A stretch of 64,000 nt of DNA, taken from Ignavibacteria bacterium UBA2360 (lineage in GTDB: Bacteria > Bacteroidota > Ignavibacteria > Tepidaquicellales > OLB5). A program made the position numbers and the translations under genes. The notes under the pieces are model-generated. The model worked only from the letters and a program-made list of their open reading frames with translations. It did not search any database and had not been told where the DNA came from. The stretch spans positions 424,763 through 488,762 of the forward strand of contig DDTQ01000012.1 of NCBI GenBank assembly GCA_002344125.1, given 5' to 3'. Below are positions 1 to 64,000 of the stretch, in pieces. How positions within the stretch are numbered: the stretch's first letter is position 1; each line of letters opens with the position of its first letter.

Positions 1-398
1 CTTGAATCATTTACAAGTATTTCACTCAGCAGCTTCGCCATAAATGAAGCGTCAGTGATTATCTCATACAGCGCAAGCGCTTGCATATCATTTATGTACT
101 GCCTTATAGTTATCAATTCCGTGGAATTCAACTTTTCCTCCGCGCTCTTTAGCTTTCCCGAAAGCCTGCTGTAAACTTCAGAGTTTTCGCTGTCTTGTTC
201 CGTTATTTCATCCAGCGCCTTTTTTAGAAGTAACACTTCATTTTCCGCTTCATCCAGTTTCGTTGTATCTAGAGTGCTGGTATATTTATAATGCAGCTCC
301 CTGTATTTAGTTAAAAGGGGAGTTGCCCTGTGAAGCAGGTCAAGATCAAGCTCCCTCAGTCTGTACTTCTTTCCGTTAAATTCAAATATATTTTCCAT
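1..398 (-). CDS. Phage hypothetical protein, C-terminally truncated by the window edge (coiled-coil; position would fit a tail assembly chaperone)
   Basis: Own translation from ATG at 398..396: MENIFEFNGKKYRLRELDLDLLHRATPLLTKYRELHYKY... It stays open to position 1. It is absent from the ORF track because it has no stop in the window. Confidence 0.35.
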   Translation of the reverse strand, partial: MENIFEFNGKKYRLRELDLDLLHRATPLLTKYRELHYKYTSTLDTTKLDEAENEVLLLKKALDEITEQDSENSEVYSRLSGKLKSAEEKLNSTELITIRQYINDMQALALYEIITDASFMAKLLSEILVNDS

Positions 399-517
399 TT
401 ATTTGTTTTTTTCAATTACTAGTTGTTAATATCTTGTCTTTAATCCTCGATTAAAGATCAGCAATCCGAAATCATGAAACCTGCATCCTGTCAACCTGCC
501 ACCTGTAACCTCAGCAC

Positions 518-1075
518 TTACACCTCCGTCTCCATTATCACATGCTCACGCTCCGCAGGTATGGTAACTGGACCCGCTGCCCTGATATTCACACCCAGCG
601 CGGCTTCAATCGCGGAAATGTTCGCGCCTGATATCACTACAGGTTGTGACTGCACGATCGAAACTGATTCATATTTCATCGCTTTTGTTCCGCCTGGAGT
701 TTTAAAGCTCATTTGTGGAGTCACATCCGCAATCTTAAATACCTCCTGGTGTTTGCCGCCTTTTATACCCTGGTACTTTATCTCAAGGTGCAGCTTGCCC
801 CTTGTGCCGAAGGCAAGGTAATCAGCCAGCAGCTTTGAGCTTTCCATAAGCACGCCCGTTGTTTTGCCTTCGTACTCTTCATCCTGGCCGTAAGTTCTGC
901 CGTCTTCCGCTTTGAATTTTTCGGTCTTGGTCTCAATATCCACCCCCGACTCTAATATCAGTCCGCAGTTCAGCGCGTTTACACCGTTTGTAATGCTTCC
1001 CGGTAATCCAAGCTCGTCGTCAAGCTCAACTATCACCAGCTGGTTACCGCCTTTATCTCTTAATGCTCTTGCCAT
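518..1075 (-). CDS. Phage structural protein, candidate major tail (tube) protein
   Basis: 185-aa ORF following the neck-sized ORFs. Assigned by synteny and size only; no diagnostic motif. Confidence 0.35.
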   Translation of the reverse strand: MARALRDKGGNQLVIVELDDELGLPGSITNGVNALNCGLILESGVDIETKTEKFKAEDGRTYGQDEEYEGKTTGVLMESSKLLADYLAFGTRGKLHLEIKYQGIKGGKHQEVFKIADVTPQMSFKTPGGTKAMKYESVSIVQSQPVVISGANISAIEAALGVNIRAAGPVTIPAEREHVIMETEV

Positions 1076-1080
1076 AATTT

Positions 1081-1122
1081 TTTATAGTTTATAATTTATT
1101 GTTTATAGTTTTCAGTTTTATA
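1081..1122. repeat. 7-nt-period array, 6 units (TTTATAG TTTATAA TTTATTG TTTATAG TTTTCAG TTTTATA)
   Basis: Counted directly; lies in a phage intergenic spacer next to the double-hairpin element. Confidence 0.85.
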
Positions 1123-1127
1123 ATTAA

Positions 1128-1187
1128 TTGCTCACAAGAAAATTACGAAGTAATTTTCGAAGTCCCGCCATGGCGGGATTACTCATT
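1128..1187 (-). repeat. Double-hairpin element, copy 1 (GAAAATTAC-GAA-GTAATTTTC then TCCCGCC-ATG-GCGGGA)
   Basis: About 90 percent identical by eye to 63468..63527; overlaps the stop codon of 1179..1643. Confidence 0.8.
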
Positions 1188-1643
1188 ACTCATACTGAAA
1201 ATCTGCAGCTCAAACCCCACCACTGGAAAAATATACTCACCGCCCTTGTATGCTTTATCTATTTGGCTGATATTGATGCCGCATATGTTTGCGATCGTTA
1301 TTCCGTTGGAAACATACTCCAGCCCTGATTCAGTATTATAATTCAGTATATTACAGAACCTGAATAGCTTGTCATCTATCAGCTTTTTGTAAATTTCAGT
1401 TGATCTTTTATACAGCCTGAAATGAAATTCAAGTTTTACATTTACTGAGATCTCGCCTGCTTCATCATCGCCAAACGCAACTTCACTCAACTTTATGAAA
1501 TATGAATTATCCCTTAAGTTCGCAGGCAGCATATCCGGCTCAAAATTTACATTAACCGGTTTTAATTTTTCCTGTTCGGGCAGAGTGTCATTCATCAAAG
1601 TGATTTTCTCACTAATCCAATCGCAAATTACTTTATAAAGCAT
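1179..1643 (-). CDS. Phage structural hypothetical protein (head-tail joining region)
   Basis: 154-aa ORF, 6-nt gap to the upstream ORF; lies between capsid and tail candidates. Confidence 0.45.
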   Translation of the reverse strand: MLYKVICDWISEKITLMNDTLPEQEKLKPVNVNFEPDMLPANLRDNSYFIKLSEVAFGDDEAGEISVNVKLEFHFRLYKRSTEIYKKLIDDKLFRFCNILNYNTESGLEYVSNGITIANICGINISQIDKAYKGGEYIFPVVGFELQIFSMSNE

Positions 1644-1649
1644 AGTCGT

Positions 1650-2339
1650 CTATTTTAGTATTCTGATGTTTGTTGTTGTATTGTATTCACTTCTGCTCAC
1701 ATGTCCATCGCCATCATCATCTTCCCAGATTTTAATCTTGTTCAGCAGCAATTCGTATTCACTCCTGAAATATTTCATCTTCAGGTGATACTGATCATTT
1801 TCTTCCGTGAAGCGGTCAAGCAGAATTAGCTCGAGCCATTTATACATTACAAGCCGCTCAATGCCGGTATCGCACAGGAACGCTTCGTAATCAATTGCGC
1901 CGCCTGTGATGGTTACCCTGAGTCTGTAGTATAAGTATGAACCCTTAAGCAGGAATGTTACAATTCCAATGGCTTCAGCCTTGCGTGTTTCAAGCTCATA
2001 CCAGCTGCTTTTATCATTGCTGCCTTCCAAAATAAAAGTTTTAAGTCCGCCCGCTGTGAAAACTTTCACATCAAGCACGTAACGCAGCCTTGCTGCTTCA
2101 TCTTCGCCTGTGGGAGCGGTTTGGTGATCTGTCGTTTCGGTAACTCCCGCGTGACGAAGGTACAGCCTTGGCATGATCTCTGCGGGTTTGAACCCGCGGC
2201 TTATAAGCTCAGTTCGCACTTCGCTTAAAGCCTGCAGTTTCTGCATGGAATAATCTTCCTCTTCACTCCACAAAAACCTGTGCAGCTCCGGTATGCAGCT
2301 TTTTAATTCCGTTTCTGTTAAATATTCTTCTAGTGGCAT
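1650..2339 (-). CDS. Phage structural hypothetical protein
   Basis: 229-aa ORF in the structural block, same strand and tight spacing. Confidence 0.45.
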   Translation of the reverse strand: MPLEEYLTETELKSCIPELHRFLWSEEEDYSMQKLQALSEVRTELISRGFKPAEIMPRLYLRHAGVTETTDHQTAPTGEDEAARLRYVLDVKVFTAGGLKTFILEGSNDKSSWYELETRKAEAIGIVTFLLKGSYLYYRLRVTITGGAIDYEAFLCDTGIERLVMYKWLELILLDRFTEENDQYHLKMKYFRSEYELLLNKIKIWEDDDGDGHVSRSEYNTTTNIRILK

Positions 2340-2389
2340 AGTTTGTAAGTGTTAATTTGTTTTTTTATGCTTGCGGAAAAACTGTTTTT

Positions 2390-2755
2390 TTACCTGTTCT
2401 TCTTTTCGCTTTGTTTTGTATTCTTCCCGAAAAACTTCTTTCTGAAATCAGCTATCTGTTTTTCATTCATCAGAATTACTCCCGCTGAAACCAGCTGGAA
2501 AAGCTGCGTATCACTCAGGTTCTCGAATTTGCCTGATGCCGTCTTCTCACCATTGATAAGCACGAATCCCTCTTCTTTTATTAGCCTGATCTTCTCATTG
2601 CGGCTGTTGAATCCTTCACCGAATAAATGTGATACCACCATAATGTTATCACCTTCAATAACCGCGCTGTAACCCATTGGTGAATTCAGTATAGAAGGAT
2701 TGATATCATATATTTCGTTTTTACCCGGGGATTCATTTATGTTTGTATTACTCAT
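2390..2755 (-). CDS. Phage hypothetical protein
   Basis: 121-aa ORF, first gene after the capsid gene. A 340-nt repeat-filled spacer separates the two. Confidence 0.4.
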   Translation of the reverse strand: MSNTNINESPGKNEIYDINPSILNSPMGYSAVIEGDNIMVVSHLFGEGFNSRNEKIRLIKEEGFVLINGEKTASGKFENLSDTQLFQLVSAGVILMNEKQIADFRKKFFGKNTKQSEKKNR

Positions 2756-2786
2756 TATATCTTTCTTTGATGTTGTTTAATATTTA

Positions 2787-3090
2787 CCTCTCCCTGCCCG
2801 TTTTTATTGAGCAGGGGAGGAATTTAAAGTAAGGGTGAAAATTCTTTTGCTGATATGTTCACTTTGCTGTGATCTTGATTACTCTTCCCCCCCTTTCCCT
2901 CCTGCTAGGAGTAGGGCAGAAGGTGAGGTCAGCTTTTATTCAGATTACTTTGCCACCCTCTCCCTTGACTGCCTAAGCAGTTTTTTTTGGAGATGGCCAG
3001 GGGTCAAACCAATCATTGACCCCAACTCGATAATCTTGAATATTTTGCCCCCCTCTCCTGCTAGGAGAGGGGTAGGGGGTGAGGTTTATC
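2787..3090 (+). repeat. Cluster of four C-arm/G-arm hairpin elements in the capsid-downstream spacer
   Basis: 2787-2820 CCTCTCCCTGC…GCAGGGGAGG; 2887-2930 …CCCTCCTGCTAGGAGTAGGGCAGAAGGTGAGGTC; 2951-3010 with mini-palindrome GACTGCCTAAGCAGT at 2967-2981; 3047-3090 CCCCTCTCCTGCTAGGAGAGGGGTAGGGGGTGAGGTTTATC. Confidence 0.75.
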
Positions 3091-3095
3091 ACCTT

Positions 3096-4109
3096 TTACT
3101 CAGTTTTCAGTTCAGCTACCCTTATGAGTTTATCGGGTGCCACCTTTGACCAGTTACTTCCTGTTGCAAGCTGCGCTAAGGTCGGATTCTCAGGCGCGGC
3201 ATCCGCCCAGGCTACGCCCGGGGTATGCACCATACATGATACCCTGGTAATTATTTCATCTGTTCCCCCCGCCTGCTTCGCGTCGCGGGTCAGCTCAAGA
3301 TAAATTCCGCCGGTCTTTACAACATTGCGGTTTGTCATCGCGCTGCCGGGTCTGTTGCGAAGCTTGTACACCATTGAACCTCTTCCGCCGAGGAAAGTTG
3401 AATACACTCCCGCTGTTGCTGTAAGGTCATCATCAGCGTAGGGCATCAACCCGAGTATCTGGCCCGGATTGCCCGTTACGAATGTATTGTTGCCAACCGG
3501 ACCCGCCGGGAAGGTTATTAGATTATTTGTCACCGCATCCCCGTGTACTTTTGAGTGCATCAATATAAGGCTGAGCATTCTGTGCCAGTCGCCCAGCTTG
3601 TATTTTGCCGCCAGTACTCCCGCGTTTGAAATTGTATCACCTGAATATGTGTTGCCTGTTGAGTGGCTTGATGCAAGTGCGGTGGCAAAATTGCCTTTTA
3701 GAATATTGATCGCCCTTTTCTGCAGCGCGTACGCCCAGTATTCACCGATGTGAACCGCAATTTCTTCGATCATATCGTTACCTCTGCCTGCAACCGTGTT
3801 CACAAGCTCCTGCGCGCCCCAGCCCTTTTCAAGTTCCATCCATGAAAACCGGTCCTTGTATGCTGAAAGCTTGTTTATCGGAGTTGTTGAAGATGTTGTT
3901 ATCTGGTCGGGATCGCTGGTATCCGTGTTCCATTGAGGCAGATTGCCGAATGTTCCTGTCTGGTTGGGATCAACAACCTCATCAGGCGCCTCAGTCATAA
4001 AACCTGATCCGAAAAAACTTAATGCCTTGGTAAATGTTCCGCGCAGTGTGGCTTTAAAGGTCTCACTCTGGAATTTACCCGCTAGATCATCCAATGTTAA
4101 TGATGCCAT
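3096..4109 (-). CDS. Phage major capsid protein
   Basis: 337-aa ORF directly after the scaffold-like ORF; canonical order terS-terL-portal-scaffold-capsid. Confidence 0.7.
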   Translation of the reverse strand: MASLTLDDLAGKFQSETFKATLRGTFTKALSFFGSGFMTEAPDEVVDPNQTGTFGNLPQWNTDTSDPDQITTSSTTPINKLSAYKDRFSWMELEKGWGAQELVNTVAGRGNDMIEEIAVHIGEYWAYALQKRAINILKGNFATALASSHSTGNTYSGDTISNAGVLAAKYKLGDWHRMLSLILMHSKVHGDAVTNNLITFPAGPVGNNTFVTGNPGQILGLMPYADDDLTATAGVYSTFLGGRGSMVYKLRNRPGSAMTNRNVVKTGGIYLELTRDAKQAGGTDEIITRVSCMVHTPGVAWADAAPENPTLAQLATGSNWSKVAPDKLIRVAELKTE

Positions 4110-4154
4110 AAGATTACTTTCTGTTTTTAGTTTGTAAAAGTGTTAGTTAGTATG

Positions 4155-4202
4155 GTGAAATATTCAAATAGTGAAATATTGAAATAGTGAAATTGTTTAG
4201 TG
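4155..4202. repeat. 16-nt tandem repeat GTGAAATATTSAAATA x about 3
   Basis: Units at 4155-4170, 4171-4186 and 4187-4202 (the third is diverged). Confidence 0.8.
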
Positions 4203-4225
4203 TAAGATAATTAATCAACTTCTAA

Positions 4226-4260
4226 TTGTTCATTGATCATTGTTCATTGTTCATTGTTAA
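4226..4260 (-). repeat. 7-nt-period array, 5 units (plus strand TTGTTCA TTGATCA TTGTTCA TTGTTCA TTGTTAA) spanning the scaffold gene stop codon
   Basis: The stop TGA (4246..4244) lies inside unit 3. The last two units encode …NNEQ. Confidence 0.85.
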
Positions 4261-4762
4261 ACCCAAATTTCTCTCTATACAACTTCCGCCAGAGTTCCGG
4301 CCTTTTTTTGCGGAGCTCCTCCTTTTCATTGTAGCTAAGCTCATCCCATTTACTGTTGAAGTTATCTCCTGTGCCTGTTCCCGGCCGGTTGGAATCACTC
4401 CCCGCAGGCGGCTTTGCCGCGTTGAGCTTAACATATTCCTTCAGCCCTTCTATGGTGGGTATCAGCTCCGCGATCTTCTTATGTTCTTCCGGCAGCTGTT
4501 CGTAGAATTGCTGCTTAACATTTCCTTCAAGGTCTGCGAATCTTTGAGCAAGCTCTTCCTTTTCACCGGTCAACGCGTTTACACTACCTTCAAGCTCCTT
4601 TATCCTGCCTTCTGACTTCCCCGAACTTTCTTTAAGTTTCATAAATTCGTTTGAGTCATTTACAAGCTTTTCATGCTCCGCTTTTGTTATGGTGATGTCC
4701 TCTTCCGGAGTTGAACCGCCTCCGCCTTGAGAACTATCACCACTGTTAAATGTTATTTCCAT
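4244..4762 (-). CDS. Phage scaffolding protein
   Basis: 172 aa, Gly/acidic N-terminus then a long charged coiled-coil (…KELEGSVNALTGEKEELAQRFADLEGNVKQ…); lies between portal and capsid. Confidence 0.6.
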   Translation of the reverse strand: MEITFNSGDSSQGGGGSTPEEDITITKAEHEKLVNDSNEFMKLKESSGKSEGRIKELEGSVNALTGEKEELAQRFADLEGNVKQQFYEQLPEEHKKIAELIPTIEGLKEYVKLNAAKPPAGSDSNRPGTGTGDNFNSKWDELSYNEKEELRKKRPELWRKLYREKFGFNNEQ

Positions 4763-4899
4763 GGTTATTTATTAGTGTTATTAAGATTATTTTCTATTTA
4801 ATTATCAGTTTCGACTCCCGCTTACTAAGGGGGGATCTTGCTTTAGCAGGGAGGGGGTCTTATTTAATTTTATTTTTAAGTTTGTTCATAATTCTGCAT

Positions 4900-6264
4900 T
4901 CATGCCTCTGCATTGCTCCGCTCTTTCCTTACCCTGATTATCTCCTTCGCTTCATCTTCGCTTACTTCAAGTTCTTCCGCGGCAATATCGATCGTATCTT
5001 TGTAGCCGAAATTTATTGCCATATCGTACCGCTTCCGTTTATCGTCAATTGTCTCAAACATATCAGCTTCTGTAAATCTCACATCAAACTTTCCATCCGC
5101 AGGCAAAGCCTGCTTTGGATTGTAGCAATTCCACACCATCGTTATAACTCTTAGAAGCTCAGCCATAAAATGGTGCAGCGTTGTTTTATATTCTTCCCTG
5201 CGTTCAAATAGTTCAAGTTCATCTATCTTCTTAGCCGCTCCTGATTCAGCTGTTACTTCTGTGCTTGCGGAATTCCCACCGATAGCTTCGCTGCTGAGTA
5301 CCAGTTTATTATGCCAGTCAATGTTATCTCTCACCGCGCCGTAATCAGCATTGGAAATTATGCTTTCTATTTTCGGTTCCTTATCATCATCCTTTACATT
5401 ATTTATCTGCTTAAAATCTCCTGCTTTGAATGATTCACCCGCAGTGAAATTGGTATTAATTCCAAGGTAGATCTGGTGCAGCGTCTTAAGTTCCGTTTCA
5501 TTCAGATCGGTAAGCCTGATATCCAGGTTTTTCTGATGAAGGAAAATATTCCAGTTAGGCTCACCAAAATAATCTTCACCTTCCTCTATCCTCAGCGCTG
5601 CAAAGGGAAGCGAGCTGCTTTTGCTTGCCGGGTTGTAATATGGATTCACCATCTCACTGTTGTTTTCAGGGGGAATTATTGCATCACCCTTAACAAGGTA
5701 GTGTCCCGTTTCGCTCCAAACCGACCAGTATATCTCACCGGCTTTATCAGCCTTGCGTACCGCAATTACCGATTTCTCCAGGTAGTCACCTCCTGTTTCA
5801 ACTGTGTAATTGTTGGGTGTAACTATATCTATCCTTATCCGCTGCATCTCATGATCCCATATTACATTCGCTTCAACAGTATTAAAGTAAACAGCCTTTC
5901 GGAACGCCTCTTTAATTTTCTGTACAAACCTGCATTCGGTCAATAGTTCGGTTAACAAATCCTGCTGACTTTTCTCAGCCTCAACATGCTTAATTACCGG
6001 ATCTTTCGTAAATATTCCGCTCGTTATCCTGTTAATTATTTTTTTGATTATGTTTATATGCCTGAACCTGAGATCCTTAAGAGTTTCTTCTGAAAATGGG
6101 TTGTTCAAAGTCGCTTCGCGAAGGTATGAGCAAATAGTTTCATAATCGTTGTTATAAAAGGCTGCGAATTCTTCGTGAATTGCCAATCTGTGGATTTCAC
6201 TTTTCTTTAAAGCTGTGGTGAATGCTTTGTTAAGTTCACTGAAAATATTTCCTGTTAAGAGCAT
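4900..6264 (-). CDS. Phage portal protein
   Basis: 454-aa ORF immediately downstream of the large terminase; size and position are typical of a portal. Confidence 0.65.
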   Translation of the reverse strand: MLLTGNIFSELNKAFTTALKKSEIHRLAIHEEFAAFYNNDYETICSYLREATLNNPFSEETLKDLRFRHINIIKKIINRITSGIFTKDPVIKHVEAEKSQQDLLTELLTECRFVQKIKEAFRKAVYFNTVEANVIWDHEMQRIRIDIVTPNNYTVETGGDYLEKSVIAVRKADKAGEIYWSVWSETGHYLVKGDAIIPPENNSEMVNPYYNPASKSSSLPFAALRIEEGEDYFGEPNWNIFLHQKNLDIRLTDLNETELKTLHQIYLGINTNFTAGESFKAGDFKQINNVKDDDKEPKIESIISNADYGAVRDNIDWHNKLVLSSEAIGGNSASTEVTAESGAAKKIDELELFERREEYKTTLHHFMAELLRVITMVWNCYNPKQALPADGKFDVRFTEADMFETIDDKRKRYDMAINFGYKDTIDIAAEELEVSEDEAKEIIRVRKERSNAEA

Positions 6265-6284
6265 AGTTGGTTATATTAATGTTA

Positions 6285-7619
6285 TTATATTGTTCTGAAT
6301 GATACTGCTTCCGGTCTCCCTCGAATTGAGTATTCATACTCATTGTAGTAATCCACAGCGCGGCATAAATGAGTTCTCAACGGGTCCCTTTCATCAAGTT
6401 CTCTGCCGTTATCTTTCCATGCGCAGTATTCCCAGTCCTTGATAAGCTCCGCGCAGTTTACAGGATCCGCGTACTGCCGTATCTCTTCCTTTGAATTACA
6501 CAGCTGCGCGTTTGTTGCTCCTATTGAATCGCGGATTGAAATGCATGGCTTTATCCTTTTTTCGATTCTTGTTTTCCGGCTGAAATAATTCTCAATTATT
6601 TCCCAGTCGCTTGTGCTGGAATTTGATGTATGCTTCCGGCCGGCGTAATCACCATAAAAAATTATCTGTTTCGGGTAGCCGCACTGCAGTGACTGCAGAT
6701 GTTCCTCGTCCAGTATCCTGCACATTGTTAAGGTGTTTGTGTACTGGAACGATAGTGCTTTATGCCAGTATGTTATTTCTGTATTCCCTTGTTTATGCCT
6801 TTGGCCTACTACCCAGCTCATGGGTTTTTCCTGCGCGTTAAAATCACATGCCACTATTACCGGCAGGTGTGGCAAAAATTCCATTCGTTTGTTGTTCTTT
6901 TCTGTGTAGCTGTAATATGGCCGCTGTGTCGCGGTTTCAAATGAGGCTTTGTATTCTCGCTCATAATCAGGTTTTGCAAGATTTGCCTTTGCTTCCTCTA
7001 TCTGTTCCGCGCTCAATATATCCTCGCTTGTCCAGTGATAAGAACTCCAGCCCTTTTGCTTCTTTTTGCCTTTTAGAAAATCATCAAAGAAGTGGTTTTT
7101 ACCGAAAGGTCTGCCTTCCTTAATGCACCAGCCCCGGGTATCGTTTATCATCGGTTCAATTGATTCATTGTAAACTCCCGGGTCGCAATCCTGGTATTCT
7201 GAAAGAACTATGCCGTGCATCAACTGCCCCTGCACCCGCTTGAATTCTTTCAGACCGATAACACGCAGTGTTGATCCGTTTACAAAGGTTATCTTTAGTG
7301 AAGTTTCATTCACATTTAATACAAACTCCGGGTGCGATAGTTTTTTGAAGTCATCCCAGAAGATTTCCTTTGCCTGCTGCCTGGTAGGTGCCCCCGCGAA
7401 ATACCGTTTACTGTAGTTCCTTGAACGCACGCAGCTTTTGATAAGCAGCCTCTTGGCGAATCTTTCTGTTTTGAACGATCTTCTGCCTGCGGCTATAATG
7501 AAATTTCTGTACTTTTCTGAATCTATATCTGAATCAAGCATTACTTGTACGGGATGTTCCCTGGCTCTTTTATTTATTTCAAACCATCTGTTTGTAAGAT
7601 AGGATGGGTTATTGTTCAT
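6285..7619 (-). CDS. Phage terminase large subunit
   Basis: 444 aa; Walker-A-like AAGRRSFKTE, acidic GIVLSEYQD, C-terminal nuclease-like half (VACDFN…); follows the small-terminase-like ORF. Confidence 0.8.
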   Translation of the reverse strand: MNNNPSYLTNRWFEINKRAREHPVQVMLDSDIDSEKYRNFIIAAGRRSFKTERFAKRLLIKSCVRSRNYSKRYFAGAPTRQQAKEIFWDDFKKLSHPEFVLNVNETSLKITFVNGSTLRVIGLKEFKRVQGQLMHGIVLSEYQDCDPGVYNESIEPMINDTRGWCIKEGRPFGKNHFFDDFLKGKKKQKGWSSYHWTSEDILSAEQIEEAKANLAKPDYEREYKASFETATQRPYYSYTEKNNKRMEFLPHLPVIVACDFNAQEKPMSWVVGQRHKQGNTEITYWHKALSFQYTNTLTMCRILDEEHLQSLQCGYPKQIIFYGDYAGRKHTSNSSTSDWEIIENYFSRKTRIEKRIKPCISIRDSIGATNAQLCNSKEEIRQYADPVNCAELIKDWEYCAWKDNGRELDERDPLRTHLCRAVDYYNEYEYSIRGRPEAVSFRTI

Positions 7620-7638
7620 ATTTTTTTGTCCTGCAGTG

Positions 7639-8124
7639 TTAAGAGTTAACCTTCATTTCGTCTTCTGCTGTTTTGTTCTTCTTCAGGAAATCTTCGTATG
7701 ACCCCTTGTTATCGGCAGCAGCCGGATTCTTTGTCCATCTTGCGCCATCCCTGTTTGTAAGCCATGCCAGTATTGCCGCCAGATCAGGATGAACCGTCTT
7801 TGTCACAATACGCACTTCTTTAAGTATTGTATTATCCTCATCAGTTCCTTCTTCTGAGGGAACGCGAATCAGCTGTTTTTCTGTGACTTCATATCCCATT
7901 GCTCTTTTTATGAACGCTTCTTCTATTGCTATCTGCACCCTTAGTTCCGCAATTTCTGAATCACGTTTAAATGCGGCCGATTTTTTCGCGTATCTTTCGA
8001 TCGTGCCTTCACTCTGGCCCAGCAGTTTTTCTATCTGAAGTAAACTCAATCCAAACTTAGCAAGCTCTATCGCTTTTTTAGCCGTTTCAGTGGTAATTTT
8101 TGTCAGTATCTCTTTTATCGCCAT
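7639..8124 (-). CDS. Phage terminase small subunit (HTH DNA-binding)
   Basis: 161 aa; N-terminal HTH-like LSLLQIEKLLGQSEGTIERYAK; first gene of the packaging block. Confidence 0.55.
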   Translation of the reverse strand: MAIKEILTKITTETAKKAIELAKFGLSLLQIEKLLGQSEGTIERYAKKSAAFKRDSEIAELRVQIAIEEAFIKRAMGYEVTEKQLIRVPSEEGTDEDNTILKEVRIVTKTVHPDLAAILAWLTNRDGARWTKNPAAADNKGSYEDFLKKNKTAEDEMKVNS

Positions 8125-8209
8125 AAGGGTATTTTGTGAAATTGTTTTGTGATTTAGTTTAAGGATTTTATTCTTATATTTGTAAAAGTATCAAATCAAC
8201 CTTACAAAG

Positions 8210-8230
8210 ATATATGCAAATTGCATATAT
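8210..8230. promoter_or_regulatory. Candidate operator: perfect 10-1-10 palindrome ATATATGCAA-A-TTGCATATAT in the divergent terS/repressor spacer
   Basis: Read directly from the sequence. A related half-site, GTGCAATATGT, follows at about 8236. Confidence 0.45.
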
Positions 8231-8295
8231 GTCAAGTGCAATATGTGGTAATAGCAAATATATTTTCATAACTTATTGTTATATAGTAATTAAAT

Positions 8296-8970
8296 ATGAA
8301 GAAAAAAAGCAAAAAAGACCGCTCGCTTACCCGGAAGATCAACGACAGACTTTTCCCTATGCTGGCGGCAAAGGGGATCAACTCAATTTACGCTCTCGCT
8401 AACAGCATTGATGAAAATGCCGGTTCGCTCAGCAAGATCAAAAGGGGCTTAAGCGACTGGACAATTGACCAGCTCGAAAAGATCAGGCTTATTCACGGCA
8501 TTTCGGTTGATTCAATGTTCGGGGCTGAACACAAAAACAGGGCCGAGAGCGAAAGCAAAAGCATTAAATTCCGGCGCGTGCCTGTACTTGGCTATGCGGA
8601 GTGCGGGTCGCCTTCTGCTACATGGCTGGATAATGCCGTTAAGATCACAGATCTCTCAGATACCGGCTCCATGATAAATCCCTTTATCCTTATTGCCAAA
8701 GGTGACTCAATGAAACCATACATTAACCCCGGTGATAAGCTGCTCTGCAGCGAACACACCGAAAAGATCAAGGATAATACTGCCGTGGTTGCCGTGTTCA
8801 AATCAATGCCCGATACCATAGAAGCTAATGCCAAACTTATCAGCTGGGATAGAAAGAAGAAACTCATCACTCTTTACAGCATTAACACAAAATATCCGCC
8901 CACGAACCATTTGGAAAGCGAGTTTGTTAAGATATATAAACTGAACCGTATAATACGTGATGTAAAATAA
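8296..8970 (+). CDS. CI/LexA-like phage repressor (HTH + S24 peptidase)
   Basis: 224 aa; C-terminal S24 signature AKGDSMKP with a downstream Lys region; N-terminal HTH-like segment; divergent from the packaging genes. Confidence 0.8.
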   Translation: MKKKSKKDRSLTRKINDRLFPMLAAKGINSIYALANSIDENAGSLSKIKRGLSDWTIDQLEKIRLIHGISVDSMFGAEHKNRAESESKSIKFRRVPVLGYAECGSPSATWLDNAVKITDLSDTGSMINPFILIAKGDSMKPYINPGDKLLCSEHTEKIKDNTAVVAVFKSMPDTIEANAKLISWDRKKKLITLYSINTKYPPTNHLESEFVKIYKLNRIIRDVK

Positions 8971-8979
8971 AATGACCTG

Positions 8980-9447
8980 ATGGTAAAAAAACAATTTGTT
9001 ATTTACGCCCTTTTTTTTATGCTGCTTCATTCTGATCTTTTTTCGCAAACTGTATGCGGGATCAATGTATCTGATCCCAATGATACCACAGGCTACGTTT
9101 TCAATAATTCTCTTGATGCCATAGGTACTGAGTTCTATCTGAAAAATGACGCAGGTCTTTTCGATAGGGTTCTTCTTAATAAAGGCCTTGGTTACATCTG
9201 CACTATAAATCACCCGACGGCAAACCGTTTTGTTGAAATATACGATAGTGTTGTTCAGGTTTTTGGATATGAAAATGAGATCAAAGATCTCGTTCCGAAA
9301 AATGCTGTGGAAGATGACATTACTGAACTTGCAATGCTGATCTTTGAAGGCAAGGCTGAGATCCTAAGGTATTGGTACGAAAAAAATTTCAACGTTAAAC
9401 TGCAATTCACACAAAAAAACCTCGAACTATACATATCATATTTCTAA
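8980..9447 (+). CDS. Secreted hypothetical protein (possibly prophage cargo)
   Basis: 155 aa with an N-terminal signal-like segment FVIYALFFMLLHSDLFSQ; starts 10 nt after the repressor. Confidence 0.4.
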   Translation: MVKKQFVIYALFFMLLHSDLFSQTVCGINVSDPNDTTGYVFNNSLDAIGTEFYLKNDAGLFDRVLLNKGLGYICTINHPTANRFVEIYDSVVQVFGYENEIKDLVPKNAVEDDITELAMLIFEGKAEILRYWYEKNFNVKLQFTQKNLELYISYF

Positions 9448-9610
9448 GTTATTGTTTTTTACTAATTAACCTTGTACTATTGGTTAACTAAAAATATGAT
9501 TTTTGATGTAATTATGGCTTTATTTTTATGTTTCTGCCATGTATAATTGATGTAAATAATTACTGGATTTACGCTGATTAGACACTACTTTAACAAAGTA
9601 ATTAAAAAAT

Positions 9611-10318
9611 ATGAAACCCCAGTTTGAACATCCCGTTTGTGATGAATGCCGCTCAAGGCTAGGAAATGTTTTCTGCTCTCTTACCGCTTCGCAGGTTAAC
9701 GAAATGGATTCCGAAAAGAATTGCAGTATTTATAAAAAAGGTCAGATCATTTTTAATGAAGGAAATAAACCTGCAGGGGTTTATTGCGTTAACAAAGGCA
9801 AAATAAAAATTTACCAAACCGGAGAAGAAGGAAAAGAACAGATATTAAGGCTGGTTAAAGAAGGTGATGTACTGGGTTACCGCTCTCTTATTAGCGGAGA
9901 AGCTTATTCAGGCACTGCTGCTGTTATGGAAGATGCCACTGTTTGCTTTATTCCTAAGAGAACATTCTTCGATTTTTTACACACCAACGCTGATCTATCC
10001 ACTCAAATGATGCAGCTTCTTTCCCACGATCTCAAAGAAGCCGAAAGCAGGCTTACAGGTCTTGCGCAAAAACCGGTCAGGGAAAGAATGGCAGAAGCCT
10101 TGCTTATGCTTCTTGAGTTCTACGGAACCGATAAAGAAGGCGCCATCAATGCTGTGATATCAAGAGAAGATATCGCCAACATTGTCGGCACTGCTACAGA
10201 AACAACCATAAGGATCCTTTCTGATTTTAAGAGTGAAAAACTTATTGACCTCATTGGTAAAAAGATAAAGGTAAATAACCACCAGGGATTGGTAAAAACT
10301 GCGCACATTTACGACTAA
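9611..10318 (+). CDS. Crp/Fnr family transcriptional regulator with an N-terminal Cys cluster (FNR-like)
   Basis: cNMP-type beta-barrel (GQIIFNEGNKPAGVYCVNKGKIKIY), C-terminal HTH (REDIANIVGTATETTIRILSDF), N-terminal C-x2-C-x8-C (CDECRSRLGNVFC). Confidence 0.85.
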   Translation: MKPQFEHPVCDECRSRLGNVFCSLTASQVNEMDSEKNCSIYKKGQIIFNEGNKPAGVYCVNKGKIKIYQTGEEGKEQILRLVKEGDVLGYRSLISGEAYSGTAAVMEDATVCFIPKRTFFDFLHTNADLSTQMMQLLSHDLKEAESRLTGLAQKPVRERMAEALLMLLEFYGTDKEGAINAVISREDIANIVGTATETTIRILSDFKSEKLIDLIGKKIKVNNHQGLVKTAHIYD

Positions 10319-10408
10319 AAGATCATCAGATAAGTAAATATTAGTTTTAACAATACTATACTACACACCTTAAATCATCTTTTCTAACTACATAAATCAT
10401 GTTTTTTC

Positions 10409-10422
10409 ATGATTCAAATCAT
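10409..10422. promoter_or_regulatory. FNR/CRP-type box ATGAT-TCAA-ATCAT
   Basis: Perfect inverted repeat 57 nt upstream of the second Crp/Fnr gene. Confidence 0.45.
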
Positions 10423-10478
10423 TGTAAAATGCATTGAAAAAGAGCTAATTTTGTTATGAAATTGAATTTTATAACAAA

Positions 10479-11144
10479 ATGGCAACCAACACTGGTTTAG
10501 AAGAGATCATAAAAAATTACGGAGAACTAACCCAGTTCATTTTTCATAAAAATGACGTTCTCTTTAAGGAAAACGATCAGCCTGCCGGCCTGTATTGTCT
10601 GGAATCCGGCAGCGTGAAAATATTCAAGGAAGAGCATGACCAGCAGGAAAGAATACTTCATCTGGCAACTGCCGGCGAGATCCTGGGTCTGCATTCAGTA
10701 GTCAACAATCATCCATACACAAATTCTGCGGCCGCAATTTCTGAAACCAGGGCCAGTTTTATTTCAGCAAGTGAGTTTATGAAGCTCATTAACTCAAATA
10801 ACACTTACAAGCTGCTGGTGATGAAGAGCCTCTGCTCCAGGATCGATTCCATGGAAGATCATATCGTTCGCATAAGCGAAAAAATGTCTGATGAAAGGTT
10901 TGCTGATACTCTGCTTGTTTTAGTAGAAAAGTACGGCGTTAATAAAACCAAAGATCTCAATATTCATCTTTCAATTGATGAACTTGCAAGCTACACATGT
11001 ACTTCCAAAAGTTACATGAAAAAGATCATAACTGAATTTACACACCGCGGACTTATCACTTTTTCAGGAGGTAATATAAAAATACTTAATCTGCCTCTTC
11101 TCAAAAGTACCGCTGTGGTGAATGTTAGACCGGCTGCACTGTAA
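10479..11144 (+). CDS. Crp/Fnr family transcriptional regulator (no Cys cluster)
   Basis: 221 aa; beta-barrel (NDVLFKENDQPAGLYCLESGSVKIF) and HTH (IDELASYTCTSKSYMKKIITEF). Confidence 0.85.
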   Translation: MATNTGLEEIIKNYGELTQFIFHKNDVLFKENDQPAGLYCLESGSVKIFKEEHDQQERILHLATAGEILGLHSVVNNHPYTNSAAAISETRASFISASEFMKLINSNNTYKLLVMKSLCSRIDSMEDHIVRISEKMSDERFADTLLVLVEKYGVNKTKDLNIHLSIDELASYTCTSKSYMKKIITEFTHRGLITFSGGNIKILNLPLLKSTAVVNVRPAAL

Positions 11145-11184
11145 GGTTAATAACCAATTTTTCATTTGTATTTCCTTTTCTATA

Positions 11185-11217
11185 AACTGCGCTAAAACCC
11201 AATGGCGCAGTTTTTTT
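11185..11217 (+). terminator. Rho-independent terminator
   Basis: AACTGCGC…GCGCAGTT stem followed by T7. Confidence 0.7.
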
Positions 11218-11440
11218 ATTCCTTTCTTTCAGAACTGATTAACCCTGGATTTTGTTTAATTTATAGAAGCTTCTGCTTATTTGTAACTCGATCTGCATGA
11301 TCAGTGCGATCGAATCAGAAAAATTTCATTATTATTTCCCTTCTTGCGAGGGGATGGAGCGAAGCAGGAGGGGGTAGTCCCTGTTCACTCAATAATGACT
11401 GTTTCCAAAGTGCAATATTTTAGCAATAAAACACTTTTTT

Positions 11441-11454
11441 TGAATGTTTATTCA
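11441..11454. promoter_or_regulatory. Variant palindromic box TGAAT-GTTT-ATTCA upstream of the 11507 operon
   Basis: Perfect 5-4-5 inverted repeat about 55 nt upstream of the ATG at 11507. Confidence 0.3.
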
Positions 11455-11506
11455 TATCTAAGTTAGTTATTTTTGTATCAGCAATTAACTTTAATACCTA
11501 TAGATC

Positions 11507-11791
11507 ATGTCAATACGAACAAAATTTTCCACGGAAGAAGCAAGATGGGCCGGAGAGCAGCTGGGTATCGACTGGAACGTTTATGATATCGAGCAGTTCC
11601 GGATGGGGCTGGAAGTGGAGTTAGAGCACGGTCTAACCGACCCTGTTACCAATATCACAAATGATGATCTTACAATGACAGCAAAAATTGCTCTTGCACA
11701 CCTGCGGGAGATCCCGGATTATTATACCAGGCTTAAAAAAATGGAAAGAGAAGCTCTTGCTGAACTCGAATTATTAAAGGCTGGTAAATAA
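11507..11791 (+). CDS. Conserved hypothetical protein (small, helical; …LEVELEHG… motif)
   Basis: 94-aa ORF, 17 nt upstream of the USP gene; likely co-transcribed with it. Confidence 0.5.
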   Translation: MSIRTKFSTEEARWAGEQLGIDWNVYDIEQFRMGLEVELEHGLTDPVTNITNDDLTMTAKIALAHLREIPDYYTRLKKMEREALAELELLKAGK

Positions 11792-11808
11792 ATAAATTCT
11801 AAAATTCT

Positions 11809-12684
11809 ATGACCATGAAAACAATACTCGTTCCCACAGATTTTTCTGAACCTTCTTACTACGGACTTGATGCCGCCGCTGAACTGGCAAAAAAAACAAG
11901 GGCTTCAATTCATATCTTCAATGCCTGCGAGGTCTCGAACTACTATTATGCCGCTGATCCGCTCGTTATGGCTCCGCCTGCCGCCATTATGATTGAAGGC
12001 ATCAATGAAAGTCTGCTGAAGGCGGCAAATAAGAAACTCGCCGCCCTAAAAAGCAGGGCTTCCTTAAAAGGATTGAAGGTCACAACGCATTGTGAAGTCA
12101 CTTCAAACATCCACGATGCGATAATTGCCTACGGCGATAAAATTAAATGTGATATCATTATTATGGGCTCTCATGGCGCAGGGAATATCCGGGAAGTGAT
12201 ACTCGGAAGCAACGCGGAACGAGTTGTTAGATTCTCCCTGAAACCCGTCATAGTTTTTCCGCTTAAGCCTGTTAAAGGACTCTTTAAAAAAATAGTGTTT
12301 GCGTCAGATTTTTCTCCTGAAGCTTACAGCGTGTTCCCGCTTGTTAAGGAAGTCGCGAAAATTAACTCTTCCGAGATCCACCTGCTTAAGATCAATACCA
12401 TGGATCAGTTTTCTAAAACTAAGGATGACAGGGAATTGCTCAGCGCTTTCAGCAAAAAATTCGGCGGTAAGTTTACAACTGCTGTGTATAACGACTACAT
12501 GAAAGAAGAAGGCATCCTGAACTATTCCCGGGAAGTGAAAGCCGATCTTATCGCTATTGGTACGCACGGCAAAAGGGGACTCCGCAGGTTCTTTTCCGAA
12601 GATGTATCTGAGGGGATTGTAAGGCTCTCTCATATACCCATACTCATCGTAAATTTGAAAAAGGCCGCCGGCAAAAAGAAATAA
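11809..12684 (+). CDS. Universal stress protein, tandem UspA domains
   Basis: Two halves, each with ILVPTDFS / IVFASDFS starts and GSHGAG / GTHGKRG nucleotide-binding-like motifs. Confidence 0.85.
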   Translation: MTMKTILVPTDFSEPSYYGLDAAAELAKKTRASIHIFNACEVSNYYYAADPLVMAPPAAIMIEGINESLLKAANKKLAALKSRASLKGLKVTTHCEVTSNIHDAIIAYGDKIKCDIIIMGSHGAGNIREVILGSNAERVVRFSLKPVIVFPLKPVKGLFKKIVFASDFSPEAYSVFPLVKEVAKINSSEIHLLKINTMDQFSKTKDDRELLSAFSKKFGGKFTTAVYNDYMKEEGILNYSREVKADLIAIGTHGKRGLRRFFSEDVSEGIVRLSHIPILIVNLKKAAGKKK

Positions 12685-12713
12685 CCGCAGCCGTACTAAG
12701 AGAGATTCATTTT

Positions 12714-12747
12714 AAAACCCGTAAATTTCAGAATTTACGGGTTTTTT
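12714..12747 (+). terminator. Rho-independent terminator
   Basis: AAAACCCGTAAAT-TTCAG-AATTTACGGGTTTTTT. Confidence 0.8.
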
Positions 12748-12749
12748 AT

Positions 12750-12763
12750 ATGATATATATCAT
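12750..12763. promoter_or_regulatory. FNR/CRP-type box ATGAT-ATAT-ATCAT
   Basis: Perfect palindrome just after the terminator and upstream of the ferredoxin gene. Confidence 0.45.
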
Positions 12764-12936
12764 ATTGAATATTGAGCAACATCATAGGAAACGCATGCGT
12801 TTAAATGCTATTTTTGAATAGAAAGAAACAGGATAAGTGGAATACGAGCACACTTTAAACCTTTACCATTTTACTCAAAAGTAAAAGTGCGTTGCTTTCC
12901 TGCTTCAGGCAGCGAACACGTTTAACAGATTCCAAT

Positions 12937-13287
12937 ATGGCAGTTCATATTACAGATGATTGTATCAATTGCAGTGCATGCGAGACCGAGTGCCCCGAGC
13001 ACGCAATAATGCCTAAGCTCAATAATCCGGCTTCTGCCGGCGGCGATGCCAAACGCCCTAAATTTCTGAATAACCTGTATATGGCAAAATACTACCAGTC
13101 TTTCGATCACTATTACGTAATCCCTTCTAAGTGCAGCGAGTGCAGCAACGTTTATTCTGAACCAAGGTGTAATGCAGTCTGTCCCGTTTCCTGCTGCATC
13201 ACTGGCACGGAAAAAGAAATGAAAGAGAGCATCAGCACTAAAGTCAAAATAGAGATAGTATCTTTAAACAAAATTTGCCTGAACTGA
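12937..13287 (+). CDS. 4Fe-4S dicluster ferredoxin-like protein
   Basis: CINCSACETECP plus C…C…CNAVCP motifs. I prefer the ATG at 12937 over the track's TTG at 12892. Confidence 0.8.
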   Translation: MAVHITDDCINCSACETECPEHAIMPKLNNPASAGGDAKRPKFLNNLYMAKYYQSFDHYYVIPSKCSECSNVYSEPRCNAVCPVSCCITGTEKEMKESISTKVKIEIVSLNKICLN

Positions 13288-13288
13288 C

Positions 13289-13816
13289 ATGAAAAATAAA
13301 GAAATATTCAGCCTTAAGGTTAAACAGTCAGAAAGCCCGATTAGCTTTTTCGAAGAAGAATACAGCAGAATGACGGATATGGCGGCTGCCCTTGATGAAC
13401 TTTACTGGGATATTGAAAAAGAAGGTATTAATACCCACGTGATAAAAACTATCAACGAAACCGTGAACGGTTTTTATAATGAGCTTAGCGCGCTGTTCAA
13501 AATGGAAGAAGACATTCTGTTCAAAGAATTGAAGCAGGCTATGCCCGAAAAAGGGCTTGCTGACGCGCTGATTAATGAAAACGCGAATATTTTACTGCTG
13601 TTTGATGCGCTCAAAAATATCTTTTCTGAAAACGATGAGATCAGGAAAGAAAAGGACCTGCTGCAGGCCGAAATGATAGCCCTGGCAGATCTTCTGCAGC
13701 GTGACGCTGTGAAGAAAAATAATATGCTTGTTCACGAAATAAACATTCTATTGCCTCGGCAAAAACTTGAAGAAATGCGAACTAAACTGAAAAACGGACA
13801 GTTTGTACATGCCTGA
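13289..13816 (+). CDS. Hypothetical helical protein (weak hemerythrin-like resemblance, metal ligands not evident)
   Basis: 175 aa; starts 1 nt after the ferredoxin stop; …MEEDILFKEL… resembles the hemerythrin HxxxEE..LFP segment but lacks the His. Confidence 0.35.
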   Translation: MKNKEIFSLKVKQSESPISFFEEEYSRMTDMAAALDELYWDIEKEGINTHVIKTINETVNGFYNELSALFKMEEDILFKELKQAMPEKGLADALINENANILLLFDALKNIFSENDEIRKEKDLLQAEMIALADLLQRDAVKKNNMLVHEINILLPRQKLEEMRTKLKNGQFVHA

Positions 13817-13891
13817 TAAAATTACCAGGAACCAATAATCAATAAACAGGTATAATTCTATAGAGAGAGTTCATTTAGTTAAATAAATATC

Positions 13892-14017
13892 ATGAAACAG
13901 GTTGTTAAATACGGCAGCCTCAGGATTTTAACAGAGCATCCCACTCAAATGCAGGAGGATGCTTTTAATTTTTTTATCAATTTCAATTTAACAAATAACA
14001 GGAGGGCGTTGTTATGA
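13892..14017 (+). CDS. Possible 41-aa small ORF overlapping the tonB start (ATGA)
   Basis: Own translation MKQVVKYGSLRILTEHPTQMQEDAFNFFINFNLTNNRRALL*; no homology evidence. Confidence 0.15.
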   Translation: MKQVVKYGSLRILTEHPTQMQEDAFNFFINFNLTNNRRALL

Positions 14018-14817
14018 GCGCTATTTTTACATTAGACAGTCTTCCTTCAAGCTTTACTGATGAGTTAAAGTTACCATATCGTAAATACCTGAAGAAAGGT
14101 CTGATCTATTCAATAATTCTGCATATTTGTGTAGTTGCGGCTTATGGCGGAGCGCACTATTATCAAATGTATAAGCAGGAACAGGAATCGAAAAATATTC
14201 AGCAGCGAATAATTAATGTCTCATTAACTGATCTTGAACCGCCGCCATCGGCTCTTGACGAAGAAACACCGCCGCCAAAAGTGGAAGAACTTACGGCTCC
14301 AACTAAAGACCTGGAGGCGTTAACACCGCAGCCGGTCGCGAAGGAAAAAGCTGATGTTGAGACCATTAAAACCCAGAAAGAACTCGAAGAAATTAAAACT
14401 CCCGTTTCCAGCACCGGTGATACGGGTAAATTCAATTATTCAGGGGTTGTTAAGATAGAAGATAAGAAGATAGAAGAGAAGATCATAAAAAAGGAAATTA
14501 CTGAAGAAAAGGAAAAAACTGTTTACCAGTCTTTTGAAGTGGAAAAAGCGCCCGAATGCGTGAATCTGCAGCAAGTCAGGTCCTCAATGGTTTATCCGCC
14601 GATGGCTATAGAAGCGCAAATAGAAGGCAAAGTAACAGTTAAAGTCCTTGTCGATCCTTCCGGAAACGTTATCAAGATAGGAAGTATCAGCGGACCCGAA
14701 GTATTCAGGGATGAGGTATCTTCAAAATCCATGCAGCTCCAGTTTACACCCGGCTTGCAGAACGGCAAACCGGTAAAAGTGTGGGTAACAGTTCCGTTTT
14801 CCTTCAAACTGAATTAA
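14014..14817 (+). CDS. tonB: Energy transducer TonB
   Basis: N-terminal TM, Pro/Glu-rich linker, C-terminal TonB domain YPPMAIEAQIEGKVTVKVLVDPSGNV; AGGAGG 8 nt upstream of the start. Confidence 0.8.
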   Translation: MSAIFTLDSLPSSFTDELKLPYRKYLKKGLIYSIILHICVVAAYGGAHYYQMYKQEQESKNIQQRIINVSLTDLEPPPSALDEETPPPKVEELTAPTKDLEALTPQPVAKEKADVETIKTQKELEEIKTPVSSTGDTGKFNYSGVVKIEDKKIEEKIIKKEITEEKEKTVYQSFEVEKAPECVNLQQVRSSMVYPPMAIEAQIEGKVTVKVLVDPSGNVIKIGSISGPEVFRDEVSSKSMQLQFTPGLQNGKPVKVWVTVPFSFKLN

Positions 14818-14912
14818 TGTAATTTCAGCAGCAAGATTAACCTCGATATTCCATCTATTCTCGTGCCCAAGCTTCCGCTTGGGCACGCTGTTTCTCGCTT
14901 CTGACCGCTTCT

Positions 14913-15119
14913 AAAATCCTCTCTTTGAAGGGGGAGGATCACTCCGGGTTTCATAATTACCGCAATTATACCCTAATCTCTTCTACCGCAAATCATCGAT
15001 GGGGATGTTCTATAATAACAAATGTTCAAACATCTTAAAATTATGTCGCACTGAGCGGAGTCGAAGTGCAAAGAAGCAATAATAACAAAAGACGACCCGC
15101 CGGATCGTCTCTACAAAAG
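14913..15119 (+). repeat. Roughly 200-nt conserved downstream element, copy A (carries a nested insertion at 15043..15069)
   Basis: Shares the blocks GATCACTNCGGG, TTCTACCGYAAATCATCGAKGGGGATGTTC and AAAAGAC…TCGTCTCTACAAA with 17632..17795. Confidence 0.6.
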
Positions 15120-15314
15120 TAATGTACTATATATAAACACAAAGCGGGATCCCTCCCGCCTTGTTGAATGGCTCAATGCCACCTTCATCCATCCTTACCG
15201 AGGAGCAGCCCTCAATAAGTACCGTTACAAAGATACTATTTGTACTTTATCCTAAAAATGACGGGTATCAATGTAAAATATGATTTTTGTCGTTATTGAT
15301 TTTTTTTTCCCGTT

Positions 15315-16052
15315 GTGATGATTATTTCCATGTGCTATATTCGTAAAATCACAATTTTATCTATGCAGGCAGCCATTGAAAAAAGGTCAAACTCAATTAA
15401 AGCCTCCGGCTTTAAAATTTCAGGTGCAAAGGTCTTTTACTTTCTGCTTATCCTGATATATACCTACTTTTCATATCTGCTGCTTAAGATCACTCTTCAA
15501 TATATACCTTATAACTCTGATGTCGCGTTCCTCCGCATTAAGCAGGATGTCATAAACATTCCATTCTACAAAATGGCTTTCTTTACTCACGTTTATACCG
15601 CTATGCTTGTTCTACCGGCGGGACTCACACAATTCTCTCTCTATATCAGGCGAAGCTTCCCGCAGATTCACAAATATACCGGATGGCTTTACGCAGCTGT
15701 GGTAATTCTGCTTGCGGGACCCTCGGGGCTTTATATGGGAATTTATGCGAACGGGGGATTAGTTTCACAAATCTCGTTTTGTCTTCTGGCTGTACTCTGG
15801 ATATATTTCACCGCAATGGCTATCGTCAAGGTCACCCGGCATGATTACAAAGCGCACAGGGAATTCCTCATTAGATCTTTCGCGTTGACACTTTCCGCCA
15901 TCACGCTTCGCGCATGGAAATACCTGCTGGTATTCCTGTTTGAACCAAGACCAATGGATGTCTATCAAATTGTAGCCTGGCTGGGGTGGATCCCCAATTT
16001 GATTATTGCGGAAATGCTGATAAGAAAATTTATAAAACTAAAAATAAAGTAA
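15315..16052 (+). CDS. Multi-pass membrane protein (DUF2306-like, tentative); start uncertain
   Basis: 245-aa ORF with about 6 hydrophobic segments. Confidence 0.4.
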   Translation: MMIISMCYIRKITILSMQAAIEKRSNSIKASGFKISGAKVFYFLLILIYTYFSYLLLKITLQYIPYNSDVAFLRIKQDVINIPFYKMAFFTHVYTAMLVLPAGLTQFSLYIRRSFPQIHKYTGWLYAAVVILLAGPSGLYMGIYANGGLVSQISFCLLAVLWIYFTAMAIVKVTRHDYKAHREFLIRSFALTLSAITLRAWKYLLVFLFEPRPMDVYQIVAWLGWIPNLIIAEMLIRKFIKLKIK

Positions 16053-16053
16053 T

Positions 16054-16980
16054 ATGAACTACCTGAATAAAATAGCCATGCTTTTGATGTTGATAGCCAT
16101 AATTGCTTGCGGTAAAAGATCAGAGCAGAACACTCAGCAGAAGGAAAACAACAGCACCGGAAGCACAACAGAGCAGCAAAACAATCCAAACAATCCAAAC
16201 AATGACCCCGCGCCTGTAACCAAGACCGATAAACTGCCCGTCATAGGATCATACACCGGCGGTTTCACCGCCTCAGTGTATGATAATTCAAAAAACTATG
16301 TTTACGAAAACCGTATAACCGTATTTATCGATTCACTTGCAGGTGATATGATGTACGGCCGCAGCGTGGTTGCGGGAAATAACAGGCAGTTCAAAGGTAA
16401 GTTCACCAAAGAAGGCTCAAATTATAAAGCTGAGGTAACTGAACCCGGCGATGATAAATATGACGGTAAGTTTACTTTTACCGTTAAGATCGATGAAGCT
16501 AATACCAATGAGATCTATATGGAAGGCAAGTGGCAGGCAAATGATAAAAAACTTGACGTGACTGAAAGAACTTACAATCTTTACAAAAAGGATTTTGCTT
16601 ACGATCCGCAGCATTCGCTGCCTGAAAATGTTCAGTGGGCTGAGCTGTATGGATCTGATCCCAAATTTCCCGATAGAATTGAATCGCTTACTGCAGAAGT
16701 CACAAAATATAACGGATCAACTACCGAACTAAAGAAAGAAGACCTGCAAAATCTGTATAAAGGAGATCTTGAAATTATCCGAAACGCAATTTACGCCCGT
16801 CATGGCTATTCATTTAAGAATCGAAGGGTCAGGTTCATTTTCGATCAGTTCGTTCCGTGGTACATGCCTGTATCAACAGATGTAAGGGGGCAGCTCACCG
16901 ATCTTGAAAAGAAAAACATTGATCTCATTAAACGATTCGAAGAACATGCCGAAAAGTACTACGATGAATACGGAAGATGA
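16054..16980 (+). CDS. YARHG domain lipoprotein
   Basis: Lipobox LIAIIACG; C-terminal IRNAIYARHGYSFKN motif. Confidence 0.7.
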   Translation: MNYLNKIAMLLMLIAIIACGKRSEQNTQQKENNSTGSTTEQQNNPNNPNNDPAPVTKTDKLPVIGSYTGGFTASVYDNSKNYVYENRITVFIDSLAGDMMYGRSVVAGNNRQFKGKFTKEGSNYKAEVTEPGDDKYDGKFTFTVKIDEANTNEIYMEGKWQANDKKLDVTERTYNLYKKDFAYDPQHSLPENVQWAELYGSDPKFPDRIESLTAEVTKYNGSTTELKKEDLQNLYKGDLEIIRNAIYARHGYSFKNRRVRFIFDQFVPWYMPVSTDVRGQLTDLEKKNIDLIKRFEEHAEKYYDEYGR

Positions 16981-16984
16981 AAAT

Positions 16985-17054
16985 AATGTGCAATGTGCAA
17001 TGAGCAATGAGCAATGAGCAATGAGCTATGAGCTATAAACAATGAAAAATGAAT
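16985..17054 (+). repeat. 7-nt-period microsatellite, 10 units (AATGTGC x2, AATGAGC x4, TATGAGC, TATAAAC, AATGAAA, AATGAAT)
   Basis: Counted base by base; begins 5 nt after the stop at 16978..16980. Confidence 0.9.
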
Positions 17055-17069
17055 CATTCTATATAACTT

Positions 17070-17107
17070 TGCGAGGAGCGAAAGCGACGAAGCAATCTCA
17101 TAAATTT
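17070..17107 (+). repeat. Copy of the …GCGACGAAGCAATCTCA… repeat family (second copy at 61266..61350)
   Basis: Shared core CGAAGCAATCTCAT. Confidence 0.5.
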
Positions 17108-17117
17108 ATTTTAAATC

Positions 17118-17615
17118 ATGAAAAATCTAATACTAATCCCATTTCTGGCGCTTGCACTGACAGGTGCCATCTGTTCAAAGAGCGATAACACAACATCCGA
17201 TAGCGATCTTAAAAAGAAAGAGCTTGAGCTCAAAGAAAAAGAACTCCAGCTTAAAGAAAAAGAGCTCGAAATGCAGAAACGTTCCGAAGGCTCCTCAAAC
17301 ACGAACGAGAACACTGACGGAAATTCCTCAGCCGGCAACTCCAGCATTTATCCTCAAGCCTCCGAAAGGCTGCTCACAAGTGATGATGTAAGCAATCTAA
17401 CGGCTTGGGAGCTTAAAATTATGCGTAATGAAATTTTCGCAAGGCACGGCTATATTTTCAAAAAAGAAGAAATGCGCAATTATTTTTTGTATGAAAAATG
17501 GTATGTTCCAAGGTTTGAGAATGTTGACGGAATGCTGAGCGATGTTGAAAAGAAAAATATCGAACTCATAAAGAGATACGAAAGCCGCCTCGGTAACAAC
17601 GATTACAGCAGGTAG
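17118..17615 (+). CDS. YARHG domain protein (secreted; coiled-coil KKKELELKEKELQLKEKELE)
   Basis: Signal peptide; MRNEIFARHGYIFKK motif. Confidence 0.7.
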   Translation: MKNLILIPFLALALTGAICSKSDNTTSDSDLKKKELELKEKELQLKEKELEMQKRSEGSSNTNENTDGNSSAGNSSIYPQASERLLTSDDVSNLTAWELKIMRNEIFARHGYIFKKEEMRNYFLYEKWYVPRFENVDGMLSDVEKKNIELIKRYESRLGNNDYSR

Positions 17616-17631
17616 GTATGTTTGTATTCAT

Positions 17632-17795
17632 CAAATTTCCCCCCTTTGACGGGGAACGATCACTACGGGCTGGAGAAATACCCCGATCATTCACCGAACT
17701 ATTCTACCGTAAATCATCGAGGGGGATGTTCCATCAGAATTAACAAAAAAAAGACCCAACTGTCTATGCCAGTCGGGCCGGGTCGTCTCTACAAA
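17632..17795 (+). repeat. Conserved downstream element, copy B
   Basis: Aligned by eye to 14913..15119. The first hairpin shows compensatory changes (TTCCCC/GGGGAA versus ATCCTC/GAGGAT). Confidence 0.6.
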
Positions 17796-17898
17796 GCCTT
17801 GACAGCTTGTCATACACCTGCCTGCAGTAAGGCAGGGGCAAAGGCTTGTATCTTATGTTGCCTTAATTATCAAATAAGGATTTTCACAATAAACCTCT

Positions 17899-18588
17899 TT
17901 AATGACATATCACCTCAGTATCCGGCTTATGCTCCAGCTTTGGGCTTAAATAAGGTATCCCAAGGTTCAATCCGCGAAGTATAAATATTATAGCCAGAAC
18001 AATAGATAGCGCAGGAAGAAGCCTTGTTAACTTTTGCCGTAAATTAATGTTAATTGCGCTGCCTATCAGTGATGTACCAAGCATAACCGGAAGTGTGCCC
18101 AGACCGAACATAGCCATGAACAGCATACCATTCAATGTACTTCCAACCGCTATTGCGCCTGTAATGCCTATATAAACAAAGCCGCAGGGCAGCAAACCGT
18201 TTAGCAAACCTATAACAAGCATAGAAGATATTGTATGCGTTTTGAGCATCCTTCCGAAATACATTTTCAGTATTCCTATCGGTTTGTACAATCCCAGGCT
18301 GTTAGATACCCTGATCCTGTAAGATACAGGAGTAATGACCGTTAGAATTATGAGGATGCCGAGTGAAATGGAAATTATCCTCTGCAGCCCGAACATTTCA
18401 AGCCTTGAACCAAGCAGACCGAACAGCAGACCCAGCATTGAATAGGTGATAATTCTGCCAAAATTGTAGATCAATCTTGAGCTAACAGGATTATTTGTCT
18501 TTGGAAGGGCAATGGCTATCGGCCCACACATCCCAATGCAGTGAAAACTTCCCAGCAAACCGACTAAAAATCCTGTTAATAATTCCAT
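17899..18588 (-). CDS. TauE/SafE-like membrane protein of the cbb3 assembly cluster
   Basis: 229 aa, multi-TM, N-terminal GSFHCIGMCGPIA motif; last gene of the cco cluster. Confidence 0.7.
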   Translation of the reverse strand: MELLTGFLVGLLGSFHCIGMCGPIAIALPKTNNPVSSRLIYNFGRIITYSMLGLLFGLLGSRLEMFGLQRIISISLGILIILTVITPVSYRIRVSNSLGLYKPIGILKMYFGRMLKTHTISSMLVIGLLNGLLPCGFVYIGITGAIAVGSTLNGMLFMAMFGLGTLPVMLGTSLIGSAININLRQKLTRLLPALSIVLAIIFILRGLNLGIPYLSPKLEHKPDTEVICH

Positions 18589-18643
18589 CTCTGTTATTTT
18601 TTTATCCTGTTTCCTAAACTCCCGTTTGGGAAACTAAATATAT

Positions 18644-19075
18644 TCACTGTATCATGATCTTTTCTTCGTTAAAATAATCTTTCCCGTCCATTGCCCAGTT
18701 TATCTGTACTTTCCACAATCCTTTATGCAGATTATCGGTGCTTAGCACCTGCTTCATTTCTGCTGTAGGTTCAACATTTATTTTAAAATCACTCTTTGCG
18801 TCAGAAGGTTTGTAAAAAGAGATCTCACCGGTTACATCTTTCCTTCCCGCAGGATAGTTGATTATTATCTCTCTGCCGTTAAATTCTACTTTCACTCCTT
18901 CTTCAAGAGAGTTTGTTCTGTTGATCTTATCTATCTGCTCTTGGTACTTCAACTCTTTTTCGTAGTAATTGTTTGTAACCAGGTCTATATTCCTTGTCAT
19001 CGATCTGTAAACCATTACTCCAATACCAAGAAAAAATACAATGAATACAACTACAATTCCTTTTCCCCAGCTCAT
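18644..19075 (-). CDS. fixH: FixH family protein
   Basis: 143 aa; N-terminal TM then …DLVTNNYYEKELKYQEQID… typical of FixH; lies after ccoG. Confidence 0.8.
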   Translation of the reverse strand: MSWGKGIVVVFIVFFLGIGVMVYRSMTRNIDLVTNNYYEKELKYQEQIDKINRTNSLEEGVKVEFNGREIIINYPAGRKDVTGEISFYKPSDAKSDFKINVEPTAEMKQVLSTDNLHKGLWKVQINWAMDGKDYFNEEKIMIQ

Positions 19076-19094
19076 AACTTCACCTTTTTTCTCT

Positions 19095-20513
19095 TTAATT
19101 AATTTGTGGAGCGGGCCCTAAAAAATTGATCTTCACAAGCTCAAATCTATTTTCACCGCTGTATAGCCCTATTTCCAGCGGAATGTTCATAGTTGTAAGT
19201 GAGCTCTTAGGAAGCAGCACAAGAAACTTAGTTTCTGAAACATCATTTGAGCCTGCTTTTATATCATTACCAATGACCTTTAACTCACCCTCACGGTTTT
19301 CCAGTTTAAGCGTTACCGGAACCTCATTAAATGTCTTATTGGTGAGTTTCATCGTGTATAAATTACTTATCTTGTTATCAGGCTGTTCCTGGAAGATCAT
19401 TCCCGGGGCCCTTAATATAGTTACATCGATCGGTTTTCTCGTTGAAACCAGGTATGTTAATACACCCATCAATATTACCAGTACTGCGGAATAAGCCACT
19501 ACTCTTGCGGTCACCCTGAACTTTGTTTTATTCCTGATGTTATTTTCCGATGCAAATCTTATTAATCCGCGCGGTTTGCCTATCTTATCCATTATGCTGT
19601 CACAAGAATCAATACATGCTGTGCAATTAACGCATTCCAGCTGCGTACCGTTCCTTATATCTATAGCTGTAGGACATACTGCCATACATTCTTTGCAGTC
19701 AATACAGTCACCGTTGGTTCTTTCTTCGCCTTTATGAATTTTTCCCCTTGGCTCTCCGCGTACATAGTCATATGCTATCACTGTGGAATTTTTATCAAGC
19801 AATACCCCCTGAAGTCTGCCGTAGGGACAAACATAGATACACGCATATTCTCTGAAATAAACAAATACAAAATAAAATACACCCGAAAAGATAAGCATGG
19901 CAATAAAACCGCCCAGGTGCATTTGAACAGGTTCTGTGACGATCTTTACAAGCTCATCGGTCCCGATTATCCATGCCAGAAAAGTATTTGCTATCAATAC
20001 TGAAAGTCCGAAAAAGATCCCCCATTTCGTCATTTTTTTAAATATCTTTGAAGCTGTCCATGGCGCGGCATTAAGGTTCTTCTGTTTAATGTAGTCGCCT
20101 TCAAACAGGAATTCAATTTTCCTGAATACCATTTCAAGAAATATTGTTTGCGGGCATGCCCATCCGCAGAAAACCCTGCCAAATATCGCCGTAAAAAGAA
20201 TGATCGAAACTACCAGCGTTATAAATCCTAGGGCAAGAATAAAAAAATCGTGTGTGCCGAAAACCTGCCCGAATAAAATGAACTTTCTGTCCACAATATT
20301 AAGCATCATAAAGGGATGACCGTCTATTTTAATTAGCGGCATCCCGAAAAGAAAAGCAAGCAAAACTAAACTGAATATAGTTCTTGCATTGTAAAATCTG
20401 CCTTTGGGTTTCTTCGGGTAAATGTTCTTTCTTTTACCGTCATCTGTAATAATACCTAAATGATCCCTGAAAGAGTCTGTTTCCGTATTTGTTAATGTAC
20501 TTTGCGTTTGCAT
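19095..20513 (-). CDS. ccoG: Cytochrome c oxidase accessory protein CcoG (4Fe-4S)
   Basis: CGWACPQ, CIYVCPYGRLQ, CIDCKECMAVCP and CVNCTACIDSC motifs. Confidence 0.9.
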   Translation of the reverse strand: MQTQSTLTNTETDSFRDHLGIITDDGKRKNIYPKKPKGRFYNARTIFSLVLLAFLFGMPLIKIDGHPFMMLNIVDRKFILFGQVFGTHDFFILALGFITLVVSIILFTAIFGRVFCGWACPQTIFLEMVFRKIEFLFEGDYIKQKNLNAAPWTASKIFKKMTKWGIFFGLSVLIANTFLAWIIGTDELVKIVTEPVQMHLGGFIAMLIFSGVFYFVFVYFREYACIYVCPYGRLQGVLLDKNSTVIAYDYVRGEPRGKIHKGEERTNGDCIDCKECMAVCPTAIDIRNGTQLECVNCTACIDSCDSIMDKIGKPRGLIRFASENNIRNKTKFRVTARVVAYSAVLVILMGVLTYLVSTRKPIDVTILRAPGMIFQEQPDNKISNLYTMKLTNKTFNEVPVTLKLENREGELKVIGNDIKAGSNDVSETKFLVLLPKSSLTTMNIPLEIGLYSGENRFELVKINFLGPAPQIN

Positions 20514-20588
20514 AAAATTGAACCGCTGCTCTTGGTTAAATTTTCCCTGCTGCAGGATGAATTGCAGCAGGGAATTTAAATATAAATA

Positions 20589-21533
20589 TTACTTTATTGT
20601 ATCCTTTTTGATCTTGCTTGAATCTGATTTCTGTTTAACTGAATCAGTTTTAACTTTGCTGCTGTCTGTGATCTTAAGTGAGTCATTACCGGTTGTCTTA
20701 ACCGAATCGACCCAAATATTACCTTCAGGCGGCTTGCCTGTAGCCGGTTTGGTACCCTGCAGGCTTAAAACATAACTGCTTACCTGTTGAATCTGTTTTG
20801 GTGTAAGCAGTGTTTTCCATGATATCATACCTTTTGCCGGTACTCCGTTTGATACCGTCATGAATACATTTTTAATGCCGCCGCCGTGTATCCAGTTCTG
20901 GTCAGTCAGGTTTGGTCCTACTGTTCCGCCGCCATCCGGTCCGTGGCAGGGTGTGCAGTTCACATTCCATATCTGTTTGCCTTTTTCAAGGTCTGCGGCA
21001 TCCGTCAAGAGTGTTACGTTGTTTTCGTTTATGAATGCGCCTGTCCTTATCAGCTCTTCGCGTTTATCGTTGGCTATTTTTACCTCGTTAAGATATTCAT
21101 CTACCATCACATTCCCTGAGCCAAGTACATGGAAGTCTATCATATAAACTATGGCTATTACAATTGTGCCGTAAAATAACAGGTTAAACCACGGCGGAAC
21201 TGTATTGTTCAATTCCTTGATGCCGTCAAAATCATGATCCAGCATTATATCTTTCTCACGTTCTATCGGCACGCCCCTGTTAAGTACTGCTGATATTTTG
21301 GCAAGGAAAGAATACCTTTCTTTCCTTCTTTCTGCGGAGTAATTATATTTTGGCGAGGAAAGTATAAAAAACAATATGAATAAAAACGCAACAAGCAAAA
21401 ATACCATGGCGCCTGCAAGTTTGGAATATTCATCTGTACCGCTTTCGCTGCCTGTTGTTGCCTGCGCAAATACTCCTGCGTTCAATAGCAGCATTGCGCA
21501 AATTGAAGTTATTGCATTAAGGAAATATCTCAT
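20589..21533 (-). CDS. ccoP: cbb3-type cytochrome c oxidase subunit CcoP (single CxxCH), low-complexity Ser/Lys tail
   Basis: N-terminal HDFDGIKELNNTVPPWF domain; NCTPCHG heme-c site. Confidence 0.85.
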   Translation of the reverse strand: MRYFLNAITSICAMLLLNAGVFAQATTGSESGTDEYSKLAGAMVFLLVAFLFILFFILSSPKYNYSAERRKERYSFLAKISAVLNRGVPIEREKDIMLDHDFDGIKELNNTVPPWFNLLFYGTIVIAIVYMIDFHVLGSGNVMVDEYLNEVKIANDKREELIRTGAFINENNVTLLTDAADLEKGKQIWNVNCTPCHGPDGGGTVGPNLTDQNWIHGGGIKNVFMTVSNGVPAKGMISWKTLLTPKQIQQVSSYVLSLQGTKPATGKPPEGNIWVDSVKTTGNDSLKITDSSKVKTDSVKQKSDSSKIKKDTIK

Positions 21534-21733
21534 TTCACACCTCCTGCGTTTAAATTACTGCTTTTTTCGCTGCTGCTGTCATCCAGCGGGATGTTTTCCA
21601 TCGTGCTGATGTATTTTTTACTTCTGGTAAAGCTCCATACTATTACTCCAAGGAAGAATGCGAAAAATATTATTAAGGCTATTTCCGGGTAAATTTCTAT
21701 TCCTGAAATACTTTGAAGTACTTGTTTGTACAT
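21530..21733 (-). CDS. ccoQ: CcoQ/FixQ-like small membrane subunit
   Basis: 67 aa, single TM (IYPEIALIIFFAFFLGVIVW), …NIPLDD…; ATGA overlap with the ccoP start. Confidence 0.7.
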   Translation of the reverse strand: MYKQVLQSISGIEIYPEIALIIFFAFFLGVIVWSFTRSKKYISTMENIPLDDSSSEKSSNLNAGGVK

Positions 21734-21734
21734 T

Positions 21735-23870
21735 TTACTTTACCTCCTTCATATCGGCGGTTTTGTTGCCCTTAATATCTGTGCCTAATCTCTGCAGGTA
21801 TGCAATCAACGCGACTATTTCTTTTTCAGGTGTAACAGGCGCGCCGTTCTTTTGAAGATCTGCTGCTATTTCCAGTGCCTGTTTCATCAGTTCTTCGTTT
21901 GCGATCTTTTCATAACCGGCAGGGTAGGGTACGCCAATTGATCTTAAAGCGTTTATCTTATCTTCTGTGGTGCTCATATCAAGTTCGTCCTCAAGCAGCC
22001 ATGCGTATGCCGGCATTAACGAACCCGGCGATATTTGCTGCGGATCCTGCATATGCAGGTAATGCCATATGTTCGGGTATTTCATACCTTCCCTGTGAAG
22101 ATCCGGCCCGGTGCGTTTTGAGCCCCAAAGGAATGGATGATCATAAACATATTCTCCCGCTTTTGAATACTCTCCGTATCTTTCTGTTTCACTGCGGAAA
22201 GGTCTTATCATCTGAGAGTGGCAGTTGTTGCAGCCCTCTCTTATATAAAGATCTCTGCCCTGAAGCTCAAGAGGTGTGTATGGCTTTACGCTGGAAATTG
22301 TAGGTACATTCGATTTCACAAGGAATGTGGGTATAATTTCAATTAAACCGCCTATTAATACCAATACTGTTGCAGCCAGCGCGAATTGTAATGGTTTTCT
22401 TTCAAGCCATCTGTGTTTTGTTTCACCGGGCTCTGCAGTGTTAAGCATTCTTGCCGGTGCTTCAGCGGGTTCTTCGGCCAGCAATGAACCTGCTTTAATT
22501 GTTTTCACAAGGTTATATACACCTATTATTACACCAACAAAATACATTGTTCCGCCAACTGAACGGATAGCGTATAATGGGATCAGGTTGGTTACGGTTT
22601 CAAGGAAGTTGGGATACTGAAGAATTCCTTCCGGTGTGAACTGTTTCCACATTAATGATTGTGTAATACCTGACCAATACATAGGCACTGCGTAAAATAC
22701 TATGCCAAGCGTTCCTATCCAGAAATGGATGTTAGCGAGTTTTTTGGAGTACAGGTTCGTCTTATATATCCTGGGAATAAGCCAGTACAAAATACCGAAT
22801 GTTAAAAATCCGTTCCACCCCAGGGCGCCAACGTGAACATGTGCCACTATCCAGTCAGTGTAATGCGCTATTGCGTTAACATTTTTTAAAGAAAGCATCG
22901 GGCCTTCAAATGTTGCCATACCGTATGCTGTAACAGCAACTACCATGAATTTTAGTATTGGGTCCTCACGGACTTTATCCCATGCCCCGCGAAGTGTTAA
23001 CAAACCGTTTATCATACCGCCCCATGATGGAGCAATAAGCATGATAGAAAATACCGTTCCCAGTGATTGCGCCCAGTCAGGCAGTGCTGTGTAAAGCAGA
23101 TGATGTGGACCTGCCCAAATATAAATGAAGATCAGCGACCAGAAATGGATTATTGAAAGTTTGTATGAATAAACCGGTCTACCTGCGGCTTTTGGCAAAT
23201 AATAATACATTAAGCCTAAGAACGGTGTTGTTAAAAAGAACGCTACGGCATTATGACCGTACCACCATTGAACCAGCGCATCCTGAACTCCGGCGTACAT
23301 TGAGTAACTTTTGAACAGGTTTACCGGTATCTCAATGGAATTAACAATGTGCAGCACTGCGACTGTGACTACGGTCGCTACGTAGAACCAGATCGCAACA
23401 TACATATGCTTCTCCCGGCGTTTCGCTATTGTCCCGAACATGTTGATGGCAAAAACCACCCACACGAGTGCGATCAGGATATCAATAGGCCACTCCAGTT
23501 CAGCATATTCTTTGCTTGTGGTAATACCTAAAGGAAGTGTTAGTGCTGCACTTAAAATTATTGATTGCCAGCCCCAGAAATGGATCTTGCTGAGCAAGTC
23601 GCTGAACATCCTGGCTTTGGTTATTCTTTGAAGTGAATAATAAATACCCATGAACATCGCGTTGCCTACGAATGCGAATATCACGGCGTTTGTGTGTAAA
23701 GGTCTTAACCGGCTGAATGTTGTGTACGGCAGCCCGAAGTTCAAGACCGGCAGATAGATCTGAAATGCTATCAATAATCCTACAAGCATGCCTACTACGC
23801 CCCATACCATGGTGGCGATCGCAAAATTGCGGACTATACGATTATCATAACTGAACTTTTCCATTTCCAT
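21735..23870 (-). CDS. ccoNO: Fused cbb3-type cytochrome c oxidase subunits CcoN-CcoO
   Basis: 711 aa; heme-copper His-rich TM core (HFWSLIFIYIWAGPHH, HVHVGALGW); C-terminal CcoO part with CNNCHS. Confidence 0.95.
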   Translation of the reverse strand: MEMEKFSYDNRIVRNFAIATMVWGVVGMLVGLLIAFQIYLPVLNFGLPYTTFSRLRPLHTNAVIFAFVGNAMFMGIYYSLQRITKARMFSDLLSKIHFWGWQSIILSAALTLPLGITTSKEYAELEWPIDILIALVWVVFAINMFGTIAKRREKHMYVAIWFYVATVVTVAVLHIVNSIEIPVNLFKSYSMYAGVQDALVQWWYGHNAVAFFLTTPFLGLMYYYLPKAAGRPVYSYKLSIIHFWSLIFIYIWAGPHHLLYTALPDWAQSLGTVFSIMLIAPSWGGMINGLLTLRGAWDKVREDPILKFMVVAVTAYGMATFEGPMLSLKNVNAIAHYTDWIVAHVHVGALGWNGFLTFGILYWLIPRIYKTNLYSKKLANIHFWIGTLGIVFYAVPMYWSGITQSLMWKQFTPEGILQYPNFLETVTNLIPLYAIRSVGGTMYFVGVIIGVYNLVKTIKAGSLLAEEPAEAPARMLNTAEPGETKHRWLERKPLQFALAATVLVLIGGLIEIIPTFLVKSNVPTISSVKPYTPLELQGRDLYIREGCNNCHSQMIRPFRSETERYGEYSKAGEYVYDHPFLWGSKRTGPDLHREGMKYPNIWHYLHMQDPQQISPGSLMPAYAWLLEDELDMSTTEDKINALRSIGVPYPAGYEKIANEELMKQALEIAADLQKNGAPVTPEKEIVALIAYLQRLGTDIKGNKTADMKEVK

Positions 23871-23953
23871 AATATGGAATCTCCTTTGTTGAATTAAGTT
23901 TAGTTCGTTTATTTAGGTTTTAATACTTTTTTAAATGATCTCTGAAAATATTA

Positions 23954-25162
23954 TTAAGCTTGTATGATGCCTATTTTTTTCATGCATTTTGTGATTCTCT
24001 CATATGCCAGCTTTATATCGCCATCCAGACCTATCGAAAATCTTACTAATCCCTCTGATAAACCCATTTCTTGCTGCTCATCTTCGGGAATTTCAGAAGA
24101 GGTGCTGTGACCCGGGGAACTGAAAAGCGTTTTGAAATAACCCAGGCTTACTGCAAGGTAACCGACTTTTTCCTGTTGCATCATCTCAAGAAGCGATGCC
24201 GCTCTTTCATAGGTGCCAACATCAATCGCTATCATTCCACTGTACCCAAAGCCTTCATTCCTGATATCTTCTATCAATCTGAAATGTTTACTGCTCTTTA
24301 GGCCCGGGTAAAAAACTTTAAGTCCCAGCTTCTCAAATTTCTCTGCAAGATACATGGCGTTTTCGCCGTGTTTTTTCATTCTGATATGCAGTGTATGAAG
24401 ATTTTTCAGAAGGCTTGCAGCACGCAAACTATCCAGCACAGGTCCCAGCAGCATTGTTGCCCCCGAATTCACATCAGTCAGACTGTCTATAAATTCCTTT
24501 GTTGAACAAATACAGCCTGCTACGCAGTCACTCGAGCCGTTTATGTACTTGGTCATACTGTGTATCACAATATCTGCCCCAAGATGAAGCGGCGAAATTA
24601 CCATCGGACTGAAGGTATTATCAACCACCAGCTTTATATTATGCGCTTTGGCTATTTTGCTTATTGCAGGTATATCTGTTATTTCAAGCAGGGGATTGCT
24701 GACAGATTCAGCATAGATCATTTTGGTTCTTTCCGTTACAGCCAGTTCAACCATTTCCGGTTTCTGCATATCTACAAATTTTACCGTGATGCCAAGCCTG
24801 GGAAGAAAGTTCTTGAAGAAAGCATAAGTGCCGCCGTATATCGTTCTTTCCGATACTATCTCGTCGCCCGCGCTGCATATTTGCAGCGCCGTTGAGCTTA
24901 TTGCCGCCATTCCTGATGATGTAACCTGCGCAGCTTCCGCGTCTTCAAGCCTGGCAAGGGCGTTTGAAAGGAATTTATTTATCGGATTCCAGTGCCTTGA
25001 ATAAAGAAAGCAGCCTTCCATTTCATGCTGAAATGATTCAGCCATCGTTTTCGGGCTCAGGAAAGTAAACGTTGATGAATCTGTGATACTTGGATTCACA
25101 TCCCCGAATTCACCGAACACCAGGTAATCATGTATGTTTGTACTTGGATCGAAATTTCTCAT
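23954..25162 (-). CDS. Cys/Met-metabolism PLP-dependent enzyme (methionine gamma-lyase / sulfhydrylase family)
   Basis: 402 aa; PLP-lysine motif HSMTKYINGSSD; family-typical length. Confidence 0.8.
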   Translation of the reverse strand: MRNFDPSTNIHDYLVFGEFGDVNPSITDSSTFTFLSPKTMAESFQHEMEGCFLYSRHWNPINKFLSNALARLEDAEAAQVTSSGMAAISSTALQICSAGDEIVSERTIYGGTYAFFKNFLPRLGITVKFVDMQKPEMVELAVTERTKMIYAESVSNPLLEITDIPAISKIAKAHNIKLVVDNTFSPMVISPLHLGADIVIHSMTKYINGSSDCVAGCICSTKEFIDSLTDVNSGATMLLGPVLDSLRAASLLKNLHTLHIRMKKHGENAMYLAEKFEKLGLKVFYPGLKSSKHFRLIEDIRNEGFGYSGMIAIDVGTYERAASLLEMMQQEKVGYLAVSLGYFKTLFSSPGHSTSSEIPEDEQQEMGLSEGLVRFSIGLDGDIKLAYERITKCMKKIGIIQA

Positions 25163-25320
25163 TTATTTTTTATACCGTCCGTTTCATCGTCAAATAAAAT
25201 TCTTACTGAAGGAGTGTACCTGTCTTCATATTGCCCTGATCTTACAGCCCATAAAAATGCAGCCAAAAATCCCCCTGCTACCAGAACGCTGAAGAAGATC
25301 AATATTATTATAACTCCCAT
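25159..25320 (-). CDS. ccoS: cbb3 oxidase maturation protein CcoS (53 aa; below the ORF-track cutoff)
   Basis: Own translation MGVIIILIFFSVLVAGGFLAAFLWAVRSGQYEDRYTPSVRILFDDETDGIKNK*. Its start overlaps the ccoI stop (TAATG) and its stop overlaps the next start (ATGA). Confidence 0.85.
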   Translation of the reverse strand: MGVIIILIFFSVLVAGGFLAAFLWAVRSGQYEDRYTPSVRILFDDETDGIKNK

Positions 25321-27764
25321 TATAGTCCTTTCCTTCTTGCCATAATGTTTGTCGCAAGTATCGTAAACAGAACAACCGTTATGGAGCTTGCCGGCATTAA
25401 TATTGCAGCAAGCAAAGGTGAAATTTCTGATTGAAATGCAAGCGTTACCCCCGCTATGTTATATATCACAGAAATCACAAAACTCATTATTATTATCCTT
25501 TTAGTAGCCTTCGCGAAAGCTATCATCTTATCCAGCCGGCTGAACTCACCGGCGTCAAGTATTGCGTCACAGGCTGGTGAAAAATTCGTAACATCCTCGG
25601 ATATTGCTATCCCAACATCGCTCTGCTTCAGCGCGCCCGCATCGTTTAGCCCGTCGCCTATCATAAGTACACGGTGACCCGTTTCCTGCAGCACTTTTAC
25701 ATATTCCAGTTTATCGGCGGGCGACTGGTTGAACCTTATCCTGCCTTCACTACCGAAATACTTCTGAAGGTTTTCTCTTTCGCCTTCGTTATCACCTGAT
25801 AGAACTACTAATTTGAATCTATTCTTCAGTGAAACTATAATATCATCAAGTCCGCTGCGGTAAACATTGTTTACCGCGAAAAATCCTTTTATTGAGCCAT
25901 TGATTGATAAGAATATCCTTGAATCAAGCTTTGAAGTCAGTTTATCATTGTTAAGCAGAACTTTATTGTTATCTGCTGCAAACAGTGCGCTGCCAAGTTT
26001 AATTGTATTTCCTTCTATTATTGCTTCAATGCCTTTACCGGAGTGTTCAGTGAAAGAACTGCAATAAGGTACATCAGTTTCGCTGATAGCTTCATATATT
26101 CTGCTGCTTAAGGGGTGAGTGGAATTCCTCGCCAGAGATTTTACAAGCATTTGCTCCTTGGTGTTAAGCACATTGCCGTTAAATGTAATTTCAGCATCGC
26201 CGGTTTGCGTAATTGTGCCCGTCTTATCAAATACAATTGTATCTATTTTGGAAATTCGCTCTACTACGGATGCATTTTTGGCATAGAATTTATTCCTGCC
26301 AAGCAGCCTTATTGCGTTTCCAAGCGCGAACGGATTGGTTAAGGCTATTCCGCATGGACAGGCAATAATAAGTACTGCGGTGAACGCGTTTATTGCAGTC
26401 CTTAAACTTGATGGATACCAGTAAACAAAAGCCGCTGCGGCTATCATAAGTATTACAATTGTAAAATACTTGCCAACCACGTTTACCAGTGAATTAAACT
26501 TATCTTCATCCTTTTTAATAAAGGTATCTTTGTTCCATAATTGGGTTAAATAGCTTTGTGAAACTGTCCTGATCACTTCAAGCTCAATTGCGCTGCCGCA
26601 TTGCCGGCCTCCGGCATAAACTATCTCGCCGGCTACCTTCGGTACGGGTATCGATTCACCCGTAACAAAGCTGTAATCCAGGTTCGCGTTACCGTTGAAC
26701 ATAATTGCATCTGCGGGAATAAGCTCATTGTTCCTTATAAGGATCCTGTCGCCCTGTTTCAGGTTTGATACCGGGATACTTGTTTCTTTACCTGATTTCT
26801 TTACTGTTACTGAAATTGGGAAGTATGATTTGTAATTTCTTTCAAAGTTCAGCGCATCGTAGGTCTTGCTTTGGAATATCTTGCCGAGCAAAAGGAAAAA
26901 GATCAATCCGGTCATTGAATCAATGAACCCAACACCCGTGTTGGTTACTATCTCAAATGTACTCCTGAAAAACAGAACAAGTAGTCCCAGCACGATCGGG
27001 AAATCAATATTTATACTTCTTTGTTTTATTCCGCTCCAAGCTGATTTGAAATAGTCGCTCGCAGAATAAAAAAGCACGGGCGCGCCCAACAACAGGTTCA
27101 GAAGTCCAAAAAATTGTTTGAAGGAATGCTCAAGAGATCCCACCGGGGCTAGATATTCAGGGAAACTAAGCAGCATTATGTTACCGAAACAGAATCCGGC
27201 TACGCCTATTTTGTAATACAGGCTCTTGTTGGAATGATACTTTACTTTATTCTCTATATCATTCAGGCTGATCTGAGGCTCATATCCTACTGAAACCAAC
27301 AGCTCTACAACCTGCCTCAGCGAAATTTCCGTGTTGTTGAATTTTATGTTAACGGTCTTCTGAACGAAGTTGACTTCGGAGTGGATAATTCCCTTATTAA
27401 GCTTGTAAAGTTTTTCAAGAAGCCATATGCACGATGAGCAATGAACCTGGGGAATGATAAAAGTACAGACGGAAATATTTCCTTCTGTAAAATTTGTAAG
27501 CTGTGTAACAATGTTTGGGTCATCAAGATACGTGTACCTCGAGCCGACCGCACTATTCAGCTTCTTTTGTGATATTCCGGGAGTGTTATCAAGGTCATAG
27601 TAACGGCACAGGTTGTTCTCGTTCAGTATCTCATATACTGTTTTACACCCCGTACAGCAAAAAACCTTGTCACCACTCTGAATATCCAGACCCTTTTTGC
27701 AAACATCACCACAGTGATAGCAAAGAGTCCCTTCCTTTAGGTTTACTTCTTTTGCAATCTGCAT
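25320..27764 (-). CDS. ccoI: Copper-translocating P-type ATPase CcoI/FixI
   Basis: 814 aa; CPC in IIACPCGIAL, DKTGTIT, GDGLNDAGAL; N-terminal Cys-rich metal-binding region. Confidence 0.9.
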   Translation of the reverse strand: MQIAKEVNLKEGTLCYHCGDVCKKGLDIQSGDKVFCCTGCKTVYEILNENNLCRYYDLDNTPGISQKKLNSAVGSRYTYLDDPNIVTQLTNFTEGNISVCTFIIPQVHCSSCIWLLEKLYKLNKGIIHSEVNFVQKTVNIKFNNTEISLRQVVELLVSVGYEPQISLNDIENKVKYHSNKSLYYKIGVAGFCFGNIMLLSFPEYLAPVGSLEHSFKQFFGLLNLLLGAPVLFYSASDYFKSAWSGIKQRSINIDFPIVLGLLVLFFRSTFEIVTNTGVGFIDSMTGLIFFLLLGKIFQSKTYDALNFERNYKSYFPISVTVKKSGKETSIPVSNLKQGDRILIRNNELIPADAIMFNGNANLDYSFVTGESIPVPKVAGEIVYAGGRQCGSAIELEVIRTVSQSYLTQLWNKDTFIKKDEDKFNSLVNVVGKYFTIVILMIAAAAFVYWYPSSLRTAINAFTAVLIIACPCGIALTNPFALGNAIRLLGRNKFYAKNASVVERISKIDTIVFDKTGTITQTGDAEITFNGNVLNTKEQMLVKSLARNSTHPLSSRIYEAISETDVPYCSSFTEHSGKGIEAIIEGNTIKLGSALFAADNNKVLLNNDKLTSKLDSRIFLSINGSIKGFFAVNNVYRSGLDDIIVSLKNRFKLVVLSGDNEGERENLQKYFGSEGRIRFNQSPADKLEYVKVLQETGHRVLMIGDGLNDAGALKQSDVGIAISEDVTNFSPACDAILDAGEFSRLDKMIAFAKATKRIIIMSFVISVIYNIAGVTLAFQSEISPLLAAILMPASSITVVLFTILATNIMARRKGL

Positions 27765-27803
27765 ATTCTGTTACAAAATTAGCCTTAATGGTCATATTTA
27801 AAT

Positions 27804-27817
27804 ATGATTTGCGTCAA
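27804..27817. promoter_or_regulatory. FNR/CRP-type box ATGAT-TTGC-GTCAA upstream of ccoI
   Basis: About 40 nt upstream of the ccoI ATG (27764); 8/10 match to TTGAT-N4-ATCAA. Confidence 0.4.
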
Positions 27818-27825
27818 TGGAAAGT

Positions 27826-27839
27826 ATGATATTTATCAC
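27826..27839. promoter_or_regulatory. Second FNR/CRP-type box ATGAT-ATTT-ATCAC
   Basis: 22 nt from the first box, in the same spacer. Confidence 0.4.
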
Positions 27840-27967
27840 CTAATGAAGATATAATTGCGGTTTTTGAGGCTTTTTTATGAAAGTGAAAACCTTCCCAAAA
27901 TATAAATTTAAATTTTCCATAATTATTAGATTTATATTTTGTTATATTTACTCTATTATTATTAATA

Positions 27968-28336
27968 ATGAATAGACTTTATCCAAAATATATTGCAAAT
28001 TTAGTAATAACAGCTATTTTGGGAGTTTTGTTAGTTTCATGCGGAAGTGAGCCCAAATTGCAGGGTAAATGGTCGTCATCGGGTAATACAGCTGACTCCA
28101 TCGATATGCATTCCTGGTTCCTGGAATATGAATTCAGTGGAAGTAACTATACAATGAAGGGTTATCCTCCCATTTCTGAACAGGGTACTTATGAAGTGGT
28201 GCAGGAAAGGGGAGATAGTCTTGAGATTTACTTTAATGTACTCAATTCCAGCCCCGAAACTAAAAGCCACAAAGATTGGATAGTAGTTACAGATAGTATA
28301 TTAATTTCAGGACAATTGAGCTTACGAAAGAAATAA
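27968..28336 (+). CDS. Hypothetical lipoprotein
   Basis: Lipobox LLVSCGS; 122 aa. Confidence 0.45.
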   Translation: MNRLYPKYIANLVITAILGVLLVSCGSEPKLQGKWSSSGNTADSIDMHSWFLEYEFSGSNYTMKGYPPISEQGTYEVVQERGDSLEIYFNVLNSSPETKSHKDWIVVTDSILISGQLSLRKK

Positions 28337-28378
28337 CATTTTTAGATCATTCAATGTAAATATGCAGTTTAACGTAAT

Positions 28379-28400
28379 CGAGCCCTTTTAGGGCTCGTTT
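28379..28400 (+). terminator. Hairpin terminator candidate CGAGCCC-TTTTA-GGGCTCG-TTT
   Basis: Read directly from the sequence; the T-tract is short. Confidence 0.45.
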
Positions 28401-28442
28401 ACAATTGCTCAAATTTATTTTTCTTAGTGACTCTGAATATAC

Positions 28443-29123
28443 TTAATCCTTTTTACCCAAAACTTTATACACAACACCTGCAAGAATCGCTCCAACAATC
28501 GGCGCCGCTATGAACATCCACAGCTGCTCAATTGCCCAGCCGCCAACAAACAATGCCTGGCTTATGCTGCGGGCGGGATTCACAGATGTATTTGTAACCG
28601 GAATACTTATTAAATGCACCAGTGTTAATCCTAACCCTATTGCAATACCCGCAAATCCTTTCGGAGCGCGTTCATCTGTTGCGCCAAGTATAATTATCAA
28701 GAACATAAATGTCATAACCACTTCACATACCAGCGCGCTTATCATATTATACTTGCCCGGTGAATGCTCTCCATATCCGTTCGCGGCAAAATTACCTATT
28801 GCGCTGCCGTTACCGGTTGCTATTACATACAACACACCGGCAGCTGCAATTGCTCCAAGTATCTGTACCAATATATACGGCATAAGTTCTTTTGCGCTGA
28901 ACCTTCCGCCCACCCATAAACCGATCGATACAGCCGGATTCAAGTGCGCGCCTGAAATATGACCCAGTGAATACACTATTGTTAAAACTGTCAAACCGAA
29001 AGCAAGCGATACGCCAACAAGCCCTATGCCTACCTCAGGAAATGCCGCTGCCAATACTGCGCTTCCGCATCCGCCGAGTACAAGCCAAAATGTGCCTAGA
29101 AATTCTGCCAGTAATTTTTTCAT
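28443..29123 (-). CDS. aqpZ: Aquaporin Z
   Basis: Two NPA boxes (HLNPAVS, VNPARS). I prefer the start [12 protein letters not shown] at 29123. Confidence 0.9.
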
Positions 29124-29210
29124 AATCTGTATTAATTTAAATTCAAGCAAATTTATGATTATTTATTACTTTATGCAATTTATTAAATCCTCTTCTTAAC
29201 TTAACAAAAG

Positions 29211-29302
29211 ATATGTCGCTTAAAGCACTTTCTGATTGTATCGCACTGAGCGCCACATTGCGCAGCACTTTATATGTCGCACTGAGCGGAGTCGAAGTGC
29301 GG
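29211..29302 (+). repeat. Three adjacent copies (two degenerate) of the ATGTCGCACTGAGCGGAGTCGAAGTGC hairpin family
   Basis: Other members lie at 15043..15069 and 30683..30739. Confidence 0.6.
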
Positions 29303-29340
29303 AACAAAAATCACAATCACCACACATTGACGAAGTTCAT

Positions 29341-29400
29341 CTGCCCTCCTTTCCCTCGACTGCCACTGCAGTTTTCGAGAGGGGTTGGGAGAGAGGTCAT
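29341..29400 (+). repeat. C-arm/G-arm hairpin element with the mini-palindrome GACTGCCACTGCAGT (29358..29372) in its loop
   Basis: CCCTCGA[CTGCCACTGCAG]TTTTCGAGAGGGG TTGGGAGAGAGGTC. Confidence 0.6.
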
Positions 29401-29411
29401 TCTTAACTCAG

Positions 29412-29456
29412 CCACTCACCACTCAACCACTCACCACTCAACCACTTACTACTCAA
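29412..29456 (+). repeat. Tandem 15-nt repeat CCACTCACCACTCAA, about 3 units
   Basis: Read directly from the sequence. Confidence 0.7.
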
Positions 29457-29580
29457 CAATCCTCACCATTTCGCTTTTCCTTTGAAACTCCCTCAAATTA
29501 TGGGTATATTTGCAGATTATAATAAAAATAGCAGCGCTTATCTACCGGATTGGCGCATTTTAATACTGGAAAGGCATATA

Positions 29581-30603
29581 ATGCGTAAATATTTTTTCTT
29601 GAACTTCATACTGGCTGCTCTATTCATATATGTTTACGGCTGCGGTGATAAAAAAGACGATAAAAAAACTGATGGCAATAATAATACTACTCAATTCGTA
29701 AAAAAGGATAGCATTACAGGCAAAGATGTAGTTACATTGAAATATGTGGTTAATAAGGGCGATAAGTTCTATTATAAAATGGTCGCAAAGACATCCAACA
29801 TGGAAAAATCACCCGCAACCGAAAACAAGGAAGTTAAACAGGATAATGAGATCAATTACTACTATTCCAAAGAAGCTGATAACGTGGAGTCTTCCGGAAT
29901 TGTAAGCTATAAAATTACCTTCGATTCAATTAATATTTCCTCTTCAATGGGTGAACAGAGTATTAAGTATAATTCAAATGTGAACGATAGTGTAAAATTG
30001 AATCCTGCGTTCATTCAGTACAACGCTGTAATTGCCAATCCTTTCTACATCAGGGTGAGCCCTGCCGGCGAAATTACCGATGTTTACGGCATGGAAAAGA
30101 TATACGAAGTACTCTTCAAAGCGCTTGGTGATACATTAAAGGAAAAAGATAAACAGGAGATCAAGCAATCATTCGGCGAGGAATCTATCAAAGAGATCCT
30201 TCAGCAGGAATACCAGGTCTGCCCCACAACACCTGTGGTTATGGATTCCAACTGGACCAAAGCATTTAATACCTCAGTCTTATTCTTCGAAGTGGTAAAT
30301 AACGCGAAGTACACCATGAAGTCAGTGGAAACAAAAGACGGCAAGCAGATTGCCAACATCGAAGCCGCGCTTGTTGTGGAATTCAAGAACAAAGAAGTTA
30401 AAGAGCAGGGTATGACAGTTAAAGTTGAAAACGCTGAAACTTCCGGAAGCGGTAAGATCGCGCTGAATCTCTCACGCGGCTGTATTCAGAATAAAGAAAC
30501 TATGACCAATCTAAAACTCGATCTGAAACTTTCCGCCCAGGGACAATCAGCCAACTCAACACAGGCTGTTACAACAAATTTAACTGTAACATTGCTGAAT
30601 TAA
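29581..30603 (+). CDS. Hypothetical lipoprotein
   Basis: Start MRKYFFLNFILAALFIYVYGCG (lipobox) preferred over the track start at 29482. Confidence 0.5.
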   Translation: MRKYFFLNFILAALFIYVYGCGDKKDDKKTDGNNNTTQFVKKDSITGKDVVTLKYVVNKGDKFYYKMVAKTSNMEKSPATENKEVKQDNEINYYYSKEADNVESSGIVSYKITFDSINISSSMGEQSIKYNSNVNDSVKLNPAFIQYNAVIANPFYIRVSPAGEITDVYGMEKIYEVLFKALGDTLKEKDKQEIKQSFGEESIKEILQQEYQVCPTTPVVMDSNWTKAFNTSVLFFEVVNNAKYTMKSVETKDGKQIANIEAALVVEFKNKEVKEQGMTVKVENAETSGSGKIALNLSRGCIQNKETMTNLKLDLKLSAQGQSANSTQAVTTNLTVTLLN

Positions 30604-30682
30604 CTAGAGTCTATTTAAACATTCTAAGCTTGCTGAATAAAATAATGTTTCTTGCTCAGTTGCTGAATGAATCGGAAAAATT

Positions 30683-30739
30683 ATGCCGCACTGAGCGCCT
30701 GACTGCCGAAGCCCTGGCGTAGGCAATGAGTCGAAATGC
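30683..30739 (+). repeat. ATGCCGCACTGAGCG…GAGTCGAAATGC family member with a 30-nt insertion in its loop
   Basis: The insertion begins CCTGACTGCC, the same motif seen in the tRNA-like units. Confidence 0.5.
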
Positions 30740-30769
30740 TCATTCTGAAGGCTAACCACGAAATTAATT

Positions 30770-31408
30770 ATGGCTTATAAAAATCTGATCGAACTTTCTC
30801 ACCCGCTGGTAAAAAGCTACATAACCAAAATAAGAGATAAAAATACCTCGTATTTTGAGTTCAGGCAGTATGTTGATAAACTCTCCGTACTGCTTGCCTA
30901 CGAAGCAGGCAAGGAGCTTGGATTAAAAGCGCGCAAGATCAAAACACCGCTTGCTCCGTATAACGGCTCTGTGATAAAAGATGAAATAGTGTTAATGCCA
31001 ATACTCAGGGCGGGACTCGGTCTAATGAACGGCTTCTCATCCATCTTCCCCGAAGCCAGAATAAGCCACCTCGGCGTATTCCGTAACGAAGTTACGCTGC
31101 AGCCTATCAGGTACTATTTCAAATTTCCCAGGCTTAGAGATAAAAAAAATACCATAATATATATTTTAGACCCCATGCTCGCAACTGGCGGCAGCATGTG
31201 CAGCGCCATTGATGAAGCCAAAAAAACGGGAGCCGGAAAAATTGTCGCAGCATGCCTCGTAGCCGCACCCGAAGGCATAAAAGAAGTGCATAAGTATCAC
31301 AAAGAAATTAAAATTTTCACCTGCGCAATTGATAAGAAGCTGAACAATAAAGGCTACATTGTACCCGGCCTGGGAGACGCGGGCGATAGATTATTCGGAA
31401 CACTATGA
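30770..31408 (+). CDS. upp: Uracil phosphoribosyltransferase
   Basis: 212 aa; PRPP-binding ILDPMLATGGS; C-terminal YIVPGLGDAGDRLFGT. Confidence 0.9.
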   Translation: MAYKNLIELSHPLVKSYITKIRDKNTSYFEFRQYVDKLSVLLAYEAGKELGLKARKIKTPLAPYNGSVIKDEIVLMPILRAGLGLMNGFSSIFPEARISHLGVFRNEVTLQPIRYYFKFPRLRDKKNTIIYILDPMLATGGSMCSAIDEAKKTGAGKIVAACLVAAPEGIKEVHKYHKEIKIFTCAIDKKLNNKGYIVPGLGDAGDRLFGTL

Positions 31409-31457
31409 CAATTACGAATTACTAATTACAAATTATGAGTTATGGATTGTGGGTCAT
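31409..31457 (+). repeat. 7-nt-period array, 7 units (CAATTAC GAATTAC TAATTAC AAATTAT GAGTTAT GGATTGT GGGTCAT)
   Basis: Starts on the base after the upp stop codon. Confidence 0.85.
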
Positions 31458-31560
31458 GACTCAAGAACTATTCTGCAGCAAGCAGCTTGACTAGTAAAAG
31501 TTACTGATTTTGACAATAGCCCACGACTTCAGTCGTGGGAACATAGAACGTGAACAACTG

Positions 31561-31582
31561 AAAACCGTTTCAACGGTTTTTT
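31561..31582 (+). terminator. Rho-independent terminator AAAACCGTT-TCA-ACGGTTTTTT
   Basis: Stem plus T6. Confidence 0.7.
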
Positions 31583-31808
31583 GATATTGGACTTAAAAGG
31601 AATTAAATTTCGGGATTCTTCGTTTATTTTATTAACTGGCTAAATACAAAATAGTAGGGCTATTGTCCCATTTCTTAGTTTTGAAAGATTCCCGATATTC
31701 TTCTTTTTGAGTTGCCACGACCTTTAGGTCGTGGATAAAATTGCCCCCAAAAAGGGGCTTTAGCCCCGGTTGATAATTCAAAAGAATTATAATTAACCCG
31801 TAATTGAT

Positions 31809-34034
31809 TTGTTAAGCACACTATATAAAAAGAAACTCGATGACCTGCTTTCACTTTGCAGGAAAAACCTGGGTGAATTTAACGAAAAGCTCATAACAGA
31901 TGCTTTCAAATTCAGCCTCAACGCGCATAAGCTAGATAAACGCGCCTCGGGTGAGCCATTTATAATACATCCCTACGAAGTTGCCTCAATTGTAGCCAAA
32001 GAAATTCCGCTCGATGATATCACAGTCGCCGCAGCCTTGCTGCATGATGTAGTTGAAGATACCAAGTTCACCTACGAGGATGTTAAAGCTGAGTTCGGCG
32101 AAACTATAGCCGATATTGTTGATGGCGCTACCAAAATTGAAGGCATGTTCGAAAACTACGAAGCCAAGCAGGTGGAAAATTACCGCAAAATGCTGCTTTC
32201 AATGTCTAACGATATCAGGGTAATTCTTGTAAAGTTCGCCGATAGGCTTCATAACCTGAAAACGCTGGAATACCTCAATCCCGAACGCCAGGTTAGAATG
32301 GCCCGCGAAACCATGGAAATATACGCGCCGCTGGCGCACAGGCTGGGACTCTCACAGGTAAAATCAGAATTTGAAGATATGGCCTTCAAATATCTTGACC
32401 GCCAGTTCTACAAGGATATTTCCAAGAAGGTAATAGCCAAAAAACGAGAACGCGAAAACTATGTTAACAAGTTCATTCAGCCTATCAAAGCGGAGCTTGA
32501 CAAAGAAGGCTTCAAGTACGAAGTCTCAGGGCGCGCGAAGCATCTGTATAGTATAGCCAAAAAAATGATCTCCCGCGGTAAATCTTTTGAAGAAATTTAT
32601 GATCTCTTTGCTGTAAGAATAATCCTTGATACCCAGGAAAGAAATGACTGCTTCACTGCCTATGGCATCGCAAGCGAAATTTATATTCCCGTGCCCGAAA
32701 GATTTAAGGATTATATCTCGCTGCCCAAACAGAACGGGTACCAGTCAATCCATACCACGCTTATCGGACCCGAAGGTAAAATGGTTGAAGTCCAGATACG
32801 TACCCGAGATATGCATGAAGTCGCCGAAAAAGGTGTCGCTGCCCACTGGAAGTATAAGGAGAACATCAGCACCAACGATAGGCAGATGGAAGACTGGATA
32901 ACATGGATAAGAGAGCTCTTTGATACCAGTTCAAAGGAATCAACACCAAAGCAGATAATGGAAGGGCTCAAGCTCAACCTGTACCAGGATGAAATTTACG
33001 TTTTCACGCCTAAAGGCGATCTGAAAATTTTGCCGGTCAATTCTACGCCGGTTGATTTTGCCTTCGATATACACAGCGAAGTTGGATACAAATGTATCGG
33101 CGCCAAAGTTAACGGCAAAATTGTGCCGCTTGATTCCAGGCTAAAAAGCGGCGACCAGGTTGAAGTCATCACCTCAAAAATTAAAAAGCCGCACCAGGAT
33201 TGGGAAAAATTTGTCGTTACCCATAAAGCCAAATCTGATATTCACAAATATTTTAATAATGAGCGCAGGCTGAAAATTGAAGAGGGCAGGGAACAGTGGC
33301 TGAAAAAGCTGAAAAAAATGAAGCTCTCGCTTTCCGAAGATGAAATGATAAAACTCCTGCAAAGGCTGAAGTTTGAAAGCCTGCAGCACATGTATTTAAG
33401 CCTCGCCGAAGGCAGGCTAACATCCGATGAACTGTATGAACTGGTTAAAGACCGCAATAAACTCATAAGCGGTGAGATAGTTTCTCCATGGGTTAAACCC
33501 GTGGAAAAATCGACTGCGCTTAAGACCAAAGAAAATGAGCAAACCCTGTTTGAAACATATATCAAAACGGCGCGCGGCGCCAAAAATAAGATCATTGCCG
33601 GCGGAGATGTTAAAGATCTTCTCTTCAGTTACGCAAACTGCTGCAACCCCATCCCCGGTGAAGATATTATCGGTTTTATATCAAAGACCGAAGGAATAAA
33701 AATTCACAAGAAGTCCTGTAAAAATCTTTCCAACCTGTTCCTTTCAGATCCCCAAAGGATAATTGATGTTCAATGGCCGGAAGAAGTTGAAGATGAATTT
33801 TTTGTCGGTATAAAGATCAGTGGTGAAGATAGACCCGGTATGCTGAACGAAATTACTAACGTAATTTCTGTTTATAGTAATACTAATATAAAAAGTGTAA
33901 GTATCGCTTCAAAAGGTTCCCTGTTTGATGGCACAGTTATCCTAATGGTTAAAAATATTACACACCTAAATGAGCTCATCGAAAAGATAAAAAATATTGA
34001 AGGCGTATTCGAAGTGAAACGCTTCGAAGAGTAA
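31809..34034 (+). CDS. relA: Bifunctional (p)ppGpp synthetase/hydrolase (RelA/SpoT homolog)
   Basis: 741 aa; HD motif LHDVVEDT, synthetase core, TGS and C-terminal ACT-like region; TTG start as given in the track. Confidence 0.9.
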   Translation: MLSTLYKKKLDDLLSLCRKNLGEFNEKLITDAFKFSLNAHKLDKRASGEPFIIHPYEVASIVAKEIPLDDITVAAALLHDVVEDTKFTYEDVKAEFGETIADIVDGATKIEGMFENYEAKQVENYRKMLLSMSNDIRVILVKFADRLHNLKTLEYLNPERQVRMARETMEIYAPLAHRLGLSQVKSEFEDMAFKYLDRQFYKDISKKVIAKKRERENYVNKFIQPIKAELDKEGFKYEVSGRAKHLYSIAKKMISRGKSFEEIYDLFAVRIILDTQERNDCFTAYGIASEIYIPVPERFKDYISLPKQNGYQSIHTTLIGPEGKMVEVQIRTRDMHEVAEKGVAAHWKYKENISTNDRQMEDWITWIRELFDTSSKESTPKQIMEGLKLNLYQDEIYVFTPKGDLKILPVNSTPVDFAFDIHSEVGYKCIGAKVNGKIVPLDSRLKSGDQVEVITSKIKKPHQDWEKFVVTHKAKSDIHKYFNNERRLKIEEGREQWLKKLKKMKLSLSEDEMIKLLQRLKFESLQHMYLSLAEGRLTSDELYELVKDRNKLISGEIVSPWVKPVEKSTALKTKENEQTLFETYIKTARGAKNKIIAGGDVKDLLFSYANCCNPIPGEDIIGFISKTEGIKIHKKSCKNLSNLFLSDPQRIIDVQWPEEVEDEFFVGIKISGEDRPGMLNEITNVISVYSNTNIKSVSIASKGSLFDGTVILMVKNITHLNELIEKIKNIEGVFEVKRFEE

Positions 34035-34047
34035 AAAATTTGCATAT

Positions 34048-34072
34048 ATATAAGACTGTTATAGTCTTATAT
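34048..34072 (+). terminator. AT-rich hairpin, possible terminator of relA
   Basis: ATATAAGACT-GTTAT-AGTCTTATAT; weak T-tract. Confidence 0.35.
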
Positions 34073-34154
34073 TCGCAAAATGAAATATTTGAGGTTAAAT
34101 CGATTATGACTTTTGTCATAAAAGGTCATAACTATTATTAATATATTTGAAATT

Positions 34155-35237
34155 ATGAAAACAAAAATCACTGCATTATTTATTTTGTGTTTACTCACAT
34201 CAGCGTTTTTATGGAATTTTAACGATTTATCTGCCCTCAAGGGTGAAATGCATTCGGCAGATACTCTCATCTACCCGCAGGAAAAACACTTCAAGAATAT
34301 GCAGATGTTAACCAACGGCGGCGAAAATGCCGAAGCTTATTTTTCCTTTGATGGCTCAAAAATAATATTCCAGGCAACAGGTGAATATGAATGCGATCAG
34401 ATATTTATCATGAATCCCGATGGTTCCGGAAAGCATCTTGTAAGCACAGGTAAGGGCAGAACAACCTGTTCATACTTTTACCCCGATGGCAAGAGCATAC
34501 TGTACGCTTCAACGCATTTAGGCGGCGATATGTGTCCCCAGAAGCCTGATCACTCCAAAGGTTATGTGTGGGCTTTGTATTCTGATTACGATATTTTTAA
34601 AGCTGATCTTGATGGCTCTAACCCGGTTAAACTAACCGACGTTAAAGGTTACGACGCCGAAGCTACCGTTTCACCAAAAGGCGATAAAATTATCTTCACT
34701 TCAACCCGTAACGGAGATATTGATCTTTATTCAATGAATCTCGACGGCTCTGATGTTAAGCAGCTTACAAATATTCCCGGTTACGATGGCGGCGCGTATT
34801 ATTCCTATGACGGGACAATGATAGTTTTTCGCGCATCAAGATTTGATGACCCCGCTAAGCTGAAGGAATACCAGGATCTCCTTGCCGAAGGGCTTATCAG
34901 GCCCGGGCAGCTTGAAATCTACGTTATGAATGCAGACGGTTCAAACATCCGGCAGGTAACAAATAACGGTGCCGCAAACTTCGGGCCGTACTTCTTCCCC
35001 GATGGAAAAAGGATAATCTACTGCTCAAACCAGGATGACCCCAAAGGCAGAAATTTTGATCTGTATATGATAAACGTTGATGGTACAGGCAATGAAAGAA
35101 TAACTTATAACGATACTTTTGACGGTTTCCCAATGTTCTCACTTCACGATGGCGGCAAAAAATTCGTGTTCTGCTCAAACCGCTTCAACGCTAAACAGGG
35201 CGAAACCAACGTTTTCATCTGCGATTGGGTAGAATAG
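34155..35237 (+). CDS. TolB-like PD40 beta-propeller protein (secreted)
   Basis: Repeated …PDG..I.F.S.R.G..D.Y.MN.DGS… blades; signal peptide. Confidence 0.75.
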   Translation: MKTKITALFILCLLTSAFLWNFNDLSALKGEMHSADTLIYPQEKHFKNMQMLTNGGENAEAYFSFDGSKIIFQATGEYECDQIFIMNPDGSGKHLVSTGKGRTTCSYFYPDGKSILYASTHLGGDMCPQKPDHSKGYVWALYSDYDIFKADLDGSNPVKLTDVKGYDAEATVSPKGDKIIFTSTRNGDIDLYSMNLDGSDVKQLTNIPGYDGGAYYSYDGTMIVFRASRFDDPAKLKEYQDLLAEGLIRPGQLEIYVMNADGSNIRQVTNNGAANFGPYFFPDGKRIIYCSNQDDPKGRNFDLYMINVDGTGNERITYNDTFDGFPMFSLHDGGKKFVFCSNRFNAKQGETNVFICDWVE

Positions 35238-35243
35238 GCATAA

Positions 35244-35285
35244 TGTCAAATGTCAAAGGTCAAAGGTCAAATGTCAAATGTAAAA
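35244..35285 (+). repeat. 7-nt-period array, 6 units (TGTCAAA TGTCAAA GGTCAAA GGTCAAA TGTCAAA TGTAAAA)
   Basis: Begins 7 nt after the stop at 35235..35237. Confidence 0.9.
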
Positions 35286-35362
35286 CGTGATGCTACTAAG
35301 CAAATGTGCTGAACTGCAAAATGCGCAGAATGCCAAAATTCAAAATGAATACTTTTGAACAA

Positions 35363-35413
35363 ATTCCCCTCTCGAGAGGGGTGGCTGGCTTTAGCCAGTC
35401 GGGGTGTGTAAAA
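35363..35413 (+). repeat. ATTCCCCTC…GAGGGGTG[inner hairpin]CGGGGTGTGTAAA element, copy 1
   Basis: Second copy at 40469..40520 has a different inner hairpin (GCTGGCTTTAGCCAGT versus TTCCGATTTATCGGAA). Confidence 0.6.
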
Positions 35414-35448
35414 ACTAAATATTGATTTCCCGCGCAGTCTTTTTTGTC

Positions 35449-35582
35449 CCCGCAGAGTCTCTTCAAACAAGGACTCTGCGATAGCTCAATCACTGTGAAA
35501 ATATAATGCTTTTCGTTGGAGTGCATTGACTAAGTCAATGCTTCGTCCGGAATCCGTAGGAGTTACAAATATATAGATTTTT
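35449..35582 (+). repeat. About 130-nt direct repeat, unit 1
   Basis: Core ATCACTGTGAAAATATAATGCTTTTCGTTGGAGTGCATTGAC is identical in both units. Confidence 0.8.
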
Positions 35583-36054
35583 TCACAGCGGAGTCTCTTC
35601 AAAGAAGGACTATGCGATTGCTCCATCACTGTGAAAATATAATGCTTTTCGTTGGAGTGCATTGACTGTGCTTGCCCGCCTCGGGCGTGGTCAATGCTCC
35701 ATCCAGACTCCGCAGGAGTCAAAGATTCATAGATCTTCACAAGAATAATATTATATGACTCCGTAGGAGTCACATATTTATAGAATAGCAAACAAATGTG
35801 TATACGACTCCATCGGAGTCGCACATAAACTGCAGTAAATTGTTCATTATGTCAACATAGCTCCCCTGTTTTCTAAGTAAATCTGTAAATAGCCCCGTAG
35901 GGGTGGTATGTTTGTAGCACGCAGTAATAAAGTTTTTCAGAGCTCCGTAGGAGCGGCATAAAAATTCAAATGTTTCCAAATCCCGAAGGGATGACATTAT
36001 TGTAACAAACCCGCAAAAAAAAATCAAAAAAAACCCGAAGGGTGATATAATAAT
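35551..36054 (+). repeat. Array of 8 hairpin-plus-tail elements (stem 4-6 bp, loop 3 nt, then ACATATTTATAGAA-like tail)
   Basis: Copies start at 35551, 35706, 35757, 35806, 35893, 35942, 35981 and 36033, all on the + strand. The last ends at the ATG of the M28 peptidase gene. Confidence 0.7.
35584..35740 (+). repeat. About 130-nt direct repeat, unit 2, with an extra hairpin inserted in the GCATTGAC/GTCAATGC loop
   Basis: TAA loop of unit 1 is replaced by TGTGCTTGCCCGCCTCGGGCGTG. Confidence 0.8.
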
Positions 36055-37839
36055 ATGAACACAAAAATTAAATTTCTATCCGCATCACTGCTGCTTATAT
36101 TGTTTGCGGCATTTGTAAACCCATCGGGTAACGATCCGAAGATCACCGAAGGTGAAGTATCAGACCACATCAAATACCTATCCAGCGATGAGCTCGGCGG
36201 GCGTTTCCCCGGCACAGATGGGGATAAACTCACGGTTGATTACATCACAGGCGAATTCAAAGAATACGGTCTGAAGCCCGCCGGTGAAAAAGGTTACCTG
36301 CAGCCATTCGATTATATCAGCGAAATAAAACTCGGCACCGGCAACTATGTCGCCTTCGGCAACGGTGAAGTTCTTAAGGGCGCAGGTGATGAATTCACAC
36401 CCGTTTACCTATCCTCAAACGGCTCCGCCTCCGGGAATATGATATTTGTGGGTTACGGCATTAACGCGCCGGAACTTAATTACAACGATTATGCCGGGCT
36501 TGATCTCAATGGCAAAATTGCCGTGATGCTGATGTTCTCACCAGGCTACAACAATCCCCATGATAACCCGTTCAGCAAGTATGAGCGCCTGCGCGTTAAA
36601 TGCGCTGCCGCAAAAGAGCAGGGCGCTGCGGGTATAATTGTAATTAAAGGACCCGAAACAGGGGAGGAAGAACTCATAAAACTCAGAATGTCAGGTCCGG
36701 GTGAAAATATTGAGCTGCCAGTTATGAATCTGAAACGGGTTTACATCGAAACATTCTTAAAAGATAGAAAGCTCACACAGATCCAAAGAGAAATTGATAG
36801 CCTTAGGGTACCGCAGTCATTTGAATTGAACCAAACAGCGCAGATAAAAACTGATCTTAACAGAATTAAAGCTGAAACGAATAATGTTATCGGCATGATA
36901 GAAGGCAGCGATGCTGCCCTGAAAAATGAATATATCCTGATTGGCGCGCACATGGATCACTTAGGCGACGGCTTAAAATACGGTTCATTACACGATAGCC
37001 ACATTGCCGAAATTCACAACGGCGCCGATGATAACGCCTCCGGCGTTGCAGGCATTTTGGAACTTGCCGAATATTACGCCGCCATCAAAAAGAAACTCAA
37101 ACGCAGCATAATATTTATGACCTTCAGCGGCGAAGAAGCGGGATTGATCGGCTCTGCTTACTTCACAAAAAGCGACCTGATGAAAAAGTACAATATCGTT
37201 ACAATGATAAATCTCGATATGGTAGGCAGGCTCACAGATAAAAAGCTTACCATTGGCGGTACAGGCACATCATCAATATGGCAGGGCTTGCTTGATTCAT
37301 TAAACAAAACCTACAATTTTGCTGCAGCCTATAACAAAGATGGATTTGGTCCAAGTGACCATGCCAGCTTTTACGCGAAAGATATTCCCGTGTTATTTTT
37401 CTTTACCGGGCTGCATAAGGATTACCACAAGCCAAGCGATGATTGGGAACACATTAATTCCGCCGGCGAAGCTGAAATACTCAATATGGTCGCATCGATC
37501 GTAAACTACATAAACTCTCAGCCGGTAAAACCTGATTTCATCAAAGTTACCGAAGAGAAAAAGGAAACCAACATGGGCTTCCGTGTTACGCTGGGCGTTA
37601 TACCTGATTATTCCAGCACCAAAGAGGGTCTGGAGCTATCGGGAGTAAAAGCCGGAGGTATTGCTGAAAAAGCGGGTCTGATGGCAGGGGATATCATCAC
37701 AAAGCTCGGACAGTATGAAATAAAAAATATCTATGATTACACCGATGCGCTTACAAAATTCAAACCCGGCGAAGAAGCAGAAGTAACATATCTCCGCGGA
37801 ACCGAAACCACAACCGTGAGGATCACCTTCGCAAAGTAG
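36055..37839 (+). CDS. M28 family metallopeptidase with PA and C-terminal PDZ domains
   Basis: HMDHLGDG, GADDNASGVAGILELA, FSGEEAGLIGS; PDZ-like GIAEKAGLMAGDIITKLG. Confidence 0.85.
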   Translation: MNTKIKFLSASLLLILFAAFVNPSGNDPKITEGEVSDHIKYLSSDELGGRFPGTDGDKLTVDYITGEFKEYGLKPAGEKGYLQPFDYISEIKLGTGNYVAFGNGEVLKGAGDEFTPVYLSSNGSASGNMIFVGYGINAPELNYNDYAGLDLNGKIAVMLMFSPGYNNPHDNPFSKYERLRVKCAAAKEQGAAGIIVIKGPETGEEELIKLRMSGPGENIELPVMNLKRVYIETFLKDRKLTQIQREIDSLRVPQSFELNQTAQIKTDLNRIKAETNNVIGMIEGSDAALKNEYILIGAHMDHLGDGLKYGSLHDSHIAEIHNGADDNASGVAGILELAEYYAAIKKKLKRSIIFMTFSGEEAGLIGSAYFTKSDLMKKYNIVTMINLDMVGRLTDKKLTIGGTGTSSIWQGLLDSLNKTYNFAAAYNKDGFGPSDHASFYAKDIPVLFFFTGLHKDYHKPSDDWEHINSAGEAEILNMVASIVNYINSQPVKPDFIKVTEEKKETNMGFRVTLGVIPDYSSTKEGLELSGVKAGGIAEKAGLMAGDIITKLGQYEIKNIYDYTDALTKFKPGEEAEVTYLRGTETTTVRITFAK

Positions 37840-38095
37840 TATGGGAAATTCGCGTTTGCCTTGTTTCTAAGGCAAAAGCGGGCATCAAATCAGTATTATA
37901 TTAAAGGAACGCCATCTCAGCGTTCCTTTTTTTTATGTCACGCCGTTTGTCATACCCCGCCCTCAGCAGTCATGCGCGCAGGCGGGTATCCAGATGATAA
38001 TTATGAAATTTCGAAAATCTATGAAGTGCTATGTTCAAAAGAATGATAACTTCATTCACATTATTTAATAAATATATTATCCTTTACATCATAAA

Positions 38096-38237
38096 ACCGC
38101 GAAGCGGTGAAATTATTGTAGATTGTTATCCAAAACGACTTTCAAAACCCCAAAGGGGTGACATTATAATTTCACCCCTTCGGGGTTCGTAAAATGTTTG
38201 ATATTTCTATCTACAATAATATCATCCCTTCGGGATT
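38096..38237. repeat. Four hairpin-plus-tail elements (three on +, one on -)
   Basis: ACCGCGAAGCGGTGAAATTATTGTAGATT; CCCCAAAGGGGTGACATTATAATTTC; ACCCCTTCGGGGTTCGTAAAATGTTTG; minus strand TCCCGAAGGGATGATATTATTGTAGA. Confidence 0.7.
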
Positions 38238-38490
38238 ATTTTAAGTCTTCAGTTAGATAATATCTTAACAAAGAAATTCTATACAACCAAAAAAAATGAA
38301 ACACCGAAAAGCCGAAGTGACTCACATATCTGCCCGCAGCAGTCATGCGCGCCTTTTACAATCCCCCATGAAAAGTCGCAGAACTGGCTTTGACAGTGGG
38401 ATTGGATTGATCTGGTACTCCGTTAATCTGAAATCTATAATAATACTTGAATCCCCGACAATTTTAATGGGGGATTTAATATAACCCAAC

Positions 38491-38519
38491 AAAAAAGGAG
38501 CCCTTTAGCTCCTTTTTTT
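38491..38519. terminator. Bidirectional Rho-independent terminator A6-GGAGC-CCTTTA-GCTCC-T7
   Basis: Lies between convergent genes. Confidence 0.7.
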
Positions 38520-38530
38520 ATTTACCTTTT

Positions 38531-38589
38531 TGCGTTCAAGAAATCCCGTAGGGATTTCGCAGTCCCGCCAAAGGCGGGATCACATTCAT
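38531..38589 (-). repeat. Double-hairpin stop-codon-abutting element, variant copy
   Basis: GAAATCCC-GTA-GGGATTTC then AGTCCCGCC-AAA-GGCGGGAT; ends 3 nt from the stop at 38593. Confidence 0.6.
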
Positions 38590-38592
38590 CGT

Positions 38593-39099
38593 TTACTTCA
38601 ATATCTTTATCCCTGTCGCCATAATCCTGTACATCTTCTGTGGACCCACAACTAAATTCGGGTCAGTACCCGCTTCTTCGGCGAAGTGTTTTGCCTGGTC
38701 TTCGGTAATTTCCCTGATGCTGAAAACGCCTTCAACTACAGCAACCTTGCCTGTGATATCCATTTCCTTTGGCATAATGAACTTATGCATCGTTAATGCG
38801 CGGATATTATTCGTACCGTCGCTAATGACAGTCCAGCAGCCGCCTGTGCGGCATAACTCGCTCATGTTTCCTTTTAATACAACGGTCTTGCCCACAAACG
38901 CTGATGTATCAGCATAAATATCGCCAACGCTGATAACTTTAAGTTCACCGTTTATATCGGTGCCGTATAACGTGCCGTCCGGAAGCTCTTTAGCTTCGAC
39001 CTTTTCATCATCTTTTTTATTTTCTTCGCCGCTCTGCGCACTCGCTGAAAGCGATGCGAAAAATAATACTAATGGCAGTAAATACTTTATAAATTTCAT
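38593..39099 (-). CDS. DUF4920-like secreted protein
   Basis: …CRTGGCWTVISDG…, …EDQAKHFAEEAGTDP…; I prefer the start MKFIKYLLPL at 39099. Confidence 0.6.
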   Translation of the reverse strand: MKFIKYLLPLVLFFASLSASAQSGEENKKDDEKVEAKELPDGTLYGTDINGELKVISVGDIYADTSAFVGKTVVLKGNMSELCRTGGCWTVISDGTNNIRALTMHKFIMPKEMDITGKVAVVEGVFSIREITEDQAKHFAEEAGTDPNLVVGPQKMYRIMATGIKILK

Positions 39100-39220
39100 T
39101 GTGTAGAATTGATTTAGTTTAAGTGAATTTACAAAAATACTTATAATCCGCAAAATTTGGAATGTAAAAAAATGTCATAAGTTTAACCAATATCCCTAAG
39201 AGGTAGTTGGAAGGCACACC

Positions 39221-39343
39221 TATCAACCCTGCCCCTAAAGGGGGGCTGGGGTCACAATTATCAACCCTCCCCCTTTAAGGGGGGCTGGGGTCACAATTAT
39301 CAACTCTCCCCCTTTAAGGGGGAGCCGGAGGGGGTCACAAAAA
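39221..39343 (+). repeat. Three head-to-tail 39-46-nt units TATCAACCCTCCCCCTTTAAGGGGGGCTGGGGTCACAAT
   Basis: Units at 39221-39258, 39259-39297 and 39298-39343; each contains a C-arm/G-arm hairpin. Confidence 0.85.
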
Positions 39344-39373
39344 TAGATTTCTACCTCACAAGAACCAACTATT

Positions 39374-39874
39374 CTATAGAACAAACATTACACCTGCAGT
39401 AAACAAAAACATTGCAGAGTTATCATAATGAATAGGACTTTTGATTTCTATAGATACGGCTTGTTTTTTGCTTAAGAAATAACCGGCTTTGAAACCAGCC
39501 ATGAAATCAAAACCCAACCCGCCCTGGCCAATCAAGAGTGCACCGCCTGCCCCAATTGATAATATTAAGTTATCCTCTTCAAACCCAACTGATGGAATGA
39601 AATCAAATGACACGACAACTTTTCTGCTGAATTCAGGTTTGTAAATATCGATGCCTGTATTTAAAGAAACAAAACTGTTTAGTCTGTTTGTTAAAGTTCC
39701 TGATACTACATAAGATGTTTCATCCTGTCTACTTTCTGATAGTGAAAAAACTTTATATATACCTGCTCCTGTATAAAGCAAAGTTTTATGAGAACGCCAT
39801 GAGTCTGTTATACTTTGTGAATTGAGAGATTCTAAGAGTAAGAATGCTAATAATATAACGGCTCTTGATCTCAA
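39374..39874 (-). CDS. Small predicted outer-membrane beta-barrel protein (paralog family)
   Basis: Signal peptide, alternating beta-strand pattern, C-terminal …TAGVMFVL; 4-nt overlap with the upstream paralog. Confidence 0.45.
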   Translation of the reverse strand: MRSRAVILLAFLLLESLNSQSITDSWRSHKTLLYTGAGIYKVFSLSESRQDETSYVVSGTLTNRLNSFVSLNTGIDIYKPEFSRKVVVSFDFIPSVGFEEDNLILSIGAGGALLIGQGGLGFDFMAGFKAGYFLSKKQAVSIEIKSPIHYDNSAMFLFTAGVMFVL

Positions 39875-40428
39875 AAAAACACCACTCCAATCGTCGCAAA
39901 CGGATTATGATAGAACTCATCATAATGCGATCTTCTTATCACCGGCATCTGAATGCCCGCTGAAAGCGAAACATACCTGTTGAATCTGTACAGGTAATTT
40001 ACACCCACAAAAAATGCTATAATTGCAGTATTGTCATTCGGGGTGAACATACTCAATCCCGTATTAACACTGATGCTGTGTTGCTTTATAACCAAAGGCA
40101 CTCCTGTAAATCCCACTGAAAAGTATGGCGCAGTATTTCCTATCTCATTATTCGTTTTCAAATTTCCGTAAGCCGCCCTCAAAAATATTCTTTTGTCATA
40201 AAGATTAACTTGACCGAAGATCCACCACCCATTATAAAAATATTTCTTCTCCTTTAGTGGTATGGCGGGACCGAATTCCATCCCAACCTGAAAGGGGAGA
40301 TCCGATAACGAATTATTCCCCTTAAAATCAGCGGACTTGTTGAAACTTACTTCACTTTCCTGTGAATACACAGAAGTAAACAGACCGGCGAGAATAAAAT
40401 ACAATAACCCGGCAATTCTTGTTTTCAT
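39871..40428 (-). CDS. Small predicted outer-membrane beta-barrel protein (paralog family)
   Basis: Signal peptide; ends …ATIGVVFF. Confidence 0.45.
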   Translation of the reverse strand: MKTRIAGLLYFILAGLFTSVYSQESEVSFNKSADFKGNNSLSDLPFQVGMEFGPAIPLKEKKYFYNGWWIFGQVNLYDKRIFLRAAYGNLKTNNEIGNTAPYFSVGFTGVPLVIKQHSISVNTGLSMFTPNDNTAIIAFFVGVNYLYRFNRYVSLSAGIQMPVIRRSHYDEFYHNPFATIGVVFF

Positions 40429-40468
40429 ACTATTTACTTTATAAGTACCATTTTCCTGGTTTCAATAT

Positions 40469-40520
40469 AATTCCCCTCTGGCGAGGGGTGTTCCGATTTA
40501 TCGGAACGGGGTGTGTTAAC
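40469..40520 (+). repeat. AATTCCCCTC…GAGGGGTG[inner hairpin]CGGGGTGTGTTAA element, copy 2
   Basis: See 35363..35413. Confidence 0.6.
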
Positions 40521-40579
40521 TCAGATTCTGTAAAAATACACACCGCTTGGTATGTATGATGCATCATAGCCATAGGTAA

Positions 40580-41176
40580 TCAATTTGTTAAAAATTGAAA
40601 ACCTGCTGTAATTAAAGTATTACGAAAGCCGCCAAACGGATATCGTAAGCTTAACGATATTCCAAAATACTCAGTTGTTGAGTACATGTAGTTCAGTGCC
40701 GCAAAGCCGGATAAACCTCCTCCAATACCCCCGGAATCGGACGAATTCCACACGCCAAATACTGCTGAATGTAATGCTAAACTGCTGTGTTTTGTCTTCA
40801 AGAATTTATATCTCAAACCTGCTGAAGAATACGAAGTATTGGTTTTTAATTTACTTTCAAAGAACTGACCATACTCTAACAATAAGAATAGTTTCTTTGA
40901 TGATAAATTAACACTGAAGTTTCCTATAATTCCCGGAGTCACAAGTTTCTGTTTCAGGTCATAGTTCAGTGCAAAACTAATCCCAAATCCAAACGGAAAA
41001 TTCCGAAGGTTGTTATCTGCCCCTGAATAATATGATTTAAGTCTCAAAGTACTGCTGAAATTAATATTAGTAAGCGGATTTAAATTGATTCTCTCCTGGC
41101 CAAAGGATTCTACTGCATTTAGAGAATAAATACTTATGAGGATGTATATATGATATTTTAAGGATTTAAGGATCAA
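40580..41176 (-). CDS. Small predicted outer-membrane beta-barrel protein (paralog of 59493..60008)
   Basis: Shared blocks LVTPGIIGNFSVNLS / SAGLRYKF / SLRYPFGGF…TAGFQFL. Confidence 0.5.
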   Translation of the reverse strand: MILKSLKYHIYILISIYSLNAVESFGQERINLNPLTNINFSSTLRLKSYYSGADNNLRNFPFGFGISFALNYDLKQKLVTPGIIGNFSVNLSSKKLFLLLEYGQFFESKLKTNTSYSSAGLRYKFLKTKHSSLALHSAVFGVWNSSDSGGIGGGLSGFAALNYMYSTTEYFGISLSLRYPFGGFRNTLITAGFQFLTN

Positions 41177-41260
41177 ATTATAGAGTATTCATTTTTTCTT
41201 TGGGTTTATTGATCTAAAATAACAAACAATCGGTCACTTATCAAGCCGAATTTCCCCCAT

Positions 41261-41288
41261 AAAAAAAGCCGCCCCAATTGAGACGGCT
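41261..41288 (-). terminator. Rho-independent terminator downstream of glmS
   Basis: Minus strand AGCCGTCTCAATTGGGGCGGCT followed by T7. Confidence 0.6.
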
Positions 41289-41431
41289 GTTAAGCATTAA
41301 AATTAATTAAATCTCACCCTGAGCTTATCGAAGGGTGTAGTATCCAGTCCAACATCCCTCGACAAGCTCGGGATGAAGAATTCTATCAGTGTAGACTATG
41401 TCGATTAATGATCTTGGTAACTAAAACCCTC

Positions 41432-43276
41432 TTATTCCACTGTTACGCTTTTAGCCAGATTTCTCGGCTGATCAACATTACAGCCGCGCAGTACTGCTAA
41501 GTGATACGCAAGCATCTGCAGCGGTATCGTTGTAAGTATCGGTGAAAGCATTTCCAGCGTGTGCGGTATCCTTATCACGTAATCGGAATATTCATCAATA
41601 TGCCCGTCGGAATCAAAATCAGTGATAGTTATCACAACGCCTTTTCTTGCCTTTACTTCGCGGATATTTGAAATTACTTTTTCGTAAGTTGAATCCTTCG
41701 GCGCAATTACTATTACAGGCATGTTCTGGTCAATTAATGCGATCGGTCCGTGTTTCATCTCCGCTGCGGGGTAACCCTCAGCGTGGATGTACGAAATTTC
41801 TTTCAGCTTCAGTGCGCCTTCAAGCGCTACCGGGAAGTTATATCCTCTGCCCAGGTACAGCATGTGCTGACAGAACTTGAAGACTTTAGCAATTTCAAGT
41901 ATCTTATTGTTTAACGCAAGTATTTCTTTTATCTTCTCAGGTATCCTGAGCAGTTCGTCGGTGATTTCTTTTATCTCATGCGCCGGCAGTGAATTCCTGT
42001 ATTGCGCTATCATTAATGAAATTAACGCAAGTCCGGTTAACTGTGATGTAAACGCCTTTGTTGATGCAACACCAATTTCGGGTCCCGCGTGAGTGTAAAC
42101 ACCTGCGTGGGTTTCCCTTGCAATTGTGCTTCCAACAACGTTTACAATACCATATACATCAGCGCCCCGTGATTTAGCTTCCTTAAGCGCAGCAAGTGTA
42201 TCAGCGGTTTCACCGCTCTGGCTGATAACGAACATTATATCGTTGGGGTAAATTACCGGGTTGCGGTAACGGAACTCAGACGCGTATTCAACCTCAACGG
42301 GTATCTTGCACATCTGTTCTATCATATACTCGCCAACCAAACCGGCATGCCATGCCGTTCCGCAGGCGGAAATAATTATTCTGGGCGCGAATTTTAATTT
42401 ATCGGTAACGTTCATTAAGCCGCCAAGCTTAACCAGGCCGTTATCCTTTATTATTCTTCCGCGCATTGTGTTTGTTATTGAATCAGGCTGCTCGTTGATC
42501 TCCTTTAACATAAAGTGATCGTAGCCGCCTTTTTCTATCTCTTCAAGATCAAATGTGATTTCTTCAAGCTCGCGCTCAATGGTTTCATCGTGAATAGTTT
42601 TTATAACGAACTTATCACGGTTAACAATAACCATTTCGCCATCCATTAGATACAATACCTGGCGCGTATGCGGAACTATTGCCGCAGCATCTGAAGCTAT
42701 TATAAACTCATCATCACCAACGCCCAGTACAAGAGGTGATCCTTTTCTTGCCGCAATGATCTTATCGGTTTCGAACTTTGAAAGTACGCACATGCCATAA
42801 GTACCGTCAACTTCAGCAAGTGTAAGCTGTACAGCTTTTTCAAAATCCATTACATTCTTGTAATGAGAGCGTATTAAATGCACAAGGCACTCAGTATCCG
42901 TATCGGTCATGAACTGGTAACCTTCGCGCTCAAGCCTTGTTTTCAGTACATTATAGTTTTCTATGATACCGTTGTGTATCACAACAATTTCATTGCCATC
43001 ATCAAAGATAGGGTGCGCGTTGCGGTTGTTAGGTTCACCGTGTGTTGCCCATCTTGTATGCCCGAATCCTATATTGGCTGTATGATCATACCCGTTTGAG
43101 CCTAAAAGATTTTCAAGATCTGTGACCTTTCCCGCGGTTTTGCGAACCGCAATTTCATTATCAAACATCAGCGCAACCCCGGCAGAGTCGTATCCTCTGT
43201 ATTCAAGCTTCTTCAATCCGCTAAGGATTATAGGAAGTGCCTGTTTATTACCTAAATACGCAACTATTCCACACAT
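41432..43276 (-). CDS. glmS: Glutamine--fructose-6-phosphate aminotransferase
   Basis: MCGIVAY N-terminal nucleophile, two SIS domains, C-terminal …NLAKSVTVE. Confidence 0.95.
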   Translation of the reverse strand: MCGIVAYLGNKQALPIILSGLKKLEYRGYDSAGVALMFDNEIAVRKTAGKVTDLENLLGSNGYDHTANIGFGHTRWATHGEPNNRNAHPIFDDGNEIVVIHNGIIENYNVLKTRLEREGYQFMTDTDTECLVHLIRSHYKNVMDFEKAVQLTLAEVDGTYGMCVLSKFETDKIIAARKGSPLVLGVGDDEFIIASDAAAIVPHTRQVLYLMDGEMVIVNRDKFVIKTIHDETIERELEEITFDLEEIEKGGYDHFMLKEINEQPDSITNTMRGRIIKDNGLVKLGGLMNVTDKLKFAPRIIISACGTAWHAGLVGEYMIEQMCKIPVEVEYASEFRYRNPVIYPNDIMFVISQSGETADTLAALKEAKSRGADVYGIVNVVGSTIARETHAGVYTHAGPEIGVASTKAFTSQLTGLALISLMIAQYRNSLPAHEIKEITDELLRIPEKIKEILALNNKILEIAKVFKFCQHMLYLGRGYNFPVALEGALKLKEISYIHAEGYPAAEMKHGPIALIDQNMPVIVIAPKDSTYEKVISNIREVKARKGVVITITDFDSDGHIDEYSDYVIRIPHTLEMLSPILTTIPLQMLAYHLAVLRGCNVDQPRNLAKSVTVE

Positions 43277-43330
43277 TAATTTTTTGTTTAAATGTTAAAA
43301 AATCCGATTTAATTACAGTAAACATAGTAT

Positions 43331-43404
43331 AAAAGGTGTAGGTTAACAATACCACCTATACGTTACAAAAGCACCTTATGGTTTACAAAACCCACCATGG
43401 GTTA
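43331..43404 (-). repeat. Three to four hairpin-plus-TTTGTAA-tail elements on the minus strand
   Basis: Minus strand: ACCCATGGTGGGTTTTGTAA / ACCATAAGGTGCTTTTGTAA / CGTATAGGTGGTATTGTTAA. Confidence 0.55.
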
Positions 43405-43412
43405 CTATCTTA

Positions 43413-44879
43413 TTAAATCCCAAGCAAATTTGAGCAATATTTTGCCCAGTTCAATAAAGGGGATAAGTAAAATCCCTGTAATATTGCCGTAAATAAAAGA
43501 ATTAACAATATAATAAGGGATATCGTTTCCGTATTTTGTTTATTTTCAGGCACTTCACCCCGGAAAATTAACGCAATAAACCGGTAAATTACGAATAGAA
43601 ATACCGCGCTTGAAAGCACGCCAACTGAGGTAAGCCATAAGTAAGGAGTATTAGTTAGTGTAAAGTAAAGCATCAACTTTCCTGTGAATCCGCCCGTTAA
43701 CGGAAAGCCCGCAGATGACAACAGAAAAAATATAAATGCCGAAAATAAAAATTTATCACTCCGGCCTTTGCCTTTAAGATCATCCTTTTGTGTGATTTCG
43801 TATTTTTCCTTAAACAGCTTCAGACAAATTGTTAAACCAAGCGTATTGAGGGCAAACAATACAGCATTGAAAATAAATGCGGCGATACCCTCATGCGAAG
43901 CTGAGATGAGACCTAATAACAAATATCCCGCGGATGATATTGAAATGAAAGTTACTATTTTTTTCAGGTCATACTGCCACAGTATAATGAAGTTACCTGC
44001 AAGAATCGAAAATGCCGCAATTATCACAAGCATTAATTGCCAGTTTATACCCTGAATGAAAATAAGCCCTTCACTTCCCGTCTGAAAAGTGCCGCTATCA
44101 TGAAGTATTGTAAAAATAAATCTGGCCGCCGCAAACAGCGAAGCCAGTAAATTGATAAGAATAAACTGAAGTAAGTGTTCTTTCTTTACTGAATTACTGA
44201 ATGCCGCGAAGTTCAGGTTCAACGGTGCGAGCAGGGCGTTATAAAATATTCCCGCAAGTACCATAATAAAGCCAACAAGAAAAATCTGTATGTTAAACGG
44301 ATTACCTGAAATGAATTTCGCTATTGCTGAATAATCACCAGACCCCGATACCCCATATATCAATGTTGCGCCATACAGCATTATGGCGGCGAAGACTCCG
44401 TTGAATATGTAATATTTAATTGCGGATTTGAGTTCATATCTGAAAATGAGCAGTAGGGGAATAACCATCACCTGCATTGAAACGAACAACACAAATATAT
44501 TCGATGCGCTCACACTTAGCAGCGCGCCTATGAATGATACAGATGCAAGATTGAGGTCACCCTTATTACTTTTGCCGCGATAGAACACCAATGCTATTAC
44601 AACCATGGATGTAGTTAATATCACGCGCGCTCCGTAACTAAAATGATCTGCCGAGAATGCTCCGCTGAAAAGATGTTGCGGCGCGAAGTACGCCTGCGCG
44701 TAACTGGATATAGCTGCTGCAATCACACCACCGGAAAAAACATAGTACGCGATCTTTTCAGTCAGTTGTTTACCGCTTGAAATATTTGCGGAGCTTAATA
44801 CATTAAGAATAATTACCGCAAGAGAGAGTGTTATTTCAGGAAGAAAATTGAATAAAATATTAACTGTTTCCTGGTTCAA
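43413..44879 (-). CDS. NuoN/MrpD-family proton-translocating antiporter-like membrane subunit
   Basis: 488 aa, about 14 TM; N-terminus …FNFLPEITLSLAVIILNVL typical of NuoN. Confidence 0.75.
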   Translation of the reverse strand: MNQETVNILFNFLPEITLSLAVIILNVLSSANISSGKQLTEKIAYYVFSGGVIAAAISSYAQAYFAPQHLFSGAFSADHFSYGARVILTTSMVVIALVFYRGKSNKGDLNLASVSFIGALLSVSASNIFVLFVSMQVMVIPLLLIFRYELKSAIKYYIFNGVFAAIMLYGATLIYGVSGSGDYSAIAKFISGNPFNIQIFLVGFIMVLAGIFYNALLAPLNLNFAAFSNSVKKEHLLQFILINLLASLFAAARFIFTILHDSGTFQTGSEGLIFIQGINWQLMLVIIAAFSILAGNFIILWQYDLKKIVTFISISSAGYLLLGLISASHEGIAAFIFNAVLFALNTLGLTICLKLFKEKYEITQKDDLKGKGRSDKFLFSAFIFFLLSSAGFPLTGGFTGKLMLYFTLTNTPYLWLTSVGVLSSAVFLFVIYRFIALIFRGEVPENKQNTETISLIILLILLFTAILQGFYLSPLLNWAKYCSNLLGI

Positions 44880-44997
44880 TTATTTTATGTTTTTTGTACA
44901 TAATTCCCGCGAAAGCGGGAATCTAATTGTGCATTTTGTTCTCATTACGAAAGGGAGCAAATCATAACATATAGATTGCAATGCTAAATAATACTTT

Positions 44998-45167
44998 TGT
45001 ACCGCCAAACGACTGCGGTGGCAGTCAGGGACTTTCTCACCGTTACAATGTTACCATTACTAGAATCTAACTTAGCGCGCCTGACTGGAAACTGCAAAGC
45101 AGTTAACAGTCCTGACTTGCAACTGCGTAGCAGTTGAAAGTTCTACCAATTCCGCTGTAATCCTATT
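44998..45167 (-). repeat. tRNA-Leu-derived unit 1 (not a functional tRNA): D-arm to 3-prime end retained, hairpins inserted in the D- and T-loops, extra 31-nt subrepeat
   Basis: 44998-45080 is identical to 45168-45250. T-loop TTCGAGT is replaced by …GACTGCCACCGCAGTC…; the anticodon stem is disrupted. Confidence 0.8.
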
Positions 45168-45306
45168 TGTACCGCCAAACGACTGCGGTGGCAGTCAGGG
45201 ACTTTCTCACCGTTACAATGTTACCATTACTAGAATCTAACTTAGCGCGCTTGACTTGCAACTGCGTAGCAGTTGAAAGTTCTACCAATTCCGCTGTAAT
45301 CCTATT
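45168..45306 (-). repeat. tRNA-Leu-derived unit 2
   Basis: GGAATTGGTAGA[ACTTTCAACTGCTACGCAGTTGCAAGTCAA]GCGCGC…AACGGT[GAGAAAGTCCCTGACTGCCACCGCAGT]CGTTTGGCGGTACA. Confidence 0.8.
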
Positions 45307-45308
45307 TG

Positions 45309-45392
45309 TACCGCCAAACGGACTCGAACCGTTACAATGTTGCCATTACTAGATTTTGAGTCTAGCGCGTCTACCAATTCCGCCATGGCGGC
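45309..45392 (-). tRNA. tRNA-Leu (anticodon CAA), class II with long variable arm
   Basis: Manual fold: acceptor GCCGCCA/TGGCGGT, D-arm GCGGAATTGGTAGACGC, anticodon arm CTAGA-CTCAAAA-TCTAG, variable arm AATG-GCAA-CATT, T-arm AACGG-TTCGAGT-CCGTT. CCA is not encoded. Confidence 0.85.
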
Positions 45393-45423
45393 AAGGCACA
45401 AAAACTATTAAATGAACTTAAAC

Positions 45424-45490
45424 CTAACTTAGAGCGCTTGACTTGCAACTGCGAAGCAGTTAACAGTACTAACAATTCTGCATAAGCCGC
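45424..45490 (-). repeat. Partial tRNA-derived unit (5-prime half only, with D-loop hairpin)
   Basis: GCAGAATTGTTAGTA[CTGTTAACTGCTTCGCAGTTGCAAGTCAA]GCGCTCTAAGTTAGG; lies between the GIY-YIG stop and the tRNA. Confidence 0.7.
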
Positions 45491-45497
45491 AAGCTTA

Positions 45498-45746
45498 CTA
45501 TTTGCCTATCAAACTTCTCAAAAACTTTCTTCCGGCTGATAACTTCAATTCTCTTTCACGCCGCATCGCGGCTGATTTATCAGGCTGCTCTTCGTTATAT
45601 ATCATCCTGTACGGCCTGTATGGTTTTGTTGATTCAACATATCCATCACAGTTCTGCTTAAATCTTCTGTCAAGATTATCCGTGTGACCCACATAAATCC
45701 TGTCTCTGGTTTCAGAATACAGGCAATAAACGAAGAATTTTCGCAT
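45498..45746 (-). CDS. Small GIY-YIG nuclease family protein
   Basis: 82 aa; FVYCLYS…RIYVGHTDNLDRR…, downstream Arg/Glu (RRERELK). Confidence 0.85.
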   Translation of the reverse strand: MRKFFVYCLYSETRDRIYVGHTDNLDRRFKQNCDGYVESTKPYRPYRMIYNEEQPDKSAAMRRERELKLSAGRKFLRSLIGK

Positions 45747-45781
45747 TTCCGCTTATCTTAAAGAACACAATAATAATAAAA

Positions 45782-46201
45782 TTAGAAAATACTTAAAATG
45801 ATATAAAATACCACAACTAAACCTGTGCTTATACCTATAAATGCGGTTTGATTCTCATTATACAGCTTCCTGAAGACAAGCGACACTATATTAACAGGCT
45901 CTATTATAACAGGCCGTATGATTCGTGTAATATTCAGCTCTGAAACTGAAATCGATTTACCGGACCTGTCTAGATAACCCGCAATTTTCTTAAATGCAGT
46001 GCCAAGCGGTACTGTTATGTGTTTCTGTATGCTGCCGGAGATCGTGATGTAAAAACTCTGCTTTGAAACATTCAACCGGATACTCATTGCAGCATTGCGT
46101 ACCCGTGTAGAAATTTTCAATAGCGCATAAATGAAAATTATAAAATAAAACATTGCTGCCAACACAACAAACCATGTAGTATTTATGAACAGATCATTCA
46201 A
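45782..46201 (-). CDS. Hypothetical membrane protein (N- and C-terminal TM); start uncertain (TTG at 46201 or ATG at 46153)
   Basis: The track ORF 45782..46345 overlaps nuoK-like by 150 nt. Only the part downstream of the nuoK-like stop is plausible. Confidence 0.3.
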   Translation of the reverse strand: MNDLFINTTWFVVLAAMFYFIIFIYALLKISTRVRNAAMSIRLNVSKQSFYITISGSIQKHITVPLGTAFKKIAGYLDRSGKSISVSELNITRIIRPVIIEPVNIVSLVFRKLYNENQTAFIGISTGLVVVFYIILSIF

Positions 46202-46499
46202 TTGATATATTTTCCCGTATATTTTGTGTGGAAAATTTCTTTTGGTGCAGTGTAAACAGCAAAATTCCCCCGGCAATATTAAGCAGGCATATGAAAGAAA
46301 CAAGATAAAGCAAAATTTGTCCTTCCGCATTAAAAGCATCCACACCCGCTATTGCCGCAATATTAATTAGTGATGCTGAAAACATCATTGTTATGCCTGT
46401 AATTATTCTAATTGAATTCTTTGAACTGAGTAGTACATATAAACCCGCTGCAAATACAATTGCGCTAACAAAAATATAAAAATTTATTCCCTCTGACAT
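46194..46499 (-). CDS. NuoK/MrpC-like small membrane subunit
   Basis: 101 aa, 3 TM; …AGLYVLLSSKNSIRIITGITMMFSASLINIAA… resembles NuoK. Confidence 0.75.
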   Translation of the reverse strand: MSEGINFYIFVSAIVFAAGLYVLLSSKNSIRIITGITMMFSASLINIAAIAGVDAFNAEGQILLYLVSFICLLNIAGGILLFTLHQKKFSTQNIRENISIE

Positions 46500-46981
46500 T
46501 AACTCTTTACTCCTTCACCAGTTCGGATACTTCCCGCAGCGCTTATGATAACGGAAGCTAACAATGCTAGTACCATTAATACCGGGAGGTATTTGGCGAA
46601 AATCAGGTAAAATGAATTAACATCATAATTTACAGCAAACACTTTCCATTTCGCGCTGCCGCCCAGACCCGCCAACACTGCTGCCAACGCACTGATCATT
46701 ATTACCGGTAGTAAATTCACCCGCGGCTGAGCTGTTTCTGTGTGTTCAATGTATTTGCTGAGCTTTGTGTATAATAAATTCCATAAGCTAAAGAATAAGA
46801 GCAGTGCCAGTATCAATAATGCTGAATAAAGCTGTGAGTTTAGTATCAACATTAATCCACTTAGACCCGCCGCAAAATAAGCGAAGTATTTCAACGAATT
46901 CTTGACTGAATACGAAAACGCTATCAGCAGCGAAGCTGATAGAGTAAGTAAAGCTGCTACATAGAATATAAATTCCTTCAA
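46499..46981 (-). CDS. NuoJ-like membrane subunit (divergent)
   Basis: 160 aa; N-terminal FIFYVAALLTLSASLL and C-terminal …LIFAKYLPVLMVLALLASVIISAAG resemble NuoJ. 1-nt overlap with the nuoK-like gene. Confidence 0.55.
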   Translation of the reverse strand: MKEFIFYVAALLTLSASLLIAFSYSVKNSLKYFAYFAAGLSGLMLILNSQLYSALLILALLLFFSLWNLLYTKLSKYIEHTETAQPRVNLLPVIMISALAAVLAGLGGSAKWKVFAVNYDVNSFYLIFAKYLPVLMVLALLASVIISAAGSIRTGEGVKS

Positions 46982-46987
46982 AATAAT

Positions 46988-47614
46988 TTATTTCAGTTCA
47001 ATTTCTTTTAGCACATAATATGTGCGGGTCAGCTGTGGGGGATTCGTACGGTTAGCGCCCCATTTTACTATCCCAACATCTTTCTTAAACCACATTTCAT
47101 AAGAAAATGTAAATCCGTCTGTCATGGATACATATATACAATCATTGTAAGTACCTGCTTCCGTAACTGCCGTTTCGTTTTCGCTGTTAACGTAACCCGT
47201 GAAGATGCCGAATTTCCAGTCATACCCTGTTCTCATATCACCAGCTTTTGGTACTATGGTACCACTTGCGCCCATATAATCTTTAATTTCAATCTCACCG
47301 CTGTTGCGAATTTTCACTGTACGCTCTTCATTGGATTGAGTTAAGTAGGGGAATGTTGATACTTTAGACTGCATCCCGTCCTCAACCTTTTTCAGGTCTT
47401 TTACTTGTACCGTATATAATACGGTTTCTTCTCTGGGAGCTTCGTTGATATATACCCATTTATTCCCCTCTGATATTGGGAAGTATTCATTAAAATTTAC
47501 AGAGTTTGTTTTTTTATCCTTTACACTTGTTTTTGTATCACCGGAATTACAGCTAAACGCGCTCCCCGCCAATATGATAATTACTAATAATGTATATTTA
47601 CTAAAACTTCTCAT
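46988..47614 (-). CDS. Hypothetical lipoprotein
   Basis: Lipobox AGSAFSC; 208 aa; 4-nt overlap with the upstream gene. Confidence 0.5.
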   Translation of the reverse strand: MRSFSKYTLLVIIILAGSAFSCNSGDTKTSVKDKKTNSVNFNEYFPISEGNKWVYINEAPREETVLYTVQVKDLKKVEDGMQSKVSTFPYLTQSNEERTVKIRNSGEIEIKDYMGASGTIVPKAGDMRTGYDWKFGIFTGYVNSENETAVTEAGTYNDCIYVSMTDGFTFSYEMWFKKDVGIVKWGANRTNPPQLTRTYYVLKEIELK

Positions 47615-48267
47615 TTCTTCCCGCCGGACTTTCTGTTCGTGCCGCTTCGCTTTGACCGGGTATTTGCCGAGCCATGTTTTCTTACGGGTTTTTTCTTTGG
47701 TGTGGCCTTAACCTCCGGTTCTGTAACCTGCTGCTCTACTACATTCTCTTCCAGTGCTTTAGGTAACTGTATTTCTTCTTCTATAATAACTTCCTCTGTA
47801 ATAACTTCCTCTGTAACAACTTCCTCTGTAGCAACTTCCTCTGTAATAACTTCCTCTGTAATAACTTCTGTAACTTTCAGGTCTTTAGTTAGAATTTTAT
47901 CGCTTCCTGTTTTAATGATCTCTTTAATAATTATATCTTCTTCAATTACATTGCCTTTGGGTATATAAGCAAATTTTTTCCCGCTTACGAAGTTTATCAT
48001 CTTGAAAAGCAGTGGTGAGAAAGTTATTGCTGTAAGCACAGCTATCAAAAGCGCAGCATTTAAACCATAATAAATATCAAACTTCAAAACATATGTAAAA
48101 GTTAATATCTGTAAAGAAATGAATGAGAGAACTAAAACTCCTGCAAAAAAGGGATTAGTTAATTTATTGAATTTTAAGCGGAAATTACTGCTCAGAATCC
48201 CCGGCACTAATATTATCAACGCCGCAAGGAAAGGCAAAGCCTGCAATATTGTAATTTGCTCACTCAT
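47611..48267 (-). CDS. Membrane protein with an acidic (V/I)TEEV pentapeptide repeat and a basic tail
   Basis: 3 N-terminal TM; VTEVITEEVITEEVATEEVVTEEVITEEVIIEEE encoded by 15-nt repeats at 47786..47872. Confidence 0.5.
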   Translation of the reverse strand: MSEQITILQALPFLAALIILVPGILSSNFRLKFNKLTNPFFAGVLVLSFISLQILTFTYVLKFDIYYGLNAALLIAVLTAITFSPLLFKMINFVSGKKFAYIPKGNVIEEDIIIKEIIKTGSDKILTKDLKVTEVITEEVITEEVATEEVVTEEVITEEVIIEEEIQLPKALEENVVEQQVTEPEVKATPKKKPVRKHGSANTRSKRSGTNRKSGGKK

Positions 48268-48311
48268 TTGCCGTAAAATTACTTAAAAAAATATAAAAAA
48301 ATTAAATAAAT

Positions 48312-48340
48312 AAAAAAGACAGGTTAATAACCTGTCTTTT
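48312..48340 (-). terminator. Rho-independent terminator after trxA
   Basis: GACAGGTTA/TAACCTGTC stem flanked by an A6 and a T4 run. Confidence 0.7.
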
Positions 48341-48366
48341 AGAACTTAATTGTGCTGATGAACCGC

Positions 48367-48696
48367 TTACGCCGGCTGAAGCTGAGCATCTAATTTCTGC
48401 GCAAGCGCCTGCTTGGGTACTGCGCCAATTATCTGGTCAACAATTTTGCCGTCTCTGAAAATTAATATTGTCGGAATACTTCTTATTCCGTATGTTGTTG
48501 AAATATTTGGATTGTTATCAACATCAACTTTGCCAACTTTTGCTTTGCCCTGGTATTCACCTGCAAGCTCTTCAACAAAAGGCGCTATCATTTTACAGGG
48601 TCCGCACCATACAGCCCAGAAATCTACCAATACCGGTACATCTGATTTAATTACTTCCTGGTCAAAATTAGCGTCTGTGAATTCAATTGGATGCAT
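48367..48696 (-). CDS. trxA: Thioredoxin
   Basis: WAVWCGPCK active site; 109 aa. Confidence 0.95.
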   Translation of the reverse strand: MHPIEFTDANFDQEVIKSDVPVLVDFWAVWCGPCKMIAPFVEELAGEYQGKAKVGKVDVDNNPNISTTYGIRSIPTILIFRDGKIVDQIIGAVPKQALAQKLDAQLQPA

Positions 48697-48739
48697 TTTC
48701 TCTCCTTTTACAATATAAATGTATATAAAAATTTTCCTG

Positions 48740-51700
48740 TTACTGCAATATAATATTATCTTTACCGAAAATCTCTGTTAAAACTTTTTCAGTGTATTTA
48801 TCATAATGTATTCTTACGTTTTCAAGTTCCATTTGGCTCTCTTTGTGCCCGTTTTTGAGGTGAATTTCAACAATTGACTCGCCCTCGTGAGCGCTGAAAA
48901 TTGTCTTTGCCTGGAAAAGCTTTGCAGCGTCAAAGCTGTTTGAATCTATTTTTATCAATATCTTCTCAGGCTGTTTTGCGCTCTCAGCGGATTTTGTCAG
49001 AGGCTTTATCTCATCCACTATAAGTTTTATCGAATTTCCGTTCTCTTCGGCCTTACCTATAATAGTGACTATTGAATCATCCACTAATATTTCGCGGTAC
49101 TGCTCGTATGTCTTTGGGAATACAACACACTCACCCTGACCCGTAAAATCTTCAAGTGTAAACACTGCGAAGCGGTTGCCCTTCTTGCTCATCTTTACCT
49201 TCATATCGGTAATTATTCCGCACATTCTAACCCTTTGCAGCTGCTTGAAATCAATTTCTTCGCTGTCAACATCGGCAACATCACTGAACTTGAACGGGTT
49301 CAGTTTGCTTATCTCGTTTTCGTAATCGCTGAGCGGGTGCGCGCTTACATATAAGCCAAGTACAGATTTTTCCAGTGATAACTTCTCGCGGTCAGACCAA
49401 TCCCTGTAATCCGCGCTCAGCTTGCTGAATATCACATCCTTAATTCCTGCAGCCTTTTTACCCGTATCAAATAGGTTCGATTGACCCTTCGATTCATTCT
49501 TCTTTACGCTGTACCTGTGCATTGCCGCTTCATAATTATCGTAGAACTTCTTGCGCACCTTATCAAAGCAGTCAAACGCACCGGCGTATATCAGCGATTC
49601 CAATGTCTTTTTATTCACCACCCGTGGATCAACCCTCGAAGCAAAATCTACAAAACTTTCAAATTTACCATGCTCCAGGCGTTCTTTGATAATATTATCT
49701 ACGGCAGTTTTACCTACATTCTTAATTGCAGTCAGTCCAAATAGTATCTGGTTTTCTATTTCAGGATTAATTGTGAATGCCTTGTAGCATACATTAATAT
49801 CAGGCAGGCTAAGGGTGATCTTCATGCGCTTACATTCATTTATCAGCAATACCATTTCATCCATATCTTCATAGCGGCAGTTTAGCTGCGCCGTCATGAA
49901 CTCAAGTGGGTAGTGGGTTTTTAAATACGCAGTATAATAAGCCAATACGCTGTATGCCACACTATGAGACTTGTTAAAACCGTAATCAGCGAATTTTAAT
50001 ATTAACTTAAATATTTCTTTCGCAACTTTTTTGTTATATCCTTTTTCTGCAGCGCCTTTAATGAATTCCTCTTCCTGCTCCTTCATCAGCTTCTCATCTT
50101 TTTTGCCCATCGCGCGTCTAACAAGATCCGCTTTTGCAAGCGAGTAACCCGCAATTACCCTCACAAGCTGCATAACCTGCTCCTGGTAAACTATAACACC
50201 GTACGTTTCATTCAGAACAAGCTCCATATCGGGGTGAAGATATGTTACATCCTTTCTGCCGTGTTTGCGATCAATGAATTCAGGGATAAGATCCATCGGA
50301 CCCGGTCTGTAAAGCGCGTTCATAGCCGCAAGGTCATTTATATTCTTCGGCTTAAGCTTCGCAAGGTATTCCCGCATCTTAGGTTTCGAAAACTGGAAGA
50401 TACCTATGGTATGACCGTTCGCAAAAAGCTCATATGTCTTTGCATCATCCAAAGGGAGCGTATCAAGATCTATTTTGATCTTATGCCGCTCTTCTATCAG
50501 GTCAACTGCCTGCTGAAGAATCTTTAATTCCTTCAGTCCCAGAAAGTCCATCTTTATCAGACCCGCATCTTCCAGCATCTTCATATCATACTGGGTCATG
50601 TACTGATTTTCTGATTGCGGAGCTTTTGCAATTGGTACATAATCAGAAATATCCGAAGGCGCTATCACAACGCCCGATGCGTGCATGCTCACGTTCTTAT
50701 TAAGATTCTCAAGCACCACCGCGTAGTCAAGCAGCTTTTTGCGTTCTTTTGCCTGGTCGAAATACTGCTTGAAATCAGGTATTTCATTGTAACAATCGGT
50801 CAGTGATTTTATCTTACCAAATACCGATGGTACATGTTTGGTAACTTCATTGATTGTATCAAAAGGATAGTTCAAAACTCTGCCAACATCTTTTAATACA
50901 GCCTTGGTCTTGAGTTTATTAAAGGTTACGATCTGCGAAACTGAATTCACGCCGTATTTCTGCCTGGAGTATTCAATTACCTCATCGCGCTTATCATCCT
51001 GAAAATCGATGTCAATATCTGGCATCGAAACACGCTCAGGATTCAAAAATCTCTCAAACAGCAGGTTGTAATCTATCGGATTCACATTCGTAATGCCCAG
51101 CGCGTAACAAACCAGCGAACCGGCGGCAGATCCTCTGCCGGGTCCCACATATATACCGCTCTTCTTGGCGTGATTGACAAAATCTGCCACAATAAGGAAG
51201 TAACCCGAAAATTTCATTGATGTGATAACATCAAGCTCCAGATCAAGTCTGTCAATTTCTGTTTGGGTCACATTTTTAATTTTTTCCCTTAATCCTTCAT
51301 GTGAAAGCTGCCTGAAATACTCATCCAGAGTGGCCGCGCCTGATTCTTTCGGAATAGGGAAGTTGGGCATGTGGTAAACGTTCCTGGGAAGTTCCAGGTT
51401 GCACTTATCAGCTACCTCTAAGGTCGATTGGATCGCCTCAGGGAAATCTTTAAATATTTTACACATCTCTTCTGCTGATTTAAAATAAACCTGGTCGGTT
51501 TCATATCTTAAGTCAGTTTCAAGATTTTTGCCCTCTTTATCTTTTGAAAGATCAGTGCTTATATAAAGGTAAAGATTATGCGGTATATGATGCTCGTATT
51601 TTATGTAGTGTATATCGTTTGTGGCTATTGTCTTCAGTCCAAGCTCTTTCGCCAATGCTGGTACGTGTTTGCGGATCTTTGCCTCAATTTCCATCCCGTG

Positions 51701-52300
51701 ATTCTGCATCTCAAGATAAAAATCCTCGCTCCCGAATATATCCCTGTAAATTATTGCTGTCTCTTTTGCTTCGTCAAGGTCTCCACGCGCAATATGCGAT
51801 GAAACAACACCACCCGCGCAGGCTGAAAGGCATACAAGCCCTTCGCTGTATTGACGCAGTACTTCAGTGTCAATTCTTGGCTTGTAGTAAAATCCTTCGG
51901 TGTGTCCAATGGAACATAATTTAACTAGATTTTGATACCCTTTGTAACCTTTTGCAAGCAGAACAAGATGATCGTAATTGGATTTACGGTTTGAGAGTTT
52001 GCCTATGGTTTTTCCTGATTTATCCTTGCCGAGCATTGTATCGGCATTATCATCTGCTTTGCCTTTGGTAAACCGTGAGCCCTTTGTTACTATATATACT
52101 TCGCAGCCCAGGATTGGCTTTATTCCCGCTTTTTTGGCTTTGTTGTAGAACTCCATTGAGCCGTACATCACCCCGTGATCGGTCAACGCAAGCGCAGGCA
52201 TGTTATGCTCCTTCGCCGCGCCAACAAGACCCTCTATGGTGCAAATAGCATCAAGCAGTGAGTAATGCGAATGGTTATGTAAATGTATGAATTTAGACAA
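48740..52300 (-). CDS. dnaE: DNA polymerase III alpha subunit
   Basis: 1186 aa; PHP domain HLHNHSHYSLLDA; polymerase core; OB-fold tail. Confidence 0.95.
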   Translation of the reverse strand: MSKFIHLHNHSHYSLLDAICTIEGLVGAAKEHNMPALALTDHGVMYGSMEFYNKAKKAGIKPILGCEVYIVTKGSRFTKGKADDNADTMLGKDKSGKTIGKLSNRKSNYDHLVLLAKGYKGYQNLVKLCSIGHTEGFYYKPRIDTEVLRQYSEGLVCLSACAGGVVSSHIARGDLDEAKETAIIYRDIFGSEDFYLEMQNHGMEIEAKIRKHVPALAKELGLKTIATNDIHYIKYEHHIPHNLYLYISTDLSKDKEGKNLETDLRYETDQVYFKSAEEMCKIFKDFPEAIQSTLEVADKCNLELPRNVYHMPNFPIPKESGAATLDEYFRQLSHEGLREKIKNVTQTEIDRLDLELDVITSMKFSGYFLIVADFVNHAKKSGIYVGPGRGSAAGSLVCYALGITNVNPIDYNLLFERFLNPERVSMPDIDIDFQDDKRDEVIEYSRQKYGVNSVSQIVTFNKLKTKAVLKDVGRVLNYPFDTINEVTKHVPSVFGKIKSLTDCYNEIPDFKQYFDQAKERKKLLDYAVVLENLNKNVSMHASGVVIAPSDISDYVPIAKAPQSENQYMTQYDMKMLEDAGLIKMDFLGLKELKILQQAVDLIEERHKIKIDLDTLPLDDAKTYELFANGHTIGIFQFSKPKMREYLAKLKPKNINDLAAMNALYRPGPMDLIPEFIDRKHGRKDVTYLHPDMELVLNETYGVIVYQEQVMQLVRVIAGYSLAKADLVRRAMGKKDEKLMKEQEEEFIKGAAEKGYNKKVAKEIFKLILKFADYGFNKSHSVAYSVLAYYTAYLKTHYPLEFMTAQLNCRYEDMDEMVLLINECKRMKITLSLPDINVCYKAFTINPEIENQILFGLTAIKNVGKTAVDNIIKERLEHGKFESFVDFASRVDPRVVNKKTLESLIYAGAFDCFDKVRKKFYDNYEAAMHRYSVKKNESKGQSNLFDTGKKAAGIKDVIFSKLSADYRDWSDREKLSLEKSVLGLYVSAHPLSDYENEISKLNPFKFSDVADVDSEEIDFKQLQRVRMCGIITDMKVKMSKKGNRFAVFTLEDFTGQGECVVFPKTYEQYREILVDDSIVTIIGKAEENGNSIKLIVDEIKPLTKSAESAKQPEKILIKIDSNSFDAAKLFQAKTIFSAHEGESIVEIHLKNGHKESQMELENVRIHYDKYTEKVLTEIFGKDNIILQ

Positions 52301-52598
52301 TCAGCAGTCATTCCCGCCAAAGCGGGAATCCATTATTATTATGTTTATCTCATTCCCAATCTGCCCCAACGATAGCTGGGTTTGGGAATGCAATCAGTTT
52401 TTTATTGGAATGATTGCAAATATACGAAATTTTAAATTCTTAATTTAGAACATTAAAATTCCTATTTATTAATTATCATTGAAACTATAGTTTACATTTA
52501 CTTAATTGCATTGTATCATTTTAGTTTATAGTAACCTAATAATTGTTTTATAGGGAATAGTAAACGGATTTTATTTATCCAACAGGTTATAATCAAGT

Positions 52599-53599
52599 AT
52601 GCTTGATAATATTCAAATTTACAGAGATGAAGATAATCTAATTCAAATTGAAGTGAAATTTGAAGATGACACTGTCTGGCTAAACCAACAGCAGATGTCA
52701 AGTCTTTTTCTTACTGATAGAACTTCAATTTTGAAGCATCTGCAAAATATATATAAAAACAAAGAGTTAAAGAAAAGCCAAACTTGTGCAAAATTTGCAC
52801 AGGTTCAAAAAGAAGGAAGAAAGAAAGTAAGCAGGAAGATACTTTACTATAATCTGGATGCCGTAATATCCGTTGGGTATAGAGTGAATTCAAAAAGAGG
52901 AGTCCAATTCCGTCAATGGGCAACAAAGAGATTGAAAGAAATTTTGGTTGAAGGATATTCGATTAATCTCAAAAAACTTGAAAAGCAAACCGAAAAAATC
53001 AAGGATCTAAAAAATACAATTCAGATAATTTCTCGTATACCAAAAGAAAAACAACTTGAACCATCTGAGGCTAAGGGCTTAATTGATGTTATTACTCAGT
53101 ATTCATTTGCTCTTGATACTCTGGATGAATATGATTATCAAAGGTTGACTTATAAAAGACTTAACACCAGAAAAGCGGCAAAAATTACTTATGAAGAATG
53201 TATAAGTATAATATCTCAGTTAAAAAGTAAGTTCAACAGTTCCAAATTATTCGGAAAAGAAAAAGACAGTTCCTTTAAGAGTTCAATTAATACATTGTTC
53301 CAGACATTTGATAAAAAAGAATTGTATCCCGGTTTTGAAGAAAAATGCGCAATATTACTTTACCTCATCATAAAAAACCATTCATTTGTTGATGGAAATA
53401 AAAGAATAGCAGCATCAATTTTTATTTGGTTCCTTTCGAAAACAATTCTCTTTACAATACTGATGGGAGCAAGAAAATTTCCGATAATGAACTGGTTGTT
53501 CTATGTCTAATGATTGCATCCAGTGACCCAAAAGAAAAAGACATAATTCTGAAAGTTATCGTAAAGCTATTATCTGAAAAGGGAAAAAGCATAATCTAA
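52599..53599 (+). pseudogene. RhuM-family N-terminal domain fused to a Fic/Doc domain; frameshifted at the A4 run 53439..53442
   Basis: Fic/Doc motif HSFVDGNKRIAA. After …IWFLSK the homologous C-terminus NSLYNTDGSKKISDNELVVLCLMIASSDPKEKDIILKVIVKLLSEKGKSII* continues in another frame to 53599. One extra A would restore the frame. Confidence 0.7.
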
Positions 53600-53675
53600 T
53601 ACGGAATATTTAAATTCGGAATTAACATGATTCGTATACATAAAAACAAAGTATCGAGAACTAATTTTATTCAAT

Positions 53676-55073
53676 ATGAACACTAATACCCCCGTTTCCA
53701 ACAAAATGCCTAAAGGCATTCCCTATATTATAGGCAATGAACTTGCCGAACGCTTTAGCTATTACGGAATGAAAACAATACTCGTTGTATTTATGACGCA
53801 GTATTTAATGAACCGCTCGGGCGCTGTTGAACCAATGACCGATGCCGATGCCACTACATGGTATCACTACTTTTCAATGGCTAATTATTTCTTCCCCATA
53901 CTCGGTGCAATTCTATCCGATGTGCTGTGGGGTAAATACAAAACTATTATGACCCTTTCTATTGTGTATGTATTAGGGCACGTTGCACTAGCAGTTGATG
54001 ATACAAGGCTAGGTCTCTCTATCGGATTGACACTCATAGCAATGGGCTCAGGCGGTATCAAACCGTGCGTTTCCGCGCACGTGGGCGATCAGTTCACCCA
54101 AGCGAATAAACATCTCCTCGAAAAAATATTCGGCTATTTTTATTTTTCTGTAAATCTCGGAGCCGCAGCTTCATCACTGCTGACTCCCGTACTGCTTGAT
54201 GTTTATGGACCGCATCTCGCTTTCGGTGTACCCGGATTCCTTATGCTGGTTGCAACTATAGTATTCTTTATGGGCAGAAAGGTCTTCGTGGCGGTACCGC
54301 CGGTAGGGTGGAAGCAATACAAAGGCGACCTGCTATCCAAACAGGGGAAGAAAGCTATTGTAAATCTTTCAGTTATGTATATATTCATTGCCGTGTTCTG
54401 GTCTTTGTTCGATCAAACCGGTTCCAGTTGGGTGCTGCAGGCCGAGCAAATGGATAAATTCGTGGATCTTGGATTCGTTAAGTTTGAACTCCTCGCTTCG
54501 CAAATTCAGGCCATCAATCCGCTGCTGATAATGATCTTTATACCGCTTTTTACTTCAGTGTTATACCCGTTCCTGAATAAATTTTTTAAACTGACTGCCC
54601 TTAAAAAGATCGTTATCGGTATGTTCATTGCCGGGTTTTCATTCGCGCTGCTGGCTGTCGCCCAAATGCAGATTGTCGGCGGTTCAACACCCAGTATATT
54701 ATGGCAGTTCTTTGCGTATTTTATACTTACTGCCGCCGAAGTCATGGTTTCTATTACCGGACTCGAATTTTCATATACACAGGCTCCTAACAGCATGAAA
54801 TCGTTTGTAATGGGACTCTGGCTCCTTTCAGTCGCGCTCGGTAATTTTATTACCGCGCAGGTAACATCACATCTTCAGGATATTGTTACCATTGGCACAC
54901 CTCTGTATTTTTGGTTCTTTGCCGGACTCATGTTCGTTACTGCGATCATATTTGTTATAATCGCCTCAAGGTACAAAGAAGAAAGCTATATCCAGAATCG
55001 TGACGAAAAACCAAAACCGCTTGCCGGTACTGAAGGCATATTAACCGATATGGATGGCGTTGATAACAAATAA
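53676..55073 (+). CDS. POT/PTR2 family di-/tripeptide:proton symporter
   Basis: …GNELAERFSYYGMKTILVVFM… signature; 465 aa, multi-TM. Confidence 0.9.
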   Translation: MNTNTPVSNKMPKGIPYIIGNELAERFSYYGMKTILVVFMTQYLMNRSGAVEPMTDADATTWYHYFSMANYFFPILGAILSDVLWGKYKTIMTLSIVYVLGHVALAVDDTRLGLSIGLTLIAMGSGGIKPCVSAHVGDQFTQANKHLLEKIFGYFYFSVNLGAAASSLLTPVLLDVYGPHLAFGVPGFLMLVATIVFFMGRKVFVAVPPVGWKQYKGDLLSKQGKKAIVNLSVMYIFIAVFWSLFDQTGSSWVLQAEQMDKFVDLGFVKFELLASQIQAINPLLIMIFIPLFTSVLYPFLNKFFKLTALKKIVIGMFIAGFSFALLAVAQMQIVGGSTPSILWQFFAYFILTAAEVMVSITGLEFSYTQAPNSMKSFVMGLWLLSVALGNFITAQVTSHLQDIVTIGTPLYFWFFAGLMFVTAIIFVIIASRYKEESYIQNRDEKPKPLAGTEGILTDMDGVDNK

Positions 55074-55274
55074 AATCCCGCTTAAGCGGGACCAGCAAAA
55101 AAAGCTGGAATGACAGATATCAAAGCTCAAATATCAAATATTTTTAACAAATGATTAAACATTTTTGTCATCCTGAAGAGTCCCGCGAAAACAACGCGGG
55201 ACGATAAAGGAGCCGGACGACAATCTCGGATTCTATACTTCGCCTCCACTTGCATTCATCTCCATTCAAACACT

Positions 55275-55351
55275 GACTCCAGCGGAGTCAAACATTTATA
55301 GAACAATTGTAAAATAAAAAAAACGACCCCATAGGGGTCGCACTTAGAAAC
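55275..55351 (+). repeat. Two hairpin-plus-tail elements
   Basis: GACTCCAGCGGAGTCAAACATTTATAGAAC; GACCCCATAGGGGTCGCACTTAGAAAC. Confidence 0.65.
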
Positions 55352-55390
55352 TTTATTTGTCTTACTGAGTCCAATCAAAGTAATATATCA

Positions 55391-55427
55391 TTTCCCACGT
55401 TTCACATTTCACATTTCACATTTCACA
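55391..55427. repeat. 7-nt-period array (TTTCACA x4 preceded by TTTCCCACG)
   Basis: Counted directly from the sequence. Confidence 0.85.
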
Positions 55428-55599
55428 TCAATAAATTCCTCTATTAACCATTTCCTGTTTCACCTCTGGCTAGGCGATCATAACTAGAGCTGTTATTCCA
55501 AAAACAGTACCTTTAATACATTCAACTGATTATTGTATATTATTATTCAATTCTTCACAATTGTGACATTTATTTTGTAATCTTTATGAATACTTAAAT

Positions 55600-55627
55600 T
55601 TTGACATTTGAGCTTTGTCATTTGAAA
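55600..55627 (-). repeat. 7-nt-period array abutting the stop of 55635..56006 (plus strand TTTGACA TTTGAGC TTTGTCA TTTGAAA)
   Basis: Ends 7 nt from the stop codon. Confidence 0.75.
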
Positions 55628-55634
55628 TTACGCT

Positions 55635-56006
55635 TCAATAGATTCCTTTGTCCTTCATATACTGTTTCACTTCCTCATTGTTCAGGAAAACCAGTCCAAC
55701 AATACCAAATACCATACTTGCAACGTTACCTGTCAAAATTGATGCAATATCAAATATTGAGGCAAACTGAACGGAACTATATGTGCCTGAACGGTTCATT
55801 TTATTCAGTCTGTTGTAAGCAACAAAATCCATTACACATGCAATTATGTTTATTATCGGAAATGCGCCAAACAGGCACCCAAGTCCGCAGGAAATGAGAC
55901 CGCCTATGAATGTATAGCCTGTCCATCCGAAAGCGTAAAGTCCGTTTACAATACCGGATATCAGGAAAAAAGTTCTGAGTAGATTCAGCTGCTCGTTATT
56001 ATTCAT
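55635..56006 (-). CDS. Small integral membrane protein, unknown function
   Basis: 123 aa, 3-4 TM. Confidence 0.45.
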   Translation of the reverse strand: MNNNEQLNLLRTFFLISGIVNGLYAFGWTGYTFIGGLISCGLGCLFGAFPIINIIACVMDFVAYNRLNKMNRSGTYSSVQFASIFDIASILTGNVASMVFGIVGLVFLNNEEVKQYMKDKGIY

Positions 56007-56021
56007 TTTATTGTGATTGAA

Positions 56022-56279
56022 TTATAATATAAAACCTCCGGCTGCCCACCGGAAAAATCCGAATACCAGGGTTATCAGATTCAGCGCAAGGCCAATTCCC
56101 GCAAGATGCCTGTTTTGCTTTGCGTAAATATCATCCTGCAGCAGCCCTATCAGGCTTAAGATCAAACCCACAATTGCAACCGGCAGGGTTACCCAAAAAG
56201 TCCACCCCAAACATGGTATAAACCCAATGACCATTGCAATTATTACTATTATACCGATTATTAAACCTGCTTTTGTCAT
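56022..56279 (-). CDS. Small integral membrane protein, unknown function
   Basis: 85 aa, 3 TM; 4-nt overlap with the upstream gene. Confidence 0.45.
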   Translation of the reverse strand: MTKAGLIIGIIVIIAMVIGFIPCLGWTFWVTLPVAIVGLILSLIGLLQDDIYAKQNRHLAGIGLALNLITLVFGFFRWAAGGFIL

Positions 56280-56614
56280 AATTTGTTTCCTCCATATTGA
56301 AAATGATAAGATCCTTTAGAAATTAATTTTTTGATACCGTAAACCAAAAAGATCATTGTATTCACCGCAAACAAAACAAAAATAAAGAGCGAATTCCCGT
56401 TTGCAGTACTTGCCCTGTTAAAATCTCCCGATGTAATTGCGGCAAAGCCGCGTGTCATCCCGCATGCTATGCATTCTGTGTGATTTTCTGTGATATCGCT
56501 GCATATAGGGGTTTTGTTAAGCAGTAATTCATCGTTCATACTGAAGAATATAACCAGCACTGCCATTATCAGCAGACTGTAAAATAACCATGCGCTTTTA
56601 ATTGCATTTAACAT
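56276..56614 (-). CDS. DUF2752-like membrane protein
   Basis: C…C-x2-CGMTRGF motif typical of DUF2752. Confidence 0.55.
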   Translation of the reverse strand: MLNAIKSAWLFYSLLIMAVLVIFFSMNDELLLNKTPICSDITENHTECIACGMTRGFAAITSGDFNRASTANGNSLFIFVLFAVNTMIFLVYGIKKLISKGSYHFQYGGNKL

Positions 56615-56618
56615 ACTG

Positions 56619-56657
56619 TTGTTTAGATCAGATTATTGTTTAGATCAGATTATTGTT
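56619..56657. repeat. Tandem 17-nt repeat TTGTTTAGATCAGATTA x2.3
   Basis: Read directly from the sequence. Confidence 0.85.
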
Positions 56658-56683
56658 TCCGCGATAACTGAGTTTTGGTAAAT

Positions 56684-56712
56684 AAAAAAGCGCATTCATT
56701 TATGAATGCGCT
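56684..56712 (-). terminator. Rho-independent terminator
   Basis: Minus strand AGCGCATTCAT…ATGAATGCGCT followed by T6. Confidence 0.75.
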
Positions 56713-56740
56713 CCTGTAATAATATATGAAATTTCTTCTA

Positions 56741-57079
56741 TTATTTGACGAGGTTGAATTTTTCGCCGAACTGACCTATCATCGGAAGCGGTTTGCATTC
56801 ACCTTTTGAGGCATTCATCATACCCATGATCAGGAAAACGACCCATGGTATATATAAAATAAAACCTATTCCGCAGGTTATTGTACCGATTATACCCGCC
56901 AGAATATTCACTATAAGCAGAACTATTGACTGCTCTGTGTGATACATTACAAAATTATTCTTCTTCATATCATCCATTAGTAATGGAATAAAGAATACCA
57001 AATAGGCAATGATTGCCATCGTTTTTCCGTTTGCTACATCTTCCTGTGTGAAGTTAACCTGTCTTGTTGATTCTGCCAT
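56741..57079 (-). CDS. DUF4870-like membrane protein
   Basis: …MAIIAYLVFFIPLLMDD…FVMYHTEQSIVLLI…. Confidence 0.55.
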   Translation of the reverse strand: MAESTRQVNFTQEDVANGKTMAIIAYLVFFIPLLMDDMKKNNFVMYHTEQSIVLLIVNILAGIIGTITCGIGFILYIPWVVFLIMGMMNASKGECKPLPMIGQFGEKFNLVK

Positions 57080-57110
57080 TAATATTTCTCCTTATTATGC
57101 AGTATAAATT

Positions 57111-57497
57111 TTATTTTACTAAATTGAATTTTTCACCATATTCACCGATTATTGGTAACTTCTGCACTTTACCTGTTGCTGCATTTATGATACCCATAAT
57201 CATTAAGATAAAAACGAACAAACGCAACAAACCTCCAATCAGTCCACCAAAGCAAGGTATTGTAAAGCTAATTGTATTATATAACATTGAATCTATAATT
57301 CCGCCTGCAATCCAGATAACAATAGAACAAATTAATAGTATCAAACCTTGCTCTACATGAAACATTACAAATTTGTTTTCTTTTGAAGTCAGCATTGGAA
57401 TAAAAACTAAAATCCCCAAGTAAGCCAATATTGCCATTAACTTACCTGTATTCTTATCCTGGTCTGTAATCTGTGTCAAAACTGTTCTATCTGCCAT
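57111..57497 (-). CDS. DUF4870-like membrane protein (paralog)
   Basis: …MAILAYLGILVFIPMLTS…FVMFHVEQGLILLI…; same C-terminal …GE(Y/F)GEKFNLVK. Confidence 0.55.
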   Translation of the reverse strand: MADRTVLTQITDQDKNTGKLMAILAYLGILVFIPMLTSKENKFVMFHVEQGLILLICSIVIWIAGGIIDSMLYNTISFTIPCFGGLIGGLLRLFVFILMIMGIINAATGKVQKLPIIGEYGEKFNLVK

Positions 57498-57626
57498 GAA
57501 GAATTCTCCTTTAGGTTAATTATAAAAAGTGAAATTCCATTATGTCTGATTCGGTATAACCTAAAATTAAAGCCGGAAGGGAAGTATGGTAATTGTGTAT
57601 AGCGCTGATGTGTGAAAAACCGTCCG

Positions 57627-58043
57627 CTATCTGAAGATAGCCTTTATGCTGCCCCAGGTATCACGTACACTGGAAATAACATGTGTAACGGTTATTGTCT
57701 GCGAATATACATAATTGCCGTTATTATCTACTAACTTCAGCCTGTAATAATATACCGGGGCTGATGAATTCATCATGGAAGAATTATCCCTGAAATAATA
57801 ATATGAATTGCTCCCAATTGCTGTTACGCTGCCAATATTCATGTAGTTGTTTGGCTCAGATGCACTTCTTTCAATTTCAAAACGGTTCAGGTTATCCTCT
57901 GAGCCCGTCTTCCATTCCAAAAGAATTGTATCTGATTCATTTTTACCCGTAAAATATTGCAGCTCTGTTGCCGCGTAAACTACACCGGCAACTAATATAA
58001 TTAGCAGACAAGCTATACTCGCTATTTTTAGTGGCTTTTTCAT
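57627..58043 (-). CDS. Secreted hypothetical protein (Ig/FN3-like repeat; C-terminal …TWGSIKAIFR)
   Basis: Signal peptide; 138 aa. Confidence 0.45.
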   Translation of the reverse strand: MKKPLKIASIACLLIILVAGVVYAATELQYFTGKNESDTILLEWKTGSEDNLNRFEIERSASEPNNYMNIGSVTAIGSNSYYYFRDNSSMMNSSAPVYYYRLKLVDNNGNYVYSQTITVTHVISSVRDTWGSIKAIFR

Positions 58044-58195
58044 TGGAAATTATTCAAATATATATGCATTTATTAAAAAATGCAAGTATTTTACGATTAA
58101 ATATCAGTTAATTTTTCGGAAATTTTGTATGAAAAGTTTGGAAAAGTGGAAATAACAGGACTAAATACCTAATTGTGATATATTAACTGGTTAAA

Positions 58196-58262
58196 CGACC
58201 TTTTTGCCTTTTGCATTCTGCGTTTTTTGCAGTCCCGCGATTCTGCTTAGCGGGATGACTTT
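58196..58262 (-). repeat. Downstream element with GCAAAAG-type words plus hairpin TCCCGC[TAAGCAGAAT]CGCGGGA, copy 1
   Basis: About 75 percent identical by eye to 61395..61455; both lie just after minus-strand stop codons. Confidence 0.65.
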
Positions 58263-58273
58263 TGCCTGTTCAT

Positions 58274-59416
58274 CTATTCAAGTTTCTTATTAAACCTCAG
58301 CGAACTAAGCGCAAGTATAACTACCCCGAAAATAAACAAAGCAAGGAACTGATCATACAACTCACCAAAACCAACACCCTTTAATATGATCCCCCGCACA
58401 ATTGTAATGAAATAGCGAAGAGGAATAAGGTAAGTGATATACTGAACCCACATCGGCATATTTTCTATCGGAAAAGAAAAACCGCTTAAATATACCATCG
58501 GCATCATCACACCGAAAAATGAGGTCATAGTTGCCTGCTGCTGCGTTTTTGAAATTGTTGAAACGAACAAACCCAATCCCAATGTTGAAAGCATAAACAG
58601 GAACGCGGATAAATAAAGCAGAGGTACACTGCCCTTAACATCAATCCCAAACCAATAGCGCATTACCGTCATTACAATTGTTATCGAGATGAATCCAAGT
58701 ATGGAAAAGGGTACGAGCTTGCCTATAATTATCTGGTATGATTTCAGAGGTGTAACTATCAGCTGCTCAAATGTACCGATCTCCCTTTCCTTAACTATCG
58801 CAAGTGATGTCAGATTTATCGTCACCACCATAATGAGTAAACCTACAATTCCCGGCAGCATGTAATTGCGGGTAACGAGATCCGGATTGTACTACCACGC
58901 CCGAGTTTCAGCTTCTATAACGGGAATCCTCATAACAGGCAGATTTTTTCTTCCAGAGCGTTCAATGAATTCACTCACTATGTTTGAACCGAAACTCAAA
59001 GTGATTCCCTGGGAATATCCCGCCGCTATCAGAGCCTTATTACCGTCGGAGCCGTCAAATATAGTTTGCAGCTTTGATGTTCTGCCGCTTCGCACATCTT
59101 TTTCAAAATCAGGTGGTATAATTATTGCCATTATTACCTCGCCGTTATCCAGAAGCTCCGTAATTTCACTGTAACTTGAAACATAATACTTCAAAGTAAA
59201 GTAACCTGATTTTTCATATTTCCCAAGGAACTCCCTGCTTGTTTCGCTTTTATCCTGGTCCCATACAACTGTCTTTACATCCTTCACGTCTAGCGTTGCA
59301 GCATACCCTAAAAATATAAGCTGTATAACCGGTGCAAGCAGTATAACCGCGAACATTCTCTTATCGCGCTTAAACTGCAGAAATTCTTTTTTTATGAAAT
59401 TTAATATCAGGTTCAT
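58274..59416 (-). pseudogene. ABC-2 type transporter permease interrupted by a single in-frame TAG (58892..58894)
   Basis: Track ORFs 58892..59416 and 58274..58861 are in the same frame. Junction …ETRAW*YNPDLVTRNYMLPGIVG aligns with paralog …PLFWYNPDLDTTKFLIPGLF, so TAG sits where TGG (Trp) is expected. Confidence 0.7.
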
Positions 59417-59492
59417 TATTTAAACTATATGATAAACTTCATTTGAAAACGAATTAAAATCATTAAATTTGTAGTAAATAGCTCTTGATAAT

Positions 59493-60008
59493 ATGCGATT
59501 ATTCAATTATTCAGTTGTTTTATTAATTTTCATTTTTCTGAATACTGCAATATTCACGCAGGACCCCGAAAATGGTAATTACAAAAATCTGAGCAGTATC
59601 CCATTCCGGCTTGGAGCTGAAACGGGCGCAATTTTTAGTTTTAATAGTAATGATAAATTAGTAAACCCCGCTTTGCTTGGCTTCTTTGATATCAACTTAT
59701 CAAAACGAAACATATTCCTTAAATTTGAAGGTGGAATATTTAAACGAATTAACGATAAAAATTCTGCAGCCTATGTTTCAGCAGGTTTAAATTACAAAAT
59801 ATTCAATATTAAAAAGAACAAGTTTTATCTTCATGGAGCAATTTTTGCAGCATGGAGTAAATCAGGCGGAGGAGCTTCATTTTTTCTGTCGTTCAGGCAT
59901 CTATATCCATTCAATAAAATAATTGCGTGGGTATCCAGCATTCGCTATCCATTTGGCAGATTTGACTCTGTCTTCTTGTCTACAGGATTTCAACTGTTCG
60001 CCGATTAA
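59493..60008 (+). CDS. Small predicted outer-membrane beta-barrel protein (paralog of 40580..41176), antisense inside the ABC locus
   Basis: Signal peptide; LVNPALLGFFDINLS / SAGLNYKI / SIRYPFGRF…STGFQLF. Confidence 0.5.
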   Translation: MRLFNYSVVLLIFIFLNTAIFTQDPENGNYKNLSSIPFRLGAETGAIFSFNSNDKLVNPALLGFFDINLSKRNIFLKFEGGIFKRINDKNSAAYVSAGLNYKIFNIKKNKFYLHGAIFAAWSKSGGGASFFLSFRHLYPFNKIIAWVSSIRYPFGRFDSVFLSTGFQLFAD

Positions 60009-60015
60009 TTATTTA

Positions 60016-60075
60016 TTGTTCACTAGAAAATTTCAGAGTAATTTTCGAAGTCCCGCCTTGGCGGGATTGCCATTT
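60016..60075 (-). repeat. Double-hairpin element, copy 2 (first hairpin degenerate)
   Basis: …GTAATTTTCGAAGTCCCGCCTTGGCGGGATTGCC; lies 8 nt from the stop at 60078. Confidence 0.65.
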
Positions 60076-60077
60076 GT

Positions 60078-61205
60078 TTACCCATTAGCTTTTCGCATCT
60101 TCAATGCTGCAATGCCCGTGAAAAATACCGCGAAGGCAAGCAGACTCAATATCTGTTTCCAGAATGCTTCAATTCCAACACCCTTTAAAATAATCGCTCT
60201 TAAAATAATAATGTAAAACTTAGCCGGTGTCACATTTGTAAGTATCTGAATAGGCCAGGGCATGCTTTCTATCGGAAAAATAAATCCCGAAAGTATAAAT
60301 GTAGGCAGCATTGTTGCTATAGATGCTATCTGAAAGGCCACCTGCTGCGAATCAGATACCGATGATATAAATATACCAAGGCTTAATGTGGCGATTAAAA
60401 AAATAATTGTTGTGAAAAGAAGAGTCAGGAAATTTCCCTTAATTTCCAAACCGAACGCGATATTACTTATGAACAACGTTAACACCGCGACAAATAACGC
60501 CACAACCGTATAGGGGATAGTCTTACCAAGTATCAGTTCAATTGAGCTCATAGGCGAGACCCTCAGCTGCTCCATTGAACCAAGTTCCTTTTCGCGCACA
60601 ATTGAAAGCGTTGTAAGGATCACTCCCGTCGTTATGAGTATCATGCAAAACAGACCGGGTATAAGGAATTTTGTCGTATCCAGATCAGGGTTATACCAGA
60701 ACAGCGGCTGTGGATCTATTGGTATAAATGAACTTACTCCCGTCCGTTCAAGGAATTCCTGTGTGATCCGGCTGTTATAAAATCGGGTTGCTGATGTTAC
60801 ATAATTCATTATAACCGTTGCGGTATTTCCGTCAACACCATCCACCAAAAACTGTATCTGCACATTTTTACCCGCACGCATATCCGAAGTAAAGTTCGCA
60901 GGGAAAACCATCACACATTGCGCCTTCTTTTCATCAAGCCAGCTGTTAATTTCATGTTCACTCCTTATATATCCAGCCACATTAAAGTAACTGGAGCTTT
61001 CAAGCATTGCAATGAAATCACGGGTTTCTTCTGAGTTGTCATTATTCTTCACAGCTATCTTGACATGTTTTACATCCAGCGATAGTGCATAACCAAAGAG
61101 CATCAACAGAAACACAGGGAAGAAAAATATCAGGTAAAGCGTCCTTGCGTCACGCCTTATCTGCCTGAATTCCTTCTTAACCAATGCGTATATTCTGTTT
61201 ATCAT
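60078..61205 (-). CDS. ABC-2 type transporter permease
   Basis: 375 aa; N-terminal KKEFRQIRRD, 6 TM, ABC-2 signature region. Confidence 0.85.
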   Translation of the reverse strand: MINRIYALVKKEFRQIRRDARTLYLIFFFPVFLLMLFGYALSLDVKHVKIAVKNNDNSEETRDFIAMLESSSYFNVAGYIRSEHEINSWLDEKKAQCVMVFPANFTSDMRAGKNVQIQFLVDGVDGNTATVIMNYVTSATRFYNSRITQEFLERTGVSSFIPIDPQPLFWYNPDLDTTKFLIPGLFCMILITTGVILTTLSIVREKELGSMEQLRVSPMSSIELILGKTIPYTVVALFVAVLTLFISNIAFGLEIKGNFLTLLFTTIIFLIATLSLGIFISSVSDSQQVAFQIASIATMLPTFILSGFIFPIESMPWPIQILTNVTPAKFYIIILRAIILKGVGIEAFWKQILSLLAFAVFFTGIAALKMRKANG

Positions 61206-61265
61206 TTCAATTTGCAGTTAACAATGAAGAATGATTAATTTATCAAATAGGAATAACTTTAAATT

Positions 61266-61350
61266 TTGCGAGCGCAGCGAAGCAATCTCATTTATTTTAC
61301 GAGATTGCTTCGCCCGCCCCAAAAGCTGGCGCTGCGCTTTGCGTGACAAA
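61266..61350. repeat. Long hairpin GCGAAGCAATCTC…GAGATTGCTTCGC plus flanking GC-rich arm
   Basis: The core is shared with 17070..17107. It yields the spurious ORF 61231..61425. Confidence 0.6.
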
Positions 61351-61394
61351 ATCCAATATTCAATTTCACTTAACATTTTAAACCGCATATCCGG

Positions 61395-61455
61395 ATTTTT
61401 TTGCCTTTTGCTTTCTGAGTTTTAGCAGTCCAGCGCTACTGCTTAGCTGGATTTC
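61395..61455 (-). repeat. Downstream element, copy 2 (hairpin TCCAGC[TAAGCAGTAGC]GCTGGA)
   Basis: See 58196..58262. Confidence 0.65.
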
Positions 61456-61458
61456 TTT

Positions 61459-62400
61459 TCACTCTGATTCCTTCTCCAGCAGATTTACAAATACATCTTC
61501 CAGTGAAGGAGCAATTCTCTCAATCCTGTTCACCATAATATTATTCTTCTCTAAAATACCTTCAATCTCCGTTTTCCTCTCTGCGGCATTTCCGGATTCG
61601 CTGCTCTTCAGGGTTATATGAATATACTCCCCGAAGAATGCTGTACTCTTTATCCATGGCACTTCATCCAGCACATTTATCGCAGTATCAGCAGGCCGGC
61701 ATTCTGCTTCAAAGATCGGATTGGATAAATACCTGCTCTTCAGTTCACCCGGTGATCCGCCCGCGATAATTTTTCCCGCGTCAATCATCATTATCCTGTT
61801 ACAGAACTCAGCTTCATCAAGGTAATGAGTTGTAACAAATACAGTAATCCCTTTGCTTGAAAGCTCATTGATCAGGTCCCAGAAATTTTTCCTCGAAACA
61901 GGGTCAACCCCGCCGGTAGGCTCATCCAGGAAAACTATCTTCGGTTCATGGATCACCGCGCAGCCAAGCGCAAGCCTTTGCTTAAAACCTGTTGAAAGTG
62001 TACCTGTTAACGACCTTTTCCTGTCTTCAAGTCCCGCTGTTTCAAGAACCCACTTTTTCCGCTCTTCAAATTTTTCGCCTTCAAGGCCGTAAACGCTTGC
62101 GAAAAAATTGATATTCTCTTCTATGGTCAAGTCGCTGTATAACGAGAATTTTTGTGACATATAACCGATATTCCGCTTCACCATATCCGGATCTTTGTTA
62201 ATACTGTAACCTGCCACCATAGCGTCACCGCTTGTTGATTGCAGTATAGCGCACAGCATTTTGATCGTAGTTGATTTCCCCGCGCCGTTGGCGCCCAAAA
62301 AACCGAATACCTCGCCTTCCTTCACATCAAATGAAATATTATCAACCGATGTGAACTTGCCGTACTTCTTCGTTAAATTTTTTACCTCTATGGAATTCAT
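61459..62400 (-). CDS. ABC transporter ATP-binding protein
   Basis: Walker A GANGAGKST, signature LSTGFKQRL, Walker B IVFLDEPT. Confidence 0.9.
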   Translation of the reverse strand: MNSIEVKNLTKKYGKFTSVDNISFDVKEGEVFGFLGANGAGKSTTIKMLCAILQSTSGDAMVAGYSINKDPDMVKRNIGYMSQKFSLYSDLTIEENINFFASVYGLEGEKFEERKKWVLETAGLEDRKRSLTGTLSTGFKQRLALGCAVIHEPKIVFLDEPTGGVDPVSRKNFWDLINELSSKGITVFVTTHYLDEAEFCNRIMMIDAGKIIAGGSPGELKSRYLSNPIFEAECRPADTAINVLDEVPWIKSTAFFGEYIHITLKSSESGNAAERKTEIEGILEKNNIMVNRIERIAPSLEDVFVNLLEKESE

Positions 62401-62491
62401 ATTCTTTGTAACCTTACTCCCTGCTTACTCGACTGCCGGTGCAGTTCCCCTAACAGTAGAGGAAAGAGCTATGCTGAAAATTTCCGGTATA

Positions 62492-62535
62492 TTCCCCCCT
62501 TCTCCTTTCAGGAGAAGGGGACGGGGGTTGAGGTT
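62492..62535 (+). repeat. C-arm/G-arm hairpin + GGGGGTTGAGGTTT tail element abutting the stop at 62536
   Basis: CCCCTTCTCC-TTTCA-GGAGAAGGGG-AC-GGGGGTTGAGGTTTTA; same family as 3047..3090. Confidence 0.7.
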
Positions 62536-63387
62536 TTAATTCTCCTTTAAAACATGTATAAACACATTTTCAAGCGATACCGGTTTTATCTTTTTGCTAA
62601 GGAGCTGTATATTATTTTCCTTCAGTAATGATTCTATCGATCTTAACTCATTCTCATTATTCAGCGCAATATCAATTCTATCCCCAAACAGCTGCGCTTC
62701 ATACCCGTTTTTCTGTACTATTAAGTTATATGTATCACGTAAATTCTCAGTTAAAATTTCGGCAATGATCTTATTCATAGAGCTTTTTATTTCGGCGGGG
62801 GAGTCGTTCATTAGCAATTTCCCGTTATTTATCATTGCTATCTTATTGAACCGCTCCGCTTCATCCATGTAAGGAGTTGAAATCACTATCGTAACTCCAT
62901 CATTATGCAGGTCACTCAGGATCTTCCAGAAATCGCGCCGCGAAACAGGGTCAACCCCGGTAGTCGGTTCATCCAGAAAAATGATCTTTGGCTTGTGTAT
63001 AAGCGTGCACGCCAGTGCCAGCTTTTGTTTCATACCCCCGGAAAGTTTTCCCGCAAGTCTGCCCCTGAAACTTTCAAGCCTTGTGAAATCCAGAAGCTCA
63101 TTTCTTCTGTCACTGAAATTTTTCACACCATGCAGTTCCGCGAAGAATTCGATGTTCTCATCAATGGTCAGATCCGCGTAAAGACTGAACTTCTGCGAGA
63201 GATATCCTATCTCATCCTTTATCTTACCCGTTTGCTTCAGTAAGTCAAACCCCAATATATCCGCTGTGCCGGAATCCGGCTTCAGCAGTCCGCATAGCAT
63301 CCTGATAAGCGTAGTCTTTCCCGCGCCATCCGGACCCACAATGCCGAAGACTTCTTTGGAGCCTATGGTAAATGAAATATTATCCAC
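62536..63387 (-). CDS. ABC transporter ATP-binding protein; true start probably upstream of the GTG at 63387
   Basis: Walker A GPDGAGKTT, signature LSGGMKQKL, Walker B IIFLDEPT. The reading frame stays open to 63447 and encodes the conserved first strand …AIDIKGLSKAFDTLKAVDNISF, with no ATG/GTG/TTG in that stretch. Confidence 0.85.
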   Translation of the reverse strand: MDNISFTIGSKEVFGIVGPDGAGKTTLIRMLCGLLKPDSGTADILGFDLLKQTGKIKDEIGYLSQKFSLYADLTIDENIEFFAELHGVKNFSDRRNELLDFTRLESFRGRLAGKLSGGMKQKLALACTLIHKPKIIFLDEPTTGVDPVSRRDFWKILSDLHNDGVTIVISTPYMDEAERFNKIAMINNGKLLMNDSPAEIKSSMNKIIAEILTENLRDTYNLIVQKNGYEAQLFGDRIDIALNNENELRSIESLLKENNIQLLSKKIKPVSLENVFIHVLKEN

Positions 63388-63467
63388 TGCCTTCAGCGTA
63401 TCAAAAGCCTTGCTTAATCCCTTTATATCAATCGCCTGTTTGATAGTCTAAATATTTTAATTGTATT

Positions 63468-63527
63468 TTGCTCACAAGAAAATTACGGAGTAATTTTCGA
63501 AGTCCCGCCTTGGCGGGATTGCTCATT
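63468..63527 (-). repeat. Double-hairpin element, copy 3
   Basis: TTGCTCACAAGAAAATTACGGAGTAATTTTCGAAGTCCCGCCTTGGCGGGATTGCTCATT; overlaps the HlyD stop codon (63523..63525). Confidence 0.8.
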
Positions 63528-64000
63528 GAAAATTGATCTTCGCATCTGCCGGCAAACCCGGTTTAAGCTCAAACTGCGGATTAGGGATCTCTATCTTGAC
63601 CGCAAAAACTAACTTAGTACGTTCATCGGGTGTCTGTATATTCTTCGGAGTAAATTCAGCCTCCGGTGATATAAAAATTATCTTTCCTTTGTATTCCTTA
63701 TCTTTAAATGCGTCGATCTTTATTTCCGCTTCCTGTCCCAGCTTCACCTTGGCAAGTTCGGTTTCAGGAATGTAAATTACAAGATTCACTGTCTCAAGAT
63801 TGCTTAACCTTAATAACGATCCGCCCATAACTGCATTTTCACCTTCTTCTACAAACTTTTTGGATACAAAACCATCGGAAGGGGAATATACTTTGCAGTC
63901 TTCAATATTCTGTTTCAATAAGTCAACCATTGATACAGCCTTTTTCAGATTTGCCTGGGCCTGCTCAATTTCTTCGGGTCTTATGATTGTTTTTACTTTC
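63523..64000 (-). CDS. HlyD-family membrane fusion / periplasmic adaptor protein, N-terminally truncated by the window edge
   Basis: The frame is open beyond the track's internal start to position 64000 (…KVKTIIRPEEIEQAQANLKKAVSMVDLL…); C-terminal beta-barrel …IPNPQFELKPGLPADAKINFQ. Confidence 0.8.
   Translation of the reverse strand, partial: KVKTIIRPEEIEQAQANLKKAVSMVDLLKQNIEDCKVYSPSDGFVSKKFVEEGENAVMGGSLLRLSNLETVNLVIYIPETELAKVKLGQEAEIKIDAFKDKEYKGKIIFISPEAEFTPKNIQTPDERTKLVFAVKIEIPNPQFELKPGLPADAKINFQ

Follow-up and report, generated by a model that had tools for sequence, protein, structure and literature searches.

Our analysis showed that the spacers of this Ignavibacteria DNA carry tandem arrays of seven-nucleotide units, which favour 3' flanks and there crowd close to the stop codon. 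In our reading they are heptanucleotide repeats that slippage has generated and that build up in the transcribed 3' flank, at least one array probably being kept by selection; we put the probability of this reading at roughly 0.65. As heptanucleotide simple-sequence repeats they belong to an already described class, here met in an uncultured Ignavibacteria genome; what is new is this lineage for a known kind of repeat.

Period-7 arrays in the spacers

A first-pass annotation had reported strict 7-nt-period, non-coding arrays in at least eight spacers of the window (the whole 64,000-nt stretch analysed here), and all eight were found again where it had placed them (Table 1). TRF gave period-7 repeats of 2.3 to 8.7 copies at nine non-coding loci (rows 478, 1081, 1178, 4225, 16985, 31410, 35242, 55117 and 55396), its row at 14452 being actually a 15-nt coding repeat. 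All of the arrays are non-coding, either confined to spacers or overlapping merely the last codons of a gene.

A strict lag scan of the window yielded six period-7 arrays against 0.16 expected from 100 block dinucleotide shuffles (largest count in any shuffle, one), with 0–2 arrays at each other period. Under a looser criterion (14 of 21 lag-7 matches) applied to the intergenic DNA of the window only, 16 segments representing about 12 loci passed, compared with 1.4 in shuffles, and the remaining lags from 4 to 12 gave 1–4 observed versus 1.1–1.7 in shuffles. Related loci amounting to 639 kb contained 33 period-7 arrays versus 2.8 in shuffles. No tandem-repeat period other than 7 shows a strong enrichment in the window, and the shuffles, in both window scans as in the related loci, rule out a chance origin for the arrays. 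The mini-array at 1178, taken alone, could be due to chance; its word, GAGTAAT, groups with those of the main array. The arrays are letter-identical across four independent public assemblies and are therefore not assembly artefacts. As the gene maps were drawn with a longest-ORF heuristic, distances to start codons are unreliable.

Table 1. Period-7 arrays of the window, with units written on the sense strand and the flanking genes.
Array	Coordinates	Strand	Units and support	Context
Main array, 10 units	16981..17054	+	TAATGTG CAATGTG (CAATGAG)x4 CTATGAG CTATAAA CAATGAA AAATGAA; TRF score 80, 8.7 copies; lag scan score 41	3-4 nt past TGA (16978-16980) of YARHG gene 16054-16980; 64 nt before paralogous YARHG gene 17118-17615
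upp array, 7 graded units	31409..31457	+	CAATTAC GAATTAC TAATTAC AAATTAT GAGTTAT GGATTGT GGGTCAT; TRF; 22/28 lag-7 matches after stop	Gap of 0 nt: begins at the base after TGA of upp (30770-31408); hairpins and a terminator-like stem downstream, near 31520-31590
PD40 array, 6 units	35242..35285	+	AATGTCA x2, AAGGTCA x2, AATGTCA, AATGTAA; TRF score 67; lag scan score 28	4-6 nt past TAG of PD40/TolB-like gene 34155-35237; convergent spacer
Array at 4226	4225..4262	-	CAATGAA CAATGAA CAATGAT CAATGAA CAATTAG; TRF score 61	Contains TGA stop (4246-4244) of minus gene 4244-4762, 10-12 nt inside
Array at 1081, 6 units	1081..1122	-	CTATAAA / CAATAAA / TTATAAA; TRF; 21/28 lag-7 matches before start	Start-adjacent, not stop-adjacent: 5 nt upstream of ATG of minus gene 518-1075; 56 nt past stop of 1179-1643, beyond hairpin
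Array at 55391, 4.7 units	55391..55428	-	AATGTGA; TRF score 59	About 206 nt past the stop of minus gene 55635-56006, in its 3' flank; upstream of minus-strand terminator 55341-55323
Weak array at 55600, 4 units	55600..55627	-	TTTCAAA TGACAAA GCTCAAA TGTCAAA; below TRF score 30; passes 14-of-21 lag-7 test (chance level about 1.4 segments over all intergenic DNA)	7 nt past TGA (55637-55635) of minus gene 55635-56006; convergent spacer
Weak array at 55118, 3 units	55118..55138	+	TATCAAA GCTCAAA TATCAAA; TRF score 36	44 nt past stop of POT-family transporter gene 53676-55073; directly beyond hairpin 55074-55093
Additional array at 478 (new here)	478..511	-	AGGTTAC AGGTGGC AGGTTGAC AGGATGC AGGTT; TRF period 7, 4.7 copies	6 nt past TAA (520-518) of minus gene 518-1075; G-rich, without AAT core
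Mini-array at 1178, 2.3 units	1178..1193	-	GAGTAAT; TRF 100% match	Overlaps TAA stop of minus gene 1179-1643; hairpin CCCGCCATGGCGGG next
Weak mini-array at 13820 (new here)	13820..13850	+	ACCAGGA ACCAATA ATCAATA AACAGGT; looser intergenic lag-7 scan; individually not significant	3 nt past stop of gene 13289-13816

The decay of units away from a core, also remarked on in the first pass, is seen at 16985 and at 31409. At 4226 the stop codon lies within the array, and therefore the last four codons of gene 4244-4762 are array units. In one public assembly a gap falls within the main array.

The arrays had been held not to be copies of a single mobile repeat, and this is borne out by their surroundings: over the 80 nt flanking each of ten arrays, the only sequences in common are four isolated 10-mers, mostly of low complexity, which sets aside a MITE- or REP-like element. 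A structured non-coding RNA was likewise rejected, the only Rfam family found in the window being tRNA-Leu and the array folding energies (-7.2 to 0 kcal/mol) falling within the range of the arrays' own shuffles, neither better nor worse. Phase-variation (contingency) repeats were rejected as well, the arrays lying 3' of genes and the main array being identical in four assemblies of strains with identical proteins.

Position and strand relative to genes

The claim that most arrays start 0–7 nt after a stop codon stands for five of the eight, counting the array at 4226, which overlaps its stop, and fails for the three at 1081, 55118 and 55391, which lie respectively at a start, beyond a hairpin and far into a 3' flank. 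Five arrays within 7 nt of, or overlapping, a sense-strand stop compare with 0.51 expected under uniform placement within each spacer (P = 2.8e-5), and among 22 independent loci, relatives included, eight are stop-adjacent versus 1.59 expected (P = 6e-5). Two further stop-adjacent arrays, 478-511 and the weak 13820-13850, lie outside the original eight; stops are abutted or overlapped by seven arrays, and starts are abutted only by that at 1081 and, weakly, by one at 61205. A stop-anchored scan of about 700 kb (28-nt windows with at least 18 lag-7 matches), the refuting test named in the first pass, supported the link to stops, with 3, 11 and 6 after-stop windows passing in three sequence sets; before-start windows gave 1, 3 and 6 lag-7 hits, mid-coding windows gave zero, and other lags were almost nil except 14, which is twice seven. 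The 3' flank, packed against the stop codon, is the preferred site of the arrays. As regards 3'-end formation, another suggestion of the first pass, the arrays lie upstream of intrinsic terminators wherever these are recognisable and do not replace them.

Arrays with an AATG core in metagenomes added to this picture. Those with both neighbouring genes called (n = 43) occupied 17 convergent, 24 co-directional and 2 divergent spacers, with an orientation in the co-directional spacers of only 14 sense versus 10 antisense. Considering arrays with a sense stop on their left, 18 of 40 lay within -21 to +12 nt of that stop, the corresponding figure for antisense stops being 6 of 40, and in 11 of the 18 stop-adjacent arrays the gene's own stop fell inside the first units.

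This last observation, like the array at 4226 that supplies its gene's stop, would fit arrays acting as stops in every reading frame, in which a 7-nt unit bearing TGA, TAA or TAG gives one stop per frame within 21 nt and frees read-through or frameshifted ribosomes before a terminator or the next gene; units with a sense stop are indeed common (CAATGAG, CAATTAA, CAATTAG, TAATGAG, CAATGAA, TGATTAA, TATGAAC, GGTAGCA). We consider it very unlikely, as AAATGTC at 35244 and most NAATTAC units at 31409 have no sense stop, and of the 11 independent stop-adjacent arrays that we inspected, about eight carry sense and five or six carry antisense stops, no clear asymmetry for AT-rich heptamers. Moreover, one or two extra stops would be enough, which leaves ten units unexplained, and periods 4, 5 and 8 would be equally suitable yet are not enriched.

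Nor does an array generally create the stop that it abuts by truncating the gene, an explanation that holds only for gene 4244-4762 and the 11 of 18 metagenome arrays above. Upp is matched to the last position of its Pfam model, so the upp stop is native; the protein ends ...GDAGDRLFGTL, presumably the canonical Upp C-terminus. Seeding by duplication of a stop-containing heptamer found no support either, since the in-phase consensus matched the 14 nt upstream no more than the six other rotations did.

The spacer classes bear as well on whether the arrays are DNA operators or iterons for a protein reading 7-bp heptads and regulating a neighbouring promoter. The main array precedes the next gene by 64 nt and is followed by a candidate -7 box of the Bacteroidota type (TAACTTTG, picked by eye against the consensus TAnnTTTG), an arrangement that an operator would explain. 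The model would be the ribbon-helix-helix protein omega/ParB of pSM19035, which similarly requires at least four contiguous 7-bp repeats and binds as one dimer per unit (PMC9499535). However, omega/ParB iterons (PMC9499535) lie in double-stranded DNA at promoters and centromeres, combine direct and inverted units of a single consensus and sit beside the gene of their binding protein, and none of this was seen here: the units are always direct and never inverted, words differ between loci, the omega consensus WATCACW is never tandem in the window, and a Pfam scan of twenty window proteins returned no ribbon-helix-helix and no RNA-binding domain. Array orientation tracks the upstream gene, convergent spacers without a downstream promoter hold arrays (35244, 55600 and the 17 of 43 in metagenomes), and the promoter-rich divergent spacers hold just two of 43. 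Taken together, we regard an operator role as highly improbable.

The word had been said to differ at each locus. Variants are indeed locus-specific, but they fall into related groups (CAATGAG/CAATGAA/GAGTAAT; AAATGTC/AAATGAC/AAATGTG; NAATTAC) with a common A-rich, sense-oriented core. Read on the strand of the upstream gene, the arrays are A-rich and C-poor (A 45%, T 25%, G 18%, C 12%; A/T ratio 1.85 versus 1.03 in other 3' flanks), and most have a CAA(A/T) or AAT(G/T) core. In the window and related loci, the AATG core is in sense orientation at about nine independent stop-adjacent loci and in antisense at none, against a background AATG/CATT ratio of 1.0–1.25 in other 3' flanks. Cumulative GC skew keeps one direction over the whole window, whereas the arrays are oriented with the gene strand at each locus, and their orientation thus does not follow the direction of replication. 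Neither a general strand skew nor replication direction can be the source of the sense orientation, given the background ratio and the one-way skew; it should be kept in mind that the orientation tests rest on small numbers.

The composition also excludes Rho-loading (rut) sites, which are C-rich and G-poor, the sense strand of the arrays being C-poor (12% C versus 18% G). TRAP and HutP recognise a short core at fixed spacing on single-stranded RNA, the HutP sites, UAG plus 4 nt, having a period of 7. Such sites occur in 5' leaders, work through a terminator/antiterminator switch and serve one or a few Bacillus operons, whereas the window arrays lie in the 3' flanks of many unrelated genes.

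Relation to known heptamer repeats

In the first pass no described element class had seemed to match, but heptanucleotide tandem repeats were by then published as a class. They outnumber every other class of long repeat in most prokaryotic genomes (Mrazek, Guo and Shah 2007, as summarised in PMC4679880 and PMC4692102), and heptamer direct repeats are known in Beggiatoaceae, cyanobacteria and Bacteroidetes (MacGregor 2015, PMC4679880). The two ideas put forward in the first pass, a generating mechanism and a spacing-reading protein, had likewise been published, the former as polymerase slippage with a contact of about 7 nt (Mrazek 2007, in the later summaries) and the latter as a cold-shock, S1 or CsrA protein binding one copy per heptamer (MacGregor 2015, PMC4679880). 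The prokaryotic LSSR of Mrazek 2007, as those summaries portray them, are tandem direct 7-nt units, far commoner than other periods, nearly all intergenic, with many words per genome and length changes by whole units; direct 7-nt units, an excess over composition, intergenic position and whole-unit changes are all found here. Ignavibacteria, on the other hand, do not figure among the examples of repeat richness given by the papers summarising Mrazek 2007, and the LSSR descriptions as relayed there do not include stop-codon packing, a sense A-rich core or the retention of one array across saturated divergence. Two general surveys of tandem repeats contained nothing particular to units of 7 nt.

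Words of previously described repeats do not form arrays here: tandem GGGAATC is absent from the window, and TAACTGA occurs in it as 12 single copies with none in tandem. The window also has no tandem CCCCAGT, TTGGTCA or CAACAGT, the words of the cyanobacterial STRR. STRR of heterocystous cyanobacteria (Mazel et al. 1990, cited in PMC4692102) are, like the arrays, intergenic tandem heptamers at many loci, but consist of a few fixed genome-wide words, whereas the window arrays are locus-specific variants on an A-rich core. The repeats of MacGregor 2015 come closer, with spacer arrays of 2 to over 40 heptamers that often adjoin coding sequence, and with 7-nt indels between strains (PMC4679880). 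They are also found in the sister phylum Bacteroidota, where one Flexibacter set lies directly after a stop codon, yet they have one dominant word and stand mostly just upstream of starts, in forward orientation, whereas the window arrays stand mainly just after stops (PMC4679880).

Turnover, retention and a possible role in mRNA

The idea of a local generating mechanism is strengthened by relatives that differ by whole units: two related genomes (L003 and L004) differ by 14 nt, or two units, in the array at the YARHG locus (the main array), and the PD40 array has six units in the window versus four in L176, again 14 nt. No unit-number variation was seen among near-identical strains. The PD40 array has four units in an ortholog at 93% amino acid identity and heterogeneous AAnnnCA units at 89%, and is missing at 91% and at 79%. 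The upp array is missing in strain L051/L176, where Upp is identical in sequence and only AAATTTC AAATTAA is present. By such comparisons, most arrays are short-lived in evolution.

The YARHG array differs from these in its persistence. Among the orthologous spacers of 13 Ignavibacteria genomes, 12 hold an array with in-phase AAT, at a 4-fold-site identity of 0.29–0.48 versus 0.27 at saturation. Because the 7-nt phase and the AAT core are kept despite saturated synonymous sites, this array has probably been retained by selection. At the same time, the positions that vary are mainly the G and C positions of CAATGAG, so AT-biased mutation can explain part of the apparent conservation of the core.

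This retention, with heterogeneous units, raises the question of whether the whole class consists of functional RNA elements. In this view CAA(A/U) or AAU(G/U), phased every 7 nt after the stop, would be bound by one single-strand RNA-binding protein per unit (candidates being a cold-shock-domain protein with a heptanucleotide site, or S1-type OB folds), which would control how stable the mRNA 3' end is, whether terminators are read through or how the next cistron is translated, with slippage merely tuning copy number. The sense-only AATG core at stop-adjacent loci against a nearly balanced background, an orientation that tracks the gene strand instead of replication, and unstructured arrays upstream of terminators all point this way. 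In published work, CspB of B. subtilis recognises a heptanucleotide site, the binding of one protein to each unit has been suggested before for heptamer repeats (PMC4679880), and deletion of heptamer repeats altered reporter expression in Nostoc and E. coli. Against this, most arrays are not conserved (upp being strain-specific and PD40 patchy), the array at 478 lacks the core and that at 1081 is at a start codon, the metagenome AATG arrays have 3-nt tails of every kind, folding of the arrays is no weaker than that of their own shuffles, and the twenty window proteins scanned include no candidate binder. As an account of the whole class, an RNA element is thus possible but unlikely.

Slippage-made repeats in the 3' flank, with selection on at least one, remain our preferred explanation. 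Slipped-strand mispairing during replication would create and resize the arrays, the preference for seven coming from the replication machinery, as in the hypothesis of Mrazek et al. in the form in which later papers report it. The far side of a spacer would be taken up by terminators, promoters and leaders, with deletion clearing the unused DNA between, and arrays may pile up behind stops because constraint within a compact spacer is lowest there. The majority of the arrays are probably neutral or nearly so. For the YARHG array, the likeliest role would be that of an unstructured, A-rich 3'-UTR or intercistronic stretch of mRNA on which a single-strand-binding protein would find one site every 7 nt.

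Several observations sit less easily with slippage, which needs near-identical neighbouring units. Several arrays have no two identical neighbours; adjacent identical units are absent from 31409, 1081 and 55600, as well as from orthologs in L003, L009 and L013. A purely neutral model also fails to predict the shared sense-oriented core, the YARHG retention across saturated divergence and the recurrence of two families of words at loci that are unrelated (16985, 4226 and 1178; 35244 and 55600).

Heptanucleotide repeats rank among the commonest repeats of bacterial spacers, to which the window contributes Ignavibacteria and three testable regularities, namely stop packing, a sense A-rich core and one array that holds its phase despite synonymous saturation. 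Should selection lie behind that phase retention, the YARHG locus would offer a well-defined target for functional tests; otherwise the arrays would remain, in keeping with the usual view, a side effect of replication slippage at which genome assemblies also break. More speculatively, and with the odds well against it, a subset of the arrays could be a real class of cis-acting mRNA elements in Ignavibacteria, perhaps more broadly in the Bacteroidota-Chlorobi group, anchored at stops, with sense CAA(A/U)/AAU(G/U) every 7 nt read unit by unit by a single-strand RNA-binding protein that sets how stable the 3' end is, how far terminators are read through or how well the next cistron is translated. 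The number of sites would then be adjusted by replication slippage, working as an inbuilt dial, and a repeat class known since 1990 would have its first function.

Enrichment of 7-nt arrays in the window and its relatives

The window, with a G+C content of ~40%, belongs to an uncultured member of the Ignavibacteria; the nearest relatives of its YARHG protein (16054-16980), at 61-81% identity, are encoded in metagenome-assembled genomes labelled Ignavibacteria, and several public assemblies contain contigs with an identical YARHG protein. All eight 7-nt-period arrays listed in the first-pass annotation were found where it had placed them and with the words it gave (arrays are named here by their start positions). 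Tandem Repeats Finder returned ten period-7 rows (478, 1081, 1178, 4225, 14452, 16985, 31410, 35242, 55117 and 55396); the row at 14452, which lies in a coding region and has a true unit of 15 nt, was discarded, and the remaining nine fall in spacers or at extreme gene ends. A strict lag-based scan, with shuffles keeping dinucleotides within 500-nt blocks as the null, found six period-7 arrays in the window versus a shuffle mean of 0.16 and a shuffle maximum of one, while the remaining periods between 1 and 15 had 0-2 arrays each. Under a looser threshold (at least 14 of 21 matches, intergenic DNA only), lag 7 yielded 16 segments at about 12 loci versus 1.4 in shuffles, and lags 4-6 and 8-12 yielded 1-4 segments versus 1.1-1.7; because of this test, we consider the weak arrays 55118 and 55600 to be probably real members. 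The excess extends beyond the genome of the window: a 639-kb set of loci drawn from related Ignavibacteria and Bacteroidota and from a small number of bins labelled Acidobacteria contained 33 period-7 arrays versus 2.8 expected, with period 3 (11 versus 3.0) and period 8 (6 versus 0.8) as the runners-up. Three scans thus put the original observation on solid statistical ground.

Tandem arrays and other repeats of the window, with sense words read on the strand of the gene upstream of the array
Feature	Window position	Sense word or unit	Placement
YARHG array	16985-17054	CAATGAG/CAATGTG	3-4 nt after TGA
upp array	31409	NAATTAC	0 nt after TGA
PD40 array	35244	AAATGTC	4-6 nt after TAG
Array	55600	AAATGAC/AAATGTC	7 nt after TGA, minus strand
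Array	4226	CAATGAA	stop of minus gene 4244-4762 sits 10-12 nt inside array
Array	1081		5 nt upstream of start codon; 56 nt after preceding stop
Array	1178	GAGTAAT	
Array	55118	TATCAAA	44 nt after stop, past a hairpin
Array	55391	AATGTGA	about 206 nt into 3' flank
Array	478-511		stop-adjacent
Weak array	13820-13850		stop-adjacent
8/16-nt repeat, 2.4 copies	4155-4193	GTGAAATATTCAAATA	~30 nt from array 4226, same spacer
15-nt repeat, 3.5 copies	29406-29457	ACTCAACCACTCACC	just upstream of gene 29482-30603
39-nt repeat, 2.6 copies, 93% identity	39221-39322	TATCAACCCTCCCCCTTTAAGGGGGGCTGGGGTCACAAT	spacer between minus genes 38593-39153 and 39374-39874
15-nt repeat, 6.3 copies	47775-47868	CTTCCTCTGTAATAA	within minus gene 47611-48267
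Perfect 17-nt repeat, 2.4 copies	56619-56658	TTGTTTAGATCAGATTA	directly after start-proximal end of minus gene 56276-56614; adjoins strong minus-strand terminator 56715-56686

Repeats of other kinds are also present. The position of GTGAAATATTCAAATA beside array 4226 means that one spacer can hold tandem repeats of different periods, each 39-nt unit of TATCAACCCTCCCCCTTTAAGGGGGGCTGGGGTCACAAT holds a CCCCC...GGGGG hairpin, and CTTCCTCTGTAATAA, since it lies inside a gene, presumably specifies five repeated residues in the protein. Between the PD40 gene and an M28 peptidase gene is a gap of 817 nt that looks non-coding and contains clustered palindromic hairpins (35296-36054) built on GACTCCnnnGGAGTC, which has 4 exact matches in the window versus 0.05 expected and a site also at 55275-55289. 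Looser copies such as GAGCTCCGTAGGAGCG occur as well, and similar hairpins are found in the orthologous YARHG spacers of three relatives (L006, L012 and L013), in one case splitting the heptamer array; they resemble a family of REP- or MITE-like elements of Ignavibacteria. Three overlapping minus-strand ORFs in the gap are probably spurious, and the one that was scanned (35486-35824) gave no Pfam match. The only tRNA gene of the window, tRNA-Leu CAA (45308-45392), adjoins a gene for an 82-aa GIY-YIG nuclease-domain protein (45498-45746, minus strand), a pairing conserved in relatives L176 and L178.

Placement behind stop codons and orientation with transcription

Our gene map was built from longest ORFs, so that stops are reliable and starts unreliable. 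The earlier claim that most arrays begin 0-7 nt after a stop stands for 16985, 31409, 35244, 55600 and, with the stop inside the array, 4226; it does not stand for 1081, 55118 and 55391, and arrays 478-511 and 13820-13850 are additions to the earlier list. Stop anchoring itself holds: if arrays were placed uniformly within their spacers, finding five of eight no more than 7 nt from a stop would have P = 2.8e-5, and eight of 22 independent arrays from window and relatives, orthologs collapsed, were stop-adjacent (1.6 expected, P = 6e-5). The stop-anchored autocorrelation check proposed in the first-pass annotation, run on ~700 kb in three sequence sets, counted 28-nt windows with 18 or more lag-7 matches: 3, 11 and 6 directly behind stops, 1, 3 and 6 before starts and none at mid-coding positions; other lags gave almost no post-stop windows, except 14 (2 x 7). 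The Upp protein fits its Pfam model through the final position, which rules out the array as the origin of the upp stop. Where terminators are recognisable, arrays fall between stop and terminator, with 55600 and 55391 upstream of the minus-strand terminator 55341-55323, and hairpins near 31520-31590 coming after the upp array.

The words, previously described as different, are related rather than arbitrary, as nearly all arrays apart from 478 share CAA(A/T) or AAT(G/T) on the sense strand. A reading of the arrays as stop codons in three frames is unsupported, leaving AAATGTC, NAATTAC and the choice of 7 unexplained. The pooled sense strand of ten arrays is 45% A, 25% T, 18% G and 12% C, with an A/T ratio of 1.85 versus 1.03 in the remaining 3' flanks of these genomes, where the AATG/CATT ratio is only 1.0-1.25. 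Arrays on either strand of the window are oriented like the local gene, whereas the cumulative GC skew keeps one direction from end to end; orientation therefore tracks transcription, not replication.

A search for five AATG cores spaced 7 nt apart in public metagenome contigs returned 80 loci of widely differing G+C with every possible 3-nt tail, and therefore there is no universal array vocabulary. With arrays masked, the left-hand gene ended in an AATG-strand stop 40 times and began with a start 22 times (P = 0.03). Sense stops lay -21 to +12 nt from the array in 18 of 40 cases, inside the first units in 11 of these 18, whereas antisense stops were equally close in only 6 of 40. The 43 arrays with both neighbours called occupied 17 convergent, 24 co-directional (14 sense, 10 antisense) and 2 divergent spacers, which, together with stop proximity, indicates that in many bacteria AATG arrays prefer 3' flanks and avoid spacers rich in promoters; outside stop-adjacent cases the orientation signal is modest. 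Heptads can serve as double-stranded DNA sites, as for omega/ParB of pSM19035, which requires at least four contiguous 7-bp heptads (PMC9499535), but a reading of the present arrays as DNA operators is contradicted by their preference for convergent spacers.

Turnover of most arrays and retention of one

The PD40 array has six units in the window versus four in a relative whose protein is 93% identical, an exact 14-nt (two-unit) step that bears out the earlier suggestion of local generation; it consists of heterogeneous AAnnnCA units at 89% identity and is absent at 91% and 79%. The 91% relative (L177, 5687-5734) has a spacer with six units of an 8-nt tandem repeat (ACCATTTC / ACTATTTC), and therefore period 7 is dominant, not exclusive, in this lineage. 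The upp array is missing from a strain with an identical Upp protein (L051, L176), which has AAATTTC AAATTAA and a different hairpin at that site, the remaining spacer being conserved. In this comparison the first ~110 nt after the stop (31409-31520) are wholly different, array versus other hairpin, and the following ~290 nt nearly identical; the sharp boundary suggests that the segment was swapped by recombination and did not diverge gradually.

The YARHG array is much older than these two. It is identical across four independent assemblies of near-identical strains; a fifth (L045; GCA_002344545.1, DDUA01000022.1) has a run of ~320 N beginning within the orthologous array, a scaffolding gap probably caused by the array, and its spacer length of 414 nt versus 137 is unreliable. 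A 7-nt-phased array begins 2-5 nt after the stop in 12 of 13 Ignavibacteria orthologs (61-81% identity), with units (C/T)AAT(G/T)A(G/A/T) in nine and AAAT(G/T)(T/A)C in three, and nearly all carry AAT four to eight times at strict 7-nt phase. L003 and L004 differ by two units, and L006 has a higher-order repeat of 21 nt. Four-fold degenerate sites in the adjoining gene have an identity of 0.29-0.48 versus 0.27 expected at saturation; neutral sites are essentially randomised, but the array is still present. Slippage-driven concerted evolution is not expected to make the consensus word diverge more slowly, and this retention points to selection on at least the YARHG array, with the caveat that variation falls mostly on the G and C of CAATGAG, which AT-biased mutation would hit first.

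Heptanucleotide repeats and their possible roles

According to Mrazek et al. (2007), as relayed in PMC4679880 and PMC4692102, heptanucleotides are the most abundant long simple-sequence repeats in most prokaryotic genomes, mostly intergenic, and may arise because ~7 nt of DNA in contact with polymerase favours slippage. Tandem heptamers were described as STRR in Calothrix in 1990 (cited in PMC4692102), and TAACTGA and other heptamer direct repeats in Beggiatoaceae, cyanobacteria and five Bacteroidetes (MacGregor 2015, PMC4679880). While the local generation and stop anchoring put forward in the first-pass annotation stand, its claim that no described element class matches is wrong, because this class is published. 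The published words STRR1-3, TAACTGA, GGGAATC and WATCACW have no tandem occurrence within the window, so that its arrays differ in word from STRR and from the TAACTGA repeats of MacGregor. Ignavibacteria are thus a further lineage in which this known but unexplained repeat occurs.

The best-supported reading is that the arrays are ordinary heptanucleotide repeats, mostly transient, with at least one kept by selection. Slippage would give birth to them and resize them, and they would build up where a compact spacer is least constrained, the transcribed stretch right behind the stop; the data show enrichment, position, changes by whole units, turnover, sense-strand bias and the deep retention of one array, from which slippage as generator, relaxed constraint as the cause of the position, and any function are inferred. 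In the main rival reading the whole class would serve as platforms on RNA, each 7 nt binding one protein. As heptamer binders, S1, cold-shock or CsrA proteins have been proposed (MacGregor 2015, PMC4679880), CspB of B. subtilis has a heptanucleotide binding site, and deletion of heptamer repeats at Nostoc recF and recO changes reporter expression. Such platforms are favoured by the bias in orientation, by the common core and by the YARHG array; the rapid turnover of the other arrays speaks against them. Structured RNA, a mobile element, a Rho-loading site and seeding from a stop-codon heptamer were each tested or examined and rejected. The long-standing question of heptamer function could become testable through three features: packing against stop codons, a core on the sense strand, and one array that is conserved although divergence is saturated.

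Follow-up and report, generated by a model that had tools for sequence, protein, structure and literature searches.

The window, that is, the entire 64-kb stretch of DNA considered here, stems from the genome of a bacterium belonging to an uncultured Ignavibacteria population of activated sludge; with 15 kb of flanking sequence, about 79 kb of the same genome were analysed. It contains hairpins of several kinds, some of which carry a smaller hairpin in a loop. Outside of the tRNA-Leu(CAA) locus, which is described further below, the relevant elements are the following.

2952..3003, + strand: composite inside a prophage, made up of GCCACCCTCTCCCTT, GACTGCCTAAGCAGT (2967-2981) and T8-GGAGATGG-CCA-GGGG
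29343..29396, + strand: composite of C-block GCCCTCCTTTCCCTC, mini-palindrome GACTGCCACTGCAGT (29358-29372) and G-blocks GAGAGGGG-TT-GGGAGAGAGG
30688..30739, + strand: hairpin of the CTGAGCG|GAGTCGAAG family with the 30-nt loop insert CCTGACTGCCGAAGCCCTGGCGTAGGCAAT (30698-30727)
35366..35409, + strand: triplex-motif-like (TM-like) element CCCCTC-TCGA-GAGGGG, whose second loop contains the hairpin GCTGGCTTTAGCCAG; GGGGTGTGT follows
35654..35704, + strand: GGAGTGCATTGACT...AGTCAATGCTCC hairpin with the 20-nt inner loop hairpin TGCTTGCCCGCCTCGGGCGT (35669-35688); z = -4.2
39304..39334, + strand: plain TM-like hairpin CTCTCCCCCT-TTA-AGGGGGAG-CC-GGAGGGGG
62412..62469, + strand: third composite of the C-arm/G-arm-like type, containing GACTGCCGGTGCAGT (62431-62445) and flanked by an ABC ATPase gene on either side

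Recurrence of a mini-palindrome, with which the initial annotation was concerned, is real. All sequences quoted there were found in place, and GACTGC-N3-5-GCAGT has seven matches at five sites of the window (2967, 29358, 45011, 45181, 62431) where 0.04 are expected, a count reached in 0 of 100 shuffles of the window. The shorter pattern ACTGC-N3-5-GCAGT occurs at nine sites (0.12 expected). When tandem tRNA-like units are collapsed, GACTGC-N3-5-GCAGT represents four independent loci in the window, and three further loci are located within the 15 kb flanking it. Eight of the nine copies of the heptamer GACTGCC in the 79 kb are intergenic, and six of these eight are followed within a few bases by the complement GCAGT; at 30701 and extL 3268 the complementary arm is shorter than GCAGT. 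Motif copies have extended 9- to 11-mers in common: GCCTGACTGCC occurs three times (0.015 expected) and CTGACTGCC six times (0.24 expected). The former, an 11-mer, is present in five or six host contexts, namely the T arm, the CTGAGCG loop, a GGAGTG...CACTCC hairpin, a TM-like loop and the upp spacer. C-GNA-G triloops, which form very stable DNA mini-hairpins, were counted 19 times against about 1.4 expected. A scan of viral contigs with CTGACTGCC-N2-5-GCAGT yielded at least 120 matches, each of them single and evidently due to chance; thus, a pattern of 14-15 bases is unable to collect the repeat family.

Relative to the flanking genes the orientation of the motif is mixed (about four sense, three antisense), which argues against an RNA-level element. 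GACTGCC is read on the antisense strand in the prophage and at 62431, and the composite at 29343..29396 sits between divergent genes. The 5' flanks of motif and module copies differ (GTC, GCG, ATG, TCG, CTC, CTT) and reveal no conserved 5' target, and target duplications are absent at the exact insert boundaries GGTAGA|CGCG, GAGTC|CGTTTGG, GAGCG|GAGTC and GACTA|AGTC. Pairing of the flanks, proposed earlier as a check, indicated an enrichment of loop contexts: for five of eight motif sites the 25-nt flanks pair as well as those of the best ~11% of intergenic controls. Of these five, three possibly derive from a single composite element.

Three repeat families host the motif: C-arm/G-arm hairpins resembling BoxC or triplex-motif elements, the CTGAGCG|GAGTCGAAG hairpin, and decayed copies of tRNA-Leu(CAA). 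The host structures had been regarded as unrelated, which does not apply to the composites at 2952, 29343 and 62412, all of which consist of C- and G-blocks in BoxC/TM-like fashion. An architecture of C-block, loop, G-block, short loop and G-block is common to these three and to the elements at 35366, 40473, 39304, 3048 and 62493; plain copies of it number three, against none in shuffles. Assignment of the elements at 2952, 29343, 35366 and 40473 to the TM-like class was made by eye and accepts a hairpin in the first or second loop, and the strict E. coli TM consensus CCCTCNCCC-N3-6-GGGNGAGGG-N3-GGGNGAGGG had 0 matches.

In the element at 29343..29396 the hairpin occupies the first loop, and pairing of its flanks amounts to -18.7 kcal/mol, compared with a 5th percentile of -12.7 in controls. 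The cluster that holds it is entirely missing from the same intergenic region in the related loci L155 and L156, and the corresponding region of L158 contains C/G-arm hairpins with plain loops. Tandem repeats of a heptamer and a 15-mer follow at 29406-29457. Matches to head, portal, terminase and repressor proteins confirmed that the composite at 2952..3003 lies within a prophage. The sole variation at this site is a 156-nt tandem duplication of the unit that holds the composite, which is polymorphic among assemblies, and a similar copy at L147:19308 has the same ACTGCCTAAGCAGTTT. The composite at 62412..62469 is adjoined by a plain TM-like element (62493-62533). In L170, a relative with 91% identity, the two ABC ATPase genes share a 4-nt overlap, and of the two elements only the TM-like one is found, the stretch of about 80 nt comprising the composite being missing. 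The empty site in L170 is that of the composite and not of the motif by itself. An exact-protein look-up of the neighbouring genes returned identical strains only. Over about 100 nt the composites at 29343, 2952 and L147:19308 are 41-58% identical in pairs, and their left arms are similar beyond the motif, as is, more weakly, that of 62431. Based on these alignments, the composites at 29343, 2952 and 62431 may be copies of one composite repeat. Since those at 29343, 2952 and L147:19308 are perhaps one composite, independent insertion events would be few.

Two of the TM-like elements are sister copies. The one at 40473-40516 has GTTCCGATTTATCGGAAC in place of the GCTGGCTTTAGCCAG of 35366..35409; the copies do differ by a hairpin, as the initial annotation had it, but it is the second loop of the TM-like motif that holds this hairpin, which is not an inner one. 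A CTGAGCG-type element replaces the 40473 copy in strains L002, L011 and L015. The loop of 39304..39334 contains a 23-nt insert, GGCCGTAGGACTGGCGAAGACAT (at 39317), only in strains L012 and L014.

Exact insertions were found in the other hairpin families as well. The 30-nt insert at 30698-30727, described before as a loop insertion, is exact when compared with the uninterrupted copies GCACTGAGCG|GAGTCGAAGTGC at 15048-15069 and 29279-29300; a further uninterrupted family member lies at 41315-41337. In a copy of strain L148 a different 29-nt hairpin (ACTACC...GGTAGT) occupies the same loop position, which has thus been filled twice, by different hairpins. The entire 30688..30739 element is missing in L155-L158. 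Within the family the CTGAGCG-GAGTCGAAG loop is conserved and the stems covary. Similarly, nesting of 35584-35740 relative to 35449-35582 was borne out: the 20-nt inner hairpin distinguishes 35654..35704 from its unfilled paralogue at 35518-35548. This insert is also missing from the orthologous site of the more distant strains L014 and L015, which display the empty form GACTA|AGTC. The empty hairpin reads GCATTGACTAAGTCAATGC. A second copy that might have served as donor for the 20-nt (35669) or 23-nt (39317) insert was not found in about 100 kb plus the related loci. Nesting around 52350 turned out to be a weak example. In L002 and L157 a unit of the form ATTCGCCTGACTGC-N4-5-GGCAGTTAAT immediately follows the stop codon of upp; L158 has it elsewhere in the upp spacer and in opposite orientation, and it is missing from the window, L155, L156 and L159.

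Related loci were collected with an M28 peptidase query, which led to nine loci on genome contigs; on metagenome contigs it recovered only relatives of 41-43%. Strains that are 96-99.7% identical differ by hairpin indels of 20-31 nt in loops, related species are without whole elements, and 29-nt units are common to different species at different positions. One repeat family was found inside another copy of itself, and heptamer tandem arrays that vary among strains adjoin the elements. The view that small hairpins lie in the loops of larger ones as the result of a recent process is thus upheld by exact paralogue pairs and by indels among these close strains. Comparison of filled and empty sites, also suggested earlier, provided such pairs among paralogues, strains and species, but a precise strain-level empty site for the GACTGCC motif alone was not found among the strains and relatives compared.

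The tRNA-Leu(CAA) locus consists of the following features.

44984..45300, - strand: tandem tRNA-Leu-derived pseudo-units A and B, with periods of 170 and 139 nt
45011..45029, - strand: T-type module in the T arm of unit A, CCTGACTGCCACCGCAGTC; an exact insertion of 18 nt when compared with the true tRNA (GAGTC|CGTTTGG)
45080..45141, - strand: two tandem 31-nt D-type modules, ACTTTCAACTGCTACGCAGTTGCAAGTCAGG and ACTGTTAACTGCTTTGCAGTTTCCAGTCAGG, in the D-loop of unit A
45181..45199, - strand: T-type module of unit B, identical to and a tandem duplicate of the unit A copy
45250..45280, - strand: single D-type module of unit B
45308..45392, - strand: intact tRNA-Leu(CAA) gene, which lacks the D and T inserts and serves as their uninterrupted reference (empty site)
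45437..45467, - strand: D-type module in a degenerate tRNA-like unit (5' half) that precedes the true tRNA
45498..45746, - strand: gene for an 82-amino-acid GIY-YIG nuclease of the UPF0213 type, abutting the array (PF01541, 51 bits)

The units described previously as tRNA-like align with the adjacent tRNA-Leu(CAA); they start at the D-stem, without the 5' acceptor strand, and reach the 3' end, which is followed by a trailer of 15 nt. Neither ARAGORN nor Rfam, the latter applied to the window at gathering threshold and to the array at E<=10, called them tRNAs; the tRNA at 45308-45392 was the only one called and the sole Rfam match. GGTTCGA of the T-loop is lost in all pseudo-units examined except unit 1 of L012 and unit 1 of L155. 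Three pseudo-units are present in strains L012, L014 and L016, and none in L158. The T-arm copy is identical to the motif at 29358 in 14 of 15 positions, as reported. It does belong to the T arm, but the insertion point is the boundary between loop and 3' stem, after position 61 or 62, rather than the T-loop proper. The additional hairpins are indeed inserted in the D-loop, precisely at GGTAGA|CGCG, where the D-loop ends and the 3' strand of the D-stem begins.

As found in these tRNA copies, the motif represents the minimal version of a module of 18-31 nt, CYTGACTK…MAGTC, and D-type modules are the reverse orientation of the T-type module. The interior ranges from a loop of 4-6 nt (T-arm copy) to a separate 6-bp hairpin (D-loop copies). 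The T-type loop varies among strains and units (CACC, TCCC, TCCT), and modules with the same boundaries and different interiors occupy the T position in L155, L156 and L171. In several species, then, modules occupy identical D-loop and T-arm positions and differ in their interior hairpins; this conservation of position could reflect function rather than mobility. The D-type module is present in one or two copies depending on unit and strain, so that module number changes in 31-nt steps; L015 has two at the 45437..45467 site. Compensatory changes are seen in the arms (ACTGC/GCAGT to ACTAC/GTAGT; ACTT/AAGT to ACTG/CAGT); as MAFFT misaligned the D-type modules, covariation of pairs was read by hand.

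The GIY-YIG protein has UPF0213 protein BH0048 (PDB 1zg2) as its closest solved relative and no PHROG match. With 82 amino acids it is a bare predicted catalytic domain that leaves no room for a DNA-binding domain. Gene and pseudo-units were found together in five of five cases (the window species, L155, L156, L164 and L171), and both are missing in L158. The gene is located on either side of the array or, in L171 with its two gene copies, on both. Based on this association the nuclease is a candidate enzyme for the hairpin system. However, all recovered homologues map to a single syntenic locus, and the association with the array may be simple linkage.

What recurs is a shell (CYTGACTK...MAGTC) or a stem (ACTGC/GCAGT) with variable interiors; the recurrence exceeds chance, filled and empty sites form exact pairs, and strains are polymorphic. 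The earlier idea of one miniature element was too simple, given interiors that vary and an overlay of module tandem duplication. Our preferred interpretation, held tentatively and judged to fall somewhat short of probable, is that the motif is the smallest and most recognizable member of an SDR-like system of miniature palindromic DNA repeats residing at the tips of DNA hairpins. The ACTGC/GCAGT stem would come in two forms, one being the 18-31-nt module bounded by C-Y-T-G-A-C-T-K ... M-A-G-T-C, the other the apex hairpin of composites of about 55-80 nt built on BoxC/triplex-motif-like C-arm/G-arm elements. The exact insertions revealed by uninterrupted paralogues (tRNA-Leu copies: 18 and 31 nt; 30698: 30 nt; 35669: 20 nt) would be the work of one common process acting on DNA, by which another copy is templated into the single-stranded tip of a pre-existing hairpin, either at the loop centre or at the boundary of loop and 3' arm, and without target duplication. 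Subsequently, modules may be duplicated or deleted in tandem and exchanged between copies, arm-to-arm (quasi-palindrome) correction would keep the arms complementary, and composites would be copied as whole units. Templated correction from arm to arm is established for quasi-palindromes and yields compensatory changes without selection.

Alternative explanations differ in how much of this they accommodate. Mere chance similarity among abundant GC-rich hairpins would be in line with perfect hairpins being about twice as frequent as in shuffles (179 versus 91), which leads one to expect some reuse of stems, and with the weak enrichment of the GACTGCC heptamer by itself (9 versus 4.6 expected in 79 kb). 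We consider it hardly credible because the shuffle tests on the full motif and its shorter version disfavour it, as do the shared 9- to 11-mers and the 29-nt units that different species have at different positions. A more serious contender, though an unlikely one, holds that loop-directed insertion does not take place at all and that a few composites and tRNA-like units were copied whole by duplication or recombination, likeness of context being due to common descent and stem convergence. The left-arm similarity of 29343, 2952, L147:19308 and, more weakly, 62431 fits such copying, and so do the 156-nt duplication in the prophage, the tandem origin of the T-arm and D-loop copies, the 31-nt steps in module number, and relatives that are without entire composites rather than the motif alone. 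Yet it does not explain exact indels of inner hairpins in an intact outer hairpin (35669, 39317, 30698 and the nested copy of L148), nor can it link GCCTGACTGCC in its five or six host contexts. Rather improbable, in our judgement, is a third possibility, namely that the hairpins are selected functional structures (protein or nuclease sites, RNA processing or stability elements, terminators) whose position in loops reflects tolerance. Compensatory changes that preserve arm pairing, module positions and boundaries conserved across species while interiors turn over, the conserved loop and covarying stems of the CTGAGCG-GAGTCGAAG family, and hairpins directly 3' of stop codons, as after upp in L002 and L157, all speak in its favour. 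However, orientation relative to transcription is inconsistent, with the 29343 composite lying between divergent genes and those at 2952 and 62431 reading GACTGCC antisense, no Rfam family was matched, and templated correction of arms could account for the compensatory changes. Presence varies among strains of 96-99.7% identity and sister species are without the elements, which argues against an essential role.

Two further explanations invoke an enzyme. At least at the tRNA-Leu locus, modules and pseudo-units might be by-products of DNA breaks made by the UPF0213 GIY-YIG protein and of their repair, accompanied by amplification as known for SegB, which cuts in tRNA genes and drives tandem amplification (PMC13096335). 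Joint presence and joint absence of gene and pseudo-units, the position of the gene on either or both sides of the array, as expected if it was amplified with the units, variation of unit number within species and the widespread loss of GGTTCGA are compatible with it. Against this stand the lack of a DNA-binding domain in the 82-amino-acid protein, the single syntenic locus, and copies located at a distance from the array, in BoxC-like elements and other hairpins, which such breaks leave unexplained; we regard this explanation as distinctly improbable. Extended to the whole genome, with the UPF0213 protein as candidate structure-specific nuclease nicking hairpin tips, template-switch repair copying small palindromes from other hairpins into loops, and the same activity driving SegB-like amplification of tRNA fragments at tRNA-Leu(CAA), the idea becomes more doubtful still. 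The initial annotation was reminded of REP/RAYT or IS200/IS605 chemistry, for which a Y1 (HUH) transposase would have to be encoded elsewhere in the genome. Hairpins without target duplication, positions prone to become single-stranded and the enrichment of DNA-type GNA triloops are what one might expect of such a system, and palindromes are known targets of IS and REP systems (literature cited in PMC3116915). That no transposase is visible proved correct: the genes called in the window +-10 kb include neither PF01797 nor any other transposase, and eight unannotated ORFs contain no such domain either. Considering also that a GTAG/CGTC tag and a conserved 5' target tetranucleotide are missing, that modules occur in direct tandem and not as REPIN-type inverted doublets, and that known REPs are larger and more uniform than these 15-31-nt units, whose interiors vary, we hold single-strand transposition of this type to be very improbable.

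If a miniature repeat system of the kind we prefer exists in Ignavibacteria, the combination of 15-31-nt hairpins, loop nesting, heptamer arrays and rapid turnover would not be solely cyanobacterial; very small nested palindromic repeats were reportedly described in heterocystous cyanobacteria in 2008. The population is covered by dozens of sludge metagenome assemblies of 94-100% identity, so that insertion polarity, target rules and rates are measurable from existing data. BoxC/triplex-like elements emerge as hosts of inner hairpins, and the linkage of a conserved tRNA-Leu pseudo-gene array to a small GIY-YIG gene offers a testable candidate enzyme. Were the nuclease and template-switch reading true, it would represent an undescribed way to generate and spread the smallest known mobile DNA and a testable mechanism for cyanobacterial SDRs. 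Should the hairpins be ordinary structural repeats, they would be of relevance for annotation, as they break assemblies, mimic tRNA fragments, and truncate or extend ORFs such as the 3' end of an ABC ATPase gene.

Among known systems, REP, BIME and REPIN-RAYT elements are likewise families of short, extragenic, imperfect palindromes with variable loops (PMC3116915, PMC3333891, PMC3733652, PMC8266576), and mosaic clustering, absence of target duplication and a hairpin logic of single-stranded DNA are further common traits. REPs have a GTAG or CGTC tetranucleotide at the palindrome end (PMC3733652). By contrast, no copy or module described here has GTAG/CTAC or CGTC/GACG at a consistent position, modules are single or in direct tandem with about eight loci in 79 kb, units are smaller with variable interiors, no RAYT is encoded in the window +-10 kb, and loop nesting is not a hallmark of REPs. 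Differences from IS200/IS605 concern the fixed 5' tetra- or pentanucleotide, which is missing, and the structure of each element as a single hairpin without distinct left and right hairpins. MITEs usually exceed 50-100 nt and have terminal inverted repeats, and the target-site duplication typical of them is not seen. Intervening sequences of rRNA helices and Rickettsia palindromic elements add stem-loops at helix tips or in genes, keep the host fold and are sporadic between strains, but they are 100-150 nt long or are excised by RNase III, and our hosts are for the most part DNA hairpins outside genes and defunct tRNA copies. A transcription-factor palindrome was also considered and rejected in view of the variable spacing and of copies inside dead tRNA copies, and so were a hammerhead-like core (CTGAGCG element), integron attC, uptake sequences and GAC...GTC restriction sites, whose core motifs or spacing are unmatched.

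Block architecture and intergenic location link the C-arm/G-arm elements to BoxC, PIT and TM elements. For E. coli, Holder et al. 2015 (PMC4666352) report TM loops of 3-6 nt and 3 nt as well as an unusual variability of TM sites between strains, which the loci studied here display likewise. The strict E. coli consensus is, however, unmatched, and hairpins of 15-25 nt in loop 1 or 2 are not described there (PMC4666352). The tRNA-Leu locus recalls SegB, a GIY-YIG enzyme which cuts tRNA genes at RAWTSGAAC, whereupon recombination-dependent tandem amplification follows (PMC13096335). In our reading, which is not that of PMC13096335, this site would correspond to the complement of conserved T-arm sequence. 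In both cases a GIY-YIG gene lies within a tRNA locus with tandem, copy-variable tRNA-derived units (PMC2330249; PMC13096335), and one genome has two copies of the nuclease gene, which was duplicated together with the units. Unlike that of T-even phages, the locus is chromosomal, the UPF0213 protein consists of the predicted catalytic domain without the added C-terminal DNA-binding domain, and the amplified units are non-functional tRNA fragments with hairpin modules.

With Ignavibacteria as host, the hairpins described here are at most an analogue of SDRs, from which they differ in sequence as far as known. SDR1-8 of Nostoc punctiforme and relatives, as Elhai and colleagues are said to have described them in 2008, are hairpins of 21-27 nt with compensatory changes, reportedly insert in other repeats, often together with tandem heptamer repeats, and were recently active; they are said to be essentially confined to one cyanobacterial subgroup, and an RNA intermediate was reportedly proposed. 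To our knowledge no enzyme is known for SDRs, and their mechanism is still unknown. A HIP1 context is missing here, GCGATCGC occurring once in the 64 kb, BoxC-like elements as well as pseudo-units of tRNA are among the hosts, and mixed orientation and GNA triloops point to DNA as opposed to the RNA intermediate proposed for SDRs. Common to both, by contrast, are a similar size (15-31 nt here versus 21-27 nt as reported for SDRs), dispersed hairpins with compensatory changes, nesting in other repeats or in members of the same family next to heptamer arrays, and signs of recent activity.

The palindrome GACTGCC-N3-4-GCAGT, which the initial annotation had described from the loops of several structures, recurs far above chance, and every sequence quoted for it is present where it was placed. 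In the window, GACTGC-N3-5-GCAGT yields seven matches at five sites against 0.04 expected, and ACTGC-N3-5-GCAGT occupies nine sites against 0.12 expected. The longer words CTGACTGCC (six versus 0.24 expected) and GCCTGACTGCC (three versus 0.015) are likewise over-represented. Such counts leave chance matching with hardly any probability and bear out the recurrence, with corrections as to its hosts and modules. With the tandem tRNA-like units counted as one locus, there are four independent GACTGC-N3-5-GCAGT loci in the window, and the 15 kb of additional same-genome flank that we compared (sequences L140 and L147) contains three more. We read these elements as a miniature palindromic repeat system that is real and recently active.

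2967 (to 2981): palindrome in prophage composite (b), 2952-3003
29358 (to 29372): palindrome in composite (a), 29343-29396
about 45 kb: array of tRNA-like units
62431: third composite
L140:4708, L147:19308, L147:~17740: loci in the flanks

With 40% G+C and a single HIP1 site, the window does not derive from a Nostoc-type cyanobacterium; it comes from an uncultured population that occurs in activated-sludge and bioreactor metagenomes. The NCBI MAG GCA_002344545.1 is 100% identical to it over tens of kb, and a 1.19-Mb JGI contig is colinear with it. Comparisons were made with strains of 94–100% identity covering window 1-14 kb and 20.7-49 kb, and with sister species (L155-L160, L164, L170, L171); relatives labelled Ignavibacteria share about 80% amino-acid identity with the window species in one protein.

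The hosts had been called unrelated, which holds in part. Composites (a) and (b) and a b-like copy in the left flank have in common a pyrimidine block, a loop, a complementary purine block, a short loop and a second G-rich block, and with this common architecture (a) and (b) do not count as unrelated; the 62431 composite shows it more weakly. The arrangement is that of the BoxC/PIT or "TM" intrastrand-triplex motif, which has been described from many bacteria, E. coli among them, and marks unusually variable loci (PMC4666352). No match to the strict E. coli TM consensus was obtained in our search, and a relaxed search by architecture returned three plain copies, shuffles giving none. Loop 1 consists of 3 nt in these plain copies, and in (a) and (b) it accommodates the 15-nt palindrome as well as a T-run; at 35366-35409 and 40473-40516 an unrelated hairpin lies within the second loop. 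Pairwise identity among (a), (b) and the b-like copy is 41–58% over about 100 nt, and (a) and (b) may have arisen by copying of a single composite repeat. The hosts at 30688-30739 and 35.5 kb do belong to other families; in the former, stems covary and the loop is conserved.

3048-3084, 39304-39334, 62493-62533: plain TM-like copies
30688-30739: host family GCACTGAGCG:GAGTCGAAGTGC, with an insert at the junction of the two halves
15048-15069, 29279-29300: uninterrupted copies of that family, with more in other strains
41315-41337: variant of that family
35.5-kb hairpins: third host family, junction between GGAGTGCATTGACT and AGTCAATGCTCC

More broadly, in a dispersed repeat of the form stem-CTGAGCG(G/T)AGTCGAAG-stem, the loop of 12–14 nt is conserved and the stems covary (GCACT/AGTGC, CACCC/GGGTG, CGCCC/GGGC). 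Its copies (15048-15069, 29241-29252, 29279-29300, 30688-30739, 41315-41337, and in strains L002:19643 and L148:9740-9925) vary in presence among strains, and two carry a hairpin at the identical loop position.

The tRNA-Leu(CAA) array holds inserts with exact boundaries.

45308-45392: tRNA-Leu(CAA), the sole real tRNA gene of the array
44984-45300 (minus strand): two tandem pseudo-units
45498-45746: UPF0213-type GIY-YIG gene, 82 aa, the sole nuclease gene nearby
L155:20100-21000, L156:19000-20400, L164:2700-3250, L171:2500-3880: array and GIY-YIG loci of sister species (window: 44984-45746)
L158:~19300: bare tRNA gene

Downstream in tRNA sense, the alignment of both units with the real gene begins at the D-stem and runs through the 3' end and a 15-nt trailer; a degenerate 5' half lies upstream. 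Relative to the real gene, one or two 31-nt D-type modules are inserted exactly between GGTAGA and CGCG, that is, between the final base of the D-loop and the base that opens the 3' strand of the D-stem. The T-type module, CCTGACTGCCACCGCAGT(C), is 18 nt long and is inserted exactly between GAGTC and CGTTTGG, 1–2 bases into the T-stem 3' strand. Reversed, the D-type module has ends identical to the T-type, giving the general form C-Y-T-G-A-C-T-K ... M-A-G-T-C. The "T-loop" mini-palindrome is the minimal form of this module, its ends closing on a 4–6-nt loop; within the same shell, the D-loop sequences AACTGC-N3-GCAGTT form an inner hairpin of their own, with 6 bp. Four sister species (L155, L156, L164, L171) have the same gene and pseudo-units, with modules at both positions and identical sequence at the boundaries; the interiors differ (for example CTTTAA/TTAAAG, GGAAATGC/GCATTCC, CGCTTTAGCG and GCTGCGGCAGCAGC), and modules are at times in tandem and in one case in the acceptor stem. 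Within the window species there are two or three units and one or two modules, the T-type loop reads CACC, TCCC or TCCT, and the 31-nt module of the upstream partial unit is present or absent among strains. Arms change in a compensatory manner (ACTGC/GCAGT to ACTAC/GTAGT; ACTT/AAGT to ACTG/CAGT). GGTTCGA is absent from every pseudo-unit examined except unit 1 of strain L012 and of L155.

Filled and empty sites occur elsewhere too. The loop of GCATTGACT...AGTCAATGC contains a 20-nt hairpin (35669-35688) that neither the paralogue nor strains L014 and L015 have; among the strains, only in L012 and L014 is the loop of the TM-like hairpin at 39304 extended by a 23-nt insert. CTGAGCG-type elements absent from the window occur in the prophage of strains L148 and L151, one of them with a 29-nt hairpin (ACTACC...GGTAGT) at the exact loop position of the 30-nt insert at 30698. 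At 40470-40517 two repeats alternate: a CTGAGCG-type element in L002 and L011 (98.3–99.7% identical overall) and the more distant L015, and a TM-like element whose loop 2 holds a hairpin in the window, L012 and L014. A unit ATTCGCCTGACTGC-N4-5-GGCAGTTAAT directly follows the upp stop codon in strains L002 and L003 and in species L157, lies elsewhere in the upp spacer in opposite orientation in L158, and is absent downstream of upp from the window, L155, L156 and L159. In L155 and L156 the intergenic region of (a) holds no hairpin elements whatever, and in L158 it has C/G-arm hairpins of a different, plain-loop kind; four relatives lack the 30688 element. In L170, a 91% relative, an ABC ATPase gene pair overlaps by 4 nt (L170:6830-6990), the upstream gene reading through a TM-like/BoxC-like element to end in ...NPTPALPKGEGVKV*. 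In the window species (62401-62640) that gene stops 30-odd codons earlier and is followed by a 135-nt repeat-filled spacer, and an extra stretch of about 80 nt, which holds the 62431 composite, separates the two genes; here a gene 3' end is being reshaped by repeats. None of the boundaries at these strain and species sites shows a target-site duplication. Among the paralogue, strain and species pairs compared, none differed solely by the 15-nt GACTGCC-N3-GCAGT apex. The case for its insertion rests on the tRNA and 30698 paralogues (the 30698 insert having just its first 10 bases in common with the motif), on the mobile upp-spacer unit and on analogy with the other hairpin indels.

Further variation surrounds these sites. 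A segment of about 530 nt (39338-39867) with a 166-aa ORF (39374-39874) is missing in L012, L014 and L015; at one border lies a tandem of TM-like hairpins with a period of 39 nt (39221-39322), also variable in copy number. Tandem heptamer (7–8-nt) arrays are frequent between genes (1081-1125, 4225-4258, 16985-17052, 29406-29457, 31410-31435, 35242-35285, 55396-55428) and adjoin elements, several lying directly beside hairpins; their copy number varies among strains, for example by 15 nt at 29412, by 7–14 nt at 35259 and, in the left flank, by 21 nt. The prophage (1-~9000, continuing leftwards for about 7 kb in L147) encodes major head, portal, large and small terminase and a CI-like repressor; Pfam matches of the locus genes include Glyco_hydro_19, possibly a lysin. 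The prophage spacers contain the host's repeat families, and strains differ at 2913, where 156 nt are duplicated in tandem, and in the elements at 4192/4253. Another family pairs GAAAATTAC-N3-GTAATTTTC with TCCCGC-N4-GCGGGA (1138-1178, 60026-60066, 63478-63518; also 44903, 52310, 55076, 38563). The hairpin (AT)TCCCGC-N4-GCGGGA(AT) alone occurs about nine times and may act as a terminator, since it mostly lies just 3' of genes. In a 218-aa ORF, an in-frame 15-nt tandem repeat, CTTCCTCTGTAATAA (47775-47868, 6.3 copies), differs by 45 nt among strains.

Several observations favour a process at the DNA level, with extruded or single-stranded hairpins as its substrate. GACTGCC lies in either orientation relative to neighbouring genes (roughly four sense, three antisense), (a) is flanked by divergent genes, and the elements match no Rfam family. 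Perfect hairpins are twice as frequent as in shuffles, and C-GNA-G triloop hairpins number 19 window-wide against about 1.4 expected from shuffles (for example 1138, 35706, 35756, 35942, 38540, 45120 and 63478). At five of eight sites, three of which perhaps represent one composite family, pairing of the 25-nt flanks ranks with the top ~11% of intergenic controls. GNA is on the plus strand in 15 of the 19 triloops; GNA-type loops reportedly give exceptionally stable DNA mini-hairpins, as in the d(GCGAAGC) of Hirao and colleagues.

As to mechanism, we tentatively regard as most likely a templated copy-insertion at hairpin tips, which would be followed by tandem duplication and arm-to-arm correction. 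Duplication of whole composites without loop targeting is unlikely. Functional hairpins maintained by selection, to be set beside the compensatory arms and the empty sites, are a more doubtful explanation. RAYT/IS200-type transposition from a gene elsewhere in the genome is very improbable: the REP hallmarks (GTAG/CGTC tag, inverted doublets, adjacent RAYT) are all absent, and no Y1/HUH domain is on record among the called genes of the window ±10 kb. Eight unannotated ORFs had no Pfam match. Of the earlier interpretation, loop nesting and, from strain-level indels, recent activity are supported; REP/IS200 chemistry is not supported.

Break repair driven by the GIY-YIG enzyme at the tRNA locus is improbable too. 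The gene accompanies the pseudo-units in all genomes that have them (five Ignavibacteria) and is missing, as are the units, from the sixth, L158; it is present in one or two copies on either side of the array, and on both sides in L171. All homologues found are, however, at one syntenic locus, and therefore the association could be due to linkage alone. T-even phages offer a published precedent in the GIY-YIG enzyme SegB, which cleaves tRNA genes at RAWTSGAAC and causes tRNA loci to be amplified in tandem by a recombination-dependent route (PMC13096335). In our own reading of the sequence, this site appears to be the complement of the conserved T-arm sequence. Tandem, copy-number-variable pseudo-tRNAs together with a GIY-YIG gene resemble such amplification.

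Templated copy-insertion at hairpin tips is tentatively our preferred reading of a phenomenon that already has precedent. An old open question becomes testable in this lineage, given the series of strains in metagenomes and the nuclease gene linked to the array. The closest analogue would be the small dispersed repeats of Nostoc, very small hairpins with compensatory changes that are nested in other repeats and in themselves and associated with tandem heptamer arrays, and to our knowledge without a known enzyme. The Ignavibacteria repeats are like them in each of these respects.

What the first reader, a model, noticed from the sequence alone, without database searches (positions are those of the whole stretch)
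35551..36054. Array of eight degenerate hairpin-plus-tail elements filling an 800-nt spacer; the same family occurs at three other loci in gene-sense orientation
Each element has a 4-6-bp GC stem with a 3-nt loop (for example GACTCC-GTA-GGAGTC or TCCC-GAA-GGGA), followed by an A/T-rich tail with a recognisable consensus. Example tails are ACATATTTATAGAA, TGACATTATTGTAACA, TGGTATGTTTGTAGCA and AAACATTTATAGAAC. Eight copies lie 39-157 nt apart between 35551 and 36054, and the last ends at the ATG of the M28 peptidase gene. More copies lie at 38096-38237, 55275-55351 and, on the minus strand, 43331-43404. Twelve of the thirteen plus-orientation copies and all minus-strand copies match the direction of the upstream gene. 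Stems vary while keeping pairing, so structure is conserved rather than sequence. The layout superficially resembles a repeat-spacer array, but the repeats are too degenerate for CRISPR. Possible roles are stacked weak terminators, RNA stability elements, or protein-binding sites.
Basis: seen in the sequence. Interest (0 to 1): 0.55.

Follow-up and report, generated by a model that had tools for sequence, protein, structure and literature searches.

The report
REP-like hairpin repeats of an IS200-type transposase
The spacer is filled with a cluster of small mobile-DNA hairpin repeats that, in other bacteria, flank a small single-strand DNA transposase gene. This transposase subgroup had been reported to have no such repeats.

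Summary
The elements are real. The window holds 14 copies of one family: a 5-bp GC stem, a G-N-A triloop and a conserved 13-nt tail, with core AAYCCC-GAA-GGGRT-GAnATwATTATAG. Eight lie at 35548-36060, four at 38093-38239 (two inverted) and two at 55273-55351. The claimed minus-strand copies at 43331-43404 are not supported.

A pattern scan of species-representative genomes found the same core in at least 118 loci. Most are Bacteroidota and Ignavibacteria, with others in Planctomycetota, Nitrospirota, Chloroflexota and Poribacteria. Copies are about 95% intergenic, occur in both orientations, and usually form arrays with a 45-54-nt period.

In 16 of 158 pattern-selected loci, and in 5 of 5 loci chosen from the protein side, the repeats flank a 153-aa IS200-like Y1 (HUH) transposase gene. 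Upstream copies usually share the gene's orientation and downstream copies are usually inverted, as in an E. coli REPtron. The proteins carry DH[IV]H, WQ and Y-x3-Q-x2-HH. This is the signature of TnpAY1 subclass 1.2, which Quentin et al. 2018 listed as having no REPs.

The orthologous spacer in relatives holds 0, 0 or 2 copies, against 8 here. My best reading is a BIME-like cluster of REP elements amplified on single-stranded DNA. It is not a terminator stack or a CRISPR array. No transposase gene lies in the window.

The parts
35548..35580 (+). e1: imperfect hairpin GGAATCC-GTA-GGAGTT with tail ACAAATATATAGATTT. It lies at the 3' end of the first copy of a 136-156-nt duplicated unit.
   Evidence: Sequence; CM 32.0 bits, a training member; repeat families D2/D3. 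The stem is weak when folded as DNA.
35704..35736 (+). e2: GACTCC-GCA-GGAGTC with tail AAAGATTCATAGATCT. It lies at the 3' end of the second copy of the duplicated unit.
   Evidence: CM 34.4 bits; external PWM 13.1 bits; DNA fold -5.2 kcal/mol, z -3.25.
35755..35787 (+). e3: TGACTCC-GTA-GGAGTCA with tail CATATTTATAGAATA. It is the first half (REP1) of an 'a-type' direct doublet with e4.
   Evidence: CM 41.1 bits; external PWM 27.5. The same doublet architecture flanks tnpA in L132 and L129.
35804..35836 (+). e4: CGACTCC-ATC-GGAGTCG with CACATAAACTG. It is the second half (REP2 type) of the doublet, 49 nt after e3, and its loop is not GNA.
   Evidence: CM 15.0 bits only. It resembles the REP2 hairpins CGACCCC-GTA-GGGGTCG of L129, L125 and e14. 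DNA fold -6.9 kcal/mol.
35889..35921 (+). e5: CCCC-GTA-GGGG with tail TGGTATGTTTGTAGCACG.
   Evidence: CM 34.3 bits; external PWM 33.3.
35939..35971 (+). e6: GCTCC-GTA-GGAGC with a degenerate tail GGCATAAAAATTCAAAT, 50 nt after e5.
   Evidence: CM 31.9 bits; external PWM 13.9.
35977..36009 (+). e7: ATCCC-GAA-GGGAT with tail GACATTATTGTAACAAA. It is the copy closest to the cross-phylum consensus.
   Evidence: CM 37.3 bits; external PWM 42.2. The core is identical to array units in the Flavipsychrobacter locus L041. An orthologous copy is present in L165.
36029..36060 (+). e8: ACCC-GAA-GGGT with tail GATATAATAATATGAAC. The tail contains the ATG (36055) of the M28 peptidase gene.
   Evidence: CM 22.6 bits, E 0.003, not a training member. 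An orthologous copy abuts the ATG in L165 (AACCCCGAAGGGGTGAAATTATAAAATG).
38093..38125 (+). e9: ACCGC-GAA-GCGGT with tail GAAATTATTGTAGATTG.
   Evidence: CM 38.6 bits; external PWM 28.3.
38144..38176 (+). e10: ACCCC-AAA-GGGGT with tail GACATTATAATTTCACC. Its tail is shared head-to-head with e11.
   Evidence: CM 35.7 bits; external PWM 33.6.
38157..38189 (-). e11: an inverted copy, ACCCC-GAA-GGGGT with tail GAAATTATAATGTCACC when read on the minus strand.
   Evidence: CM 36.1 bits on the minus strand; external PWM 33.2.
38207..38239 (-). e12: an inverted copy, ATCCC-GAA-GGGAT with tail GATATTATTGTAGATAG when read on the minus strand, 50 nt from e11.
   Evidence: CM 39.0 bits on the minus strand; external PWM 38.6; pattern match.
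55273..55305 (+). e13: TGACTCC-AGC-GGAGTCA with tail AACATTTATAGAACA. It is REP1 of an a-type doublet with e14.
   Evidence: CM 32.0 bits; external PWM 14.0. It is conserved at the orthologous site in the relative L125, where the loop is GTA.
55323..55351 (+). e14: CGACCCC-ATA-GGGGTCG with CACTTAGAAAC. It is REP2 of the doublet, 50 nt after e13.
   Evidence: CM 16.3 bits; conserved in L125 with loop GTA; DNA fold -7.9 kcal/mol, z -4.7.

Best explanation
The 817-nt spacer is a BIME-like cluster of REP-type repeats.

Anatomy. Each unit is a DNA hairpin followed by a conserved tail of about 13 nt:
- The stem is 5 bp: an A-T pair, a Y-R pair and three C-G pairs.
- The loop is a G-N-A triloop closed by a C-G pair.
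- The tail reads GAnATwATTATAG.
- Units usually sit about 51 nt apart, as direct doublets and longer arrays.

Shown:
- The same elements occur across many bacterial phyla.
- In other genomes they bracket a 153-aa IS200-like Y1/HUH transposase gene of TnpAY1 subclass 1.2.
- In most of those loci the repeat tails point towards the gene from both sides.
- Copy number differs between orthologous sites in related species.

Inferred by homology with IS608/ISDra2 TnpA and E. coli TnpA-REP:
- When the DNA is single-stranded, for example on the lagging-strand template, the element-sense strand folds.
- The transposase dimer binds the hairpin or hairpins and cuts and rejoins in or next to the conserved tail.
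- This copies units to new intergenic sites and amplifies them locally into arrays.

In this window no transposase gene is present. The array is therefore acted on in trans from elsewhere in the genome, or it is a decaying relic.

Any effect on the flanking genes would be a by-product. Examples are a hairpin in the M28 5' leader (e8 carries the start codon) and 3'-end hairpins.
For: Family and structure:
- The family is real and structured: covariance model and external PWM.
- On 147 distinct copies, 110 cells show changes on both sides of a pair, against 34 in shuffles and 0-8 in slid controls. Pair 5:15 is C-G 77 / U-A 63.
- Loop position G9 is 90% and A11 is 93% conserved on one strand only.
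- C-GNA-G is the very stable DNA mini-hairpin loop (PMC13037366, PMC3201870).

Distribution:
- At least 118 genome loci carry the core, with 488 copies, of which 26 lie inside long ORFs.
- 91% of copies have a neighbour within 200 nt, and the same-strand spacing peaks at 45-54 nt.

Transposase link:
- Pfam Y1_Tnp, E 1e-22 to 1e-25, for 5 of 5 array-embedded ORFs tested.
- tblastn finds the gene in 11 of 118 genome loci and 5 of 40 metagenome loci. By my estimate about 0.2% of random 8-kb pieces would hold a single-copy gene.
- The nearest upstream copy is co-oriented in 8 of 8 loci, and the nearest downstream copy is inverted in 11 of 12, often overlapping the stop codon.
- Invariant D-H-[IV]-H, WQ and Y-I-x-x-Q-E-x-H-H motifs match subclass 1.2 (PMC6006769).

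Mobility:
- The orthologous spacer holds 8, 2, 0 and 0 copies in the window, L165, L166 and L167.
- The neighbouring spacer is arranged + + - - in the window, - - - + + in L165, and is empty in L166.
Against: - No tnpA gene lies in the 64-kb window, and I could not examine the rest of this genome.
- No binding or cleavage experiment exists for subclass 1.2 proteins, so the single-strand cut-and-paste step rests on homology. The best solved relative is ISDra2 TnpA, at E 2e-05 only.
- The canonical REP tag (5' GTAG or CGTC next to the foot) is absent.
- The doublets are direct rather than inverted, unlike BIMEs and REPINs.
- Some tnpA loci (L172, L169) do not show the simple 'upstream same, downstream inverted' layout.
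- The loci were selected by the repeat pattern, so copy statistics from them are biased towards good copies.
- All 14 window copies are sense to the upstream gene. That would also fit an RNA-level role.
Confidence: 0.78

Rival explanations
1. The elements work mainly at the RNA level. In this reading they are stacked weak terminators, 3'-end stabilisers that block exonucleases, or leader structures that regulate the flanking genes.
For: - All 14 window copies are sense to the gene on their 5' side.
- e8 carries the M28 start codon, and this arrangement is conserved in L165.
- e13 and e14 are better conserved than the sequence downstream of them between the window and L125.
- E. coli REPs are known to stabilise mRNA (reference list of PMC6006769).
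- The simple scan called several copies terminator-like.
Against: - There is no T-run in the consensus tail.
- Canonical terminators sit beside the elements at 37903-37929 and 38491-38518.
- Across genomes, tandem-gene gaps hold 111 sense and 85 antisense copies, and 26 of 56 gaps hold both orientations.
- Related species have 0 to 8 copies at the same site.
- The fixed layout around a transposase gene has no RNA-level rationale.
- No Rfam family matches.
Confidence: 0.1
2. The elements are the ends, or solo-end and miniature derivatives, of a true IS200-type insertion sequence that transposes as a unit. In this reading they are not a REP system served in trans by a resident, domesticated gene.
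For: - The proteins pass the NCBIfam IS200/IS605 equivalog cut-off (66 bits against 55) and fail the REP-associated transposase model (25.9 against 80).
- More than 80% protein identity links Ignavibacteria, Planctomycetota and Bacteroidota, which suggests horizontal spread.
- The gene with one repeat on each side forms a compact unit of about 600 bp.
Against: - The flanking copies are inverted. IS200/IS605 end hairpins lie on one strand (PMC3333891).
- Repeats far outnumber the genes and form long arrays without a gene.
- The two genes in L073 are divergent paralogues, not identical copies: 79% and 76% identical to the reference, and one has DYIH in place of DHIH.
- Quentin et al. report a low copy number (mean 1.7) and 36% mean identity within genomes for subclass 1.2 (PMC6006769).
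Confidence: 0.1
3. The elements are duplex-DNA binding sites (iterons or operators) for a regulator or nucleoid protein, or a degenerate CRISPR-like array.
For: - The roughly 51-nt spacing is regular.
- The layout looks like repeats and spacers.
- One locus (L124) has a Cas7 gene next to copies.
Against: - Compensatory changes keep an intrastrand stem.
- The loop is asymmetric and conserved on one strand.
- The 'spacers' are only about 17-20 nt and are themselves repeated.
- No cas genes lie in the window, and I saw none in the gene lists of the relatives fetched.
- The units are degenerate in the window (mean column identity 70%).
Confidence: 0.02

Closest known systems
REP/BIME elements and the REPtron of E. 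coli (TnpA-REP / RAYT; Nunvar 2010, PMC2817692; Ton-Hoang 2012, PMC3333891)
   Same: - They are short extragenic palindromic repeats with an adjacent conserved tag.
- They are mostly clustered.
- They are dispersed in intergenic DNA in both orientations.
- They bracket a Y1/HUH transposase gene in inverted orientation, which is the REPtron layout.
- Copy number varies between relatives.
   Different: - The associated protein belongs to class 1 (subclass 1.2, Y-x3-Q-x2-HH), not class 2 (Y-x3-NP).
- The stem is a short perfect 5-bp stem with a GNA triloop, not a 30-40-nt imperfect palindrome with an essential mismatch.
- The conserved tag is a 13-nt 3' tail, not a 5' GTAG tetranucleotide at the foot.
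- The units pair as direct doublets about 51 nt apart, not as inverted REP/iREP pairs.
- The same core sequence is shared across phyla.
REPINs with group 2/3 RAYTs (Bertels and Rainey 2011; RAREFAN preprint 10.1101/2022.05.22.493013)
   Same: Both are non-autonomous short repeats served by a low-copy Y1 transposase, and in both the doublet appears to be the unit.
   Different: REPINs are inverted doublets that fold into one long hairpin. They are mostly inherited vertically, and each lineage has its own sequence. Here the doublets are direct, and both the repeat core and the protein (more than 80% identity) are shared between phyla.
Subterminal hairpins of IS200/IS605 elements (IS608, ISDra2)
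   Same: - The protein is the closest family by sequence.
- The hairpin is small.
- A conserved sequence lies some 10 nt 3' of the hairpin foot, like the IS608 right-end cleavage site (my recollection of the IS608 literature).
   Different: - In those elements the end hairpins lie on one strand and bound a unit that moves as a whole. Here the flanks are inverted.
- The repeats vastly outnumber the genes.
- They form gene-free arrays.
TnpAY1 subclass 1.2 as described by Quentin et al. 2018 (PMC6006769)
   Same: - The length is the same (about 148-153 aa).
- The DH[IV]H, WQ and Y-x3-Q-x2-HH motifs match.
- A conserved C-terminal tail is present.
- Copy number is low.
- Bacteroidetes are among the hosts.
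   Different: [quoted passage not shown] Here every gene examined is flanked by the hairpin-plus-tail repeats. The host range seen here also extends well beyond Cyanobacteria and Bacteroidetes.

Membership tests
REP / REPtron system (RAYT-associated repetitive extragenic palindromes) | The repeat is short, palindromic (hairpin-forming) and confined to extragenic DNA. | tested here: met
   All 14 window copies are intergenic. Of 488 copies elsewhere, 26 lie inside long ORFs. The stem is supported by covariation.
REP / REPtron system (RAYT-associated repetitive extragenic palindromes) | There are many copies per genome, mostly clustered (BIME-like). | tested here: inconclusive
   There are 14 copies in 64 kb, in three clusters. 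Elsewhere 91% of copies have a neighbour within 200 nt. Whole-genome counts could not be made.
REP / REPtron system (RAYT-associated repetitive extragenic palindromes) | A conserved GTAG (or CGTC) tetranucleotide lies directly 5' of the hairpin foot. | tested here: not met
   The 5' side has only AA (positions 3-4). The conserved tag is a 3' tail, TGAnATwATTATAG, in which [A/G]TAG lies about 10 nt from the foot.
REP / REPtron system (RAYT-associated repetitive extragenic palindromes) | The repeats flank a single Y1 transposase gene in inverted orientation. | tested here: met
   This is met in related genomes: 8 of 8 upstream copies are co-oriented and 11 of 12 downstream copies are inverted, and 5 of 5 protein-first loci have flanking copies. 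It is not met inside the window, which has no tnpA.
REP / REPtron system (RAYT-associated repetitive extragenic palindromes) | The cognate protein is a class 2 TnpA-REP/RAYT (Y-x3-NP motif; NCBIfam NF047646). | tested here: not met
   The protein scores 25.9 bits against a cut-off of 80 for NF047646 and 66 against 55 for the IS200 model. Its motif is Y-I-x-x-Q-E-x-H-H.
REP / REPtron system (RAYT-associated repetitive extragenic palindromes) | The transposase binds and cleaves the repeat on single-stranded DNA. | not testable with these tools
   This needs EMSA and cleavage assays. It is inferred only from homology to ISDra2 TnpA and TnpA-REP (PMC3333891).
IS200/IS605 insertion sequence | The element carries tnpA between left and right subterminal hairpins on the same strand and recurs as a whole unit. 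| tested here: not met
   No tnpA lies in the window. In other genomes the flanks are inverted, and the arrays lack genes.
CRISPR array | Near-identical repeats of 24-48 nt are separated by unique spacers of similar length, usually with cas genes nearby. | tested here: not met
   Mean column identity among window copies is 70%. Linkers are about 17-20 nt and are repeated in other genomes. No cas genes appear in the window's ORF map or in the Pfam list for L001.
Intrinsic (Rho-independent) terminator | A GC-rich hairpin is followed directly by a run of T/U on the transcribed strand. | tested here: not met
   The consensus tail is GAYATTATTATAG, with no T-run. True hairpin-plus-T-run sites lie at 37903-37929 and 38491-38518. 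Antisense copies are common.
Known structured RNA family (Rfam 15) | The sequence matches a curated covariance model. | tested here: not met
   Only a tRNA reaches a gathering score in the window. Permissive scans of 35200-38650 and of the L041 array give only weak, unrelated sub-threshold hits.

The most novel reading that the evidence does not exclude
TnpAY1 subclass 1.2 is an IS200-like Y1/HUH protein family found in thousands of Bacteroidota, Ignavibacteriota, Planctomycetota and other genomes, and it was described as having no associated repeats. In this reading it is the engine of its own, previously unrecognised REP system. That system would be a 27-nt GNA-triloop mini-hairpin plus 3' tail, deployed as direct doublets about 51 nt apart and as long arrays. 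Repeat and protein would both be conserved almost unchanged across phyla. This would make it a third kind of Y1-repeat partnership, beside IS200/IS605 elements and class 2 RAYT-REP/REPIN systems. The unusual cross-phylum conservation would hint at frequent horizontal transfer or a host-level function.
Probability: 0.5. Interest if true: 0.6.

Novelty: new variant of a known kind. Interest (0 to 1): 0.55.

Why it matters
REP sequences and their domesticated transposases are the best-studied example of long-lived, non-autonomous mobile DNA in bacteria. Almost all of that work rests on Proteobacteria and on class 2 RAYTs.

If the link shown here holds, it matters in four ways:
- A class 1 (IS200-like) subgroup that was thought to lack repeats would have a cognate repeat family in environmentally dominant phyla.
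- It would give a defined minimal substrate of 27-33 nt for biochemistry on this protein family.
- It would explain many long 'empty' intergenic spacers and contig breaks in Bacteroidota and Ignavibacteria assemblies.
- It would allow a test of whether the fixed doublet spacing reflects binding by a transposase dimer.

For annotation of this window, the practical message is that the 817-nt spacer is repeat DNA. It is not a regulatory RNA locus or a CRISPR array.

Tried and rejected
- Rfam at gathering and permissive thresholds gave no family.
- Near-identical strains (L002, L004-L006) have no differences at all between 34271 and 40376, so they give no information on gain or loss.
- The mini-ORF idea (RTG-AYA-TWA-TTA-TAG inside the tail) was rejected. 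Positions 22-23 often make the third codon a stop, and there is no codon-like conservation.
- A sigma-70 or Bacteroidetes-type promoter reading of the tail or its complement was rejected. The promoter scan found no excess (12 found against 9.5 expected), and arrays of 10-20 copies make no sense as promoters.
- A long-range pairing (CTGTGAAAATAT with ATTTTTTCACAG) around e1 belongs to a local 136-156-nt duplication. It is not a feature of the family.
- I tried to reach this organism's other contigs with an a-type pattern scan of metagenome contigs. It returned 40 loci from other organisms plus one relative (L125), and none from the window genome. Whether this genome has the tnpA gene therefore stays open.
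- Two viral-contig scans found 0 and 1 contig, so there is no link to phages.
- Text searches found no paper that contains the core sequence or that links REPs to these phyla.
Full report
**1. What is in the window**

The window is identical to contig DDUA01000022.1 of assembly GCA_002344545.1. M28 peptidase homologues place the organism in the Ignavibacteria.

The gap between a Tricorn/PD40-like gene (34155-35237) and an M28 peptidase gene (36055-37839) is 817 nt. It contains eight small hairpins with a GC-rich stem and a 3-nt loop. Each is followed by a related A/T-rich tail.

When the copies are lined up on the loop, no gaps are needed. The similarity then runs from two bases before the stem to about 13 bases after it.

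A covariance model of 11 copies was run with filters off on all 64 kb. It returned:
- those 11 copies;
- e8 at 36029-36060 (22.6 bits), e14 at 55323-55351 (16.3) and e4 at 35804-35836 (15.0);
- nothing else distinguishable from noise.

A weight matrix built only from copies in other genomes still finds 10 window copies. Markov simulations give 0.16 on average. The family is therefore real, with 14 members in three intergenic gaps.

- The copies at 38157-38189 and 38207-38239 are inverted. Their GAA loop and tail read on the minus strand.
- The proposed minus-strand copies at 43331-43404 get no support.

**2. The same element in many phyla, in arrays**

A degenerate 23-nt pattern taken from the window copies was scanned against one genome per species. 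I estimated about 26 chance hits from the pattern's information content.

Most hits are in Bacteroidota (Dyadobacter, Flavobacterium, Chitinophagales, Saprospiraceae, Cyclobacteriaceae, Bacteroidales) and Ignavibacteria. Others are in Poribacteria, Nitrospirota, Chloroflexota, Planctomycetota, Verrucomicrobiota, Calditrichota and Cloacimonadota.

The model finds 337 matches in 100 of these loci. An iterated weight matrix finds 488 copies.

The consensus from 476 distinct copies is AAYCCC-GAA-GGGRT-GAnATwATTATAG. There is no conservation outside these 27 positions.

Pairing is maintained by compensatory change on 147 distinct model hits:

| Pair | Counts |
|---|---|
| 5:15 | C-G 77, U-A 63 |
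| 6:14 | C-G 117, U-A 27 |

In total, 110 cells changed on both sides, against 34 in shuffles and 0-8 when the partner columns are slid.

The loop is G (90%) - N - A (93%), closed by C-G, on one strand only. C-GNA-G is the unusually stable DNA mini-hairpin loop (PMC13037366, PMC3201870).

Other properties of the copies:
- About 95% are intergenic.
- 91% have a neighbour within 200 nt.
- Same-strand spacing peaks sharply at 45-54 nt (182 of 264 intervals, median 51). The window shows the same spacing (51, 49, 50, 52, 51, 50, 50 nt).
- Some genomes carry long arrays, for example about 20 units in Flavipsychrobacter, 12 in an Ignavibacteria MAG and 12 in a Cytophagales MAG.
- The linkers between units are themselves repeated, so these are tandem amplifications and not repeat-spacer arrays.

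No Rfam family matches.

**3. The link to a transposase**

In the Bacteroidales locus L050, a 153-aa ORF sits between five forward copies and two inverted copies. Five such array-embedded ORFs were tested against Pfam. All five are Y1_Tnp (IS200-like), with E values of 1e-22 to 1e-25.

tblastn finds close homologues in 11 of the 118 genome loci. It also finds them in 5 of 40 metagenome loci that were fetched with a second, 'a-type' pattern. For a low-copy 460-bp gene, I estimate that about 0.2% of random 8-kb pieces would contain it.

The layout is consistent:
- The nearest upstream copy has the gene's orientation in 8 of 8 cases.
- The nearest downstream copy is inverted in 11 of 12 cases, often overlapping the stop codon.
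- The tails therefore point at the gene from both sides.

L132 and L129 show this at sequence level: doublet (+), tnpA, doublet (-). They also show that the unit is a direct doublet of two different hairpins. The first hairpin carries the ...ACATTTATAGAA tail. The second, about 18 nt later, is CGACCCC-GTA-GGGGTCG. The window pairs e3+e4 and e13+e14 are exactly such doublets.

The loci above were chosen by the repeat, so I also started from the protein. All five have copies within about 50 nt on both sides. Two of these genomes (L169, L172) have more complex arrangements.

**4. Which transposase**

- The proteins pass NCBIfam's IS200/IS605 model (66 bits against 55). They fail the REP-associated transposase model (25.9 against 80).
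- The closest solved structure is ISDra2 TnpA.
- Ten sequences align with invariant D-H-[IV]-H, WQ and Y-I-x-x-Q-E-x-H-H, plus a conserved C-terminal tail.
- This is the signature that Quentin et al. 2018 give for TnpAY1 subclass 1.2 (DH[IV]H, WQ, YIKNQKEHH; median 148 aa).
- At least 7995 clusters of homologues exist at E<=1e-20. More than 80% identity links Ignavibacteria, Planctomycetota and Bacteroidota.

I found no paper in the searchable library that contains the core sequence or that links REPs to these taxa. The library is incomplete, so prior description elsewhere cannot be excluded.

**5. Evidence of turnover at this very site**

Gene order (RelA/SpoT, Tricorn-like, M28, DUF4920) is conserved in three relatives. 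The spacer before M28 compares as follows:

| Genome | M28 identity to window | Spacer length | Copies |
|---|---|---|---|
| Window | - | 817 nt | 8 |
| L165 | 80% | 213 nt | 2 |
| L166 | 78% | 286 nt | 0 |
| L167 | 71% | 83 nt | 0 |

In L165 the last copy abuts the ATG, as e8 does in the window.

The next spacer reads + + - - in the window and - - - + + in L165. It has none in L166.

By contrast, the doublet e13/e14 is retained at the orthologous site in L125, a relative with about 85-88% nucleotide identity. Only the loops differ there.

**6. Mechanism**

Shown:
- The anatomy of the unit and its covariation.
- Conservation of the loop on one strand only.
- The intergenic, array-forming, two-orientation distribution.
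- The fixed association with a Y1/HUH gene.
- Presence/absence variation among relatives.

Inferred, by homology with IS608/ISDra2 TnpA and with E. coli TnpA-REP, which binds and cuts REPs only on single-stranded DNA (PMC3333891):
- The element-sense strand folds when it is single-stranded.
- The enzyme recognises the hairpin and cuts and rejoins in or beside the conserved tail.
- This disperses units and amplifies them locally.
- The constant 51-nt doublet spacing may reflect a dimer that holds two hairpins. This is speculation.

The window itself has no tnpA. Its copies are more degenerate than many arrays elsewhere, so they may be maintained in trans or may be decaying. I could not decide between the two.

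**7. Rivals**

A primary RNA-level role (terminator or stabiliser) is disfavoured for these reasons:
- There is no T-run.
- Ordinary terminators lie nearby.
- Orientations are mixed relative to transcription: 111 sense and 85 antisense copies in tandem gaps, and 26 of 56 gaps are mixed.
- Copies turn over between relatives.

It remains possible as a secondary effect, especially for e8 in the M28 leader.

A true IS200-type element is disfavoured by the inverted flanks, the gene-free arrays and the divergent paralogues.

CRISPR and duplex operator readings fail on repeat degeneracy, short repeated linkers, absence of cas genes and stem covariation.

**8. Verdict**

The array is a BIME-like cluster of REP-type repeats that belongs to a widespread, cross-phylum family tied to IS200-like subclass 1.2 Y1 transposases.

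As a kind of thing it is known (REP with a Y1 transposase). It appears to be an undescribed variant in three respects: the class of protein, the GNA mini-hairpin with a 3' tail, and the direct doublets.

Noticed in passing
window 35242-35285; also 55117-55141, 55389-55428, 16985-17052, 4225-4258, 478-511: Runs of 7-nt tandem repeats lie in intergenic DNA in several places; the one at 35242 starts a few bases after the stop codon of the Tricorn-like gene (AATGTCA x6). The equivalent position in the relatives L165 and L166 carries a similar run (CAAATGTCAAAGCCCAAATGACAAAT). This looks like a conserved feature after the stop codon, of unknown role.
   Followed up: partly
window 1149-1182, 60037-60070, 63489-63522: There are three copies of AGTAATTTTCGAAG-TCCCGC-cttg-GCGGGA-TTGC. 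Each lies directly after the stop codon of a minus-strand gene (1179-1643, 60078-61205, 63523-63930). This is a separate hairpin repeat family tied to gene 3' ends.
   Followed up: no
window 3050-3085, 62496-62533, 2899-2925; related 35366-35409 and 40473-40515: Another repeat family has a CCCCTCTCC-loop-GGAGAGGGG hairpin followed by GGGGGTGAGG. A related form is CCCCTC-n4-GAGGGG plus a second hairpin plus CGGGGTGTGT. One member sits at the start of the spacer under study.
   Followed up: no
window 35442-35531 and 35578-35667 (with 35534-35581 and 35690-35737): A unit of 136-156 nt is duplicated in tandem at 91% identity. It contains three hairpins (GCAGAGTC...GACTCTGC, GCATTGAC-TAA-GTCAATGC, then e1 or e2). 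In the second copy an extra small hairpin, GCCCGCCTCGGGCG, is nested in the loop of the middle hairpin. In L165 and L166 the middle hairpin (GGAGTGCATTGAC-nnn-GTCAATGC) sits directly after the M28 stop codon, not upstream of the gene.
   Followed up: partly
window 55281-55283 and 55331; L125 aligned (A2): Between the window and the relative L125, the doublet e13/e14 is identical in its stems and in the e13 tail. The e13 loop differs at all three bases (AGC against GTA) and the e14 loop at one (ATA against GTA). Such concentrated change in a loop suggests loop-specific mutation, or conversion from another copy.
   Followed up: no
window 44989-45104 / 45158-45274 and 45113-45184 / 45252-45324; tRNA 45309-45392(-); ORF 45498-45746(-): Local duplications (94% and 98.6% identity) lie beside a tRNA gene. 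They carry their own AACTGC-GNA-GCAGTT hairpins, again with GNA triloops. An 82-aa GIY-YIG protein gene lies next to them.
   Followed up: no
window 31421-31510 and 40463-40521: These are the only two places where a second strain (L002, L004-L006; about 99% identical) has replaced sequence of a different length: 36 nt against 88, and 34 against 57. Both lie in intergenic hairpin-repeat regions of other families, so those families are turning over between strains.
   Followed up: partly
window 39221-39322 and 47775-47868: A 39-nt tandem repeat (2.6 copies, each with a CCCCC-TTTAA-GGGGG hairpin) and a 15-nt tandem repeat (CTTCCTCTGTAATAA, 6.3 copies) both lie in intergenic DNA.
   Followed up: no
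L073 2924-3388: One of two neighbouring subclass 1.2 transposase paralogues has DYIH in place of the invariant DHIH metal-binding motif. It may be catalytically dead even though it is still flanked by repeats.
   Followed up: no
window 36029-36060; L165 3974-4006: The 3' arm and tail of the last repeat (GGGTGA / GGGGTGA, then 8-9 nt, then ATG) place a Shine-Dalgarno-like sequence at canonical spacing before the M28 start codon. That sequence is sequestered in the hairpin, and the arrangement is conserved in a relative with 80% M28 identity. A repeat may have been co-opted as the gene's translation start region.
   Followed up: partly
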